A DNA stretch of 63,471 nt, the filler included, from Folioceros fuciformis (Eukaryota): NCBI GenBank assembly GCA_049999805.1. It is 10 parts of 10 records of this genome, joined end to end, with 100 filler letters (N's around TTAATTAATTAA, not from the genome) between each part and the next. Parts side by side here need not be neighbours in the genome. Positions count along the whole stretch, not along the records: positions 15,094 to 27,486 come from JBNGIO010005132.1; 9 more parts are not named here. One strand, given 5' to 3'. Both the position numbers and the translations under genes were made by a program. The notes beneath the pieces are model-generated. The model searched no databases and was not told the origin of the DNA. It saw only the letters and a list, made by a program, of their open reading frames with translations. Below are positions 1-63,471 of the stretch, piece after piece (the first letter of the stretch is position 1; each line of letters opens with the position of its first letter).

Positions 1-929
1 AAAAGTTGTGCAGGGGAGGTTTGACAGGCTGAAGAGCATGGACTGAAGAAGAACGATGAGGAAACAGAAGGAGAGAAAAAGGAGTTAAGTGATCAAGTTT
101 TGAAAAAGGATCAGGAACTTAGCAAGGAGGAAGAAGAAGAAAGGGAGAGAAGACAGCAAAGTTTGCGATGTCTTATAATAGGGTGTTCTAGACCGGGTAG
201 TTGGAGCCAACTTGTAGTATTTTGTGATGACCTAATAGTGCTTGGAAGACATTTTTTAGATGTAAAAAGTTTAGTAGCGTGTTTAGGAAGAAAAGAGGGT
301 GCTTAGTATTCTTTAGGATACTAAGGGCTAACCCCATGAAGGCTAATGACTACCAGTAGCACCTAAAATATCATGGTTCGGAAGGAGAAAGGGTCTACCT
401 ACCATTGAAGTTGCTGACTCCACCTCTCCTGTCAATGTTGTTGTCGCTCTAGAATAATGGAAACCTCAGGTTTCGGGTTTAGAAGAATCTTGAAGAAGAT
501 TGAGCTGCACCTACTTATATTCCTTCTTGAGTAGAGAAGATTGGAGCCCTCGAACCTCCACCACAAGATGAGATGAAATTTAAGGCATAAGGGTCTCAGC
601 TACATAACAAAGAGAGTCCCAAGCTGATCTTATAGATAACTGCAAAGAGAGAGCACCCTCCTCAACACCAAGGACGAAGATTCCAAAATGCAGGCATCAT
701 AAATGAGAAAACAAGAAGCCAATACAAGAGCAGGAAGGACGCAACTCTCAAAAAATGTTGTCGGTGTTAATTTCTTCATCGCCAGCAAACCAATGCCTCC
801 AAACAAGAGAGGAAGAGATGCACATTACCTTGTAAGATCTCCGGCATCATATTTGAAAGTACCATAGCCGATTATATCGCCAAAAACCTACATGTTTCTA
901 CTGTCAAAGCTTCTCAAGCTTGCTAGGAA

Positions 930-2010
930 TATCAAAGAAGGAGGATTGTCCCGGGAAGGTACCTTTGTTGACGTGCAAAACATAAGAAGAGAATGCCCAA
1001 ATCCACGTGTGGGTCCCATAAATTGACAAGGTCATTCGCATAAGCTAGGTTCACCTCAAGGGCTGACACAAAGCCTTGGGCAAAGGTTGGAGGCCCCAAT
1101 GGAGGCCCGTAAAACCCCAAAGGCCTTGTAAAGAAATGATTTCACCCCCCGTAAAGAACGGAGGAGGCAATCTCATAGAAGCAAACCAAACCTTGCACTT
1201 AGAAATCTTCACCTTCACACTAGTGCGAGCTAATTATGAGGAAAAAAGCTCGAAAGCTTCCCTTGTACGATTTCCTAGCCCCAAAGTATGAATAAGCTAC
1301 ATAGCTATATAAGCAATAAAAAATCGACAAGGTAGTAACGAAAAGAGCTTTGAAGTGAGCCATCATAGAAAGGCCCCCTCCCCCCTTAAGGGATCACCCT
1401 TTATCTAACCTTTCGTTGAATTGATCATTAAACCCTCTCCACCGCCGAGCCATACTAGTAGTGGAAAAGGGAAGGTGACCTATAGAAGGAATGGACAAAA
1501 GGAATGAAGCTCACCAACAGCCCCCCAGCGCTCAAAAGCTCATCGAAAGTAATTACCATGGATATTGTGTTGAAGGCTTTTTCTACATCCACATGCACAA
1601 CGACCCACATAATCAAGGTGAGACTCAAGAAGTATCAAAACTCCAGACACGACCAATTCGCAACCTCTTCGGATTAGAATCGTGAATTAGTAAGAATTGA
1701 GATGAGACTAGAAATTATCCCAAAGCTGAATAACAATACTTCGACTAATGAGCCGCGAGAAAGCCTCTCCCACAATGGTCAGACGCACCCTAGGAGTGGC
1801 CTTTTCTATGGCTAGCAATCTACTTGTACCCAAAGCGTGTAAAACTTGAGGAGGAATTTCCTCCCTTGCAACCACAGTTGCTAAAAGAGATAGCTTTGAA
1901 AAACTATTAGAGAGATTCTCAAAAGAAAAGTAGTTATGAAAATGGTCATAAATTTTCCCTAATAAACCCCCAAAGGCATAGGGTAGATGTAAGGGCTCAC
2001 CCAAATATCG
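930..2010 (-). mobile_element. Degenerate non-LTR retrotransposon reverse transcriptase, CRE-clade-like (pseudogenised)
   Basis: Minus-strand frames give RT motifs in order: GTSRLLAIEK...VRLTIVGEAFSRLISR (ORF 1708..2004), CELVVSGV, WVVVHVDVEKAFNTIS (~1560-1607), a GDPL motif (~1385-1402) and LAYAND (YADD-like, ORF 932..1120). Stops and frameshifts interrupt it. Confidence 0.7.
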
Positions 2011-3483
2011 CCCTATCTAGGCAAAAAAACATCAAAACATCACAAAAAGGGAAGAGCATCAAAAGCCATTCATCAAGCTTCAAGCTTTAGGATAAAAGCA
2101 AACGCTGCTAATCTAGCTTGAGGATGGGAATTGCAAGAAATTGAGATCATTTTAACTTTGAGGTTTCAATTCTTTCAAAGGGGATCTTCATGGGTAAATT
2201 AAAACTTAGTAATCGAAAGCTACATGGTAATTTAAGACAACTATGTGGGATACATAAGAGAGCTTAAAGTTTCTTCCCTCATCACTTATTTTGCTTTTGA
2301 AGTGTGATTTTGTATGTGGTTTTCATAATGTATACTTTGGCTTTCGTTTAAAGTTCTCTAGTTCTTTTTTTAAGAAAGCTTGATTCAAGCCCTATGCAAG
2401 GGTACTCGAATAGCTAATTTTGAACAAGTAGGTGGATAGATTCAAAGCCTCAAAGTTTTGATCCCTTGATTACTAATCCAAATTTAGAAATATAACTTTA
2501 TATGATATTTACTTAAAGTTTTTTTTCCCTTAATTACTAATTCAAATTTAGAAATATAACTTTGTATGATATTTACTTACTTATTAATTTTGAACAAATA
2601 GAAAGACAAAAGATACAAAATTAGATGCATGATATATAGAATTTCTCCAAAGCTATCATAATCCTAGACCTTTTTTACATTTTATGTCTCCCTCCTTTCA
2701 TGGATTCTAATTGAATTCTTCTTTTGTAGCCTGCATTTCTCATAATCAGTAAAGTGCTCACAATACACTCGATGTATGGAATCTTGAGAGCTTGCTTTTA
2801 TTAATGCTTTTAGATTTCATACATGCATAAATTTGATGCATGCATGCCTCTCTTGCACATCTCATGCACGGGATGTGCAAGCCCTCTGTTGGCAGCATTA
2901 TATAGGATATGCAAGTTCTCTCCTCTCATCATTACCATTTGGCCTCTTTTTCCATTACATATTATTTTAGGTGAATAATATCCGATGTAGAAAATGACAT
3001 TAATTAATCAATGTAGAGAGGGCAAATAGGTGATAACACTCCTACATAAAAAGAAAGATTATATATTGTAGTTTATTGCTGGTACATAGAGCATCGAGAA
3101 AGGTAAGTATATGAGCCATCTAGCGGCATAGAGCTCCAAGTTTGGAGAGGGCAAAGTTTGGAGAGGGCAAGCTAAAGGTCGGACCATGCCTAGATGAAAT
3201 CTCGTAGCAATAGAAAGCTCCAAGTTCGGAGAGGGTAAGCCAAAGGTTAGACCATGCCTATATGAAATCTTGTAGCAATAGAAAAAGAGGCTTGTCAAAG
3301 GGTGGGACACTGTATAGGTCACATCTTGCAATAGTAAAAAAAGAACTTTGCCTTGGATGCAAGGCCAAGCAAAGCTATCAACGTGCTCGCTCACCTCCAT
3401 AAGAGTGGAGACGAGCTTTGCATCCCTATGCTACTCGAAGTCCATTAAAATTGGAGACGAGCTTCGCATCCCTATGTTACTCG

Positions 3484-3795
3484 AAGTCCATGAAAATTGA
3501 TCTTGCCAAAATAAGAAAAATAGCCCTAAGGAACGCATGGATATTGCTTGACATCTACAAAAATCAACCTTGCCAAAGAATGAAATACAATCCTAAGGAG
3601 GGGATAGAGGTTGCTTGAAGTCCACGGAAATCAACTTTAACAAAGAAGGAAATACAACCCTAAGGAATGGATAGAGGATGCTTAAAGTCCACTAAAATAG
3701 ACCTTGCCAAAGAAGGAAATATAGCCCCTAAGCAATTGATGGATGCTTCTTGAAGTACACAGAATTCGACCTTGTCAAAGAACAAAATATAGCAA
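3484..3795. repeat. Degenerate tandem repeat, ~67-bp unit, ~4.5 copies
   Basis: A unit like aagtcca...accttgccaaagaa..aaatatagccctaaggaa..gatag...tgcttga recurs at about 3484, 3551, 3618, 3685 and 3752. Confidence 0.75.
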
Positions 3796-4836
3796 AATAA
3801 AATAAGGAATCTATGGGGAATCTATGGTGTGAACCATTGTAAGGAAAAAGTACCCTCTCCAACCCTACGACAAAACACTCCAAAATGTGAGACGCTTGAT
3901 GAGAAACGGGACACTAGGACGGGGATGAGAGGCCCGATTGGCCAAAAGGGATAATAGGGTTTTGGTACAGGGTGAAGTTTGAAATGCTCTGTGTCCGTAT
4001 ACATGTGTACATTGTTTGTTACTAGGGTATGTGGCGTTGAAAGTTGCGTCCATCCTGGGGCCTTCCTTGGAGATGCTTGTTGGTGACATGTAGCAGATAA
4101 ATAGTGCAGTAGTCATGGTTTTTTAAGCGGCCAGGTCCCCTCCCGAGTGCTCTCCTCCATTTCCCTTCCCCCTCCCTTCCCTTCCCTTTCGGCCGTCCAG
4201 AGCCCAGGCAGTGAAGTGCGTGCTGATTGAGCGTATTCGAAATCTGCTGCGTCGCCGCCCAGACTTAATCTCTTTGCCCTTAAACCTGCGTGGCATTGGG
4301 AAGAGCATATAAGGTTGGGGAGGCAGGCGCGATCGTTACTTGCTGGACACGGTGGTCAGAGTGGCCCAAGCTGCTCATGGGGACCAGCAAGTTTTCGGAC
4401 CTCAGCACTCTTGTTTGCTGCTTCATCATCTCGTGAGTGGGTCGCCCGATTTGCGCTGTCTGCGCTGCGCCTGCATGGCTGCTTCTGGACACCCCTACTC
4501 CGCAGAAAGCGAATGCGAGGCGTCACTGTGAGAAAGATTCTAGGGTGGGATATGGAGTGTGAGCCTCCCGGGAAGGCGCTGTCCGATTTACGTGCCTGTG
4601 CATTCTTCCGCAGCTGCTGCTAGTGTCGGAGCCAGGTGCTGCCAGTGTGGATGAGTTTTTCTTTCCGGCCGCCGCTCCAGGGCTGCGCATCTTTGGTCTC
4701 TTGCCTCTCGCTGCCGTGTTGCTTTGCCTGCTTCGCGATTTTCGTGTAAATTATTAGGTGGCACTCGGGGGGTATATTTGCAAGTTCGGAGGGCGTCAGG
4801 CCGGAGAACACATCATTCTCACAAAGCGAGGTGGAA

Positions 4837-6810
4837 ATGGACAAGAGGAAGGTGCAGGTGCCGCTAGTGTGTCATGGGCATTCCAGGCCTATAGTGGATC
4901 TCTCTTACAGCCCTGTTACTCCCGATGGTTTCTTTCTTGTCAGCGCTAGCAAAGGTACTGTGGATTGGAGACATCTCAACGTTCGCCCAGCTGTTTTTCG
5001 AACATCGCCCTCTCACTCCGCTCTGCACCCTTCCCCATCCTGTGTCTACAGCCAAAGTATTGTGGCAGGATCGCAGGAATTGTCAACTGCGATCTCCTCA
5101 ACCCTAGAATGTCTGTGTCCGCCGTCAGTGCCGCATGTGTGCGCACGACAGGTGTTCCGCGGCTTCCTTCACACTGGCTGCCTTGAAACTCTTTTCGCTC
5201 ACCGGGGACTAGCTTTGCCTCAAGTCTCTTGACTGCTCTGTGAAGTGGCTGTAGCGCAGGTCTCGGGTTCGTTGTAGGCGAGCCTCAGTCAGCACACAAA
5301 ATTGTCTCGTCTCTCTAATTGCTAAGCTTCACGTCTTCCTGTCGTCCAGATGGGAAGCCCATGCTGAGGAATGGTGAGACCGGTGATTGGATTGGGACCT
5401 TCGAAGGACACAAGGGTGCTGTCTGGGGTGCTTGTCTTGATAGCCCTGCTCTTCGTGCAGCAACTGCTTCTGCCGATTTCAGCGCGTAAGGCCTCTATCT
5501 CTCTTCACCAAGCACCCAGGTGATTCTGTCTCGTGTATTGGGAGTACTTTATTAACCCTGTTGGTTTGTCTCGCAGGCGAGTTTGGGATGCTCTCACAGG
5601 AGATGAACTGCATTCCTTCGAGCACAAGCACATCGTCCGAACGTGTGCCTTTTCAGAGGTGTGCCATTGCAGGATGTGGGATTTCTGTCACCTATTATTA
5701 CCTGTTGGCCTTGCTTTCCTCTCTGCGACCTGAGCCCACATGCTGCTTTGTTGGTCGTCTGTCTTGCAGAGCACGACATCTCTGCTAACAGGCGGGGCCG
5801 AAAAAGTGCTCAGGATCTTTGATCTGGCTCGACCAGATGCACAGGCCACTGAAATTGAAGGCGCACCTGGCACTATCAGGACGGCAGTTTGGCATCACAG
5901 TGATCAGACAATTTTAAGCTCCTTCAATGACTCGGGTGGCGTTAGGTGTGGCTGCCTCGCAAATGCACTTTCGTGTCTTTATTTCTTGTGTTGTTCTTTA
6001 CGCCTCGATGACGACGTTGTAAGCGTTTCTCATGTGTTGGAGTTTTGCCCTTGTCATGTGAAGGGTTTGGGATGTGAGAACCGAGACCATTGTACGTATC
6101 TTGGAGACGAAGTCCCCTTGCACCAGTGTTGAGGTTAGCCGTGACGGTCAGTACATCACTACAGCGGATGGGAATAATGTCAAGTTCTGGGATGCAAATC
6201 AGTAAGTATGTTGATTCTAGGGTCAAGTGATTGAGCCTTCTCTGATTTTACTTTCTGGGTTTCTTGCTCTGACACGTTGAATTCTGCAGCTTTGGATTGG
6301 TAAAAAACTGTGCAATGCCTCGACCTGTGGAGACAGCGTCCCTGTATCCTGGACGGGGCAAATTCATCGCTGCTGGTGATGATATGTGGGTTCGACTTTT
6401 TGATTTTGAGACGGGGGATGAAATTGGTAAGCGAGATCTCTTGCTGTCTAAAATGACTCTTACGTCAACTTATCTGCCTTTTCCATTTAAGCCGCACGAA
6501 TTTCAAATGTGGGTCTTGTAATATGCTCGCAGAGTGCAACAAAGGTCACCATGGTCCAGTCCATTGTGTGCGATTCTCTCCTGGTGGCGAGTCATATGCA
6601 TCGGGGTCTGAAGATGGGACCATTCGAATCTGGCGTACTGTAGAAACTGGGGCTGATGAGTTTGAGGTAGGGGGTGCCGCTGCTTTTGAAACAGTTGGAG
6701 GTAAGATCAGAGTTGGTGTTGACGATGTTATAAGGAAAGTAGAGGGCTTTCACGTCTCAACGGACAACGGGCGGGATGAACGTCTGGAGAACGGCCTGAC
6801 CAAACAATAG
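4837..6810 (+). CDS. STRAP: Serine-threonine kinase receptor-associated protein (STRAP/UNRIP, WD40 repeat), 7 coding exons: 4837-4954, 5350-5485, 5577-5658, 5770-5945, 6064-6201, 6290-6426, 6533-6810
   Basis: The spliced translation reads [65 protein letters not shown]...[27 protein letters not shown]...[15 protein letters not shown]...[33 protein letters not shown], characteristic of plant STRAP. All six introns are GT-AG and keep the frame. Confidence 0.95.
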
Positions 6811-7492
6811 TTTCCTTTCGAGATCCCTGTAAAAAGGAGTGAGTTTTGAATAATCGTGTTTTAGGTTTTATAGTTGGAGGTAATGTCACTTGTGTTAACT
6901 TATGTGGAGTTAGAGATGAGGTTGTGAATACCAACTTGTAATCTAGGTTGTTCCTTGTTGGGTTGGTTGGATGTGGGGTAGTGCCATCAGCCAACTTCAT
7001 CTACCTCGGCGACTTAGGGTGCATACGCACCTGGCCCTGGTTGAGGTGTTGAAACTCCAATTGAAATCCCAGTTGAATACCTGGTGATGTACGCCTTCTG
7101 ACAGCCCGACTATGTGGGTTTGGCGTTTATGTTCTAGAGCCACGTTAGGGTACAGGATGTAGCCCGATAGACGTGCTTTTACACCGATAGCGAGTTAAGC
7201 GGGAGTTGTCGAGACGTCCTAGTGGCCATCGATTGTGGCTGCGGCCGAGTCGCTGTACCGAAGGTGATGTACGCAAGTTGAGAATCAAATGGTTATCACT
7301 CTTAACGGTGGACCATATGCTCCTGCTGCAGAAGGAAAACAGGCGCATCAACTGGCACGCGAGGTTGACAGACCTCCTATCCACTACATATGTAAGCATC
7401 TACGGCCGCGCACAGGCCATCAGAAGAAAAAACACATCCCGATCTACTACTCTCAAGCCGCATGCCAATGGCTAGCGACGATTGCTCCTTAC

Positions 7493-10400
7493 TTACACCA
7501 CAATTGTCCGATGTCCAGCTTTGAGCTTCTCTCTGATAGTGCTGAACTTTGCCTCCAACATATTGTTTCTTTCCTGCAAGATGTCAATAGACAAAGAGAG
7601 GTGCCTGATCGCCTCCCTCTTCTCCTCGGCTGCGCTGTCTATGATCTCCAACTGCTTCTCAGATTCAGCCTGAAGCCGGGCCAGTTCCTGTCGCAACTCC
7701 TCCATACTCTGATTCAACTTTGCAATGGATCGTTCCCCAAGTGTGCGCGAATTAGAGAGTTCTTCCCGCAATTGTTGCAACTGCAGTTGCAAACTAGAAA
7801 TCTGCGCCTCACTCTCCACCAGACCCGTCTTGTTCTGCTCCCCTAGACTTAAGAGAGTATCTTTCTCTTTACTTAACCTTTTCAATTCCTCACTTGCATC
7901 CTGAAGCCTTTCCTCCAAAGCTGAAACTTCAACGGCATTCTGTGCTGATACTCTTTTCTTTTCGTCCTCTAGATCGGCAATTCTCTGTTCCAATGTGACT
8001 TCAACCTTCTTGAGGGCTGCAATCTCGGAGTCGTATTCTGCAGAACTTTTCCGAGTCTTCTCCTCCATTGCCTGGAGTGTCTGCTCCTTCTGATTCACCG
8101 CTTCGCTCAGCTGCTTCAACTTTTCCTCGTAATCAACACCTTGATTTCGCCCGAGATCTTGCAAAGACACTACTTCGGCACGCAGCTTTTGAATTTCCAT
8201 CTGCAATACTGATACTTCTCTCTCCTTCACTTGCTTCTGGTTCTGTTTCTCCTCCTGGAGTGACACATTCTCTTGGTCCTTCTGCGAAATGGCACGGGAG
8301 GTTTCCACCTGTAGGGCAGTGATCTCCTCTTGCTTACTCTGCAAGCTTTTCGTTAATTCCTCATCTTTTCTTTTGAGCAAGGCTTCATGCTCCTCCCTCA
8401 GCTTCAGTAGCTTTTCGTTAGCACTCGACAAGTCCTCCTTTTTCCTCGCTTCCTCCAAAATCACCTTCTTGGATTTCTCGTTCTCCTCCAGTAATCTTGC
8501 GACCTCTGCCTGCAGATCTTCAATCCGTGTGGTAAACTCCTCCTCTCTTTCCTGCTGACCCGCTTGCAGTGAGGCAATGTCATTCCTCAAGTGCACAATC
8601 TGAGACTGAGCATCCGTGAGCTGAGCATCCTTCAAAGACATGTGTTCTTCATTTTGCAGAAGAAGGTTGGAAATTTCCTCCTCCTTCAAGAGCACTATCT
8701 CGGTGATTTTCCGCTGGACACTTGACAGGTCTGCATCTTTCGACTGTAAAGTCCTCTTTTGCTCTTCATCCTTTTCAGCGGTAGCCACTCTCAATTTTCT
8801 TATCTCCTCTAGCAAGCCGGATATTCCTCTATGTTGCTCCGATATTTTGTCATCCAGCTCAGCTGTTCGCTTCTTCTCGGCCTCTCGAAGGGCAACAATA
8901 GAAGCATTAAGCTTCCCAATGTCCTCCTGTAGAATGCTAATCTCTGCTTCCTTATCTTGAATCACAATATCTTGCAGCTCTTTCAACGTTGTCATCGCCA
9001 GGATGTCGGCATTCACCTTCTTCACGGTTGCCGCTGTTGATGTCTGCAGATCGTGTTGCAGTTCCGCCAATTTTTTAATCTCATTTTCCTTTGAGAGCAG
9101 TAGCTGGTCCTTCTCAGCAATAAGGTCATGAAGACTTATCTCCTCCTTTTGAAGTTCCCCTCGCAAAGTGGACACCTGTCTTTGCAAGAGCTGGGTTTTC
9201 TGGTCAAATTCTGTCTCCATTGTCTGATTGAGAGACTTCATCCTCGACAACTCCGCTTGCAGGTTCCTTTCCACCTCGGTCAAGCGTGCGGTTTCACCTT
9301 GCAGTTTGGCTAGTTGAGCTCCCTTTTCCTGCAGTTGCTTGTCATGCAGGTCCCTGAGTCTCAGCAGTTCTTTCTCACTCCCTGCTTTTACATTCTGAAT
9401 ATCTGCGTTAAGACCAGCAACCACTGAGTTACGCTCAGCAGCATCCTTCCTGCCTGCTTCTTGCAGAATCAAAATCTCTTCCTTTAACTTTGTCACTTGC
9501 GCCTGCAGTATGATGCCATCGGCTTCCCTCTCCTTGGACACAAGGGCATGCGCATCGCTCAACCTTGAAATTTCTGCCTGCATTTTTTTCAAGTCAGCTT
9601 CTCTCTCCACCAGAAACTTATGACTCTCTTCCCTCAGTCTCGAAAGCTCTTCTTCGTACGCATGCTTCATCGCATCTCGTTCTTCGACTAGACGAAAGAG
9701 CTTGGCATCTTTTTCCTTGATGATGGATTGCAACTCACCTTCCAGCCTTGCAATTTCGGCCTCCTTCGTGACCACCAGGTCCTGCTTCTCCGAAAGCAGC
9801 TTCGCAAACTCGGACTCCTTGAGTACCATTTTCTCTTGCAGTTTCTGCAGTTGCGCCCCCTTTTCCTCCAGGAATCGACTGGTTTCCTCTCGTAGAGAAG
9901 CAATAGCAGCCTCTTTGAGTTTCAACGTGCTTTCATTCTCCTCCCTGCTAGCTCTGATCAACGACTCATGCTCCTTTTGCAACTTCTGGACATGAATATT
10001 CGCTTCGGCTCTCAATTGGGCAACCTCCATCTCATGGTTTGATAAAAGAACCTTCCGGTCCTCTGTTCCCTTAGAGAGTTCAAGGAGAAGCTTCTCTCGG
10101 TCATCTTCCACAGTAGAGAGATCCTTGCGAAGCCCAGAGATCTGCAAAGCACATTCAGCTGCATCCTTTCTGCTGGCTTCGACCAAAGAAGAGATTTGCT
10201 CTCGCAACTTCTTGATTTGTTCTTCTAAAACGAGTGCATTTGCCTCCCTTTCCCTGCACACTTGAACATGAGCATCCGTTAGCCTAGAGATTTCTCCCTG
10301 CCTCCTTGCCAGTTCCACGTCTTTTTCTCCGACTAGCTTGTGATTTTCATCCCGCAGCCTGGATAGGCTTTCCTCATGGGAAGACTGCAACCGGTCCTTC

Positions 10401-13400
10401 TCCTCGGTGAAAATGACAAGCTTCGCGTCCCTATCGTTCGTGACAAACAGAAGTTCTGCCTCCAACTTGCGGATTTCTGACTCCTTCTCAATCACCAGGT
10501 CTTGCTTCTCTGCCAATGATCTCGAAAGCTCTGATTCCTTCGCAGCAAGCAACCCTTGCAGGTTCTGCAGTTCCTGAGCCAGTCGAGTCCCATCTGCTTT
10601 AAGATCGGAGATGTCTACTTCCTTGACTTTCAGCAATGTGTCATTTCTGTCCGTGATGCTCTTCATATGGGACTCGTGCTCCTTCCGCACCTCCTGCAGA
10701 CGAGCTTCTGCTTCGCTCCTTCTCTTCTTGTCACTTTCCTGCAGAGAGGCTACTTCCTCCCTGAGCTTTTCGATCTGCCCTTGAATGGCGCGAGTATCTG
10801 TCTCTCTGTCTCTACAGACTTGCTCATGCGCATCAGTTAGTCTGGCGATCTCCTCATGCTTCTTCGTCAGTTTTTCATCCCTTTCTCCTATCACAGTCTT
10901 CACCTCTGTTTCCAATCGGCTGATCTCTGCTTCCATCAAGTGCGTGAGATCCTGCTGCTCCACTGAGAGTTTAGAAAACTCCGACTCCTTCAAAGCCAGC
11001 AGTTCTTGCAACTTCCGAAGATCCTGTGACAGTCGATTAGTTTCCTCCTGCAAAGCAGAGATGTCTGCCTCCTTAGCTATGAGGTCACGCACACTCTTCT
11101 CCTTGACTATAGTGATCGAAGCTTCATGCTCTTGCTTTAAATCCTGCACATGCCGTTCTGCTTCAGCTTTCAGATGGGCAATTTCAGTTTCGTGAGAATC
11201 TATCAATGCCTTCTTTAATTCAGCTTCCTGAGAGAGGGAAAGGTGCAGCTTTTCCCGATCGCCTTCCAGAAAAGAGAGATCCTTCTGCAGGCTTGCTATC
11301 AGCAAAGTGTGCTCAGCTGCAGTTCTCTTTTCAGCTTCCTGAAGATAAGAAACTTCGTCCCTCAGCTTCTTGATTTGAGCTTGCAATATGAGACTGTCTG
11401 CCTCCTTTTCTTTGCACACTTGCCCATGAGCATCAGATAATCTAGAGACAGCAACTTCATGCTCTTTCTGTTTTTCCAGCAGCTGCATTTCTGTTTCAGA
11501 TTTCAGACGAACCAGTGTAGTTTCATGAGCTGCTAACACAGCCTTCTTGTCTTCAGCTTCCAGAGAAAGAGAACTTAGCAGCTTGTCGCGTTCGGATTCC
11601 AACTCCGATAGATCCTTCTGCAGTCTCGCCATCAGCGAAGCATGTTCAGCTGCAGTTTCCTTTGCAGCTTCCTGAAGAGAAGAGAGCTCGTCTGTCAACT
11701 TCTTGATTTGAGCTTGTAAGATGAGACTGTCTGCCTCCCTTTCTCTGCACAATTGCCCATGAGCATCAGTTAATCTGAAGACCTCTTCCTGCTTCCTCGT
11801 CAGTTCAGCCTCTTTTGCGACCAAGAGCTTGTCAGTTTCCTCCCTTAGCCTGGACAGCTGTTGCAATAGTCGATCACATTCCTCTCGTGACGAACGGATC
11901 TCTGCCTGTTTCGCCTTCACCACGGAATCGTGTTCCTCATTGACGGTTGAAATCATCAACTCGTGCTCCTTCAGCACGTCTTGCAGATGTGCATCAGCTT
12001 CGGCTTTAGTCTGGGAAATCTCAAGCTCGTGAGCCGCCGCCAAAGCCTTCTTGTCCTCAGATTCTTGACTCAGAGAGCGAATGAATTTTTCTCGCTCTTC
12101 TTCCAGACTGGAAATGTCTCTGCGAAGCCCAGAGATGATAACAGCATGCTCTTCTTCATTCTTTTCCTTAGTTTCCTGCAAGCAAGAGAAATCTTCCCTC
12201 AGCTTCTTCATTTGCTCTTGTAAGATGAGCTTATCAGCCTCTCTCTCCCTGCAGACCTGCCCATGCGCATCGGTCAGTCTGGAAATCTCCTCCTGTCTCT
12301 TCGTAAGCTCAGATTCCTTCTCCAGGTGGAGATTGTGACTCTCGATTCTGAGCTTGGACAACTCATCCTCAAGGGATGCCTTCAGAGTCTCTCGCTCTTC
12401 GACTAGATTCGCATGCTTGGCATCCTTTTCGAAGATAACATTTGAGAGTTCAGCATTGATTCTCGTGATCTCTATCTCCCTTGCCTGAAGCAACTCCTCT
12501 CTCCCTGCAACGGCGCTGACAAGCTCCGACTCACTTGAAGCCAGCAACTCTTGCAGCTTTTGCAGTTCGGCATCCTTCCCCTCAAGCGTCTCACGCAACG
12601 CCGAGAGATCAGCCTCCTTAAGTCTCAGGGCATCCTCTCTCTGTTTCGTGACGGTTGTAATGGCAACATCACTTTCCTTCAAGAGGTCATGCAGGCGGGC
12701 AATTTCAGCCTTGAGCTGGGAAATCTCCTTCTCAGAAGCCTGCAGCAAGGCTTCTTTGTTCTTGATTTCCTCGGAGTGGACAAGAACCAACTTCTCTCGC
12801 TCTTGCTGCATAGAAGAGACTTCGCTGTGGAGGCCAGAGACAAGCGCTGTATTCGTTTCCACGACTTCCTGGAGACGGGCTGTTTGATCTCTGAGTATTC
12901 TGATTTGCTCCTGCAGGTGAGCAACCTCTGTCTCCCGCTGCTTCGAGAGTTGGGCATGGGTCTCAGTCCATTTGCAGACCTCATCTTCCTTGGCTTGTAC
13001 TTCTTTGTGCAGAGAAGCGATTTCAGCCAATTTCTCCGAGAGCACCTGCTCGTGATCCCCGACAATCCGGGACAGCTCGACTTCCTTGTCTTTCCGGTGG
13101 TTCTCGTGGTCCTCCTTCAATTGCGTGAAATCTGCCTCCCGTATTGTAAGCAGGCTCTGCTTCTCCTCAATGCTGATCGTATGACTCCTGTTCTCCTCTT
13201 CCAGTCTAAGTATCGCCTGTTTCAGTTCTTCAATTTCTTCACTCAACTGAGCTACGCTTTCGGAGTTGACTGCTAGCTCTCTGAGCAAGATTTCAATCTC
13301 GTCACGCAGCGACCGGATCTCCCCTTCCTTCTTGTTGAGACGCTTTTCCTTCTCATCCTGCAAATTACGCACGTCTTCCTCCTTCAGAAGAATGGCACTC

Positions 13401-14993
13401 TTCAGAGCAAATTCTTGCTTGATTGACGCATCCTTGGCAGCCTCTAGCTCAGCCTCCTTGGAAGCCACAATCTTCGCTAGCTCGTTCAGCTTGAGGGAAG
13501 CTGCATCGTTGATGTCATGAAGGTGCGAGTTTTCTTTCTCCAATGCTCCCACTCTCTGAACAAGGTCCGACTCCTTCTGGCGATACTCAGAGTGCAGGGC
13601 CTGTATTTGAGCTCCGAGGGCGGCCTTCTCCTGCTCCAAGAAGCTGATCTTCAAGTTCGTCTCATCCATTAGGCTTTCGTGCTGCTTGGAAGCCTCATCC
13701 GAGGCTGCGATCTGCCTTTCTCTTTCCTGATGCAGAAACGCAAGCTGGCTCTCCGAGCTAGCTAGGGCTGCCACGATCGCCTCCAACGCGTGCCCCTCTT
13801 CCTGTCGATGCCTCCTCAATTCCTCCTTGAGTGCTACCACAGTACCGTTGTAATCCTCCTGCAGGTGAACAATCTCCTCCTTCAGCTCCACCACGGTGCT
13901 CTTGATGTGTGCATTCCTTTTGGACTGTGCTTCACGGGAGGCCAGCAAAACACTGCTCAACTTCCTGTTTTCATCCTGCAGATTTTGAATCTCTGTCTCC
14001 TTGGCTTGAACAAGTGTGGTCAGCTCCTCCCGCACTGCCCTAAGCTGGGAGCTCAAACCTTCCTTCTCTCCTTGCAGTGCGCCGATTTTGGCGTCCCGCT
14101 CTCTCGAAACCTGGGCATGGTCATCTAATAGGGACACAAGCTCCGCCTGCTTTGCTTCGAGACGCCCACGGTGTTGTTCAACTTGGTTCCGTAGATCGGT
14201 ATGTTCTTCTCGCAAGCTCGACACTTGGAGGTCCGTCATGTAAAGCACCTGCGCCTTTTCCTGCTGCAACCTGGCCAGCTCCGCGAGCAAATGCCCCCTC
14301 TCTGCCTGTGCACCTCTGAGCTCCGTGTCCTTGGATTCGAGGTGCACTGCGGACGCGTCTCGCGCGTTGAACACCTCCTCGATTTCACTGGACAGGTTCC
14401 TCTTGTGCTCCTCCAATTGAGTGACCTGAGTGTGTTTGTCTGCCAGCAGCATCTCGAGCTCTTCCCGGAGCGTCGTGATTTCCGCTTCCTTGGCTTCCAC
14501 GAGTTTTTGAATCTCATGTTCAAAGCTCTTGTGCTCCTCCTCCTTCTTAAGGAGGAGAGCTTGTAGACTCTCCTTCCCCTCTCTGATGTCCGCTGCCTCC
14601 AGGAGGAGGGTATCTTGCGAATGCTGCAAAGAGGAGAGCGAAGTTTGCGACTGCTCCAACGCAGAGGACAAGGAGAGCCTCTGCTCGACCTCTTTGGAGG
14701 CCTGAGCCCGGAGACTGCCAAGGTCTTGCTCCGCCGAAGCTATGCGAGCTGTCAAGCGGGCTTCCTGCTGCTTGCAAGCCGCAAGCCGCGCCCGCAACTG
14801 TTCGATCTCCTCTGTGAGCGAGGCGGTCTGAGATGACAGGATACCATTTTCCAACTCCAATCCTGATACCTGGCTTGACAATTCTTGTACCCTGGACACA
14901 CCTGCTGTAATGTCATCTCGGAGCTTGTGGTTCTCGTCCTGGTAGCGCATGAGCTCGCTATTAAGCACAGAGAGCTCATCCGTGAGGAACTTG
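7493..14993 (-). CDS. Giant coiled-coil protein (>=2491 aa in one exon, 5'-truncated by the contig end), CIP1/NET(KIP1)-family-like C-terminus
   Basis: Uninterrupted 7.5-kb ORF with an E/K/L/Q-rich heptad pattern, open up to the gap at 14994. The C-terminal AEEKREAIRHLSLSID matches the EEKREAIRQL motif of COP1-interacting protein 1 and NET4-type proteins. Confidence 0.85.
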
Positions 14994-15093
14994 NNNNNNN
15001 NNNNNNNNNNNNNNNNNNNNNNNNNNNNNNNNNNNNNTTAATTAATTAANNNNNNNNNNNNNNNNNNNNNNNNNNNNNNNNNNNNNNNNNNNN
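14994..15093. other. Artificial contig linker (N-run with TTAATTAATTAA). The same linker occurs at 27487-27586, 29733-29832, 31623-31722, 35628-35727, 48248-48347, 53374-53473, 58100-58199 and 62234-62333
   Basis: Nine identical 100-bp spacers, each with a core that has stops in all six frames. Flanking sequences break mid-gene. Confidence 0.97.
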
Positions 15094-15416
15094 GGATCGC
15101 TGAGGGGTATGAGATAGCGTCTAAGGTCGCCACTGAGCACTTGAATCACATCGCGCACAAGTCTGACTTCAGTGCAGATAATGCTGAGCCTCTCATTCAG
15201 ACGTGCATGACGACGCTATCTTCCAAGATAGTGGGTAGGTGCAAACGGATGCTGGCGGAAATTGCAGTGAAAGCTGTGCTTGCTGTGGCGGATTTGGAGA
15301 GACGTGATGTCAACCTTGACTTGATTAAGGTTGAAGGAAAAGTTGGTGGTAGGCTAGAGGATGCAAAGATTGCCATTCTGACCTGCCCATTCGAACCACC
15401 GAAGCATCCCCAATAG
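15094..15416 (+). pseudogene. CCT5: Intronless CCT5 (TCP-1 epsilon) fragment with an internal deletion, copy A
   Basis: [16 protein letters not shown]...[71 protein letters not shown]. The conserved segment containing DKDMSHPQMPK is missing, and the match ends after PPK. Confidence 0.9.
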
Positions 15417-15492
15417 AGTTGGGTAGTTAGGATAGACATGGTAGGAGGGGTGGTTTAAGCGTTTAAAGACACTGTTTAATGCGCTTAAGCGC

Positions 15493-15911
15493 TGTAGCAG
15501 GTGAGGGACCATCAATGGCTGCCTACCCGATCAACCACCCCAACCGACAGTAGCCAGGAATTCTATAAGAGTCATAGGACTCAAGAGATAAAGTGGTTGG
15601 TTTTCGTTTCTTACCAAGCCTGAGCACACTTGTTCGTGTTCCAACAAGTGCGCTCCTGCCGGCTGCGTCGTCTGCAGTGTCTGGTAGCTTGGTGGGGATC
15701 GTGACGGCCCAGACGCCTGGGTGTGAGGTGCCGTGTTTCGCACGCACACTCGTGGGTGTCCTACTGGAGTGAGTCGCCGACAGCAGAGGCGTGTTTGGCA
15801 GACAGGAGGTGTATTCAGGTTCGCGAGGGTCGTGGTAGAAGAAAGGTACGAATAGAGTCGCATACACACAACTAGGACAGGCCCTCCTTCGAGGGAACGA
15901 AACCTGCTAGA
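15493..15911 (+). mobile_element. Putative LTR (~420 bp)
   Basis: Starts TGTAGCAGG and ends CCTGCTAGA (9-bp inverted termini, 1 mismatch). It has an internal TATA-like CTATAAGA near 15563 and is followed by a decayed gag-like region. Confidence 0.45.
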
Positions 15912-16299
15912 CTACACGACAGCGGGATAGGTGTGGCCGCTAGAGGGAAGCCCCTGGTGTCCCCGGATTCTTTCCACCACAAGAGGCGAGTGAAGGAAGA
16001 CTTCCAGTCGTGGAGCGCGACTAGGAGAAAAGCAACGGCAAGACACCACAGGCAGGTGTGGTCCCCGCTGTGATTAGGAGTCAAGGAAGGAACAACGGGA
16101 CTTGGAGCACGAAGGCAGACGGAGTGACAACAAGTCGCCGCGGTCATCAGGGTCGGAAAGCATAGGCCTGGGGAGATAAGCGGGGAAGCACGTAGCAGTC
16201 GAGAAGGAGGCAGGTGTTTGAGGGAACGGAGCTTGGAGTGGAGCAGAGGATGGTGACTCAACCAGGGCTAGCGATTTCCACTGTGCAATGGCCCAACAT

Positions 16300-17860
16300 G
16301 GACCACTAGAAGTTTCGTGCAGGTTCCTTAGTACAGGAGCTGGGGCTAAGATTCATGGGGAAGAAGTGGTGTTATGATAGCCCCGAGCTAGTACAAGAGT
16401 GTGCCTAGTGCTTGAAAGTGAGGGCGTTAGAGGGAAGCTTGAGGCAGGGACTGCAGGACTGGAGCCTGGAGCTTTTTTGGGAGGTATACAAACGGGAAGA
16501 GGCAGAGTAGGGAGGCATCGTAATCGACCTTCAGAGAAAGAATACTCTAAAAACTGCCGTGACTGCCCTCATGAAGCCTGGAGAGGTGAGAACTAACAAC
16601 GACTAGGTAGTCCGCCAATTGGCTTCAGCCCCATTGGTGGGGCTAGCCAAATGGATTTTGTGTTTTTTGCAGAGCAAGAAGATAGATCATATGGCCGATC
16701 ACTTTCTAGTCTTCCTTCATGAGGTAGTTAGTAGTGCCCAAGTGAACTGGACCTGAATTATTTTCGAATGGGCATGTGAAGAAAGGGCCAACCTATTAGC
16801 GAATTCACCCCGTCCCTCCCTTCTCTCACCCTTCCTGATACATCTTTTTATGCATACTAAGTGCTTAACCGAGTTGGAAGTGGTGTCCTCTCTCCATAGT
16901 TGGAAGCCAGTTAGGGAGGTCAAGGTTGAGGAAGAACCTAGAAATGTTTCAAGGGAGGACTCTAGCAGTTGGGAGTCTGAGATGCTGAGAGATTCAAAAG
17001 GGGATGTTGCGACGATCAAGAAGAGGAAGGCTCGGACCAAGGAAGGTGAAGGTGCTGAAGGAAAAGCTGGAAGAGGTTGAAGGAAGAAATAAGGTAGCGG
17101 AGGATCGATGGAGGGCGAGTGACGAGTTGTTGGGCAAAGCACACGAGGAGTTGAAGGTACTGGCAAATCAACAGGAAGCCCTAGTGAAGCAGGTGAAAAC
17201 AGCCCATGTCACAATTGAAGAGCTTCAAAACAAAATCTCCCTGACTCAGGAGCCAGTGGCGACCCTAGAGAAATTCAAAAAGGTAGCTGAGAGATACAAG
17301 AGGGAACGGGATGAGGCAAGGGCTAAGGTAGGGAGATCAAAGAAGGGGAAGAGTTCCGCTACCGCAATGGCCGAAGCCGCAACCGTGGTGGAATCGACCA
17401 CGGTTGCCAAACCCGGAACTAGGGTGGCTGAACCAGCAACCATGGCGGAAGGAGGGACGACGGTGGTGGAACCAGCTACCGACGAACCTATGGCAAGGGA
17501 GCAGGCAACACCCTTGGAATGCAAGAGGTAGCCACCCCATGATTGTCAATGAGAGGAGAGGGTAAGGACCTCTCTAGTAGGGGGCGACATTGTGCTGCTA
17601 CATAGGAATAAAGATACCCATGTCCTTGGCTTCCAATTGCATGGTGAGCGGGTACTCACTCTAAATGTGTATGTGGTGGTTGGAACAGGAGGGGGCAGGA
17701 ACTACTGGCTGCATCTTTAACAGCCACATGCTATTACCATTGGTTCTTGCGAATGGGTGCTGGAGTGTACACTTCATAGGTAAGACTGCAAGAGATGACA
17801 GAAGAGGACGTGCGGGCTTGGGTGGAAGACCACATAGTGTGGTAGTCTAGTGATGAAGTT
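16300..17860 (+). mobile_element. Decayed retroelement coiled-coil (gag-like) ORF region, copy 1
   Basis: ORF 17004..17531 is coiled-coil (KVAERYKRERDEARAKV), and a downstream frame reads EMTEEDVRAWVE. Both segments match 23500-24790. Confidence 0.5.
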
Positions 17861-18408
17861 CCGTCCCCGAGACCTCCATCTCCACCTTTGATGCAAGGCA
17901 CCATCTAGCTTAGAATGAAGGATGTCCATGTCCTAGAGGGGAAAAAAAAAAGTGAAATAAACTAAACTAAATACACTCATAGGAAACAAGTTTTTTCTTA
18001 GTCTTTGCTTGTAGGAAAATCCTATTAATACAGCCTCGGGCTAACACAGAAATACAAAGAGAAGATGAAAACACAAGAGGACATCTCACCACCCATGAAG
18101 TTCTAAGACTAAGGGCCACCTATCAGTCAATCATCGGTTGGTAGGAGAAGAGGCAACGTTGTAGGAAGTTTACTTGTAGCATGTACAAATGCATGAAAAG
18201 AATTAAGAAAGGAGAGAGCAAAAGCACTTGCTCGCTTCATAAACATTTGCACACCATAATCAATAGCATTCTCAAACAACCTCCCCTTGTAAATTGAGCT
18301 CACCTAGCCCGTAAACACATACTACTAGTAACCTAGGCAAATAACAAACACACAAACATGTGAAGCCATGGAGCCACAATCCTACTTATATCACATACAC
18401 TCTCACAG

Positions 18409-18708
18409 CCCATGGATAAGCCATACGTCTTATAATTTAGGGTACATATCTTTGAGTATATAAGGAGCCCCATAAGCCATACGTCTTATAATTTAGTGTA
18501 CATAACTTTGAGTATATAAGGAGCCCATAAGCCATAAGTCTTATAATTTAGGGTACATAACTTTGAGTATATAAGGAGCTCATAAGCCATACATCTTATA
18601 ATTAGGGTACATAACTTTGAATATGTAAGGAGCCCATGGGCCTCAAGTCTCATAATTTAGGGTGCATAACTTTGAGTACATAAGGAGTGCATGCGCCTCA
18701 AGTCTCAT
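18409..18708. repeat. Tandem repeat, ~55-bp unit, ~5.5 copies
   Basis: The unit cccataagccatacgtcttataatttagggtacataactttgagtatataaggag is repeated with few substitutions. Confidence 0.9.
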
Positions 18709-19059
18709 AAAGTATACTTGGGCTGATGTTTATAATCGGATTTGAGTTCTTTACCTATCCATACGTGTGCTAACGTTGAGGTTCTAGTCTTCTTTTGGTC
18801 TTCATTCTTTGCATCAACTTCATCTATACTTTCGACAATCATGACACTATTCTTATTATTGGCTCTTAACAATGAAGACTTTTTTCTCATTACTCTATTG
18901 GTTTTTTCTTTCTCCATCGACTTCTTCCCGTAGTATATACTTTCAAGGAGAGTTGTTGGTTTCCTCTTTCTCCATCCGCTTCTTCCCATAGTTTATACTT
19001 TCAAGGAGAAATGTTGGTTTCTCTTTCTCCACCGGCTCAACTAAAGTAATAGATATGCG

Positions 19060-22000
19060 ACCAATAATAATTTATTATAATGCAAAAGGATAGGGATAGG
19101 GCTACAACAACAATCAACAGGGATGTGGCTACAACCATGAATAGGGATGTGGCACCAACAAATGAACAGGGATGCGGCACCAACATATGACAAGGATGTG
19201 GCACCAACATACGAACAAGGATGTGGCTATTGTAGGGTTATTAAAGCCCAATGTGCTTAGACTAATGTGTTTAGTCTAAGATTAGTGTCTAGTTAAGTAG
19301 CATTAGTTTAGATTAGCTTAAGCTAATATGTAGGAAGCTTCTTGCGCAGCTTCCTATGCGCTTTCTGTGAAGCTTCCTAGGGAGCTCTTCTAGAGGGTAT
19401 AAATACCCCCTTGAGCTCCCTTGTATATAGAGACTCTCTGTGAGAGTGTGACCTCTCCTTTCTTCTCCTCTTTGCCTCTCCTCCTCTCCTCCTTCACCAT
19501 GTAGCTTCTTCTAGCAATCTTACAGCTACAACCACGAACACAATAATACTTTATTATAATGGCTAAGGATAGGCATAGGGCTGCAACAACAATCAACAAG
19601 GATGCGGCTACAACCATGAATAGGGATGCGGCACCAACGACGAACACAATAATACTTTATTATATAATGGCTAAGGATAGGGATAGGGGTGCAACAACAA
19701 TCAACAGGGATGGGGCTACAACCATGAAGAGTGATGCGGCACCAACAAATGAACAGGGATGCGGCACCAACATATGAACAGGAATGCGGCACCAACAAAT
19801 GAACAGGAATGTGGCACCAACAAATGAATAGGGATGCGGCACCAACAAATGAACAGAGATGCGGCACTAACATATCAACAGGGATGCGGCACCAACATAT
19901 GAACAGGGATGTGGCACCAACATATGAACAAGGATGCAGCACCAACATATGAACAGGGATGCAGCTACAACCACGAACACAATAATACTTTATTATAATG
20001 GATAAGGATAGGGATAAGGTTGCAACAACAATCAACAGGGATGTGGCTACAAACATGAATAGGGATGCGGCACCAACAAATGAACAAGGATGAGGCACAA
20101 ACCGCAAACACTAATACTTTATTATAATGGCTAAGGATAGGGATAGGGCTGCAACAACAATCAACAGGTATGCGGCTACAACCATCAATAGGGATGCCGC
20201 ACCAACAAATGAACACCTCATGTGCGCCCATATGCTAGGACACCTCAATCGCAACAACAACAATGAATACGGATGCAGTAATAGAATGAAAAGGGATGCA
20301 GTAACAGTGCATCAATAGGGATGCGACAACAACGGATGAACAAGGGTGTGGCTACACAGTGATGAATAGGGATACGGCTACAACCAAGAATAGAGATGCA
20401 GGTACAACCATGAATAGCGATGCGGCAACAACCCATCAATAGGGATACTACTACAACCAAGAATAGGGATCCATGTAGAACCATGCACATGGATGTGGCA
20501 TTAGCGCTTTAATAGGGATGTGGCAACAACGGATGAACAAGGATGCGGCAACAACAATGAACAAGGATGTGGCAACAACAATGAACAAGGATGTGGCAAC
20601 AGCGATGAACAAGGATACGACTACAACCAAGAATAGGGATGCGGCAACATTGGAAAAACAGGGATGCGGCAACAACACGTCAATAGGGATACGACTACAA
20701 CCAAGAATAGGGATGCAGGTACAATCATAAACAAGCATGCGGCAATTGCGCATCAATAGGGATATGGGTACAACCATGAACAGGGATGTGGCAACAACGC
20801 AATAACAGGGATGCGTCAACAACGGATGAACAAGGATGCGGCAACAATGATGAACAAGGATGCGGCAACAACGATAAACAAGGATACGACTACAACCAAG
20901 AATAGAGATGCGGCAACATTGGAAAAACAAGGATGCGGCAACAGCGCATCAATAGGAATACGACTACAACCAAGAATAGGGATGCAGGTAAAACTATAAA
21001 CAAGCATGCGGCAATCGCGCACCAATAGGGATACGTCTACAACAAAGAATAGGGATGCGGGTACAACCATGAACAGGGATGCGGCAACAACGCATTAACA
21101 AGGATGCAGAAACAATGGATGAATAGGGATGTGGCAACAATGGATGAAAAAGGATGCATCAACAACGGATGAACATGAATGTGGCAACAATGGATGAAAA
21201 AGGATGCGGCAACAATGGATGAATAGAGATGCAGCAACAATGGATGAACACGGATGAAGCAACAACGGATGAACAAGGATACAACTACAACCACGAATAG
21301 AGATGCAGGTGCAACCATGAACAGCGATGCGGCAACAACCCATCAACAGGGATACTGCTACAACCAAGAATAGGGATGCACGTACAACCATGCACAGGGA
21401 TGTAGCAACAACGCATTAATGGGGATGCGGCAACAACGGATGAAGAAGGAAGCGACAACGGACGAAGAAGGATGCAGCAACAACGGATGAAGAAGGATGC
21501 AGCAACAACGGATGAAGAAGGATGTGGCAACATCTATGAACAAGNNNNNNNNNNNNNNNNNNNNNNNNNNNNNNNNNNNNNNNNNNNNNNNNNNNNNNNN
21601 NNNNNNNNNNNNNNNNNNNNNNNNNNNNNNNNNNNNNNNNNNNNGGATGAAGAAGGATGTGGCAACATCTATGAACAAGGATACGGCTACAAGCAAGAAT
21701 AGGGATGCGGCAACATTGGGAAAACAAGGATGCGGCAACAGCGCATCAACAAGGATACGACTACAACCAAGAATAGGGATGCAGCAACAACAACATTGAA
21801 TATAGATGTAGTAATAGAATAAAAAGGGATGCGACAATAGTGCATCAGTAGGGATGCGACAACAGCGAATGAACAAGGATGTGGCAACACAAGGATGAAT
21901 AGGGATACGGCTACAACCAAGAATAGAGATGCAAGTACAACCATGAACAGGGATGCGGCAACAACCCATCAACAGGGATACTGCTACAACCAAGAATAGG

Positions 22001-23435
22001 GATGCAGGTACAACTATGCATAGGGATGCAACAATAGCGCATTAACATGGATGCAACAACAGTGCATTAATAAGGATGCGGCAACAACGGATGAATAAGA
22101 ATACGACAATAACAAATGAACAAAGATGCGACAACAATAGAAGAATAGGGATGCGGCAACAACGATGAACAAGGATATGGCTACAACCAAGAATAGGGAT
22201 GCAGCAACATTGGAAAAACAAGGATGCGGAAACAATATATCAACAAGGATACGCATATAACCAAGAATAGGGATTCAGATACAAATATAAAAAAGCATGC
22301 GGCAATAGAGTATCAACAAGGATACGGCTACAACTAAGAATAGAGATGCAGGTACAACCATGAACATGGATGGGGCAACAACACATTAATAGGGATGCGG
22401 CAACAATGGATGAATAGGGATACGGCTACAACTAGGAATAGGGATGCAGCAACAATGGATGAACATCGATGCGGCAACAACACATCAACAAGGATACAGG
22501 TACAACCAAGAATAGGGATGCAAGTACAACCATAACAACCATGCGGCAACAGCACATCAACAAGGATACGGCTACAACCAAGAATAGGGATGCAGGTACA
22601 ACCATAAACAAGCATGCGACAACAGTACATCAACAAGGATGCGGCAAGAACGAATGAACAAGGATGTAGCAACAACGATGAATAGGGATACGGCTACAAC
22701 CAAGAATAGGGATGTAGGTACAACCATGAACAGGGATGTGGCAACAGCAAACGAACAAGGTTGCCTCCGGAATGATGCATGGCAAGTAACAACACTGCAA
22801 CATTAAATTGCAATGATAGGGCAACCCCATAATACAGGAGGAATAATTATCAAGGGAACCATGATGGGGAATACGAAAAGGGAAGCTCAACCATACTTGG
22901 CAGCACCTTAATAGGAACCATATATGATGGCAACAACACCTCAAGCATGACCATACTTTATGACACCTCAACCGCAACAAGACATGATGGCTCAACAACC
23001 ATACATGATGGCAACAACACCNNNNNNNNNNATGGCAACAACACCTCAAGCATGACCATACTTTATGACACCTCAACCGCAACAAGACATGATGGCAATT
23101 CTGAAGACAAAACCATTAGATTCAATGATGGCAGGTGCAACGATAAGGTACCCCCAACAATGTAAGATGATAGCAAGTCATGAACAGCGGTGAACAGGGA
23201 TGCGGCCACATCGCATGAACAGAATGCGGCAACATCGGATGAACAGGGATGCAGCAACATCGAATGAACAAGAATGCAACAACAACAATGAATAGGGATG
23301 CGGAAACATCATAATGAACAAGGATGCAGCAACATCAAATGAACAGGAATACAACAACAACGATGAACAGGGATGTGGCGACAACCATGCACAAGGATGC
23401 AGCCATAGCAGCGGTGAACACAAATGCAACAACGA
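19060..23435. repeat. Large degenerate minisatellite array (~21-24-bp monomer atgaacagggatgcggcaacaac) with higher-order blocks
   Basis: Many gggatgcggc(a/t)acaa(c) monomers. A higher-order landmark, acattgg(a/g)aaaaca, recurs at about 20650, 20920, 21715 and 22210. There are internal N gaps. Confidence 0.9.
19231..19524 (+). mobile_element. Solo LTR (294 bp) inserted in the minisatellite
   Basis: TGTA...TACA termini and a 5-bp target-site duplication GCTAT/GCTAC (1 mismatch). TATAAATA lies near 19398, followed by CT-rich tracts. The uninterrupted target sequence gatgcagctacaaccacgaacac is visible at ~19958. Confidence 0.85.
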
Positions 23436-23499
23436 AGATGTAAAAACTTTCCAATTTTCTTAAACTCTTTTTGTAGTTCAGGGCAACTTGCCACTGAAT

Positions 23500-24900
23500 G
23501 CACCTCAGGAAAAGGTGCTAGGAGAGAGAGCGGGCCCGGCTAAGGTGACAGGCGAGTTAGGGCAAGCACTGGAGGAAGAACCCATTCTAGGATGGGAGGA
23601 GATTTTCAAGAACATTTCTGGGGTGACCAGGCTATAGGAGGAGGATTTGGCCCGAGTGCGCACGCTACTGGGANNNNNNNNNNNNNNNNNNNNNNNNNNN
23701 NNNNNNNNNNNNNNNNNNNNNNNNNNNNNNNNNNNNNNNNNNNNNNNNNNNNNNNNNNNNNNNNNNNNNNNNNTGGGAAGGCAGATTTTGGACAGAAGGA
23801 TGGCTACCGGAGGCGCACCATAGCAGGTGGATTTACTAGGCCTGACTGCGGCCATGGTGTAGGCACAGGCAGATATGCTCGACCAAGCTGCTAGGGCACT
23901 GACTTGGTTGAGCATGCAGGGGCAGAAGGAAGCGGAGGCACAGGTTAAGTTGACTGAGGCTGAAGTGAGTCGGTAGCAGCTGGAAGAGATTCGACAGGCC
24001 CTGAGCGCGGCCAAGGACCAAGCGCAGGAAGAAGCACGCTGAGCCCCAGAAGAGATGCAGACGTTGAAGGAATAGCAGGAGCTGCTCTTGACTCAAGTCA
24101 GGGAGGCCCATGGAGCCAATCAAGAAATGCAACAGGAGTTGTTGAGGGCCCAGGAGCAGAAAGCAGCTGTAGTGGAAAGAGTGCAGAAGTTGGCGGACAG
24201 GTATAAGCGGGAACAAGACGAAGCTCGAAGTCAGGTGAGGGAAAAGGGAAAACTAGGCGAAGTAGCAGAACAGCGATAGAGGTAGCCAAAGGGGCTACCG
24301 GTCAGAGAGAGACCACGCCAATAGAGGAAAGCCCGACCAAGGTAGAGAATGCAGTGACCATTGAGGAACTAGCACCCGGCAGAGCTAGAATGGCAACCTG
24401 CATCAAGAGGATGAAGAACCGGCTGGAACTGGCAGCTAGGGGGATGGAGGATCCTCCAGTGCCATTGGAGAGCAGAAGACAGGCAATTCGGGGTAGCCCA
24501 TGGGAGGAGGGGGTATGCACCTCATCCGCACCAGAAGGCCAGCTTGTATTGTAGCATCCGAAAGAGGCAACTTATGTTCATGGCCTTTATGTGAATGGGG
24601 ACCGTATGCTAAACTTAGTTGTCCATGTGCGTATGGAACTAAGAGGGACAAGGGCCTACTGCCTGCAACTGAGGACTCGCAGGGGATCCTTCTTCCACTG
24701 TTGTCGAGTGTGGGGATTGCCCCCTTACTATTCGGAGGTAGTCCTGGAGGAGTTAACGGAGGAGGAGGAACGAGCATGGGTGGAGTGAGAGCCCGTGATG
24801 GTCCTCAGCAACAAGTGACTGCAGGGAGGAAGGAGCACCCCTCGATAGGGCCCACCCACGCCGCCACTGGAATAGTCAAGCCACTGTGGTGAGGTAGAAA
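23500..24900 (+). mobile_element. Decayed retroelement coiled-coil (gag-like) ORF region, copy 2, directly upstream of the captured chimera
   Basis: RVQKLADRYKREQDEARSQV (24088..24279) and LEELTEEEERAWVE (24591..24788) match copy 1. There are many TAG stops at likely former CAG codons. Confidence 0.5.
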
Positions 24901-25118
24901 TCCTATGGGAGGATTTGTTTGACCAAAGGCGAGGGAGGAGGGATCAAGGTTGGCGGGCAAGAGGAGCACAATGACCGGACAAGAGGCAAGCGCAGCGATA
25001 GGATAGGCCATAGTTATTGCATCTTAGAATAGTATACTGTAGGATCTGGAGAAGATGCTTTCTTGGACCTAATGCCACTCACAATTAAGAGCGCCTGCCT
25101 GTTCACAAACTAGAATTA

Positions 25119-26888
25119 ATGGCGGCTGCGGATCTGCCATCGTGTACAAGAGGCCTATTGGCGCCTCACCAAAGCAGCAAGAAACTGACATTCCAACCCG
25201 AGGAAGCTTGGCGACGAGCGTTGCCAGATAGGGAGATCCGGGCAGGTGAGTGTGTGCGTGTGAGCTCTCGATCTTTGGGGACCGGGTCTCGTTCCCTCCC
25301 ATTCGGGGGTATAGGAGGGGGGGATCTGACTGCGTCAATCCCGGAGGAATTGCCAAGCTCGCCTGAAAGCAATGCAGTTAGCAACCCAGTCGGAAAGGAT
25401 TCACCGGCTCTCTTCCTGAGGCGGTCTGTGAAACGGCCCAAGACCCAGCTGCGGTTGGACTGGCAGGAAGGTGCTTGGGTGCGTGAGCTTGTTCAAGGTC
25501 GGCCTGATTCTGAAAAAACAGGGGAGGAGGCAGACGTCGACCGGTCGGAAGGTGGAGGTGAACTTGACGTTCAGCCTCCAGGGTCGGATGGCGGAGGAGG
25601 GAGCCAGGGACCGGGGTGGTCTCTGGAGGCGCTGGGGCTGCTGGATATGGTGTTCGAGGACGACGCAGCTGCGGAGGCGGTTGTTGTGGAGACGGTGATG
25701 AAGATTAGGGGAAGCTTGGATGCACTGGCGGATAGGGTGGAGGATTCCCTGTCGGAGGAGGAACGGGAGAAGGCGCTGCAGATGATAGCTGAGGAGCAGG
25801 AGAGGGAGTGGGAGGAGAATGTGAACGTGCAGGCTAAAATGTTGCGGCGGCTGGAGAACCTTCTGGACACCAGTGCTGTGGTGGATTGCTTGATCAAGCG
25901 CATTGCGAACGTTGCCTTTATCAAACGCGAGGGTAAGACTCCCAGTGTGGATTTGCTTTCCATTCAGAAATCAGGTCAGCAGCTCTACCAGGCTTTAGGG
26001 GAGACGTGGAACCGGTTGAAAGGACGTCCCACCGCGACTTCCTCCGAGCCTATAACTGCCAAGTTGCCTAGGCCTCCTCCTTTGAGGCCGCAGCTGGAGG
26101 AGAAGAAGCTTGGGCTCATCTTGTAGGTGGAGGCGCTGGACAAGAAGCTTGGAGATGCCAGCAGGGGCAGGGAATCTAGGTTGAGGCAAAAGAATGTGCT
26201 GCAGCGCACTCAGGTTGCTGTGGAGATTTGGGGCTTAGATGACGAGGTGAATGAGCTGAGGCAGATACTGGCTGTCAGGACTCTGCAACTGGAGATGCTA
26301 CTCATATACATGTATCTCGAGGAAGACGTCATGCAGATTTCGGATGACGTGCGGACTAACGAGGAGGAGAGCTTGCTGGTGGCAGAGTTTGGTCTCCTGG
26401 ATGCGGATCTATCCAAGCTTCGGCTTGCTATCGACAGCAGCCAGGCTGGAATGATTCAAGATGAAGAGCTGGAGGATCTAGTGGCTGACATACTGGACCT
26501 TAAGAATAGGCTGGGCATTGTGGAGGAACCATCCATACCCTTTGCTCAGTGTATGCAGCTCTCCATAGCAGAGGCTCGATTGAAGTTCACTACTGGCGAG
26601 GACTTCGGCTTCTTGGTGGAGACCTATCGTATGTTGGCCGCCTTTTCTGGGCAGCTGTGACAGGAACTACTCTGAAGCCTAGAGAAGTGTAAACTGTTCG
26701 ACGCACAGCAAGAGATGTTCTCACCATGGTTCCTTTCACCATCATCCTCATTGCTCCGCTCACTCCACAGTGGGCCACGTTCTGGTGTTTAGGGTACTAC
26801 GCGGCGCTACTTCCCTGGATTTTTCCCAAGCTCCTTCTCTACGAAACGGCAGGAGGTGATGAAGCGGTATGAGCTGATTCGGGAGCAG
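25119..26888 (+). pseudogene. Intronless copy of a plastid-type LETM1-domain protein gene (5' partner of the chimera)
   Basis: Starts with ATG and a transit-peptide-like N-terminus, then a coiled-coil middle. The C-terminal frames read [79 protein letters not shown], a LETM1-like signature. Disabled by TAG 26124-26126, a TAA near 26690 and frameshifts. Confidence 0.75.
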
Positions 26889-27486
26889 GAGCAGAAGGCT
26901 CGCCTGCAAGGGTTGGATGCCCAAAAGGCCAACATTTTGGCAGCTCGTTCCGTGGCCAAGATTCTGAGAACCTTGCTTGGCCCCAAGGGCATGGACAAGA
27001 TGCTGCAGAGCACGGACGGCGATGTCACTATGACAAACGATGGGGCTACAATACTTGAGCAGATGGAGGTTGAGAATCAAATTGGGAAGCTGATGGTTGA
27101 GCTTTCGAAAAGTCAGGATTTTGAGATTGGTGACGACACAACTGGGTTGTAGTTACAGCAGGTACACTCTTGGAGCAGGCGGAAGAGCTACTAGATTGGG
27201 GCATCCACCCCATTCGGATCGCTGAGGGGTATGAGATAGCGTCTAAGGTCGCCACTGAGCACTTGAATCACATTGCCCACAAGTCTGACTTCAGTGCAGA
27301 TAATGCTGAGCCTCTCATTCAAACGTGCACGACGACGCTATTTTCCAAGATAGTGGGTAGGTGCAAACGGATGCTGGTGGAAATTGCAGTGAAAGTTGTG
27401 CTTGCTGTGGCGGATTTGGAGAGACGTGATGTCAACCTTGACTTGATTAAGGTTGAAGGAAAAGTTGGTGGTAGGCTAGAGGATGC
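26877..27486 (+). pseudogene. CCT5: Intronless CCT5 N-terminal part fused in frame to the LETM1-like copy, copy B
   Basis: [90 protein letters not shown], a frameshift, then [22 protein letters not shown]...GGRLED. Truncated by the contig end. Confidence 0.92.
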
Positions 27487-27586
27487 NNNNNNNNNNNNNN
27501 NNNNNNNNNNNNNNNNNNNNNNNNNNNNNNTTAATTAATTAANNNNNNNNNNNNNNNNNNNNNNNNNNNNNNNNNNNNNNNNNNNN

Positions 27587-28402
27587 CTCCTTGGTTGCTT
27601 CTGTAAGACTTTTAAACTCTGCCTCTGTGCTGGATAGAGCTATGGTGGTTTGTTTCTTACTGCTCCATCCTACTGCAGCGCTTGCCAAGAGAGTAACGTA
27701 GCTGGAGACGCTGCGACGGTCATCTAGGTCCCCAGCCCAGTCGGCGTCGCTGTATGCCACAAGGGTGAGTGGCTTCTCTGCCTTGGAAGTGTAAAGCAAG
27801 CCCCAATCTGACGTGCCTTGCAGGTATCTATACTGTCTGGTCATTAGGTCACTGTGAGAGGCATTCAGATTTGACACAAACCTAGACGTCAACCCCGAGG
27901 TGAAGCTAATGTCTGGTCTGGATCCTATCATGAGATGCATTGTGCTGCCGTTCCTAGATGAATAATCTGCTACAGCTGCCAGCTCCTTCTTAGGTGGGTC
28001 TCCTTCTTGAGCCTGATACTTAACATTTTGTTCAGCATGTGTTGCCACCAGTTTGCAATTTTACATTTCGTATCTCTCAAGAATCTCTCTTGTATACTTC
28101 GCCTGATGCAGGAAGATCGTCCCTGCCTGCCTGTTTTTGACTAGGTGCATCCCAAGACAATAGTGCAGGGCTCCAACATCTGTCATTTTAAATTCAGCAC
28201 TCAGCTGCTCCTTCAGAGTCCTTATCTCACTCTAGGAATTGCTCATGACGATCAGGTCGTCTACGTATACAGCCAGTGCTATGAACTTCCTTCCCTGTCT
28301 CTTGACATACACATTGCTATCCGCATGAAGGCTTAGGAAACCTAGTGCCTTCAGAAATGCATCTATTCTTGCATACCAGGCTCAAGTGCTCTGCTTCAGC
28401 CC
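27587..28402 (-). mobile_element. Ty1/Copia RT-RNase H fragment (degenerate)
   Basis: GLKQS*-AWY at the 28402 end, then LAVYVDDL, SRPDISF, LVAYSDADWAGDLDDRRSVS and WSSKKQTTIALSSTEAEF. Confidence 0.9.
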
Positions 28403-29403
28403 TGTGGAGGCAAAACCCCGGGCACTGATTGCCAACGGGTTCCACCTTTAGTGGCCACACTTATCTCACTGTCGTTGAGACATTGGGTTTCGTTCCCACG
28501 AAGGAGCGATGGGGTTCCTTGCTGCTGTGGATGGAGGGTCGGACTTGATCGACTCGATGATGGATTCGAGGGCTCCCCTCCAGCTCCGATCAGGCGTAGG
28601 ACAGGCCTCGTTGTCTGGCGGTTAGCTGCACCTCTCTCGGTGCCCACAAACTCACTCCAATCACTACAACGACTCTAACCTCTCAGATCTGCGACTTCCC
28701 TCACACACTTCACTCACTCTCTCACTCCAACACCAGCAACTACCAGCAACGACACCACTACCTTCTACACTTCCCTGCTGACTCCTCCTACCCGGCAAGA
28801 GTCACTAGACTAACCCCAAAGAAAAGAAAGAAGGGAACACATCCCCCTCTTGGATATCTCCCCCCTACAACCTTACCAGACGCCATGAAACATGGCCGGC
28901 CTACAGCAGTTGTCCAAGCAAGGAACAAGAGTGGACAGGTCGAGAGAAAGACACATCCTTTACAATCAAGAGCTAGGGGCAAGCCCCTACACCCTGGTCA
29001 TTACACCTTGTGACCCTACCAGACACTATACAACCAGCAACACGATGCCCGCGATCCTACCAGACACTGTACAGCCGGCAACACGCGGCTTGCGATCCTA
29101 CCAGACGTTGCATAGCCGGCAACACACTGCAGGTCCTAAACCAAGCAGGGACAGACCACAAGAGCTCATGAAGAGAGGACCTCCAAGAGCTCACGAAGAG
29201 ATAGATTGACTCCCAAAGTGAATGACTCCCTCCTCCTACAGGCTCACCTGATCTTATAGGAGCCTCTCTCTCTCTCTGACTTCACCTCTCTCTAACTTGA
29301 GAAATATTATTTTAATAGGACCACTAGCCTAGCCGGCTATCACCAGCCACTTATTTAGACTTCTAGCACATCCTGCCACCAATGATTTGGCCCTACCACC
29401 ACA
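28403..29403 (-). mobile_element. Putative ~1-kb LTR of a second element inserted into the Copia RT
   Basis: TGTGG...CCACA inverted termini. Copia RT similarity stops exactly at 28402. The minus strand has (GA)n followed by CCTATAAG (~29250), and a purine-rich tract AAGAGGTGGTAGA just outside 29403. Confidence 0.55.
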
Positions 29404-29832
29404 AGGATCTACCACCTCTTAGACTATCCTGAGACTTCAGAGGATGTCTGATCTTCAAAGATCTGCGGACGTCGCCTCTTCCTTGCCGGGCACTGCCCTC
29501 GTAAGTTATGTGGCTATTCTCGGGAGATCACAAGACTAGTACTAGACTAGCTACTCGTTTTGAGGGGATGTTATTCAGCCCGATGCATGCTACGTTTGTT
29601 TGCCTTCGAGCAGCAAGTGATCACGAGGGACTGGTGCATGAGTTTAGGGTTGCCCTATATAAATACCCTAAACCCCTAAACCCTATATATATATATATAT
29701 ATATACATTGATCATATGAAAGGTTTAAAACANNNNNNNNNNNNNNNNNNNNNNNNNNNNNNNNNNNNNNNNNNNNTTAATTAATTAANNNNNNNNNNNN
29801 NNNNNNNNNNNNNNNNNNNNNNNNNNNNNNNN

Positions 29833-31622
29833 AATATATATATAGATCTTATAATTTAATATATTAGAATATTATAATTAACTTTATTATCTAACTTAGG
29901 TACTATACTTAAGACTACTTAGTTATCTTAACTCTTATTTATTAAACTTACTTTATCTACAAAACTTAACCTAAGTACTACTACCTCTAATACCTATATT
30001 TATTATATATCTTAAGTACTTCGTATACTCTTAGGCGTAGTTTATAATACTTTAATTACTCTTAAGATAAGTAATACTTCTATAGATACCTCTATAGCTA
30101 CTAATACTAGTAACTAGACTTTACGTTTCAAATAGATAAAGAAGCCTAATAAGTATTATAGTAATTATTAAAAGCTAGAATAATAGATTCTCTAGTATAA
30201 CGCCTTTTTCTATCTTAGCTTAGAAATTCTAGCTAAAGATTAGGTTATCCTTATTACTATATATATAAGAGGAGAAGCTTAAGATTAAATAATTCTCTTT
30301 CTTACTAAGTATATAGATAATAATATTATAGACCTAGAGAATACTAAGATATTTAAAGAATAGTTAACCTTTAAAGACTACCTCTATACTATATTTAGAA
30401 TCTAGAAAGAAAAAACTTAGGCTAAATACTAAATCTAACGCCTATAGTAGATTAAGTCTATTACTAAGTATATAACTTAGTTTTAAAAGATCTTAATAAG
30501 AATAAACTAGAATAATAATACTCTTAAGAGAATATTCTATTAAGGACTTAAGCTATAAGTATATATAGAACTTATATATAGTAGAATAAGTATTAATATA
30601 CTTAAGGAACTTCTAAATAAAAGTATCTAGATTAATAATAAGTTATATAAACTAGAACTTAAAGAATAAAGCTTTTACTAATAAGAAAATACGGCTAATA
30701 TAGAAAAGAAAAGATTTACCTATTCTAAAGTTATATATAGACTTAATACTATAGAATACTATACTTCTAGCCGACTTAAAGCTATATATCTTAATAATAT
30801 TAATAAGAAAGATAAGAAATAGAAGAAACCTATAAAAGAAAAAAGTAAAAATAAAAAGATATACTATAATTATAGTAAACCTAGATACTTTACTAGAAAC
30901 TATAAGTCTAAGAATAAAGTAATATATTATATTAGTAGTATTAAAGAAAGAGAAAGCTACTATATCTCTAACTAAATACTTAACGTACTCTCTTAAGTAG
31001 AGAAAGAAGATAAAGAAAACTACTAGACTATAATAATATTACTTAGCTCTAAACTAGATAGAAACTCTATAACTAGTATTATATTAGAACTAAATAGAAA
31101 CCTTATAATAGACGTAATATAGAGATTTAATATAATAATATAAACGCTATATAAAGGAATAGCTTAAAGTATAATTATAGAAACTAATAACTAGTATACT
31201 AAGAAAAATAAGAAAAATATTCTACTAAAGCTAGATAAATAGAATACTCTATAAGATACTTATAGTTACTAGAACTTAGTATAATAGTATAATTAGGTAG
31301 AAGCGTTTAAGTACTAAACCTAGGTAATACTATTAGAAGTAGAGTTAGTATACTCTAATAATAAGAAAGACTAGTAGAAACTCTATAACTATAATAGAAA
31401 ATTATACTCTAGTAATCGTCTACGCTATAGATAATACTATACCTATAATATATAAGAAGGTTATAAGAATAGATATTTAGTATATTTAGAAACTAGAATA
31501 GAAATAATATAGAATAAGAAAAGATTTTATAATAAGAACCTTAATCTTAAAGAAAAATACTAGTAAATATAGACTATAGACCTATAGAGAGGACTTTAGA
31601 CTAGAAGTAATTATATAGAAGA
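29833..31622 (+). mobile_element. Heavily RIP-mutated Ty3/Gypsy gag region, fungal type (probable fungal contig)
   Basis: Extremely AT-rich, saturated with TpA and almost lacking CpA/TpG. Reversing C>T/G>A changes turns 30862-30906 into a CYNCGKPGHFARNCK zinc knuckle and ~30370-30490 into a retrotransposon-gag-like segment (...IQRLRQTKSVAEY...). Confidence 0.8.
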
Positions 31623-32149
31623 NNNNNNNNNNNNNNNNNNNNNNNNNNNNNNNNNNNNNNNNNNNNTTAATTAATTAANNNNNNNNNNNNNNNNNNNNNN
31701 NNNNNNNNNNNNNNNNNNNNNNTACTCGCCTAACCCTAATACACTTATTATTTAATACAATTATTATTTGAAGGGTAAGCGAATCCTCATCCAACACCCC
31801 CACTTGAGCTTAGCCCTAATTTGAACATGGCAATTACGCTCCGGCTTGTGTCTTTACTCCGGCGGCTGCTCCATTCTTGTGAAACTTGATCTGCTTACCT
31901 CCGAGTTTAGGGTTATGGGTGCTGCACTGCAATTGGATTGTCCGCCGCCGCACTCGGCCACTGCTGCGCTGCTCTTTAAGACAATTAGGGCTGAGGCCAC
32001 TCTTTCATTCTCGACTTCACAGCTGTTAAGCTTGGCCCAGCGCCGCCTCTTGCCTACAGGTACTCCGCATGGATGCGTTCTGGACTGCAAGGGCAACAAT
32101 TTGGCTCCGCTCAGTGACTAGTATCCAGCAGCTCGCAGTCTTTCTTTGT

Positions 32150-34594
32150 TCAGGGATTGCAGGCAGTCAGGCCTAGTCTTCTTGCATGTTTGATATGCAG
32201 CTCTTTAGACAGGGCCTTTGTGAGTAGATCGGCTGGGTTCTCTACTGTTGAGATGTAGGTCACAATTATTTGTCCATCCGCCACCACTTCTCTTATAAAG
32301 TGGTGATGGATTTCTATGTGCTTCGTCTTTGAGTGGAATACCGGGTTCTTTGTAAGCGCTATGGCGCCTTGATTATCACAGTACACCACTGTTGCATCTT
32401 TTTGGACGACCTCAACGTCAGATAAGTTCCTTCTTACCCAGATTACTTCCTTTGCTACAACCGTCAATGCTTTGTACTCAGCCTTAGTGCTTGATGTGGA
32501 AACTGTTCCCTGTTTCTTGCTCGACCAAGAAATTGGTCCTCCAGCTAGCATCAGTACGTATGCTGACAGTGACTTCCGATTGTTCAGGTCAGAGGCCCAG
32601 TCCGAGTCGGTAAATCCTTCAAGAATCAGGTTCTTTCCTTCTGTGCCTGAATAAACAATCCCTTCAGTAGATGTGTTCTTGAGGTATCTGAACGTGCGTT
32701 TGACTTGGCTCCAGTGCTCAGGGCATGGATTTTCAAGAAACTGTGACTCAAGACTGACAGCATATGCAATATCCGGCCTTGTCACGTTTGCCAGATATAT
32801 GAGAGTGCCTACAGCATGCCTATACGGAATCTTGGCCATCTCTGCAGAATCTTCAGGTATTAAAGGTTCCTGTACCATTGTCAGCTTCAGTCCCGTTGCC
32901 AGAGGTGTTGCACACCCATTTGCCTCAGCCAGATTGAAACGCTTCAGACCTTCTCTAATGTACTTTTCCTGGCAAATTGACAATCTCCTGGCTGCTCTAT
33001 CCCTTGCAATCTCTATGCCTAAACACCACGTGAGCTCTCCCAGCTCAGTCATCTCGAACTCACGCTTTAGAAGTGCTTTCACTTTGCTCATCAAGCTGCT
33101 CTTTCCCTTGGTGGCGGCCAACACAAGATCATCTACGTACAGCAGTAAGATCAGAAAGCTCTCTCCTTCTCTCAACATGTACAGTCCATGATCAGCCGTC
33201 CCCTGCTTGAAGCCTAGCTTCTTCAGGTATGCGTCAATTCGATGGTTCCATGCTCTTGGACTCTGCTTGAGTCCGTACAGGGTCTTGTTTAATTTACAAA
33301 CTAGGTGATCTTTGCCTGGTTGCACATAACCCTCTGGCTGTTGCATGTAGATTTCTTCTTGCAGCTCACCATGCAGAAAAGCCGTCTTTACGTCCATTTG
33401 CTCGAGGTCCAAATCCAGGTGGGCTGCCAGTGCAAGCACCATCCTCAAAGTTGTGAATTTGACAACTGGAGCAAATGTCTCATTGAAGTCTACACCTGGT
33501 ACTTGAGAAAAGCCACGAGCGACAAGTCGTGCCTTGTAGCGTTCTATACTACCATCAGCCTTCTTTTTCAGTTTGAAGACCCATTTGCAGGAAATGGGTT
33601 TCCTATCTCTCGGTAGTTCCACAAGTGACCAGGTACCATTTTTCATGATGGAAGCATATTCATCATCCACGGCCTTCTTCCACTGCTTTGATTCTGATCC
33701 TGTGAATGCTTGTTTTGCAGAGCGTGAAGACAGCCGTGTGGCTTCTTCCTGCAGCATCGCACTAACCACTCCGTTGAATGTTAGCGGTTCTGCGTCCAAT
33801 TTCAAGGCCTTGGCTATCCTGTCCTCCACCTTCGCCATGGCCTGTTGACCAGTGACGAAGGGGCCATAACTTGGTGGTAAGGAACTCAATAATCTACAGG
33901 CTGCTTCGTAGTCTGTGATCTTCGTTCCCGTTGAACTTAGTTTTGCACGGGCAATCCTAAATCTTGCTATGTAGTGTTCAACTGTCTCCCCTTCCGCCAT
34001 TCGCAAGCTGTGATATTTCACAGAGGCTGACATGGACGCCGCCATGTCATGGGAGGCAAACATCATAGCAAGATGGTTCCACATGTCACGTGCTGAGTCA
34101 CCTGGTCCATCTGATGCCTGACGCATCATCTCTGGAGCAAGACCTGACCTTATCAGGTTCCTTGCTCGAATGTCACCCAGCTTCCAAACAGCTAAGTCTG
34201 CTGAATCCTCCGCTGGTTTGGGTACGTCCCCAGTCACAAGTTCCCACAGATTTTTCTCCTCTAATGCGCCTTGCATCCTCATGACCCAAATATCGTACTC
34301 AGCCCCTGTGACCAGTCGGTCCTTTTCCTTGAACCTGCCGCTGGTCAGTGACTGTAACGCATTAATCATGTTATCTCGTGCTTTGTCATCTTCATCCATT
34401 CTGTTAGCTTTCCAAAACCAAGAATAATCTTCGTGTTCTTGGTTTGTGTTTACAGATGCACGTCCAGAGTCACCATCTGCAACCTCTTCCTCTGCGACCA
34501 CTGCTTCCTCAAAATCATCAAAGTCAATCAGCCCAACTTCTTGGGCTAAGTTCTTCAGCCATTCTGGAGTGGTATATGATCCTGGTCCACTCAT
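32150..34594 (-). CDS. Copia Gag fused in frame directly to RT-RNase H (814 aa; no zinc knuckle, protease or integrase)
   Basis: Gag/UBN2 segments (YDIWVMRMQGALEEKNLW, LLSSLPPSYGPFV) run via EEATRLSSRSAKQAFTGSESKQWKKAVDDEY into RT (RYKARLVARGFSQ, QMDVKTAFLHG, LYGLKQS, LLYVDDL) and RNase H (FTDSDWASD, HIEIHHHFIRE). Confidence 0.9.
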   Translation of the reverse strand: MSGPGSYTTPEWLKNLAQEVGLIDFDDFEEAVVAEEEVADGDSGRASVNTNQEHEDYSWFWKANRMDEDDKARDNMINALQSLTSGRFKEKDRLVTGAEYDIWVMRMQGALEEKNLWELVTGDVPKPAEDSADLAVWKLGDIRARNLIRSGLAPEMMRQASDGPGDSARDMWNHLAMMFASHDMAASMSASVKYHSLRMAEGETVEHYIARFRIARAKLSSTGTKITDYEAACRLLSSLPPSYGPFVTGQQAMAKVEDRIAKALKLDAEPLTFNGVVSAMLQEEATRLSSRSAKQAFTGSESKQWKKAVDDEYASIMKNGTWSLVELPRDRKPISCKWVFKLKKKADGSIERYKARLVARGFSQVPGVDFNETFAPVVKFTTLRMVLALAAHLDLDLEQMDVKTAFLHGELQEEIYMQQPEGYVQPGKDHLVCKLNKTLYGLKQSPRAWNHRIDAYLKKLGFKQGTADHGLYMLREGESFLILLLYVDDLVLAATKGKSSLMSKVKALLKREFEMTELGELTWCLGIEIARDRAARRLSICQEKYIREGLKRFNLAEANGCATPLATGLKLTMVQEPLIPEDSAEMAKIPYRHAVGTLIYLANVTRPDIAYAVSLESQFLENPCPEHWSQVKRTFRYLKNTSTEGIVYSGTEGKNLILEGFTDSDWASDLNNRKSLSAYVLMLAGGPISWSSKKQGTVSTSSTKAEYKALTVVAKEVIWVRRNLSDVEVVQKDATVVYCDNQGAIALTKNPVFHSKTKHIEIHHHFIREVVADGQIIVTYISTVENPADLLTKALSKELHIKHARRLGLTACNP

Positions 34595-34597
34595 GAA

Positions 34598-35131
34598 TCA
34601 GCAGCTACCAGCATTGGTGGACTCCACTGGCCTGGACTGGCACACAGCACACTTTGCCCGTCTATAATTTGAGACAATTGAACGGGTAAGTCTGTCACTT
34701 TCCTGCAACTGTGGATTTAACAAGATAAATAATTTGACATCTGTTTGTTGCAGGTGATCTTCAAATCGAGTTATCCGATCTGTGAGACTGTCTAACGTGG
34801 TAAGGATATGCTGTGTGCGACAAAGTGCAGTGCTGTTTATATTGTCTAGCCTTTGTGTAAGGTGCTGTATAGCAACGGTGAGTGTCTCCTCGCTATCTCT
34901 TGTGACTGGCTTAGGGTGCACAGATTCTGGTCCTTGGTGGCGTTGGAGCACGACCCTTCGATACTGATGAATGCTCGGGTTCGGAATGTGCAGGTTTGGG
35001 ATTCTATCTCTATGGGTACGTGTCTCTGTGTGTCTGCCTCTCCCAACAGGCAGGTTTGACACTTCGTAGGGTGGTACAGGCTGGAAGACTCGTCTTGAGT
35101 TCCCTCTATGACCACGGTGACGGTGTGCCAT
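34598..35131 (-). CDS. Extra ORF upstream of Copia gag (177 aa from the first ATG), unknown function
   Basis: Open ORF between PBS and gag. Its C-terminal heptad segment FEDHLQQTDVKLFILLNPQL resembles the equivalent ORF at 54025..54681. Confidence 0.55.
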   Translation of the reverse strand: MAHRHRGHRGNSRRVFQPVPPYEVSNLPVGRGRHTETRTHRDRIPNLHIPNPSIHQYRRVVLQRHQGPESVHPKPVTRDSEETLTVAIQHLTQRLDNINSTALCRTQHILTTLDSLTDRITRFEDHLQQTDVKLFILLNPQLQESDRLTRSIVSNYRRAKCAVCQSRPVESTNAGSC

Positions 35132-38100
35132 GCTAAGGTTCTGACAGTTCTCCCTCCGAGAGATCTTGGACCATCCTTGCTGCACGCCACCAACTGTACA
35201 CCCGCAAGCCAAATGCGCGCCTCAACGCCGCTCTACCAGCAGCGCCCAGAGCTCCCTGGAAGGTATGCTCTGGAATGAATCTTCCTATTTGTTCCAAGAT
35301 CGACGTACTTGAATTTTAACAACTTTCTTGCGCAATTTCAGGCATTTGCGTCTCTCCTGCGCCTTCGCACGACTGGCTGTCTAGGCGACCAGCTTGTAGA
35401 CCAGCGGCTCGAGCTCTGGTCCCACAAACTTCGCAAGGTAGAGCAACCAGCCACACTTGGCAGCAGGGGAATCCATCTTACTTCGGTTGTTTGTGCAGGG
35501 TGTTGAAACAATCTATTTGCATTCTGTCCTCCAGAGATTTGTGCTACTTGATAGAAAGCGGTTAGATTGTTTCAACGCCTGAACCAGGCTCTGATACCAT
35601 GTCGTTTATGAACAGCAAGTAGATTGTNNNNNNNNNNNNNNNNNNNNNNNNNNNNNNNNNNNNNNNNNNNNTTAATTAATTAANNNNNNNNNNNNNNNNN
35701 NNNNNNNNNNNNNNNNNNNNNNNNNNNGGGCTGGCACATATAAATTTCTTCTTGCAAAGAACCATTAAGAAAAGTTGTTTTAACATCTAGCTGATGAACT
35801 AAGAGGCCATAATGAGCAGATAAAGCCAGCAAAATCCTTATCGAAGTAGACTTTACAACTTGAGAAAAAGTCTCATTGTAATCAAGTCCTACTACCTGGC
35901 TGTATCCTTTCGCAACTAGCCTTGCTTTATAGCGACCTATGCTGCCATTAGTATTAAGCTTTTTCTTAAATACCCATTTACAAGCAATTGGCTTACGACC
36001 TTTAGGCAAAACCACTAACTTCCAAGTTTGGTTTGCTATGAGAGAATCGTATTCAGACTTAATGGCCTTTTCCATTTCCCAGCCTCAGGGCCTGTAATTG
36101 CTTCTTGATAAGTAGCGGGTTCAGAAATATCAAAATTTTGATCTGAAACTAGACTAGCTACAAAAGGTGGTTCAGACCATTCACTACGAGGTGGTCTATG
36201 GCGGCTAGATCTACGCAAAACTGGTTCAGGTGTAGGCTCAATTGGATCAAGTGTGGGCTCAGGATTAGACGAAAAAGGGTCAGTATCAAAAGAAACAACA
36301 ACAGGATCAACTTCCAAGGATTCATCAAAGGAGGGAACTGCAAAAGACTCATCTATTTGAGAAGAAACAGGTGCTGGAAAAGTACTAGGAAGATGAGCTT
36401 GTGCATTTGAACTAGATGTTGTAGCCCCCCCTGAAGCCGAGGAAGGTGAATCCGAAACATCATCAATATCAAAAATAGAAACATCAACATCAGCATCAGT
36501 ATTGTAATCAGCCAAATCATCCACGCCATTAATAGAAACAGTAGCATCAAAAGAAGTAGGATCCAAAGCAGCATCATGACGTCGGAGAAGAGCATTCTCA
36601 TGAAAAACAACACTCCGAGAAATGGAAACTTGCCGAGTACTTGGATCAAAAAGCTTATATCCTTTTACCTCGTCCGAATAGCCAATGAAAATGCGGCGAA
36701 CAGCTTTAGGATCAAGCTTACTCCGAAGTGCAGAAGGGATCAAGGCATATGCTGGTGCTCCAAAAATGCGTAGATGGGTGATCCTAGGCTTCTTCCCAGT
36801 CCAGCGCTCATAAGGGGTAACCAAACCAAGCTCCTTCGTAGGCAACCTGTTCTGCACATAATTAGCTGCCATAAGGGCTTCAGCCCAATATCCCCTAGTG
36901 AGGCCTGCAAATGCTAAGCTGGAAAGAGTAGCCTCTTGAAGGGTCCTGTTCTTGCGTTCGGCGAATGCATTCTGAGCTGGAGTATAAGGAACTGTAAATT
37001 GATGAAGAACTCCCTCTCCAGCACAAAATTCGGTGAAGGCATTACTTGTATACTCGCCTCCATTGTCAGTCCTGAGAATCTTTAGCTGATGACCTGTCTG
37101 ACGCTGAGCAGAAGCTAAATACGTTTGAAAACATGATAGGGCTTCACTCTTATGGGCAAGAACAAAAACTGTAGAATAGCGGCTCCATTCATCAATGAAA
37201 GTGATGAAATAAGATGCTCCACCAAAGGACATGGTCGACATGGGGCCACATATGTCACTATGGACAGTGTGAAGAAGACAAGGTGCTCTTGACAAGTTTT
37301 GGTCTTTGAAAGGTTGTGAAATTGCCTTGCTCAATTGACAGGAGTCACAAAAGGCTCTATTATCAAAAGAGAAAGACAAAGGATCTCTAAAAACGGAGTT
37401 ATTGACTAAAGTGAAAAGCCTATTAAAATTCACATGCCCTAATCGGCAATGCCAAAGTTGAGTAGGAGAGAGACCAGAAGCTTGGGTAACGTTAGCAGTA
37501 GCATGTGGACTATACAAGGTTCTCACATTCAAAAGATACAAATCATGGAAAGGTGTCCCTGTGAAAAGGTCAGTTCCAATGTTGTTGCCAATAACTGAAC
37601 AACCTGTATTGTCAAAACAAACTCTACAAGAGTGCTCCTCCGTGAGCTTCATAACTGACATGAGATTCTTGGTCATGGATGGGACAAACAACACATCTGA
37701 GATTGTAAGAGAGGAACTACTAGGAAGCTGTATCTTTACTGATCCTATACCCTTAATGGATAAACCACTGTCATCACCCAAAAGAACAAACTGGTGATGA
37801 GCTGGGTTAGCATCAAAAGCAGTGAAAGCATTCCTATCAAAACAAATGTGGCTAGTTGCCCCAGAGTCGAGGAACCACATGTCATTCTGGATCTGGATAG
37901 AAGATAAGCAAACTGCTAAGATGGCGGGTGGTTTGGGCAGACCTTTGGACGTGGCTACATTAGAAGCTGGAACGGAACTTGAACTTTCCTTCCGGGGCTC
38001 ACCAGCCCTTTTCTTCCTACAGTCCTTCTCAAAATGACCTGGTATCTTGCACCAATTGCAAGTAAAAGTATGCCGTTGAAGGTTGGGCTGTCGAGAGGTT

Positions 38101-38875
38101 GACGCTCCTCCTCGTACTGAGCCCCCACGTCCTCTGCCACGATTGCCTCCGCGTCCTCTAGAAGCAAACAAAACTCTGCTACCTTGTTGCATAGTAGGCT
38201 TGGACTTGTGAAGGCTCCTACGGCGTTCTTCAGCAATCAAAGCTCCAAATATCTGCTCCAACGTCACATTGGCGCCAGGTCCAGCTGCTTGAAGAGTTGC
38301 ATTCTGAGAACTGATAAACTGAGAATAACTATCAGGCAGGGATGCTAGAAAGGAAACAGCAGCTTGAAACTCAGTGAAGGTAGTCCCGCAATATGCAAGA
38401 GTCGCACGAGCTGTGCGAAATTTATTGATATAAGACTCAACAGTCTCATTATCCTTCATGCGAATATTGAAAAAATCCCGATGCGCTAAAACAAGGGAAA
38501 CAGAACTCTTATCTCTATAGATGAGTTTGAAGTTGTTCCAAACTGCTGCTGAAGTGTCAGCATCCATAGTGTGCGGCATCATGTTCCTGTCAAGGGATGC
38601 CAAAAGGATGGATCGGGCTCGCCTGTCCTTCCTTTGCCATGCAAGAATATCAGCAGCATTTGCATTGTTGGCATGTGTTGCTGGTTTTGGTTCTGTCCCG
38701 TCCACAACGGACATGAGCTCATGCTCCTCCAAAATCTGGGTCAGCCTCATCGCCCAGATGTGGTAATCATTACCATTAAAGCGATCCCTATCCTTGAATT
38801 CAATCTTCAAGGAACCTGGAGTGATCGCCATAGCTTGTGCAAAATTTGCAGCTTGACCAGTAGAAACTCCAACTC

Positions 38876-38982
38876 CAGCAGCAGGGTTGCCTGCTGTACC
38901 TGCAAGGGTGCTTGCGGAACCAGCAGGGTTGCCTGCTGTACCTGCAAGGGTGCTTGCGGAACCAGCAGGGTTGCCTGCTGTA
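38876..38982. repeat. 42-bp in-frame tandem repeat in the Gag N-terminus (TAGNPAGSASTLAG x2.5)
   Basis: cagcagggttgcctgctgtacctgcaagggtgcttgcggaac is repeated perfectly. Confidence 0.9.
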
Positions 38983-39219
38983 GGAGAAGGAACACTACCT
39001 AAGCCTGGCCTAGGCTGTGTGGGATTGCCCCAAAAATTTCTCAAATAGTCAAAAGAGGGAGATGTGCCTTGCTGTTCATCAATACCAGTTGTGGGATTGA
39101 CAACAGGTGAAGTAGGTTCCTCTTGCAACTCCAATCTACCAAGGTCCACATCTTCGCCTTCATTAAATTCGCCAGACGCTGATGAGGGCGAACCTGGCTG
39201 CATGTCCAATATTCAAATA

Positions 39220-39654
39220 TTAAGAGCGGGGCGCACGTGGGCGTCCCGGTGAAAATAACCTAGCCTCATGCACACGCTTCTCCTCTTCAGTTGGAGTAGA
39301 CAGCAAAAATAATTGTTGAATTCCAGTTAGAATAATAGAGAGAAAATCTTGTAAATTATGGATCTGATGAGATGCTTCCCTCAAATCAGCTTCAAGTTGT
39401 CGTTGTAGAAAACTACGAGAAAATAATGAAGGTGAATGATGAACAGGGCCTCGATTGGAAATACGTCTAATAAAACGTTGTGGTTGGCTGCTCATAAAAT
39501 GTTGTTGAAAGGTTCTTTCACAAGACGCCTTCAACTTGCAATCTAAACAAAAGAAGCCACGATCTGATCTGGGTGGCGGTGATGGTGGTGAGGCTTGAGG
39601 GTGAACTCTCCTCCACTGCGCACAAGAAGATGTCCTGCGCTTAGGCATCTTCAT
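39220..39654 (-). CDS. Extra ORF upstream of Copia B gag (144 aa), unknown function
   Basis: ATG-initiated ORF ending ~16 nt before the gag ATG (39203). It has a C-x2-C...C...H cluster and a C-terminal heptad segment ending GIQQLFLLSTP. Confidence 0.45.
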   Translation of the reverse strand: MKMPKRRTSSCAQWRRVHPQASPPSPPPRSDRGFFCLDCKLKASCERTFQQHFMSSQPQRFIRRISNRGPVHHSPSLFSRSFLQRQLEADLREASHQIHNLQDFLSIILTGIQQLFLLSTPTEEEKRVHEARLFSPGRPRAPRS

Positions 39655-41799
39655 CCGCGTCTCAGCATCATCAATTATAGCAACATTGACAACTTGCTGT
39701 GTCTTTCACACGCCGCAGGCCATGGCTCCAAGCAATCGTGATGAAGCACGAAAATCGAAGGCACTCCTGCCCAGCATGTGACACCGGCCGCGAGGCGCAT
39801 CCATCCACCGCCCGGCTACAAAACCTGGTTGTAAACACTCCGAAGTGGTGAAAATCAAAACTGGTCATGGCCGCAGTGGTGCCGACAGCGCCGCGATGGG
39901 GCTGCCTTCTGCTCCCCTGCGCGGCTCCAAATCAGCGTTATAATGTCCTGAATCCTCAGACCGTGAGCGCCTCAGAATTTGCAATCGATCTCAAACATCT
40001 ATGACGCTCCTGCCAAGAACTTCACACCGGGCCACGAAACGCCGCAATCCGTGTACCCTGCCAAACCAAAAAACTGCATCGCGGCAATAGGTTTGCTGGA
40101 AATCTGGATCAGGGTATGGCGCGCTTTGGTGCTGCGATCTCCATCCCTGCACGTGGAAAACATCTGGCATCTGATCGGGTGATCGGGTTATGTTAGCATC
40201 ACTGCCGCGATAGGGCTTGGAAGGCACAGGCGTGCAGATATCAGGCTGGCTTCTTCACCATCGTCTATCCACAGAAATCTTCACATCCAAAGAGCCTGTG
40301 GGTGCTCCCGACTTCAAACTGAACCTCAGAGAGCGCCAACCGGATTGCATGCTAGGCGTCCCTGGTGGACGATTTGATTCAGGGCGCGTGCGGCCATGGG
40401 GCTGTCATCTGCTCCCACTGCCCGGCTTCAAATTGCCATGTGAATCCCTCTTTTGTTGTACGCGCTTCAGGCCGCAGCATGCCGATGGGAAATCACAAGA
40501 CGAAATGCTGAGATCGCACGCTGCGGACTGGAATTATCGTTGCAGGCTGCCGTCTCTATCCCCTGCACAGTTTCGGGTTGTGCCTTCAGGCCGAGGCAGC
40601 CATCTACCTCCTCGCGATTCTCCACACTTCATAAAATTAATAAAATAGGCATGAAAGCCATGTTTCTAATCACAATTTCAAATCGGGCAAGTGAGTCAAA
40701 TCGATTGCCATGGCTCTGATACCATTTCGCGTTGTGTGGATTGTGGGAGAGAGAGCACGGGAGCGAGAGCGCACGAGGCACGAAGGGCAAAGGTAGTTAT
40801 CGTTATATCAAAAAAAGAATAAAAAAGAGTATATATGAGTATTTTAAAAGAGTAGTTTTAACTGATTATGAAACTACTAACCTAAACTAACATAATTTCC
40901 TTTACGTCTTGCCACCCGCCAGGTCCAACGCTGACCTAACAAGTTTAGGGTTTCTAACCTTCCAGGCCTCATAGCAACCGCATTACAAGTTGGTTGTTGT
41001 TGATTCTTGTACCAAACTGTTCATCTCAACAAGGCAAGTCAAATAGTATGCTTTTTGTGCAATTTGGAGCTCTTTTTAAGGACTGATTGCACCTGGAAGT
41101 TTCAGACAACCACTAAGGTTCTGCTCCTGCTGCACTTGCTTTGATTTTCAATCTGGCATCGCGTGTGAGCGAGGTCGTGTGCTGCAATCTCCATATGTGA
41201 GCTGGAGTTTTGCTGTGCTGTGTTCCTAAATCCTAGGGTAGACATAAAGAATTGTAGGTGCTGCAGCATGATCAGATCTAGAGTAGTTGTGCTTTTCTGT
41301 TTTGTGTTGGGAAGGCATCTAGGGTTCTCTAACAGGTGTGCTTGCATGCCACCTCTTGTTGGTGATTGGGCGTTTTGTGAGTGAATTGCCGCATGGGTTA
41401 TGCAACCCGAGGAGGCTAAGGGGAGCCCACGGTATCGTCGGAGATCTAGAGATGTCCTCGCCAGGGTTACACCTGTGCAAGGACGAGGAAGGAAGAGGAG
41501 AGCTGTGCATCCATCTTGGGAGGAGGAAGGTCAAGTAAACCAAGTTAAACCGGGTGTTGAAGATCAACAGTAGGCTAGAAGCTGGTCTCCTTTTGCAAAC
41601 TGGGCAGCCCCAGTTGTTCCAACAGCACCTGTGGGAAGTTAGGGTGGGGTGCTTAGTTGTCCTACTATTACTACTGCTGGAGAAGGAGCTCAAGGTCAAA
41701 CAAACCTCTCTAAGGAGTCAGATACTGGATCCATGGAGGGAGGAGCACCCTACAAGCAGGAGAGGTTTTCTAGCAGACCTGGGATGCAAACATTGTGAG

Positions 41800-44700
41800 A
41801 CTTCAGGCTGCACATCAATGCTATAATTAGTCGGGTAAAATTCAAGCATGGCATTGTGTACAACCATCAATATATGTTTGAGCAATTGTCAAACTACCTG
41901 GTAGATGACGCATTGGACCTCTATGAGCTGCATTAGGCAGAGCTTAGTTCAATTGTGGCCACACCCAATCCAATTTATCATAGCACGCTTCATATGGCCT
42001 ATAATGCCAAGTTGGCAGTGAAAGTTACAGCCCATTAGGCGACTATTGCTACAAGCATGATTCCTCCTACTATTTAGCCGCCATCAGTCACCTACCTCAC
42101 TCCAGCTGAGAGGGTGATGGCCACGCAGGGGATGGATGAGTACATTCACACCCCCAAGCATACCAACCCTATGCAGGATTTCCTAGACATAATGGAGAAG
42201 GCATTCCCGCTAAAGACCCCGGAGAAAATTGCAGAACATGCTGCTTTTGCTCGCAAGAAGGGGGAGACAGTCCAGATGTGTTTCAAAAGGCTTCAAAATC
42301 TGAGGGAAGGAATAGGAATGCTGACCAATCAAGAAGTAGCAAAGAAGTTTCTAACAGCCTTGGAGGGAGACCTATTGTTTCACTTTCAGCTCATCACAAC
42401 ATTGGTGGACAAGTATACCTTGGAGCAAGTGCACAAGGAGGCTGAGCGCAGGGAGATTGCTTTTTCAGCGTATGCCTCACGCCACTCTAAAGCATTTACC
42501 CATTACCAATCCATGTTCTCTACAAAGGGATTAGCTACAACTGGGTCTGGAGCCAAGCCATCGAAGGCCAAGCCTGTGAAGGCAGGAGAAGCTCTAGCCA
42601 CAGTTGCCTCTTTGTGCAACTACTGTCGCGGTCCTGAACATGTGAGTCCAGCTTGCAAATGCCCCTTGGAGGGCTTATACTATACACATTGCAAGAAGAA
42701 CAGGCATGTAGTTATAGTATGTTTTTAGAAGAACTTGGAGAGGCGGTATATGAAAAATGCGGGTAATGGGACAGGAACTACAGCAATCAAGGTAGGGGGT
42801 ACCGCTGTTACAGAAGCTGGTGCCAGTGCAGGGGTTTCACGCAGTTGACAGCAGAGGGACAAGGCCAAAGCTAAGGTTGCATTTAATGCAGATAAGGTGA
42901 CTTCATTGGAAGCCATTGTTGCAGCATTGTCTTCGCTGTTGGGTGCTCTTACAGCTAGTCTCAGCAGTGGAGCAAACTCACCCAAGCCGGCCAGTGTTGT
43001 TGAATTGGTCAAAGATGAGGGGGAGGAATACGGCTCACCACATCAGGCTTGCGTTGTCAATTGAATGGAGGTTGAGGTCATGGCAGTTGCAAAGCTTCCA
43101 CGTATTTGGGTAGGACAAAAATTGTCCACCCCAGTGCTGAAGATAGCAGTGGGACCAGTCACTTGGCAGCAAGGTGCCAAGGCAATCATGCCCCAATCGT
43201 TTGCACCATTGTCACCAAGGAGTGCCATTCCAGTCCAAGGGCAGGAGCACTCCACCTTGGTGGGAGGGCCATAGCCAGTGGACAGGCCTTCACTGCAGCC
43301 ACAGGTGGCAGCTAGACGTCCAATCTACTTGATGCCCAAGGCTTTCACTACGGAACAGCTATTCGGGAGATTAGTGGGCATTCCGCTGTTCTCATTGCAA
43401 GATGTAGGGCTTGGACCTGAGCATCTGCCCAAGGCATTGCAGCCGATGCCAGCAGCTACATTGTCTACAGCACTGTCTCATTGGCCACTAGCTCAGGAAG
43501 AGTGGGTGGTGCCTGGTAGCACCTCACATTGCACCAGGAGAACAGTACCAGCAGACGTGCTTGATGCAGTAGCACCTGGAGGACAACGTGCTCAACCAAT
43601 GAGCTCTTCAAGGATTCAGCCCACTAACCGCTTGGCAGTCAAAGTCGGCAATGCAATTGTTGACAATGATGCAGGGCACATCATGGTGAATGGGTATGCT
43701 CCGAGAGTGGTACTACTGGACATTGGTGCCAACCAGTGATTATTGGCAAAGCCTTACCAGCAAGGCTCAAGCTCAGTGGGTCAGCGCTCAAGAGCTCTCC
43801 TTGGAACATAAGGACGGCATCAGGAACCATCGAACCAATCTCGGGAGAGACTGTCCACCCTGTGGACATCACGCTCAAGCCTAGCACTCCAGATGCCATG
43901 ACACTAAGCTTTCCATGCTTGATGACAACAGCCATGAATTATGACGTGTTGTTGGGTCAAGAATTTCTATTTCCACTAGGCCTGAGTGTGGACAACTAGA
44001 CGGAGCAAGCGTACTATCGGCCAAACTCAAAGCAAGGTGGAAGGAGGGTAGCACACTTATCCTTACGGTTGTATGGCATGGCAAAGTCTAACACAGCCAC
44101 ACTTGTGGAACAGCAAGCATGTTCAGCAGGCCTGGACAACAGAGCAATTTTGTTGTCCAGCGACCATATGCATGATGACAATCACCTGGAGTCTGAGTAG
44201 GAGGAGCAGCACTATGACAACTATTCTAGCGACACCACAGTCACTTGCAGGATGGCAGATTTGGTCAAGGCTACCGATCACCCTACACAGGTTGAGAGCG
44301 TGCTGAAGGATGCCCATGAGCATGTTCAGCAGGTGCAAGCTATGTTGCAGTGGGGGCTCAAGGATCCCACATAGGAGCATGTTGTTAGTGCTCGAGTGAT
44401 TGCCTGGCCCATCTCAGTGCAAGACTTTTTCTGGTCGAGCTTTTTGGAGGTATTTGCACTAGCCTGGAGGCCTTGCTCAAAGCAGGCCTCCCTATTCGGC
44501 ATTCTGTATACTGCGATAGTAGTGGGGAAGCACAGTAGATGGCTGCTCATCGTTTACAGGAGCTCTGTAGCAGGTTTCCCACACAACTGCCAGAGTTAGC
44601 ATTGGCTGCCACATTTGCAGCATTGCCTCCAAATATCATGTACATCCAATAAGGCCATATCCAAGCTTTGGGACCCATTGACGTGTTGATTGCTGGTTGG

Positions 44701-47700
44701 GAATGCCAAGGGTTCTCACAAGCAGGAGTGGGAGCTGGGTTGGAGGACCAACGCACTAGGTTGTTCCGAGACTTGCACCAAATCTTGGCATGGGTGCAGC
44801 AGGAGAACCCACGGTGTGGCTCCCGTCTCGAGAACACTCCAGCGCAGCTTGACAAAAGGGACTCTACCCGTGAGGACATGGCTGTTGTGCAGTACCATAT
44901 TGGTGTTCCCTTTCGTATGGATGCCATCCAAGTGGGCAGCTATGCGCAGAGGCTACGCAACTACTGGACCAACCTCATCCCTGGTTCAGTCTTGGAGCTT
45001 GCTCTTCGCAACACGAAGCGGGATCTCACTTTGCAGCTACCAGATGTATTGGACGCAGACCATGAGCCTAGACCCGTGCTTGCCACTGAGCGACCACCCT
45101 GGCATCCCACCAATACACCTGGTCAGCCTCGCAAGACCTTACCCACCTTGGTGAGCTTTCCAGGCTCCTTTGCTTATCACGGCAGCGGCGTTGGACTGCT
45201 GTACAACACCAGTACCAAGCAATGGGAAGAGCCCCACATTGAGGAGCGTGAGTAGATCATGGGCTTTCCAGCTCATGCCACTGCAGCACCCAAGGTCACA
45301 GTCTCACAACGTTGTGCTGCTGTTGGTCGAGCTATGGACCTGCATGCGGTCACCTGGCTTGTGAGCCTATGTTTGGCATTTCAACTGCTGATTAGAGGCA
45401 CTGTCGCTAGTTTTGTTGCTACGATTTGTCTAGTAGATGTCGTGCACCTATCGTTCCCTGGCTTAACTTGCCTACCTTTCAGGCTTGATGCAAGAGGAGG
45501 GGGGGGAGTATGCTGCTTGGCACCATTCTGCTTTTTCTGCCTCAACCTTCAAGGTAGGTTTGAGCTAAAAGTCATCAGCCAAAATGCCACTTACTGCTGG
45601 AACATTCAACTGGCGCATGGGGCCACAACTTATAGATGAGTAGCAGAGGTAGATCCGAGCGTTGATCTTCAAGTACAGCGACTGGTTTGCATTCTCCATG
45701 AAGGAGTTGAAGCGGTGCAACGTCACAACCTTCAAGATCAACCTTACCAGCTTAGAACCCATGTATTGCAAGAGGTATCGGTTAAGTCAATTTGAGTGGG
45801 AGATGGTGGACGCCACGTACAAGGAGCTTTTTGAGGCAGGGCTGATCAGACCTTCTATCTCTAATTACGCTACCGCGACTATCATGCCACCCAAGAAGGA
45901 CAGCCAGGGCTTATGGGTAGAAAAGAGGATGTGTGGTGACTACCGACCTATCAACGTTGTGACAGCTCAGGACAGATATCCTATGCCCACCCCGAAGGAC
46001 ATATTTGACAGCATTGGCAGGTCTGCCTACTTTCCATACCGATCCTCAGGCAAGGGTTCAATCAAGTGCCGGTTGCACCAGAGGACGTCAAGAAGACGGC
46101 CTTTCACGAATCATAGCAGCTGTGGGAATGGCTGGTGTTGCTGTTTGGCTTGAGGAATGCACCGGTCACGTTCTAGAGAGTGATGGACATAGTGCTAGCT
46201 AGTTCGGCAAACCTATTATGCTACATAGATGATGTCCTTGTGCATAGTGTGGATTTTGAATCCCACTTGGATCACTTAGAGGACTTGTTCCAGCGGTTGG
46301 GGAAGGCCCAACTTACATGCCATCCAGCCAAATGCGAATTTGGCATGGATACCGTGGCTTATCTAGGGCATAGGGTGGTTCCTAATGGTGTCATGCCGCA
46401 CCCAGCAAAGGTGCAGGCCATATTATAGGTCAAGGAACCCACCAATGTGTCTATCTTGCGAGCATTCCTTGGCTTATGCAACTACTTTTGGATATACATC
46501 CAAAACTTCAGTCGCATTGCTAGGCCACTTAATGACCTGCTTAGAAAGGATGTGGTCTGGACTTGGACTGAGGGAACACAGGAGGTGTTTGACACTCTGA
46601 AGGCTAGGTTGACTTCTGCACCCGTGATGACTAGCCTGATTTGAAGAAGCCGTTCGTTGTACACACAAACTGGAGCAGCTTGGGCCTAGGGGTAGTATTA
46701 GCTCAGCATGATGAAGACGGGAAGGAGAGGGTGATAGCTTATGCATCTCTCAGCAACAACAAGGCGGGGGCTAATTACAGCAGCTATGAGGGTGAGTGCC
46801 TCGCTGTTGTTTGGGCAGTTTGCCATTTTCGGCCTTACCTTTATGGCCAAACATTTACGCTAGTAACAGATCACCACCCTCTCGAGTAGCTCATGGCCAA
46901 CACGAAGTTAAGTGGCAAGCTGGCTCGCTAGGCCATGATCCTCCGGGATAACAATTTTCAGGTGGTCCACAGGCCAAGTCTGACGCATCAGAATGCAGAC
47001 TCTCTGTCTAGGAATCTAGACAGCAGCTGTCAAGGCATGACTAAAGCAAGGTAGGACTATGAGCCTTATGTGCCATTTCCAGTCCCTGCCCTGGTGGCCA
47101 GGGTATGTGTAGGCAGTAGTAGCACGGCTGCACCTACTTGATTGGCAAAGGACATATGGGAGGATCCCCACACTGCAATACCTGCAAACTGGATAGCTGA
47201 ATGAAGCACTGCCACCAGCAACAGCTAAGCAGGTCAAGCATCGTGTTGCCACATATTACTGGCGAGATGGCTATGTAATGAGAAAGCTGGTACATGGAGT
47301 GGAGCGCTTGGTGCCACCACCAGCTGATAGAGATATGTTGATTAGCAAAGTGCACAAGGACATGGGCCACTTCCGAGTCAAGCGCATGGGTTGAGGCTAT
47401 CACGCTGCTGGATAAAACATCCAGAAGCACCTCCCAAGCTTTCTTGCAGAATGTGCTCAATCATTTCGGTAGCTGTGCCGAATGCTTGACCACCCAGGAG
47501 TCGAAATTTCGAGGTGAATTCCAGGACTTGCTGGATGCGGCCCTGATCGACCACCGCAGGACAAGCCGAGACCACCCCTCGGCAGATGGTCTCGTTGACT
47601 GGATGGTCCAAACCATCAAGAAGGGCTTGAGGAAGCTCTATCTGCAGATGCCCAAGATGAAGTGGGACTTGGCTTTGCCATATATCGTCATGAGGTACAG

Positions 47701-48247
47701 GATGAGTAAGCATGCTTCCTTAGTACACTTCTCACCATACTTCCTGCTCTTCGGTCGTGAGCCCCTGCCACCCAGCACTATTGCTAAACAGCTGTAGCAA
47801 GTGGTGGATTTGGATAGTCTAGCTGTATGGGCTAAGGTCGTTGGAGAGAGGGCTGCCTTGTTCAAACAGGTAATGCCTATGACTATGGCAAATCTACACA
47901 TAGCACAGCACATGGACACTCTTAGGTATGCCTACACAAAGAGTGGGAGTTTTAGGGCGAAGCTTAAGAAGTTTCAATTTGGAGATTTTGTGTATCTGCA
48001 ACGGCAGACTGGTGACACACTGGACACCAGCACCAGTTGCCATGTGTGAAGAATCGGGAGGTCAGGCCTAACTGCTGCTGTAGGGGGCTGATGGGAGAAC
48101 CATTACAACTCACACCAAAAACTATGCTCCCTACCACCTTCCTAACTTGGATCCCACAATCGTAACAATTAATTGGGTACCTCCTGATGAGAATCAATAG
48201 CTCTCAGATAGGAAAGAAAACAACGGAATCAATTAATGAGTAAAGTA
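41800..48247 (+). mobile_element. Degenerate Ty3/Gypsy retrotransposon: gag - protease - C5 DNA methyltransferase - RT - RNase H - integrase
   Basis: Gag with CNYCRGPEHVSPAC (42114..42728); protease VVLLDIGA (~43710) and YDVLLGQEFL; RT KRMCGDYRPIN and CYIDDVLV (45662-46428); RNase H GLGVVLAQ...[16 protein letters not shown]...TDHHPL (46641..46889); integrase HPSADGLV and FSPYFLLFGREP (47444..47797). Many stops and frameshifts; integrase appears to carry an internal deletion near 47385. Confidence 0.92.
44401..45375 (+). pseudogene. Cytosine-5 DNA methyltransferase domain (DNMT3-like motifs) embedded in the Gypsy pol
   Basis: One reading frame carries motif I LVELFGGIC (44431), motif IV IDVLIAGWECQGFSQAG (Cys at 44704), RTRLFRDL, motif VI LEN, motif VIII AQRLRNYWTNL, TLPTL, motif IX EERE*IMGFP and motif X QRCAAVGRAMD. 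In-frame stops at 44536, 44650 and 45253. Confidence 0.9.
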
Positions 48248-48803
48248 NNNNNNNNNNNNNNNNNNNNNNNNNNNNNNNNNNNNNNNNNNNNTTAATTAAT
48301 TAANNNNNNNNNNNNNNNNNNNNNNNNNNNNNNNNNNNNNNNNNNNNCACCCGTATCGATGGTGGGCACTTTATAATCCTACTTTCCTTGATTTATGATT
48401 TTTATGTATTTTCTAATATCTTCTAATATAAATCTGCTATCTATATATGCGGCATAGCATCGCGCCTTTCATGCACAACCATGCATATAGGTTGCATGCG
48501 CCATGACACATCACCTGCCACATGTCCACATACATCACATGTCATCCTTCATCTCCATATGCATGCATACATGGCACACATGCATATATGGCATACATGT
48601 CATGTGCAGGCCATCCATGGGCCATGTACATGACATCATCAAGCACTTCAGCATCAGGGCTTATGCCCGAGATGCTCCAGTCAGTATCTAGTCATTTCAG
48701 CATTCAGGGCTTATGCCCAGGATGCTCTAGTCAATATCCAGTCATAGAGTCTTAGGTGCTCTGTTTCCTATACAGCAACAACATGACATATGCCTTCCAC
48801 TGC

Positions 48804-49446
48804 TCAGCTCAACAAAGAAATGTTAACAACATGCACAGACCCTACAGAATCCACAATATGCACAGACCCTACAGAATCCACAACATGCAAGCCTGGAAAC
48901 TTACTGTAAGTACTGATCACGTGTCCGGGAACCAACCAGAAACTTTTTATCTTCACCCGATGCATGGTGGTCTTCTTCTCCCCGACTTTGACAGCATACC
49001 ACAAAGGGCTCCTTGGGAATTTGACTAAACCGAAGGTGACGATCTGGGTTTCCTCAGCTACATGAGACGGAACTGGAAAGCTCAAATGCTTACTGAGATT
49101 AGAATCAAATTCGCAAGATGGCAAATTCAGTATTCATAGGACTGGCAGAAGCAGACTGTTTTGGGATTTTCGGCTTCACGCTGCAGGCGCTGAGCGCTGA
49201 GGTCCCTCCCATGGAATTGTTCTTGTAGACTGACTCCTTCCCGTGATGCTGAGTGTCGTTGGCGGCGCCTCCTTCACCCTGAAGCAGCTTAGGTTTCTTG
49301 CCTGCCCGCTCTTTGTCTTTGCTAGAATCCCGCGAGGTCTTCTTTGTCTCGCAGGCAGCTGCTCCAGTGGCGGCGAATCGGCCTAGGGCATCCCGATTCT
49401 GGTATCGGCGCTTAGACAGGGAAGCATCATCAGCTGTGGAATCCAT
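48804..49446 (-). CDS. Antisense accessory gene in the 3' internal region of an LTR element, copy 1 (frameshifted near 49120)
   Basis: MDSTADDASLSKRRYQNRDALGRFAA plus LVKFPRSPLWY...VPGHVISTYSKF, homologous to 62535-63158. It lies upstream of the PPT-like TCAACAAGTGGGAGT at 49713-49727 (+). Confidence 0.55.
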
Positions 49447-50086
49447 GTTACAGACCGTCGCAAGCTCTTGCTCCACACAGCTTATGAAAATGAGGCTGAG
49501 CGAGTAAAGGAGAATTAAGAACGGGGCAAACCTGTATTCCGGCCCCCGCACAGTGTTGTTATAGCAGTCTTTCATGCCTTCAGTTTCCATAGAGCGCAAC
49601 GAGGATGAGGCGTAGTGCTCAATCCGTGAGTGGTGGCCCGTTGCTTGGAGGGGAGCTCAACGGGCACAGTCTCACAAGGCTCACGGCGGCTACGATTGTC
49701 CTTGAATCTTAATCAACAAGTGGGAGTAATGATATATAGTGCTAATATATGATTAAAGGGTTTATGCTTGATTTAAGATACGTTGAGTTATGGTTAAATA
49801 GTTTATGGTGTCGTTTCGTTACGGTTACGACTCCAAGTGAAGAGCTACAACGTTTCACATTTTTTAGTTTAATTTGTGCTATATTTTATAGACACTTACT
49901 TCTTCTTTTCTAAGAGAACCAATTATGTAAATGTTTTAATAAAATTAATTATTTTAATTGCATTTACTTATATTTCATTAGCGCCTCCTACGCCTCTCAA
50001 TGGCTTGAGTTGCCAGCCACCTTCACGCTCACGACCATAGCCTCAAACCCCCGCCATAGCCACCATGGGCGCCGACGCTCTCTCTG

Positions 50087-50349
50087 GCTCTGATACCATG
50101 TTGAAATAGCACCACTAGCTTAGATGGACTCCACAATACATTCCTTATGGTGCAAAGGATGCTACATATATAGCCTTCAGGCGGGGCAACCCTCGATAAG
50201 GTAAGCCTTAGTCTCGAGGGTGCAATATCTTGGTATATCCTGATAACACTTAGGTGGTAGATAACTACGAGTTCAATATGAGATAATCTACACTATTCTA
50301 AGTGTTGTATGCTCTTGATAACAATTCAGTTAGAGCTTGATTGCTAACA
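50087..50349 (-). mobile_element. LTR (~250 bp, 50099-50349) plus tRNA-iMet PBS of a truncated element
   Basis: TGTT...AACA termini; minus-strand TGGTATCAGAGC at 50087-50098 directly follows the CA end. Confidence 0.65.
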
Positions 50350-50950
50350 AAATAAGGCCAAGAGGACTTGTCGACGATATGTCAGCCCAAGAGTAGAGAG
50401 AGCAACCTACAGTATGGTGAGCAGGTGGTGGCAACTACTATGGAAGAAATTGATGTTTTTGAAGACCCCGAAGATGTTTGCCTACAAGGTGTGGTAGTTG
50501 TCTCAGATAGTGTTTCAGGCCAATGCCCTCTAGAGTCTCAATGTCCATAGTAGCTTAACATGTGTTGTTCAACCACCATAACTATAATGGGTGCACCCTA
50601 ATTGGGGAAGGGCGCCAACGTGTCGACGTCAACCCGATCGTTTTTTTGCTTAATCCTCAGTTCAAGTTTGAGGGTAATACATGTTGTCCGACCCTTTTCC
50701 ATTTTCATAGTTAGCAATGTAACCAATGAGAAACTCATGGGGGCACGGGGCGTGTCTGTTGGGATGCCCATGCCCCCTTTGCATTCTACACTCTCAATTG
50801 GTCCCCCGGACCATGTATTGTGTTAGGCACTGTAAACAAGTCATTAAACCATGTTTCGGCCCAGGGTGATAATAGTCATGAGGGATTAGGAAGCGGGGTT
50901 GTATATTCCGCCGCTTCAAAGATTATGTTGTTTGTCCTTGAAGAAGAAAA

Positions 50951-51226
50951 TCATTCATCAATAAAACAACGATGAAAAGTATGACCACACATAGTAAGCT
51001 TTCTTACTTCTTGTCCTCCCTCCAACATCCAAAGACATATACAACACTCCTCATCAACCTCCATAACCTTCTTATACAAGGTGAATGGAATATTTTCCTC
51101 CAATTTAACCATGTCTAGTTGCACTTGTTTCAATTTAGTTTTACGAACTTGTTGATCAAGTATTTCCCTCTGCCTATTAATTATCTTGGAGTATGACATG
51201 AATCTATCTTCAAATAGATACTTCAA
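50951..51226 (-). pseudogene. Degenerate RING-H2 zinc-finger gene fragment
   Basis: EECCICLWMLEGGQEVRKLTMCGHTFHRCFIDE* matches the RING-H2 consensus. The conserved W is TGA, and the last CxxC is not intact. Confidence 0.7.
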
Positions 51227-52069
51227 ACATGTTGTAAAATATCATAGAATATATATGAATTCTATGAGACACATAAATCTTGCTATTGTAGACAATCCAA
51301 ATAATGGATGGTCATCATAATGATCTAGGACGCGGTAGCTTACGCCCCAAGACATTGTAATATGGAATTCTTGTAAAAAATTTTATTTACCACAAAATAT
51401 CGTGAATTAAGAGGAGCCTCTCCAATCTAAGCAACTAAGAATTATAAACCTTTAATAATCATATTGTCAAGCATGTAGAGATGCTTGATCATGCAATAAA
51501 TATATAAATTATTTTGTTTATTATAATGGGCAAACTATGTGCCCAAACTAAATATAAATTCAAACCAAATTCTGGTTGATGCTGCTTATTTCATATGCCC
51601 TCTCTTTGTAAAGAGGGCTACTAGAGAATTTTGCCTTGTGGCAATTGGAGAGACTTGCCTTGTATCAAGTAGAGGGATGCTAGAACATGAAATTGATGTA
51701 TGTTCTATCTCAACATACTCACATACTCAAATTCATGTTCTTCATGCATAAGGTATAGTGTGTAAGCCACAAAGGAAGATTGCATAGGAAGACTTGGCAG
51801 TGTTAATAGGTCCGCTAGCATGGCACAAGGCCTAGTCCACTTTACAGTTGCAAAGGGATCCCAGCCATTGGTAGAGACCTTCGAAACAATATGCAACAAA
51901 GTGCCCTTAGCTCTCCTTGCTCAATCCTATCCCATGTATTACGTACTATTTGTTGGTATATAAGATTCCCCACAAAATATCAAGGGGAGACCAAATCACC
52001 CTCTACATTCATCTCAACTAGTCTCTTCAACAAGGTCCACTAAATATGGTATGGAAGACCCTTTGGATC

Positions 52070-52345
52070 CCTCCAAGGTGCAAGGCATCACCTAGCTCAT
52101 TCTCCAAGTTACCCTCCCTCCAAGGTGCAATGCATGGCCTACCTCATTCTTCAAGCTACCCTCCCTCCAGGCTACAAGGCATCGTCTCTAGGCTCATTCT
52201 CCAAGCCACCCTCCCTCCAAGCTGCAAGGCATCACCTCTAGGCTCATTCTCCAAGCCACCCTCCCTCCAAGCTGCAAGGCATCATCTCTAGGCTCATTCT
52301 TCAAGCTGTGAGGCATCGCCTCTAGGCTCATTCCCAAGCTGCCCT
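52070..52345. repeat. ~50-bp tandem repeat, ~5 copies
   Basis: The unit ctaggctcattctccaagccaccctccctccaagctgcaaggcatcacct is repeated. Confidence 0.85.
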
Positions 52346-52376
52346 TCCAACGTAGATAGGTGGGATTGTTTATTCG

Positions 52377-52504
52377 TTGCAATAGGCACACAAAAGTGTA
52401 TGTTGTGCTTGGCAAGATTTGCATACGAAATGTTTATTCATTGCAATAGGCACACAAAAGTGTATGTTGTGCTCGGCAAGATTTGCATACGAAATGTTTA
52501 TTCA
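52377..52504. repeat. 64-bp direct tandem duplication
   Basis: ttgcaataggcacacaaaagtgtatgttgtgct(t/c)ggcaagatttgcatacgaaatgtttattca occurs twice. Confidence 0.9.
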
Positions 52505-52517
52505 TCATAACATTTAT

Positions 52518-52540
52518 CTAAACCCTAAACCCTAAACCCT
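52518..52540. repeat. Short interstitial plant telomere-type repeat (CCCTAAA)~3
   Basis: ctaaaccctaaaccctaaaccct. Confidence 0.7.
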
Positions 52541-53373
52541 CATCAAGCAGCTGGAGAGGGCTGCAACCTTGCTGGAGTTTCTGAAGAAGAGACGATTCTG
52601 AAGAGTAGGGCTGCTGTGAAGGAGGCAGCCAGGCGATTAGGTAGAAATTTTTGCTTCATCCGCCTGCTGGTTCTTCTAGTTCTTGTGTATTCAGCTTGTC
52701 TAACCTGATTACCTGCCCACTTGCATGTGCTTGTGCAGAACCTGGACGCCAGGGAGTGAGGAGCATACATCATAAAATCTGGGAGCACGACTTCCACCCC
52801 CCCTCATACTCAGATTAGTGCACATCACTGATCAAAATAGGCAGAAAAATCATGTAGTCTTAGGCCTTCCATGTGTGTGAAATGCTTAGGTTTACGCAGT
52901 CCCTTGGTCAAGATATCTGCTGTATTCTCATCTGTCGGGATGTAATCAACCTTAACAATCCCTCGTTCCACAACATCTCATGTATAGTGGTGACGAATTT
53001 CAATGTGATTTGTTCGGACATGATATTTGGGCTTGGACACTAATTCCAGTGCACCTGTATTGTCACAGAGGATAAGGGTAGGCTGGAGCTGCTTCTCGTC
53101 AAGGTCAGCGAGGAAGGTTTTCTCCCACTCAGCTTCCTTAGAGGCCTCAGTCAGCGATTTGTATTTTGATTCAGTGCTGCTGAGGGATATGGAAGCTTGC
53201 TTTTTGCAGCTCCATGTTACAGCAGTATTGGCCAGCAAAAAACAATAGGTTGAAAGACTGCGACGAGAGTCGGAATCTGTGGCCGAATCTGCATCTATGA
53301 ACCCTGTAAAGGTAAGCCTGGAATTTCCACTTCGTTTGTACATAAGCCCATAACGATGTGTGCCCTTTAGGTA
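52541..53373 (-). mobile_element. Ty1/Copia 3' end: RNase H, PPT and 3' LTR
   Basis: FTGFIDADSATDSDSRRSLS...WSCKKQASISLSSTESKY...HIEIRHH, then the PPT TGAGGGGGGG at 52797-52806 followed by TG at 52796. Confidence 0.85.
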
Positions 53374-53473
53374 NNNNNNNNNNNNNNNNNNNNNNNNNNN
53401 NNNNNNNNNNNNNNNNNTTAATTAATTAANNNNNNNNNNNNNNNNNNNNNNNNNNNNNNNNNNNNNNNNNNNN

Positions 53474-56400
53474 AGCTATTTAGATAACATATATATCTTA
53501 GGTCTATACATGGTTTAAGTTAAATACCTCTTCATTAGGGTTACGACTCTTAGCGAAAAGACACATCCCAATTTTATTTTAACTTCTTTTCTCGATCATC
53601 AATTCATGTTTTTTTTAACAAAATCTGCATTATCCTTATAAAATTGTCATGGTATCAGAGCTGTGATGATGCAGGTTGCATTCTAGAGAATGCACATAAA
53701 ATTGTGCACCTTAGGATGCGCACAAACATGCGTTTTTGGTTGTTTTATGTTTAAGAATGTTTTCTTGAAATGAAACCAAAAACAAAATCAAGAACTTAAG
53801 TTTTCTGGTTGTTTCTTTATTTGCTTATTTACAATTTGTTAATTTGCAGATCTAGTAGCTGTATTCTAGTGCAATTCTATTCAGATTGTTTTTCAAAAAC
53901 AATTCTGATAGAACTACACTAGAACACCTGCTAGATAGTGCAAATTACTATGTAAATAGAGAAATAATAATGAACATAATGCATAAAATTAGCATTCTTA
54001 CAACCAAATTACAAGCCATCACAGATGGCACAGAACGAGGGCCAGATGTGGCAGCCTCGACCTGCTGAGCGCATCAACCTGCGCAGTCGATCTCTCAGGG
54101 GACCCTTAAATGACAGAAATGTTGCTGATCGCCTGCACCGGCAGACACAAGAGTGGACGTTGAGAAATCAGGACCGGCCTGCCCACTGCACTCGACTGCG
54201 GGAGGCTTACAATTTCTTGGTTTCTACCCTCTATCCTTACTACCAGCAACTGTTTGTTGATCCCCGTGAGCAGGCAGCAGAAGCCAATCATCTGGAGCCG
54301 CGCCTCAGACCCGCCCTGGACGTGCATGGAAACCCTAATGGTTTCCTAACAACTCAGCCTGCACCACCAGCCACAGTTTCACAGATCATTTCCAGAATAG
54401 AATTACATGCCCTGTTTGTTGACAGGCGCTACGTAAATCTGAACAAAAGCATTGCAGGCGTGAGTGTGGACTTACAGGATCTGAGGGAGCAACTTTACCA
54501 CTTGGATTACAAAATCCATGTTTTGCTGAAACCTGAGTTGCTCAAAACCCTGAATCTCGCACTTTTGCAACAAGATCAATTAAGTGCACTAGTGGAAATC
54601 AGCGTTTTGATGATCCTAACTCCTGTCCATCATGTGCAACCTACACATACAGTAGGTTCACAATTAGGAAGGAACAGATAGCAGAAAAGGAGGCACAACA
54701 ATCAGCTAGCTTACATGAGGTTATCAGACCTGTCAACATGCTAGCTGCCCTCCTGTAGATCTGTCCTTGGTAGTAGCCAGTAGCCTCATCACCTCTGTAT
54801 ACCTCCCGCAATGGGAGACACAGCTTCCTCATCAGTTGTTGGAGGAGGAGAAAGCTTTAAAGAAAAAGACAGATTCGACGGTCGTCAGTATGACATATGG
54901 GTAATGCGCATGAAAGGCGCACTCCAGAGCAGAAAACTCTGGAACACCACAACAGGGTCAGACTTGCCAGAAGAAGGAGAAACTTCACAGCAAAGGGAGG
55001 CACGACAACTCAGAAATGAGTTTGCCATGTACCTCATCAGGAGCGGCCTCACAGCAGATATGATGCGACAAACTGCTGGCTGTAAGACAGCAGAAGAGAT
55101 CTGGGGTCGTCTTGAAGAATTGTATGCTGGAAAGAACTCCGCAAATCAGCTGTCAGCCCTTAGCAACCTTCAGCAATGCAAGATGCGTGAAGGAGAATCT
55201 GTAGAAAAACATGTCATGACATTCAGAACATTAGTCTCAAAGCTAGAAAATGCTACTGGCGAGACAATTAAGGACGAGATGCTAACACTCTATTTGTTGC
55301 TCTCCTTACCCCCATCCTGGTCACACTTTGTGACATCCATTCATGCATCCCAGTTGCAGGTAGCCAAGCTAGCTAAGTCAGCTGGTCTTAAGGTACCAGA
55401 ATTAACATTCGCAGAGCTTGTTGGGTCCCTCCTAGAAGAGGAGGCGACCAGAGGAGGACTAGGCAGGCGTGCTGGCAAGCAGCAAGCGCTGTTTACATCC
55501 AACCGTGGGCGAGGTGGCGCAAGGCCATACTCCAGAGGCGGTGGATCTAGTTCGTCCCGAGGTGGTGGCTCGCAAGGAGGCCACTCAACACAGTCTGCGC
55601 AGAAGAAGAGTAAGAAACCAGGGGTGTGCAATTGGTGCAAAATCCCTGGACACTGGGAACGAGAATGCAGAAAAAAGCAAGCTGGCTTACCTCGCAAGGA
55701 GGGAAACGCTGAGACCAACATTGTGGTCAAGAAGCAGCCATCGCCATCAGCCCTTATGGTTGAGACAGGGCAGTATCTAAACTCTGTCCCTGCACCCACA
55801 TGTCTGTCAGCAAAAACAAGTGCTAAACAATTTACAGAGTGGTACTTAGACACAGGTGCCACTGCTCACATGTGTTTTGATAGAAACGCATTTCAGACTT
55901 ACAGGTCAGTAAAGGACCAGTTCGTCTATCTTGGTGATAATAGATCACTTGTCTCTCCAGGCATAGGAACAGTACAGCTGCCTGTGCCATCTGGAGTTAT
56001 CTTGTCACTCTTAGACGTGTATTATGTACCTGAGATGACACGAAATCTCATCTCCGTTAGGCGACTGAACATAGACAATAACAGTCACATACTTTTCACA
56101 CATACAGAGTGTAAGGTGATAGATGCTTTTAATCCTAGCAAGGTTTTAGCTTATGGGTCTTCAGAACATGACCTGTTTCGTCTTCACAGCTCCAGAGGTG
56201 CAGTTCAGTCCCATCTGACACATGAGGACTCCCAAGCCTCTACACAACAGATAGCCAAATCTAAGTTGTGGCATGCTAGATTAGGTCACCCACACAGCAG
56301 CAAGTTACAGAAGATAGCCGTAAGTGATCTCTATGCAGATGGCCCTATAGGCAAATTAGTGCCTTTACCTCTTTGTGAACCTTGTGTTCTTGCTAAGCAC

Positions 56401-58099
56401 CATCAAGCAGCTTTCAGAAATAAAGCTCCTCATAGGGCATCTGAAGTCTTGGAGTTGGTGCACACAGACTTATGTGGCCCCTTGTCAAAGCCTTCTCTCG
56501 GTGGTGGGAGATACTTCCTTACCTTTACAGACGACAAAACCCGTTTTGTTAGTGCCTATATCCTCAAGGCCAAGAGTGAATGCTTTTCACATTTCAAAGC
56601 TTACTTGAAGTTTGCAGAACGCTGGACAGGGAAGCAGCTGAAAACCCTGCGTTCAGATAACGGTGGGGAATTTACCTCACATGACTTTCAGACCTTCTGT
56701 ACAGATGAAGGAATTGCCAGGCAGCTTACAGTTGTTTACACACCTCAACAGAACGGGGTGGCTGAGCATATGAATCTTACTCTGCAGGAGATGACATCTT
56801 CCTTGTTGAATCATGCTCACCTCCCCCTGTCCTACTGGGCAGAAGCCCTTACAACCTCTGTCTACCTAAGGAATAGGTTGCCTACTAGTGCTGTTGAAGG
56901 GATGACTCCCTATGAAGCCTTCTATGGACACAAGCCCAAGATCCTGCATTTGAGGACTTTTGGTTGTGTTGCGTATGCCTTCGTCCCCAGGGAGAAGCGC
57001 AAGAAGCTGTTTAACAAAGCCCAGAAATTGCTGATGTTAGGTTACACTGAAGGCATCAAGGCATATAAGCTATATGATGTGCCAGCCAATCATGTCATCT
57101 ACTCCAGGAGCGTTACCTTTGATGAAAATCGTTTCTGGCCAGTGGGAGCTTCAGACAATTATGCTCTCGAGGATGACAGTTGGGAACATCTTGAACATGA
57201 TGTATCATACTTTGAGGATCTTCCTGAGGATGTTGCTCCTGCAGGTGGGGAACAAGAGGATCCACCAGCACCTGATTTTGAACCTGACATGGCACGCGTT
57301 ATACCAGTTTTTGGGGATGCTGTTGATCCAGTACAGCAGCCACATCCTCTCGATCCTTTACCTCTTGATGTGGACTCAAATGTGGAGGACGCAGTAGCTG
57401 AAGTTGAAGCTGGTGATGCTGACCAGGTAGCTCATGACAACTCGGCACCTCTGCAGCCAGCACTCCCTGCTGCTCAACCTGAACGACGCTACCCACAGCG
57501 TGAAAGACATCCTCCAGATTTTTATCAGTCACATGATTTTCGGACAGCACATGTCACCTCTGTATTGCTGGATCCTATAGAGCCATAGTCATATGAGGAG
57601 GCACTTAGTCGACCTGATGCTGCTGAATGGAAAAAGGCCATACAGTCAGAATATGACTCTTTGATTAAAAATGGAACTTGGGAGCTAGCCAAGTTACCTC
57701 CAGGCCGTAAAATGGTCTCATGTAAATGGATTTTCAAACTCAAAGTGAAAGCTGATCGTACCTTTGACAGGTATAAAGCTAGACTCGTAGCCCGAGGATT
57801 TTCACAAGTACCAGGACTAGATTACCTGGAAACCTTCGCTCCAGTTGTGAAGATGGCAACTTTTCGTATCCTCTGTGCTGTTGCAGCCCACAAAGACTAT
57901 GAGTTAGAAATGTTTGATGTTAAAACAGCATTCCTATATGGGAAATTAGACACAGAGATATATATGCAGCAGCCTCCAGGTTATGAAGTGAAAGGCAAGG
58001 AGGACCATGTCCTCAAGCTAATCAAAACTCTGTATGGGCTCAAGCAATCAGCTAAGGAATGGAACGCAGTCCTAGATGAGGAGCTGCGTGTTCTAGGTT
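53474..58099 (+). mobile_element. Ty1/Copia element C: partial 5' LTR, PBS, extra 5' ORF, gag-pol with one in-frame stop; truncated in RT
   Basis: The LTR ends in CA at 53649, followed by PBS TGGTATCAGAGC at 53650-53661. ORF 54811..57588 has Gag, CNWCKIPGHWEREC, WYLDTGATAH, WHARLGH, HTDLCGP and LRSDNGGEF. After TAG 57586-57588 the RT continues in the same frame (RYKARLVARGFSQ, FDVKTAFLYG, LYGLKQS). Confidence 0.94.
54025..54681 (+). CDS. Extra ORF upstream of Copia C gag (218 aa), unknown function
   Basis: ATG-initiated open ORF between PBS and gag. LREQLYHLDYKIHVLLKPEL aligns with FEDHLQQTDVKLFILLNPQL of element A. Confidence 0.6.
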   Translation: MAQNEGQMWQPRPAERINLRSRSLRGPLNDRNVADRLHRQTQEWTLRNQDRPAHCTRLREAYNFLVSTLYPYYQQLFVDPREQAAEANHLEPRLRPALDVHGNPNGFLTTQPAPPATVSQIISRIELHALFVDRRYVNLNKSIAGVSVDLQDLREQLYHLDYKIHVLLKPELLKTLNLALLQQDQLSALVEISVLMILTPVHHVQPTHTVGSQLGRNR

Positions 58100-58199
58100 N
58101 NNNNNNNNNNNNNNNNNNNNNNNNNNNNNNNNNNNNNNNNNNNTTAATTAATTAANNNNNNNNNNNNNNNNNNNNNNNNNNNNNNNNNNNNNNNNNNNN

Positions 58200-61100
58200 T
58201 CACGTTTCATTCTCCCCCACTTGCTGGGGCCGGGTCCTCCTGGCCATCTAGAATCTGCTCACGCAGACGGGGGAATTGTAGATAGAAATCCTCAGGTTCC
58301 CATGTTGCCCCTGAATCGGGCTCGCCCTCCCATGCAACCAGGAAGTCATGAATGTGTCGGTGCCGGAGGTGCCGGTCTCGACATTAGAGGATGCGGGTCG
58401 GTTGGTGGGGAATTGGTGATACCGTCGGGAGGGGTTCAGAGGGAAGACTGTGGCTGACCTCCGGAGAGGGAATGGGAGTCTGTGTCCTAGAATGGGTGAT
58501 TGAGGGTTGGCTGGTTACTAGCACAGACTCAGCTAGTGTCGGCAATGAGGGAAGTTCAGCACGGCGGTGGATCACTAGTTTCAACAGGGACACATGGAAT
58601 GTTCAGTAGAGGCGCCAGTCGGCGGGCAGTTCAAGCTGGTACGTGACCTTGTTGATGCGTTCAACACCCGGAAAGGACCTGCAAAGCGGTAGGTGAGTTT
58701 GCTGCGTTGCTGAATCATGTCAAGATACTTGTGGGGCTTGACTCGAAGCCAAACAAACTGGCCAACGGAGTAGTTGACATCGCGTCGGTGACGGTTTGCT
58801 GTGATGCAGGTCCGGCCTTGTGCTGCTTGGAGTTTTGTCGAGCCATCTTGGCCTCGTGCCAGATGTCCTCGGCGATTTCAACAGCGCTTCGCCACTTGTC
58901 TTGACTGTTGGGCCATAAGCCTGAAGGTGGGGGTGTCTCACCATACAGGAGTTTGAAGGGAGTAACCCCTGTGGCTGCGTGCTTCAAGGAATTGTACGCA
59001 TACTCCAATAAGGGAAGGAGTTCCTCCCACTTCGTCTGCTTCTCGTGTGTGAAATGACGAAGCATGTCTTCTAACACCTGATTCTGCTTCTCTGTCTGGC
59101 CGTCCGTCTGTGGGTGATAGGCTTCATGAAGACATGTTCTGTTTGATGCCTAGTGTGTCCATGAAGTTCCGCCAAAACCCGAAGGTGAATTTTGCGTCCT
59201 TGTCCGACACAATGTCCTCTGGTGTTTCGTGTAATCAGAAGATTTCACAGACAAAAAGGGTGGCCAGTTTGGGGGCAGTGATGGTCGAGGTGACTAGAAT
59301 GAAGTGGCAGACCTTGGAAAACCTATCTATCACCACCCAGATGCTGTCCTTACCAGAGCGGGTACGAGGTAAGTGTGTAATGAAGTCCATGGCTATTGAC
59401 CGGAAACGGCCACTGGGGATTTGGAGGGGTTGGAGTAGACCTGGGTATTTCTGATGGCTAGGTTTGTCTTGTTGGTAGGATTGACAGGAGCGCACCTACT
59501 CTATGCAATCGGAGCGCATGCCTTCCCAGTGGAAATGTTCCCGAACCTTGGCATAGGTTTTGTCAATACCCAAGTGCCCCGAGATTGGGGAATCATGCAG
59601 ATAATGGAGGATGGCCTGTTTGACAGCAGTGAGCTAGGAGGGGATGACCAACCGGCCCTTACGGTAAACACAAGCATCCTTGAGGGAATAGAGTTGGGTA
59701 AGTGTTGTGGGAATACTTGTTGCTACATCTGCTAAGAGATTTTGATACAGCTGCCACAACTCTAGGTCTTGAGGCAATCCATCCCGGACTAACTGCACCG
59801 TTTGGGACTGTGTGGTCATGAGTGTGCAGGCTCTCCTGCTCAAGGCATCTGCGACCACGTTAGAAGTCCCAGTGACATACTTGATCTCGAGGTCAAAATC
59901 CTCCAGGTATTCGGCCCACCTGCGTTGTCTGGAGTTGAGGTTGGGTTGTGAGAAGAAATGTTGCAAGGAGTGGTGGTCTGTGTGACACACCACCTTCTGG
60001 CCTAAGAGGTAAGGCCTCCACACCTTGAGAGCATGGGTGATCGCCAACATCTCTTTGTCATGTATAGCGTAATTCAACTGTGCCCCTTGCAACTTCCTGG
60101 ATTCGTAGACAATAGCTCGACCCTGTTGTGACAGTACTGCACCCATAGCAAAATCTGATGCGTTTATGTGCAGGGTGTATGGGGCATGGGGGTCTGCCAC
60201 CGCTAGCACGGGAGCCGACCTAAGGGCTTGCTTGAGCTGTTCAAATGCCTGGATGGCCACTGGCCCCAATTGTAAGGGTTTGGTGGTTGAGTGCCTGAGG
60301 GCATCCGTTAGGGGAACAGCTATCTTACTGAAACTTTGGATGGAGGGGCGGTAAAATCCGGCCATGCCCAGGAACCCACGTAGTTTGTGTGATATCCTGG
60401 GGTAGGGGCCAGTCCACCACGGCTTTGACCTTGCGGGGATCTACCCGGATACATGTTGCACTAATGATGTGGCCCAGGTATTCACAATCTTGCCTCATGA
60501 AGTCACACTTACTTCTTTTGGCCAACAACTTGTTTGCACGTAGCAGCTCAAGTACCTTTCTGACCAAGGTGTAATGTTTCTCTAGGTCAGGTGTGTATAT
60601 GAGGATGTCATCGAGGAAAATTCTACGCCGTGCCCCAACAATGGTTGTAAGATGTCTTGCATGAGACATTGGAATGTTGAAGGTTCGTTTGTCAAGCCAA
60701 ACGGCATGACCCTGAACTTGAAGTGGCCATGTCTTGTACGGAAGGCGGTTGTAGACTCATCCCCTTGCTTGATCCTGATCTGGTGGAAGCCGGATCTCAG
60801 ATCAATCTTGGTAAACCACTTTGCACCGTGAAGTTGGTCCAGGATCTCATCGATCCCCGACATCTGGTAGACATTTCTGACTATGGCCCGGTTGAGTCCT
60901 CGATAGTCAATGCATAGTCGCCAACCACCATCTGGTTTGCCAACAAGAAGGACTGGGGCTCCGAAGGGGGACACTGAAGGGAATACAAACCCTTTCTGTA
61001 GAAGTCCGCCTACTTCTTTTTTTATTTCCTCGTTTTCAGTGGCTGACGTACAGTATTGCTGGATACTGATGGGTTTATGGCCTGGCAGGAGCTCTATGGC

Positions 61101-62233
61101 ATGGTCGATAGGACTTCTAGGGGGGAGTTTTGCTGGTTCGGTGAACACATCTTGGAACTCCTGTAGTTGTGACTTCATGGTGGGTGGTAGGAGTTCCTCA
61201 TGAGCCTTGGCTTCTACAGCTCTAGACTCTGGGGTTCCTTCTAGGGGTAAGACTTTTTTCAGCTTAGCTACGTACGTGAACCTGCCAGAGGCAATGGCTT
61301 TATTGAAAGCAGATACTGCAAACAACTGTTTGTCGGGGGTATACTTTTCACCCTGCATGGTGTATGTCTTGTCCCCCTTTGTAAGACTCACTATGTTAGA
61401 CAACTAGTCTATGTCTAATGTGTGGGTATGCTTGGCCAGCCAGGGCTTACCAATAATGATGTCATGACACAAGGACGGCATTACAGTCAGCTTGAAGACT
61501 TCTGCAAAACCACCTGGGAAGGTGACTAGTGCATCAGTCCACTCTTCCTTGCTGGTTTCATGCTCGCCCAACGCTGTCACTACTGTGGACACATGTCATG
61601 AGGTACAGATCTGCAGGCCAACCTTTTCATCAGCGGATCTCGACACATAATGATGATTGGCACCAAAGTCTAGCAGAGCTGTGGCTCGGGCACCTTCTAG
61701 ACCAACCACTAGTTTGATGGGCACGTGGGTCAGGTAACCCTCTTGGAGATTTGACTTCCTTGAGATCACTGCAGCTATGGCATGGGTACTAACCTCGGTT
61801 GTGTTGATGGCATGTCCGCTCTTGGGAGGGTTTGGGTTTGGTTGGCTCACTTTGGTGGTCTTCCCAGTTTCTCTCAACCAGCTGATGAAGTCCTTGCGGA
61901 AAGGGCAGTTCTTTGAACCGTGGTCTTGTGCCATGCAAGTGAAACATTTCCTCTTCTCACTGTATCCCTTCTTCTCCTCCTCCGTCAATATATTGAAAGT
62001 TGGTTTCTTGTCTGACGCGTTAGCTGTCTTGTTCCACTTAGGCTTGGAGGGACCTGCGGAAGAGAAGTGTTTGTATTTGTTCATACCATAATTGATGGCT
62101 GTTCGCATCGCTTCGACCAAAGTTGCTAGGTTTGTTTGGTTCACATCCACTCTCATGTTGAATTTCACTCCGTCGATGAATTTCTTGATCTTTTGCTCCT
62201 CATCCAGCCTGGGCATGTCAAGTGTGAGTTGGA
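58200..62233 (-). mobile_element. Degenerate Ty3/Gypsy retrotransposon (gag-PR-RT-RNase H-IN, PPT)
   Basis: CFTCMAQDHGSKNC knuckle, ALLDFGANHHYVS protease, WRLCIDYRGLN and FLDDILIY RT, INASDFAMGAVL RNase H, IAMDFITHLP integrase and a GPF motif. PPT AAGTGGGGGAGAA at ~58210-58222. Confidence 0.93.
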
Positions 62234-62534
62234 NNNNNNNNNNNNNNNNNNNNNNNNNNNNNNNNNNNNNNNNNNNNTTAATTAATTAANNNNNNNNNNN
62301 NNNNNNNNNNNNNNNNNNNNNNNNNNNNNNNNNCAACCTAAACTATGCTACTTACAAGACCCGCCTACTACTCACTGTCAGACACATACACTGCTGCTGA
62401 GGTTTTCTTTGGGTTGCCAGAGTCATTATTAGTACTGGATGATAGTTGTATGTAGTCCTTATTGAGCACTTTGTCTTCCATGATCTTGTGCACAGAACCT
62501 GCAGAGTGAGTTACATGTCGACAGCAAACGATTT

Positions 62535-63158
62535 TCAGAACCAGTGGGAGTAGAGAGTGGGTTGAACACATGGCAGGTTGAACTTACGATAGTAGCTGAT
62601 AACATGGCCTGGAAACTCGTCACTCTCACAGACCCTAATCCTCTCCATCACAATCGTGGACAGAGTGCACCTATACCAAAGGGGAGAGTTTGGCTTCGCA
62701 GCAGTCCCCAAACCAATGATTCTTGTATCCCGCTTAAGGCTACCTCTTGGGAACCTGATGGGAACAAGAGGCCTTCCTTTGCCTTCCTCCCACATCGCGA
62801 TAGGACTTGAGTCAGTAAAGACAGGAAGCTTATGTTCAGTCAATCACTTGCTTGTAGCTCTGAGTCCTGTAGATGATCTTTGAGGATGATCTCCAGCTGG
62901 AGGTTCAGCTGGAGAGCTTTGAGAACGTGCGCAGGCTCCCATATCCTCAGCGGCTCTTATCTTCACAGTCGACGGAGTGTTGAAGAAGACCCTTGGACGC
63001 CTGAGGTTTTCCTTCGGCAGGGGAGAACTTGTTCCTGCTCCGGACCTCCCGCCAGGACTTGAGGCAGTTGTCCTAGGAGCTCTCTTTGCACGCGCAAAGC
63101 AGCCCAAGGTATCCTTCACATAGCGCCGAGTCGCCTTCGAATCCTCAGAGGACGACAT
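62535..63158 (-). CDS. Antisense accessory gene in the 3' internal region of an LTR element, copy 2 (one in-frame TGA at 62844-62846)
   Basis: MSSSEDSKATRRYVKDTLGCFAR...*...TRIIGLGTAAKPNSPLWY...FPGHVISYYRKF. It lies upstream of TCAACAAGTGGGAG at 63411-63424 and the TGTTAAG LTR start at 63425. Confidence 0.55.
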
Positions 63159-63471
63159 CTTGGTCAGGTGGCTCTCCAGCTGCTCTCTCAAAAGGATGCT
63201 AAGAGTGAACAAGATGAGAATGAATGTTGCACACTTATTTGCAAGAGGTTTCTTTTGGGCACGCTCCAACAAGCACCGTACTATGGAGTTTTGAGGCGAA
63301 GAGCAGGAGGGAACCAAGCACTTGCAGTTCATGGCTGAAGTCTCAGCTAGTTCTCGCACGTAAAGACTGATACCAACGAAGCAGGACTGTGATTTTATTG
63401 CTCGACATCATCAACAAGTGGGAGTGTTAAGAGATAGTGTTGATAATATCTAGCCAATTAAAGGCACATAT

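Follow-up and report, generated by a model that had tools for sequence, protein, structure and literature searches.

How sequences of two host genes, one LETM1-like and the other CCT5, came to be joined without introns, and in what kind of DNA, is the question raised by this locus of Folioceros fuciformis. The window, i.e. the whole stretch of 63,471 nucleotides that was analysed, is made up of several contigs that are not linked to each other, with N-flanked TTAATTAATTAA spacers between them (e.g. 14994-15093 and 27487-27586), and adjacency across these is not real; positions 15094-27486 are contig C5132 of the same genome (assembly of 87 Mb in 7240 contigs). A PPR protein ending in GRP would agree with a hornwort as host. 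The initial annotation, made from the sequence, described positions 25119-27486 as a chimeric processed gene in which the C-terminus of a LETM1-like protein runs in frame into CCT5 at an IREQ microhomology, and ascribed it to reverse transcriptase (RT) switching between co-packaged mRNAs. Our analysis retains the RT switching and discards the gene: the chimera is very probably passenger DNA in the U3 of an Athila-like Ty3/Gypsy LTR, acquired in serial RT template switches onto host mRNAs. Two members of this family are present on the contig, with the following features:

23774-25258, no strand assigned: older high-copy repeat, the interrupted target site of the LTR and the region earlier called gag-like; 78-88% matches to many loci stop at 25252-25261.
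25254-25258, plus strand: expected 5-bp target-site duplication (TSD) GTGCG, predicted from the 5-bp TSDs of the family, as contig C5132 ends inside the LTR.
25259-25291, plus strand: LTR 5' terminus (TG..., integrase end), 94% to nt 1-33 of the native LTR; a PPT precedes the LTR start in other copies.
25279-25602, plus strand: cargo 1, 5' coding fragment of a P-type PPR gene (C6232), 90.7% over 324 nt including two insertions.
25603-25644 (start approximate), plus strand: cargo 2, short linker from a fourth source, overlapping cargo 3 by 10 nt.
25635-26888, plus strand: cargo 3, internal part of the LETM1-like gene (C5773) with two stops and frameshifts, 95.4% to C5773 over 25635-26894.
26880-26888, plus strand: 9-nt microhomology CGGGAGCAG of the LETM1-like and CCT5 donors, from the donor alignment.
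26880-27486, plus strand: cargo 4, spliced CCT5 mRNA from codon 16 until the contig end, lacking introns 1 and 2, each exon matching C6281 at 96-97%.
15094-15405, plus strand: second family member, 3' end of the CCT5 cargo with a shared 72-nt deletion; an 8-nt junction ACCGAAGC (15398-15405) leads back into the LTR.
15406-15981, plus strand: conserved LTR core with a TATA-like motif at 15563, ending in ...CCACA; 3' flank AGAGG.

The join itself was described correctly in its essentials: LETM1-like sequence passes into CCT5 in the same codon frame and without introns, as seen from the Pfam domains (PF07766 in the LETM1-like donor, PF00118 for CCT5) and the donor match. The shared word is real and shorter than the IREQ placed at about 26877-26888; it comprises REQ only, the 9 nt CGGGAGCAG, and the preceding I comes from the LETM1-like gene only, since the CCT5 donor reads FIILREQ. 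An exact 9-nt overlap at a random crossover has a probability of about 1e-4. The join does not lie at the LETM1-like C-terminus, being located 124 codons ahead of the stop of the donor ORF, and it enters CCT5 at codon 16. Nor is the sequence LETM1-like from 25119 onwards: the older repeat (25119-25258), the LTR end (25259-25291), the PPR fragment (25279-25602) and the fourth source (about 25603-25644) precede it, and in place of the two source genes first proposed there are four donors in the window copy and at least ten in the family.

The donors were located elsewhere in the assembly. The CCT5 donor on C6281 contains GT-AG introns of 196 and 144 nt, both precisely absent from the copy at 27033/27034 and 27351/27352. 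The LETM1-like donor (C5773), an open frame with PF07766, is colinear with the copy and itself intronless over 25635-26888, and its cargo therefore cannot show intron loss; the loss of introns claimed for the whole span thus holds for CCT5 and not for the LETM1-like part. Of the two observations named in advance as speaking for DNA-level capture or deletion, intronless parents were found for the LETM1-like part and not for CCT5, and adjacent parents were not found: the donors of the window cargo lie on separate contigs, and CCT5 has another gene upstream. The LETM1-like donor is a conserved gene, with liverwort proteins as its closest named relatives (63-68% identity; 67-68% for Marchantia proteins). 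The PPR donor (C6232) carries PPR Pfam domains and is represented by a 4360-nt contig in run X3, two short contigs of which match the linker (25607-25644) with 0 and 2 differences and then diverge. This run, which we guess to be RNA, holds separate contigs for three donors and none bridging the join, and was counted neither for nor against the chimera.

Upstream of the LTR, the supposed gag-like ORF turned out to be unconnected with the chimera. A Pfam scan of this region in four frames gave no match, the region is the interrupted target repeat, and the LTR responsible for the cargo begins at 25259. In 9/9 homologues checked, the repeat runs on with other sequence beyond 25258, and the ATG at 25119 thus lies outside the chimera. 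None of the collected 3' flanks begins with GTGCG. Further upstream, a degenerate tandem array of about 4.3 kb (19100-23440) has a 24-25-nt unit and a higher-order period of 73-75 nt; near 19230-19520 a short repeat breaks into the array, and the same repeat is found next to the LTR in L005 (C1756).

The boundary at 25259 (TGTGAGCTCTCG...) is sharp, with 29 matches to the 23-nt start against 0 for a reversed control, and the opposite LTR end (...CCACA) was found at window position 15981 and 34 places, after one false match of 35 had been dropped. Copies with both ends on one contig show a 5-bp TSD in 4/4 cases (three exact, one with one mismatch), and six further 5'/3' halves pair across contigs (9 exact flank pairs against about 1 expected). 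The LTR at 15406-15981 is probably a solo LTR, its flanking AGAGG pairing with the sequence just ahead of the LTR start on C358. Behind four LTR 3' ends an AT-rich spacer is followed by a PBS of TGGCGCCGTTGCC type, exact in C5872 and with one or two differences in C5600, C4232 and C5566; this is the Athila PBS in the relevant part of 10.64898/2026.03.20.713144. A PPT stands ahead of 5/29 LTR starts, three of which are regular, and these three are native starts that follow the integrase ORF and the PPT. The cargo LTRs next to a PPT, which would be 3' LTRs, are irregular: in C1342 the PPT is reduced to 11 nt, and C1995 shows an additional LTR start ahead of its integrase end and PPT. In the latter (L074), a 12-nt LTR start is followed by 178 nt in which the integrase of the element ends and the PPT lies, and then by the second LTR start with cargo, an arrangement that is a probable product of aberrant switching or priming. 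Before the PBS and PPT had been found, a DNA transposon with TGT...ACA ends or a Helitron was considered, and both were then rejected; capture by Pack-MULE, Pack-CACTA or Helitron elements was likewise rejected, the TG...CA ends, PBS/PPT and spliced cargo contrasting with the TIRs, TC...CTRR ends and intron-bearing fragments of such elements.

The internal region of the element, pieced together from overlapping contigs, codes for a gag with zinc knuckles followed by PR-RT-RH-INT, which is the Ty3/Gypsy domain order (Pfam on C5927 ORFs). No additional (archaeal) RNase H and no chromodomain were found by Pfam in the ORFs scanned, decayed copies limiting the sensitivity. The integrase ORF ends at the PPT, and the family is called only Athila-like because it lacks the extra ORFs and the large non-coding regions that most OTA elements have. 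This placement, made by features and not by phylogeny, would agree with the PBS type, the AT-rich spacer, the 5-bp TSD and the apparent lack of a chromodomain or extra RNase H described in part of PMC6317226 for the Athila clade of non-chromovirus Ty3/Gypsy elements; unlike most OTA elements, the integrase extends up to the PPT, as the same part reports for Phygy and Selgy. No contig holds a whole element, the internal region being seen in overlapping pieces only, and because the assembly is fragmented no full-length copy was seen whose two LTRs carry identical cargo. Solo LTRs flanked by 5-bp target duplications make up most of the copies; cargo LTRs also occur as 5' LTRs followed by a PBS (C5566 and C5872).

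The native LTR measures 1173 nt, with a TATA-like motif at nt 457. Its first 300 nt, the native U3, match LTR copies only (9/9 matches), and the idea that they are themselves captured host sequence was rejected, no host donor having been found. Cargo substitutes for about 270 nt of the native LTR, upstream of the TATA-like motif, and thus lies within one LTR (nt ~30 to ~300) and not in the internal region between two LTRs. By its position this interval would be U3, the U3/R border being likewise placed by position. In the LTR core, a deletion of about 270 nt at window positions 15751-15774 is present in most cargo LTRs (577 versus about 865 nt) and marks a younger subfamily.

Cargo was found in 22/29 LTR starts and in 25/29 LTR cores having upstream sequence. 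All 25 cargo cores end in one CCT5 remnant joined at ACCGAAGC, and 19 contigs contain LETM1-like sequence, of which usually no more than a 37-nt remnant is left. A count of chimera copies, as the initial annotation had proposed, showed the window LETM1-like/CCT5 junction also in C5304, C648 and C2565, i.e. in four contigs with pairwise identities of 95.6-97.7%. Ten donors were located: two PPR genes, the LETM1-like gene, CCT5, FIP37/WTAP, a DUF1195 gene, MET1, an ECA-type P-ATPase and two uncharacterised loci; matches to C1612, C6191 and C1036 (74-91%) were excluded from this number, and a fragment of the pseudouridine-glycosidase family is present among the cargo with no donor located. Splicing is evident beyond CCT5, as 8 of 10 skips in the FIP37/WTAP cargo have exact GT..AG ends (at least 8 introns removed) and the DUF1195 cargo is without 2 introns. 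All donors that could be oriented by Pfam (8/8) are in sense. The cargo replaces LTR sequence and is not inserted into it, shows microsimilarity at its junctions, and has neither poly(A) nor a TSD of its own.

Individual cargoes differ in extent. FIP37/WTAP mRNA, whose product we take to be an m6A-writer subunit, begins in its 5' UTR (C5077, L099/L054; C4030, L101) and is represented by pieces in 13 contigs. MET1 pieces are present in 10 contigs, among them L109:990-2546 on the minus strand (C5214), L026 (C5620), C5872 and C4576, with an open frame of 519 aa containing DNMT1-RFD and BAH domains; C5620 and C5214, which have the common flank TTAAT, are probably one solo LTR with more than 2 kb of MET1 mRNA, and the MET1 donor is assembled for its 5' part only (end of C5373). 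The cargo at L027:597-843 (C5451) presumably resembles the spliceosomal GTPase EFTUD2/Snu114, judging by a motif; it had no Pfam match in the frames scanned, and its donor was not located. In C978 (L003), C1756 (L005) and C1050 (L007), differing partners meet CCT5 within about 10 nt of one GAGCAG-rich site or at the CCT5 5' UTR, which may point to a switching hotspot. About 330 nt of multi-gene cargo in C2692 (L077) carry a secondary internal inversion.

Microhomology was measured at the junctions with both donors located, one duplicate of 18 having been dropped (C3777 is the same as C5718). The 17 distinct junctions overlap by 2-12 nt (median 6), 14 of them by at least 4 nt, against a null mean of 0.69 and P(>=4)=0.02; the overlap was taken as the longest run touching the crossover zone, a measure slightly more lenient than the null. 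Four junctions have 2-3 nt only or an imperfect overlap. In a tree of 28 LTR cores (C648, too short, was left out, and C1050, a truncated long branch, was dropped), the window-type C5304 groups with native LTRs on a 99/94 branch, native monophyly being weak (82/38); judging from this one tree row, the PPR/LETM1-like/CCT5 form of the window is probably close to the founder.

The RT template switching on co-packaged mRNAs proposed at the outset was supported by the intron loss (CCT5, FIP37, DUF1195), the microhomology at 17 junctions, the sense orientation and the location within an LTR; the LTR anatomy, the replacement of U3, the spliced sense cargo, the amplification and the cargo in PBS-flanked 5' LTRs are direct observations. 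During replication of an LTR element, U3 is copied first after the minus-strand (first) strand transfer, and it templates both LTRs. RT would leave the element RNA for a co-packaged CCT5 mRNA at ACCGAAGC while copying U3, would then switch from mRNA to mRNA, from CCT5 to the LETM1-like transcript at CGGGAGCAG and on to the linker and the PPR transcript, and would return to the element RNA near the PPT. Switches in U3 may do no harm as long as promoter core and integrase end are retained, and the cargo would be inherited as LTR sequence because U3 templates both LTRs. Later cycles could swap in more mRNAs, leaving the 37-nt LETM1-like remnant on the 5' side and the CCT5 remnant on the 3' side, and LTR-LTR recombination would leave solo LTRs.

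The same mosaics might have arisen at the DNA level, with double-strand breaks in LTRs patched by cDNAs and the products spread by ectopic gene conversion between solo LTRs. Break repair templated by cDNA is reported (PMC4516963), microhomology marks DNA repair as well, one copy carries the inversion in C2692, and solo LTRs are the majority of copies. We nevertheless consider this route distinctly improbable, given that all cargo sits within a single 270-nt interval of a single LTR family and the oriented donors are uniformly in sense, that copies occur at many sites, each with its own TSD, and that cargo is present in PBS-flanked 5' LTRs and its remnants are nested.

A functional LETM1-CCT5 chimeric gene with its frame kept by selection is far less probable still, and for the window copy it is already largely refuted. 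In its favour, the junction and the shared 72-nt CCT5 deletion are in frame, and the LETM1-like part of C5304 has no stop. The claim that the junction kept the frame stands for the join; beyond it, three-frame translation and donor alignment gave no continuous frame in the window copy: stop codons occur at 26124 and at about 26690, 16 nt are deleted after 26589 and one nucleotide after 27146, and small indels are found at about 26763-26798. Shared words of at least 8 nt between the LETM1-like and CCT5 coding sequences are in frame in 17/31 cases, and in-frame joining is therefore the default and needs no selection; the ATG at 25119 is inside the target repeat, and the cargo lies upstream of the TATA-like motif of the LTR. 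Synonymous changes were as frequent as expected from a matched mutation spectrum (25 versus 25.3 in the LETM1-like part, 17 versus 19.6 in CCT5 exon 2); a constraint suggested by raw pN/pS values of 0.54-0.78 was rejected, as the signal vanished after spectrum matching. The copy is thus broken and its changes are neutral, which is not the intact ORF under purifying selection of a functional chimeric retrogene, and the term processed gene does not apply. Methylation signatures were also found: C>T changes affect 17/122 CG, 24/173 CHG and 6/404 CHH sites (about nine-fold enrichment at CG and CHG), and in run X4, apparently a bisulfite-converted library, four cargo-type loose ends among those shown, from one sample, kept 9/9 CG and 3/3 CHG and had 13/13 CHH converted. 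The cargo appears to be methylated and neutrally decaying, with no functional fusion protein.

Least credible of all is a misassembly of two genes and a repeat: although the contigs are short and fragmented, the sole Logan contig over the join (X2 record 15) reaches 28 nt past the microhomology, short of 31 letters, and runs X1, X2 and X4 are one sample that may be the source of the assembly, the junction recurs in four contigs differing by 2.3-4.4%, intronless CCT5 is found in a DNA-run contig at depth 78, neighbouring pieces having about 9-18, the variant joints that other copies show are seen again in X1 and X2, and nine common bases should not suffice to merge paths of an assembly graph.

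Serial template switching into U3, the reading that we prefer, works as LTR-mediated retroposition; the mechanism is known, and the difference is serial capture in the LTR instead of the internal region. In the parts of Tan et al. 2016 (PMC5131818) that treat this process, LTR-mediated retroposition by template switching likewise joins partial intronless mRNA pieces at microsimilarities (median 6 bp in both studies), yields chimeras of several genes (as many as four at a single mouse locus) and is followed by further rounds of transposition. All Drosophila retrocopies described there replace internal ORF parts and are transcribed between LTRs, whereas in the present family a stretch of the LTR ahead of the TATA-like motif has given way to the cargo, which is retained in solo LTRs, carried by most members and drawn from at least 10 genes. 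Maize Bs1 (PMC13317346) and gene-carrying TRIMs (Gao et al. 2016, PMC4717578) are similar, according to portions of these papers, in their exon-only multi-gene fragments, 5-bp TSDs and amplification after capture; TRIM cargo is internal between two LTRs (PMC4717578) and the Bs1 chimera is translated (PMC13317346), in contrast to the neutrally decaying cargo inside a single LTR found here. Foreign sequence resident in an LTR is also described for Cassandra (5S rRNA-like sequence) and for BARE-2, in which Wis-2 sequence is attributed to abnormal template switching (PMC13317346); these are single fixed acquisitions from an RNA gene or another retrotransposon, unlike the ongoing turnover of many protein-coding mRNA fragments seen here. 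Gene capture in maize with epigenetic conflict, as outlined in part of 10.1101/777037, also involves fragments in methylated TEs that could cross-target their donors, although only 3% of the Sireviruses in that outline carry fragments, with no orientation bias, compared with 25/29 cores bearing cargo, in sense, here. Among 425 intact maize LTR elements with gene fragments, none contained fragments from more than one gene under the screen given in the pertinent part of PMC2774510. No report of serial mRNA capture inside LTRs was found in a search of the main texts of freely accessible papers, and LTR-internal cases may be contained in the supplementary tables of Tan et al.

The join of LETM1 and CCT5 is ordinary when taken alone. 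Captures inside an LTR are duplicated in each replication cycle and persist after collapse to a solo LTR; gene searches between two LTRs would miss such cargo, and gene predictors may call chimeric genes from it. With 17 measured nested switch junctions and near-identical donors in the same genome, one small family provides a clean natural record of RT switching, and, with exons of MET1, FIP37 and CCT5 present as methylated copies, epigenetic cross-talk from TE to gene can be tested directly in an early-diverging land plant. A bolder and rather unlikely idea is that U3 acts as a standing mRNA trap and that cargo LTRs displaced the native ones since cargo helps the element. If so, the methylated spliced MET1 and FIP37 cargo could, for example, yield small RNAs that dampen host silencing genes in trans, and the LTR series would document, in fossil form, which mRNAs were present in the cells that the element replicated in. 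An adaptive role of MET1 and FIP37 cargo would be conjecture, and with about ten donors the capture of abundant transcripts explains it equally well. Among retroelement fragments at L103:3614-5464, we also found a PLS-class PPR gene with a C-terminal domain ending in GRP, presumably of the kind that belongs to U-to-C editing lineages.

Follow-up and report, generated by a model that had tools for sequence, protein, structure and literature searches.

The closest described systems are retrotransposons that carry a DNMT3-type domain in their Pol polyprotein. In the excerpts of de Mendoza et al. 2018 (PMC5890265) used here, KnitGypsy-Dnmt3 of the alga Klebsormidium nitens is a gypsy-type element whose Pol polyprotein includes a DNMT3-related, intron-less and unpermuted domain; the domain shows a Ka/Ks below 0.2, and the repeats have a DIRS-like arrangement. 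SymbioDIRS-Dnmt3 of Symbiodinium also has a DNMT3-type domain in a retrotransposon Pol, but the element is a DIRS with a tyrosine recombinase and is described in the same excerpts as an independent dinoflagellate acquisition; we set it apart on that description. According to these excerpts, de novo CG methylation by SymbioDIRS-Dnmt3 was demonstrated in yeast, and the KnitGypsy-Dnmt3 domain produced no methylation there, a result that the authors called inconclusive because human DNMT3B likewise failed in the same assay (PMC5890265). The K. nitens protein GAQ93235.1, used below for comparison, is presumably one of the published KnitGypsy-Dnmt3 copies.

The first-pass annotation of the 63,471-nucleotide stretch of DNA analysed here (the window) had described a gypsy retrotransposon encoding a cytosine-5 methyltransferase between protease (PR) and reverse transcriptase (RT). 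Our analysis makes it very probable that positions 41760-48161 on the + strand are an old, inactivated LTR retrotransposon of Ty3/gypsy type that belongs to the streptophyte "Gypsy-DNMT3" lineage and in which 44425-45381 is a DNMT3-type C5 methyltransferase domain (Table 1). Pfam and tblastn gave the order gag(zf-CCHC)-protease-DNMT-RT-RNase H-integrase, all on one strand. The RT, which starts at about 45575-45686, matched RVT_1 (PF00078) with an E value of 4.4e-20, and the RNase H (RH) matched RT_RNaseH (PF17917) and RT_RNaseH_2 with E values of 3.7e-32 and 2.1e-23, respectively. The integrase (INT) was matched by tblastn with P0011 (1324-1396 and 1477-1686) and P0017 (1686-1715). Pfam found no match in the window's own translation of 42078-42728, within the gag region, or of the protease stretch 43611-44077. 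In the relatives, zf-CCHC is present at the position equivalent to the gag region, which has four in-frame stops against P0146 residues 4-369 (tblastn), and the part of P0002 and P0146 matching the protease region corresponds to PF13975/PF13650; a frameshift near 43730 splits this homology, and one stop lies in the region. Gag and protease of the window copy are thus putative assignments made solely through homology to relatives. The homology to P0146 is collinear with the window from PR through DNMT into RT.

Table 1. Features of the degraded gypsy element and of its methyltransferase domain, in window coordinates.
Feature	Position	Strand	Remarks
Degenerate gag region	41760..43412	+	frame 0; tblastn P0010 residues 11-593, 25.8% identity
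Aspartyl protease region	43611..44077	+	tblastn P0146 474-514 in frame 0, 514-629 in frame 2; 41-49% identity
DNMT3-type C5 cytosine methyltransferase domain, pseudogenised	44425..45381	+	frame mod 3 = 1; Pfam, relatives, PDB profile, fold match
Motif I (AdoMet binding), LVELFGGIC	44431..44457	+	aligned to ELFGGI of relatives
In-frame TAG within DNMT domain	44536..44538	+	
In-frame TAA within DNMT domain	44650..44652	+	
Motif IV, AGWECQGFS	44692..44718	+	catalytic Cys retained; Glu replaces canonical Pro
Motif VI, RLENT (ENV-type Glu)	44824..44838	+	Glu is the sole invariant column of alignment A1
Motif VIII, RLRNYWTN	44950..44973	+	aligned to AHRARYFWGN of DNMT3 chains
Motif IX, ERE*IMGFP	45244..45270	+	TAG in frame at 45253-45255; aligned to EMERVFGFP of DNMT3A
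Motif X, VGRAMD	45322..45339	+	Gly-Arg as in DNMT3 'GRSWSV' stretch
Linker end and reverse transcriptase	45575..46632	+	frames 2 then 1; 5 in-frame stops; RVT_1, tblastn P0146/P0292/L008 ORF
RNase H, Ty3/gypsy type	46635..47180	+	frame 0; 4 in-frame stops; Pfam, tblastn P0292 1662-1846
Integrase, zinc-binding part then core	47167..48161	+	two frames; 2 in-frame stops; tblastn P0011, P0017, P0292/P0319

All six C5 methyltransferase motifs that had been read from the window were located at 44431-45339, in the order I, IV, VI, VIII, IX and X and in a single frame (mod 3 = 1). That frame runs from 44425 to 45516 with no intron and no frameshift and with three stops inside, and homology to the relatives extends past the end of the DNMT domain up to 45516. 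The placement given in the first-pass annotation, an intron-less domain on the same strand as pol and between protease and RT, agrees with the tblastn and Pfam boundaries. The Pfam check that it had proposed for 44401-45375 was positive: the read-through translation matched PF00145 with an E value of 5.7e-6 and reached 26.4 bits where the curated threshold is 22, and the relatives scored 24.8-58.4 bits. The best database relative of the window's DNMT had an E value of 5.9e-73.

When the family profile was compared with the PDB, DNMT3A, 3C and 3B chains ranked first (E 2.7e-23 to about 1e-21), followed by DRM (2e-13 to 2e-11), M.HhaI (about 1e-9 to 2e-9) and DNMT2 (about 1e-6); none of the 57 distinct PDB sequences found with this profile at E <= 0.01 was named DNMT1. 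DRM chains matched the profile only at positions 113-242, and the unpermuted motif order, read directly, is unlike that of DRM. An AlphaFold model of the domain (pLDDT 86.7, pTM 0.87) had DNMT3C, 3A and 3B as its top Foldseek matches (E 3e-17, TM 0.71/0.81), and all 32 chains among the matches listed (ranks 1-49, with gaps) were DNMT3. By sequence and predicted fold, the domain is a DNMT3-type C5 methyltransferase, closer to DNMT3 than to DRM, DNMT2 or the bacterial enzymes. The best 150 matches listed, all with E values of 1.2e-83 or lower, were family members, and the DNMT tree contains family members only and is unrooted with respect to host enzymes; because it has no host DNMT3/DRM outgroup, the designation "DNMT3-type" is based on the PDB sequence and fold rankings.

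In sequence and in fold, the window domain is matched best by the catalytic domains of host DNMT3A, 3B and 3C (PDB 2qrv, 8tci, 6u8p and others), with which it shares the unpermuted motif order, a DNMT3-like motif VIII and the Gly-Arg of motif X. The identity in structural alignments is nevertheless just 17-20%, the PWWP and ADD domains of host DNMT3 are absent from the window domain, and the latter forms part of a retroelement polyprotein, with Glu-Cys in place of Pro-Cys. One could envisage a piece of a host DNMT3 gene, or a single transduction event, that came to lie by chance inside a decayed gypsy element, given that PR-DNMT-RT of the window is unreadable as one frame, the frame changing between 44077 and 44425 and again between 45516 and 45575. 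The lack of introns and of PWWP/ADD argues against this, as do the collinearity with P0146 and the organization of the relatives. Unbroken ORFs in P0292 (2188 aa) and P0319 (2327 aa) encode zf-CCHC, PR, DNMT, RT, RH and INT; P0021 of Closterium NIES-54 has the same order in an unbroken ORF, P0146 carries gag-PR-DNMT and the start of RT in another, L008 has an 847-aa DNMT-RT-RH ORF, and K. nitens GAQ93235.1 has zf-CCHC, PR and DNMT. The linkers on both sides of the DNMT are homologous in the relatives' unbroken ORFs. Moreover, the DNMT is kept in 79 of 80 related metagenome loci, and the contig of the 80th ends upstream of the domain. A host-derived fragment is therefore highly improbable, and the DNMT is a regular component of this family of elements and no one-off insertion.

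Selection was estimated from the related metagenome copies, in which the median pairwise dN/dS of the DNMT was 0.39, as against 0.35 for RT-RH, with 0.48 in the linker (67 of the 79 copies, 2195 pairs; the pairs are non-independent, and some loci are possibly the same sequence assembled twice). These values suggest that purifying selection on the DNMT in intact relatives is about as strong as that on RT. The related copies resemble KnitGypsy-Dnmt3 in this respect, as far as its excerpted Ka/Ks goes.

An unbroken PR-DNMT-RT frame exists in the relatives but not in the window copy. Across the homologous segments of 41760-48161 the frame changes 7 times and is interrupted by 19 stops, so that there is no open gag-pol frame, and three of the stops fall in the DNMT domain. 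No direct or inverted repeat pair flanking 41760-48161 was detected, even at word size 7, in contrast to the DIRS-like repeats of KnitGypsy-Dnmt3 (PMC5890265, excerpts). The ends of the element are undefined because no LTRs, PBS or target-site duplication were found for it; its naming as an LTR retrotransposon is a putative one taken from the protein domains only, and the terminal repeats were likely lost through decay or through truncation by neighbouring Copia insertions. The CpG observed/expected ratio is 0.37 in the element versus 0.54 in the window. The window copy is dead, a fossil incapable of any activity, and the earlier suggestion that it could methylate its own cDNA or insertion site is untenable in view of the stops, the frame changes and the missing LTRs; the heavy degradation of the whole element had gone unmentioned. 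The 63-kb window as a whole is crowded with decayed plant-type Copia elements and is low in CpG. The best match of one Copia polyprotein in it (36036-39212) has 43% identity, and best local alignments of this polyprotein with angiosperm Copias give 27-44% identity, and about 30% in alignments that span the greater part of the polyprotein.

The closest relatives of the window element are Calypogeia fissa P0002, the P0146/P0010 cluster and the metagenome loci L001-L080. P0002 and P0146 share with it the PR-DNMT(-RT) order, the motif IV sequence AGWECQGFS and the Gly-Arg of motif X, and P0146 and L008 have long open frames where the window copy has none. The window DNMT is 52% identical to that of Calypogeia P0002, 48% to P0146, 35% to K. 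nitens, 30-35% to Closterium and 33-38% to B-type elements. At the DNA level the metagenome loci, which belong to a different subfamily and host, match the window only in RT/INT, with 63-68% identity. The B-type elements (RT-RH-DNMT-INT-PHD; for example Scenedesmus sp. PABB004 "pol" KAF8056149.1, Chlamydomonas eustigma P0005, P0011 and P0017) have a gypsy-type RT, RH and INT and a DNMT that is homologous over its full length, with GW(E/P)CQ, AHRLRNYWTN and ERER-GY/F in common; they differ in having the DNMT after RNase H and before the integrase, a PHD finger downstream of the integrase, and a motif IV that closes with CQDLS instead of CQG-S. Their two named hosts are chlorophytes.

Both trees separate the B-type elements from the window. 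The DNMT tree divided the PR-DNMT-RT elements from the RH-DNMT-INT elements at 97/95 and placed the window in a clade with Calypogeia, L008 and P0146 at 95/87; in the RT tree the window RT grouped with L008/L045 (97), outside the B clade (100). K. nitens GAQ93235.1, which has the window's order zf-CCHC-protease-DNMT, falls on the window's side of the 97/95 split but in another subclade. Both by architecture and by phylogeny, the element falls within the lineage of the Klebsormidium nitens type published in 2018 and represents no new capture; on the basis of domain order and the DNMT tree, it is not the novel system for which the first-pass annotation had named it a candidate.

The named hosts of PR-DNMT-RT elements are K. 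nitens, Closterium NIES-53/54/65/68 and the liverwort Calypogeia fissa. Since all of these except Calypogeia are charophyte algae, and since the Copia polyprotein is without a close named relative, the host could be a streptophyte alga, or the contig algal contamination, and the window one more algal member of the Klebsormidium-type lineage. This is possible, if on the doubtful side, and K. nitens itself, with 35% identity in the DNMT, is not the host. The window DNMT is less similar to the algal sequences than to the liverwort one and to P0146, it falls in the Calypogeia-containing clade, and the window is full of plant-type Copia remains with low CpG; these points against an algal host are suggestive only, because trees of transposable elements need not follow host trees. 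The idea that the system extends to embryophytes is supported independently of the window, because the 52%-identity relative is annotated in Calypogeia fissa, where it lies on a 66.6-Mb contig.

Pro-Cys is the near-universal catalytic dipeptide consensus of motif IV in C5 methyltransferases. The window has Trp-Glu-Cys at this position and thus lacks the dipeptide. Glu-Cys is common to the window, Calypogeia, Closterium and many B-type relatives, and the substitution of Glu for Pro occurs in most relatives of both architectures; Pro-Cys is present in the K. nitens protein (AGFPCQGFS) and some others. The substitution, together with the absence of de novo methylation by KnitGypsy-Dnmt3 in yeast, would be expected if the domain were no longer a DNA cytosine methyltransferase, but a pseudo-enzyme or an enzyme acting on RNA or RNA-DNA hybrids, kept for binding or structure within Pol. 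We consider this unlikely: the catalytic Cys, the motif VI Glu, FGG of motif I, R-x-R of motif VIII and motifs IX and X are retained, the dN/dS is 0.39, and K. nitens has the canonical dipeptide. In addition, the yeast result was called inconclusive given the failure of human DNMT3B, and a Dnmt2 homologue with a non-consensus residue in motif IV is still active on tRNA, according to an excerpt of PMC3526270.

DNA methylation by the Gypsy-DNMT3 lineage is thus a putative activity, for which we propose the following course. In intact relatives the DNMT is translated within a single Gag-Pol polyprotein, from which it would be set free or with which, as a part of Pol, it would enter the particle. 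There it might act on the element's new cDNA or on DNA of the integration site, and the resulting methylation state could give the new copy better survival or lower its cost to the host.

Beyond the literature searched, our results add that the lineage extends into the genome of a land plant and that most of its members, the window copy included, have Glu-Cys rather than Pro-Cys. It is plausible, although we propose it only tentatively, that the window's host belongs to the land plants and is probably a bryophyte, and that the DNMT3-gypsy elements are an ancient lineage spanning the entire green line, with Glu-Cys in most members. If this is true, streptophytes, now including embryophytes, would carry the PR-DNMT-RT form and chlorophytes the RH-DNMT-INT-PHD form, and the conserved Glu-Cys would point to an altered or novel activity maintained by selection over a very long period.

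The first-pass annotation had placed six C5 methyltransferase motif strings, in order and in a single frame, between the protease and the reverse transcriptase (RT) of a Ty3/gypsy element, and translation of 44302-45639 recovered all of them in that arrangement. The frame of the DNA methyltransferase (DNMT) domain is free of indels throughout and is interrupted by in-frame stop codons at three positions, 44536, 44650 and 45253; its translation scored 26.4 bits (E = 5.7e-6) with PF00145, for which the curated cut-off is 22. When PDB chains were searched with the window domain as a single sequence, DNMT3C, DNMT3A and DNMT3B were at the top (E = 8.6e-5 to 1e-3). A profile built from 15 family members matched DNMT3A/C/B at E values of 2.7e-23 to about 1e-21, and more weakly DRM (2e-13 to 2e-11), M.HhaI (about 2e-9) and DNMT2 (about 1e-6). 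An AlphaFold model of the window domain, built with the same 15-member alignment, had a pLDDT of 86.7 and a pTM of 0.87, and all 32 of the 32 chains listed (ranks 1-49 with gaps) in a Foldseek search with this model were DNMT3C, DNMT3A or DNMT3B (E about 3e-17, TM 0.71/0.81). The DNMT3-type label is confirmed by the rankings of the PDB sequence and profile searches together with that of the predicted structure, and the stretch is accordingly listed below as a predicted DNMT3-type C5 methyltransferase domain.

Coordinates of the DNMT motifs and of the segments of the gypsy element
Feature	Position	Strand	Basis
Motif LVELFGGIC	44431-44457	+	in-frame translation
Motif AGWECQGFS	44692-44718	+	in-frame translation
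Motif RLENT	44824-44838	+	in-frame translation
Motif RLRNYWTN	44950-44973	+	in-frame translation
Motif ERE*IMGFP	45244-45270	+	in-frame translation
Motif VGRAMD	45322-45339	+	in-frame translation
gag	41760-43412	+	homology to relatives
Protease	43611-44077	+	homology to relatives
DNMT (predicted DNMT3-type)	44425-45516	+	homology to relatives
RT	45575-46632	+	homology to relatives; Pfam RVT_1, E 4.4e-20
Gypsy-type RNase H	46635-47180	+	homology to relatives; PF17917, E 3.7e-32
Integrase	47167-48161	+	homology to relatives

The segments from gag to integrase (41760-48161) are collinear with those of the relatives and all lie on one strand. Successive homologous segments fall in frames 0, 2, 1, 2, 1, 0, 1 and 2 and contain 19 in-frame stops; one frame change is near 43730, and alignment A2 was used only through rows other than that of the window. 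No terminal repeats were found for the element in a repeat search and three BLASTN self-comparisons of the window with word sizes down to 7. The CpG observed/expected ratio is 0.37 in the element versus 0.54 in the whole window. The window copy is a fossil, and its own contribution is therefore small. Copia-type elements adjoin it on both sides in what is, over the whole window, a graveyard of transposons. Exact matches to a tRNA-iMet-type PBS at 35588 (-), 40713 (-), 50087 (-) and 53650 (+) were considered for the gypsy element and rejected, as they belong to the neighbouring Copia elements. At up to two mismatches the window holds 7 matches to the PBS motif versus 6.3 expected by chance.

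Three Copia-type elements have long open frames, at 32150-35221 (-), 36036-39212 (-) and 53980-58155 (+), and RVT_2, Retrotran_gag_2, rve and other Pfam domains were found among the Copia elements of the window. The 1058-aa frame at 36036-39212, Copia-type by its relatives, has a best database identity of 43% and is about 30% identical to angiosperm Copias over most of the query. The Copia elements of the window are of plant type and are far removed from all named sequences. At 7493-15037 (-), 2514 aa are encoded in one frame without a stop; this frame is enriched in E, L, A, K, S and Q, has long coiled-coil-like internal repeats and gave no Pfam match. Its 5' end reaches into the N run (15 X in the translation), and it possibly represents a host gene of very large size with a single exon. 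At 19500-23450 there is a long, degenerate, satellite-like tandem array with a strong excess of A and G on the + strand. This array is distantly bracketed by a 271-nt direct repeat pair (15094-15364 and 27216-27486, 97.4% identity) that could represent the LTRs of a 12-kb element. The 2 kb at 30001-32000 have a G+C content of 24.8% versus a window mean of about 46%. A short frame at 50951-51241 (-) carries a RING-H2-like Cys/His pattern, CCICL...CGHTFH, read by eye, and is possibly a host gene exon. An Rfam scan of the window gave no matches.

Relatives of the DNMT domain were collected by a word-indexed protein search, which gave 8 matches of similar length among 8000 scored candidates and 14 longer matches among 7383. 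The closest was a protein annotated in the liverwort Calypogeia fissa (52% identity, E = 5.9e-73), which is encoded on a 66.6-Mb contig and carries Pfam protease and DNA_methylase domains. Next came the P0010/P0146 cluster of database proteins (48-49% identity), of which P0146 is a single 1315-aa open frame with gag, protease, DNMT, linker and the start of RT. An exhaustive profile search returned 11529 representatives at E <= 1e-3, 1853 at E <= 1e-10 and 512 at E <= 1e-30, the last figure being a count of clusters at 50% identity. A scan of viral contigs gave no relative.

Sorting 196 retrieved proteins by domain queries, at least one of which matched in 192, uncovered two architectures. In type A, which is the order of the window element, the DNMT follows the protease and/or precedes RT (17 of the 192); in type B it lies between RT-RNase H and the integrase, after which a PHD finger usually comes (116 of the 192, e.g. 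P0011, P0017, P0175 and P0226). A further 49 proteins matched the DNMT only and 10 had no DNMT match, so that type B outnumbers type A in public data by 116 to 17 of the 196 proteins. An unbroken protease-DNMT-RT frame exists in relatives: P0292 and P0319 encode zf-CCHC, protease, DNMT, RT, RNase H and integrase in 2188 and 2327 aa, and P0324 and P0021 (of Closterium NIES-54) are also full-length type A frames. Named hosts of type A are Klebsormidium nitens, whose protein GAQ93235.1 is partial and has zf-CCHC, protease and then DNA_methylase, four Closterium strains and C. fissa; the two named type B hosts, Chlamydomonas eustigma and Scenedesmus sp. PABB004, are both chlorophytes. Among these few named hosts, the two fixed architectures divide between streptophytes (type A) and chlorophytes (type B). 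Our literature search found no published description of the RT-RNase H-DNMT-integrase-PHD architecture.

The two types also separated in trees, neither the DNMT nor the RT trees being rooted with host enzymes. In a FastTree analysis of 165 DNMT domains, 13 of 13 type A rows and 13 unassigned rows formed one 26-row set with a support of 97 and no type B member. An IQ-TREE analysis of 50 DNMT rows (28 A-side rows and 22 B rows hand-picked from the larger tree) split A from B at 97/95 and joined the window domain to (Calypogeia + (L008 + P0146)), L008 being a metagenome locus, at 95/87; K. nitens and Closterium were other A subclades. The window domain is 52% identical to that of Calypogeia, 48% to P0146, 35% to K. 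nitens and 30-35% to Closterium. In an RT tree of 36 rows, with a random draw of 25 of the 59 B rows and two long-branched outgroups, the window RT grouped with the metagenome loci L008 and L045 at 97, and type B was a clade at 100. A second gypsy-type RT/RNase H in the window, at 59835-61190 (-) and lacking DNMT homology, was used as an outgroup in the RT tree. For the host, an embryophyte, probably a bryophyte, is judged somewhat more likely than not, and a streptophyte alga less likely: the nearest named relative of the element comes from a liverwort, the K. nitens and Closterium copies are remote from it, and the Copia elements are of plant type and distant from named sequences. Trees of transposons give weak evidence on the identity of a host.

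We asked whether the domain is a constant part of such elements by scanning metagenome contigs with P0146; of the 344 stretches that matched, 301 encode relatives, and 80 loci (L001-L080) were retained. The DNMT is not a one-off insertion among them, as it is present in 79 of the 80, and the contig of the remaining locus stops short of the domain. Nearly all of these copies are decayed (0-10 stops in the DNMT HSPs, frameshifts mostly absent); 14 frames of at least 400 aa were found in the 80 loci, the longest being the 847-aa DNMT-RT-RNase H frame of L008. Pairwise Nei-Gojobori estimates from those copies, 67 of the 79, that have 300 or more DNMT codons, leaving out stop codons as well as any pair whose dS was <= 0.05, gave median dN/dS values of 0.39 for the DNMT (2195 pairs), 0.48 for the linker (1575 pairs) and 0.35 for RT-RNase H (735 pairs), the pairs being non-independent and the loci only 63-68% identical to the window in DNA. 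In these related metagenome copies dN/dS is below 1, and judged from them the DNMT behaves like the element's core enzymes. This is in agreement with the passages of de Mendoza et al. (2018; PMC5890265) that describe K. nitens gypsy DNMTs (KnitGypsy-Dnmt3) with conserved key residues under purifying selection (Ka/Ks < 0.2). Among the stop codons of the related copies, 363 of 554 are a single C>T or G>A step from the column majority. Decay through cytosine deamination was considered but is not claimed here: C>T is not over-represented among the private substitutions (9% of 735, with G>A at 11%), and only the low CpG ratio is reported.

Motif IV of the window domain reads Trp-Glu-Cys rather than Pro-Cys; the remaining catalytic requirements are all present in its sequence. 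The Glu is common to Calypogeia, to Closterium and to many elements of type B, and Pro-Cys is kept by K. nitens along with a minority in each type. PMC3526270 describes activity on tRNA for a Dnmt2 homologue whose motif IV residue departs from the consensus. In the yeast assay section of PMC5890265, SymbioDIRS-Dnmt3 domains, from Symbiodinium DIRS elements, carried out de novo CG methylation and KnitGypsy-Dnmt3 did not, a result that the authors called inconclusive because human DNMT3B failed too. The conserved Glu-for-Pro substitution beside the catalytic cysteine could bear on the failure of the lineage's sole activity test.

The first-pass annotation had also put the element forward as the window's best candidate for a novel system, which we do not uphold, since the copy, besides being dead, is of a kind already known from KnitGypsy-Dnmt3, published in 2018. 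The sections of PMC5890265 on K. nitens describe DNMT3-related, intron-less DNMTs in the gypsy Pol ORF, and its authors proposed, among other possibilities, that cDNA is methylated after reverse transcription. A 2025 MBE paper says that such elements have been described 'in streptophytes and dinoflagellates', and a 2026 preprint names 'streptophytes (Gypsy-DNMT3)'. For gypsy elements with a DNMT, the passages searched name one alga only, Klebsormidium. The passages of PMC11982613 and PMC9033089 located by term search are silent on such elements, and our literature search, outside which lie supplements that possibly list species, turned up only the 2018 paper, the 2025 paper and the 2026 preprint, with no report of DNMT-carrying retrotransposons in land plants. 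Four points are added to the literature searched: that the lineage occurs in a liverwort, how large it is in public data, the two architectures and the conserved Glu-Cys motif. At least one liverwort assembly of chromosome scale contains the lineage, which at 512 clusters is large in public data, and intact relatives such as P0292 and the L008 ORF offer concrete candidates for activity tests. That a transposon should bear the very enzyme by which transposons are normally silenced is a striking turn in the conflict of genomes with their parasites.
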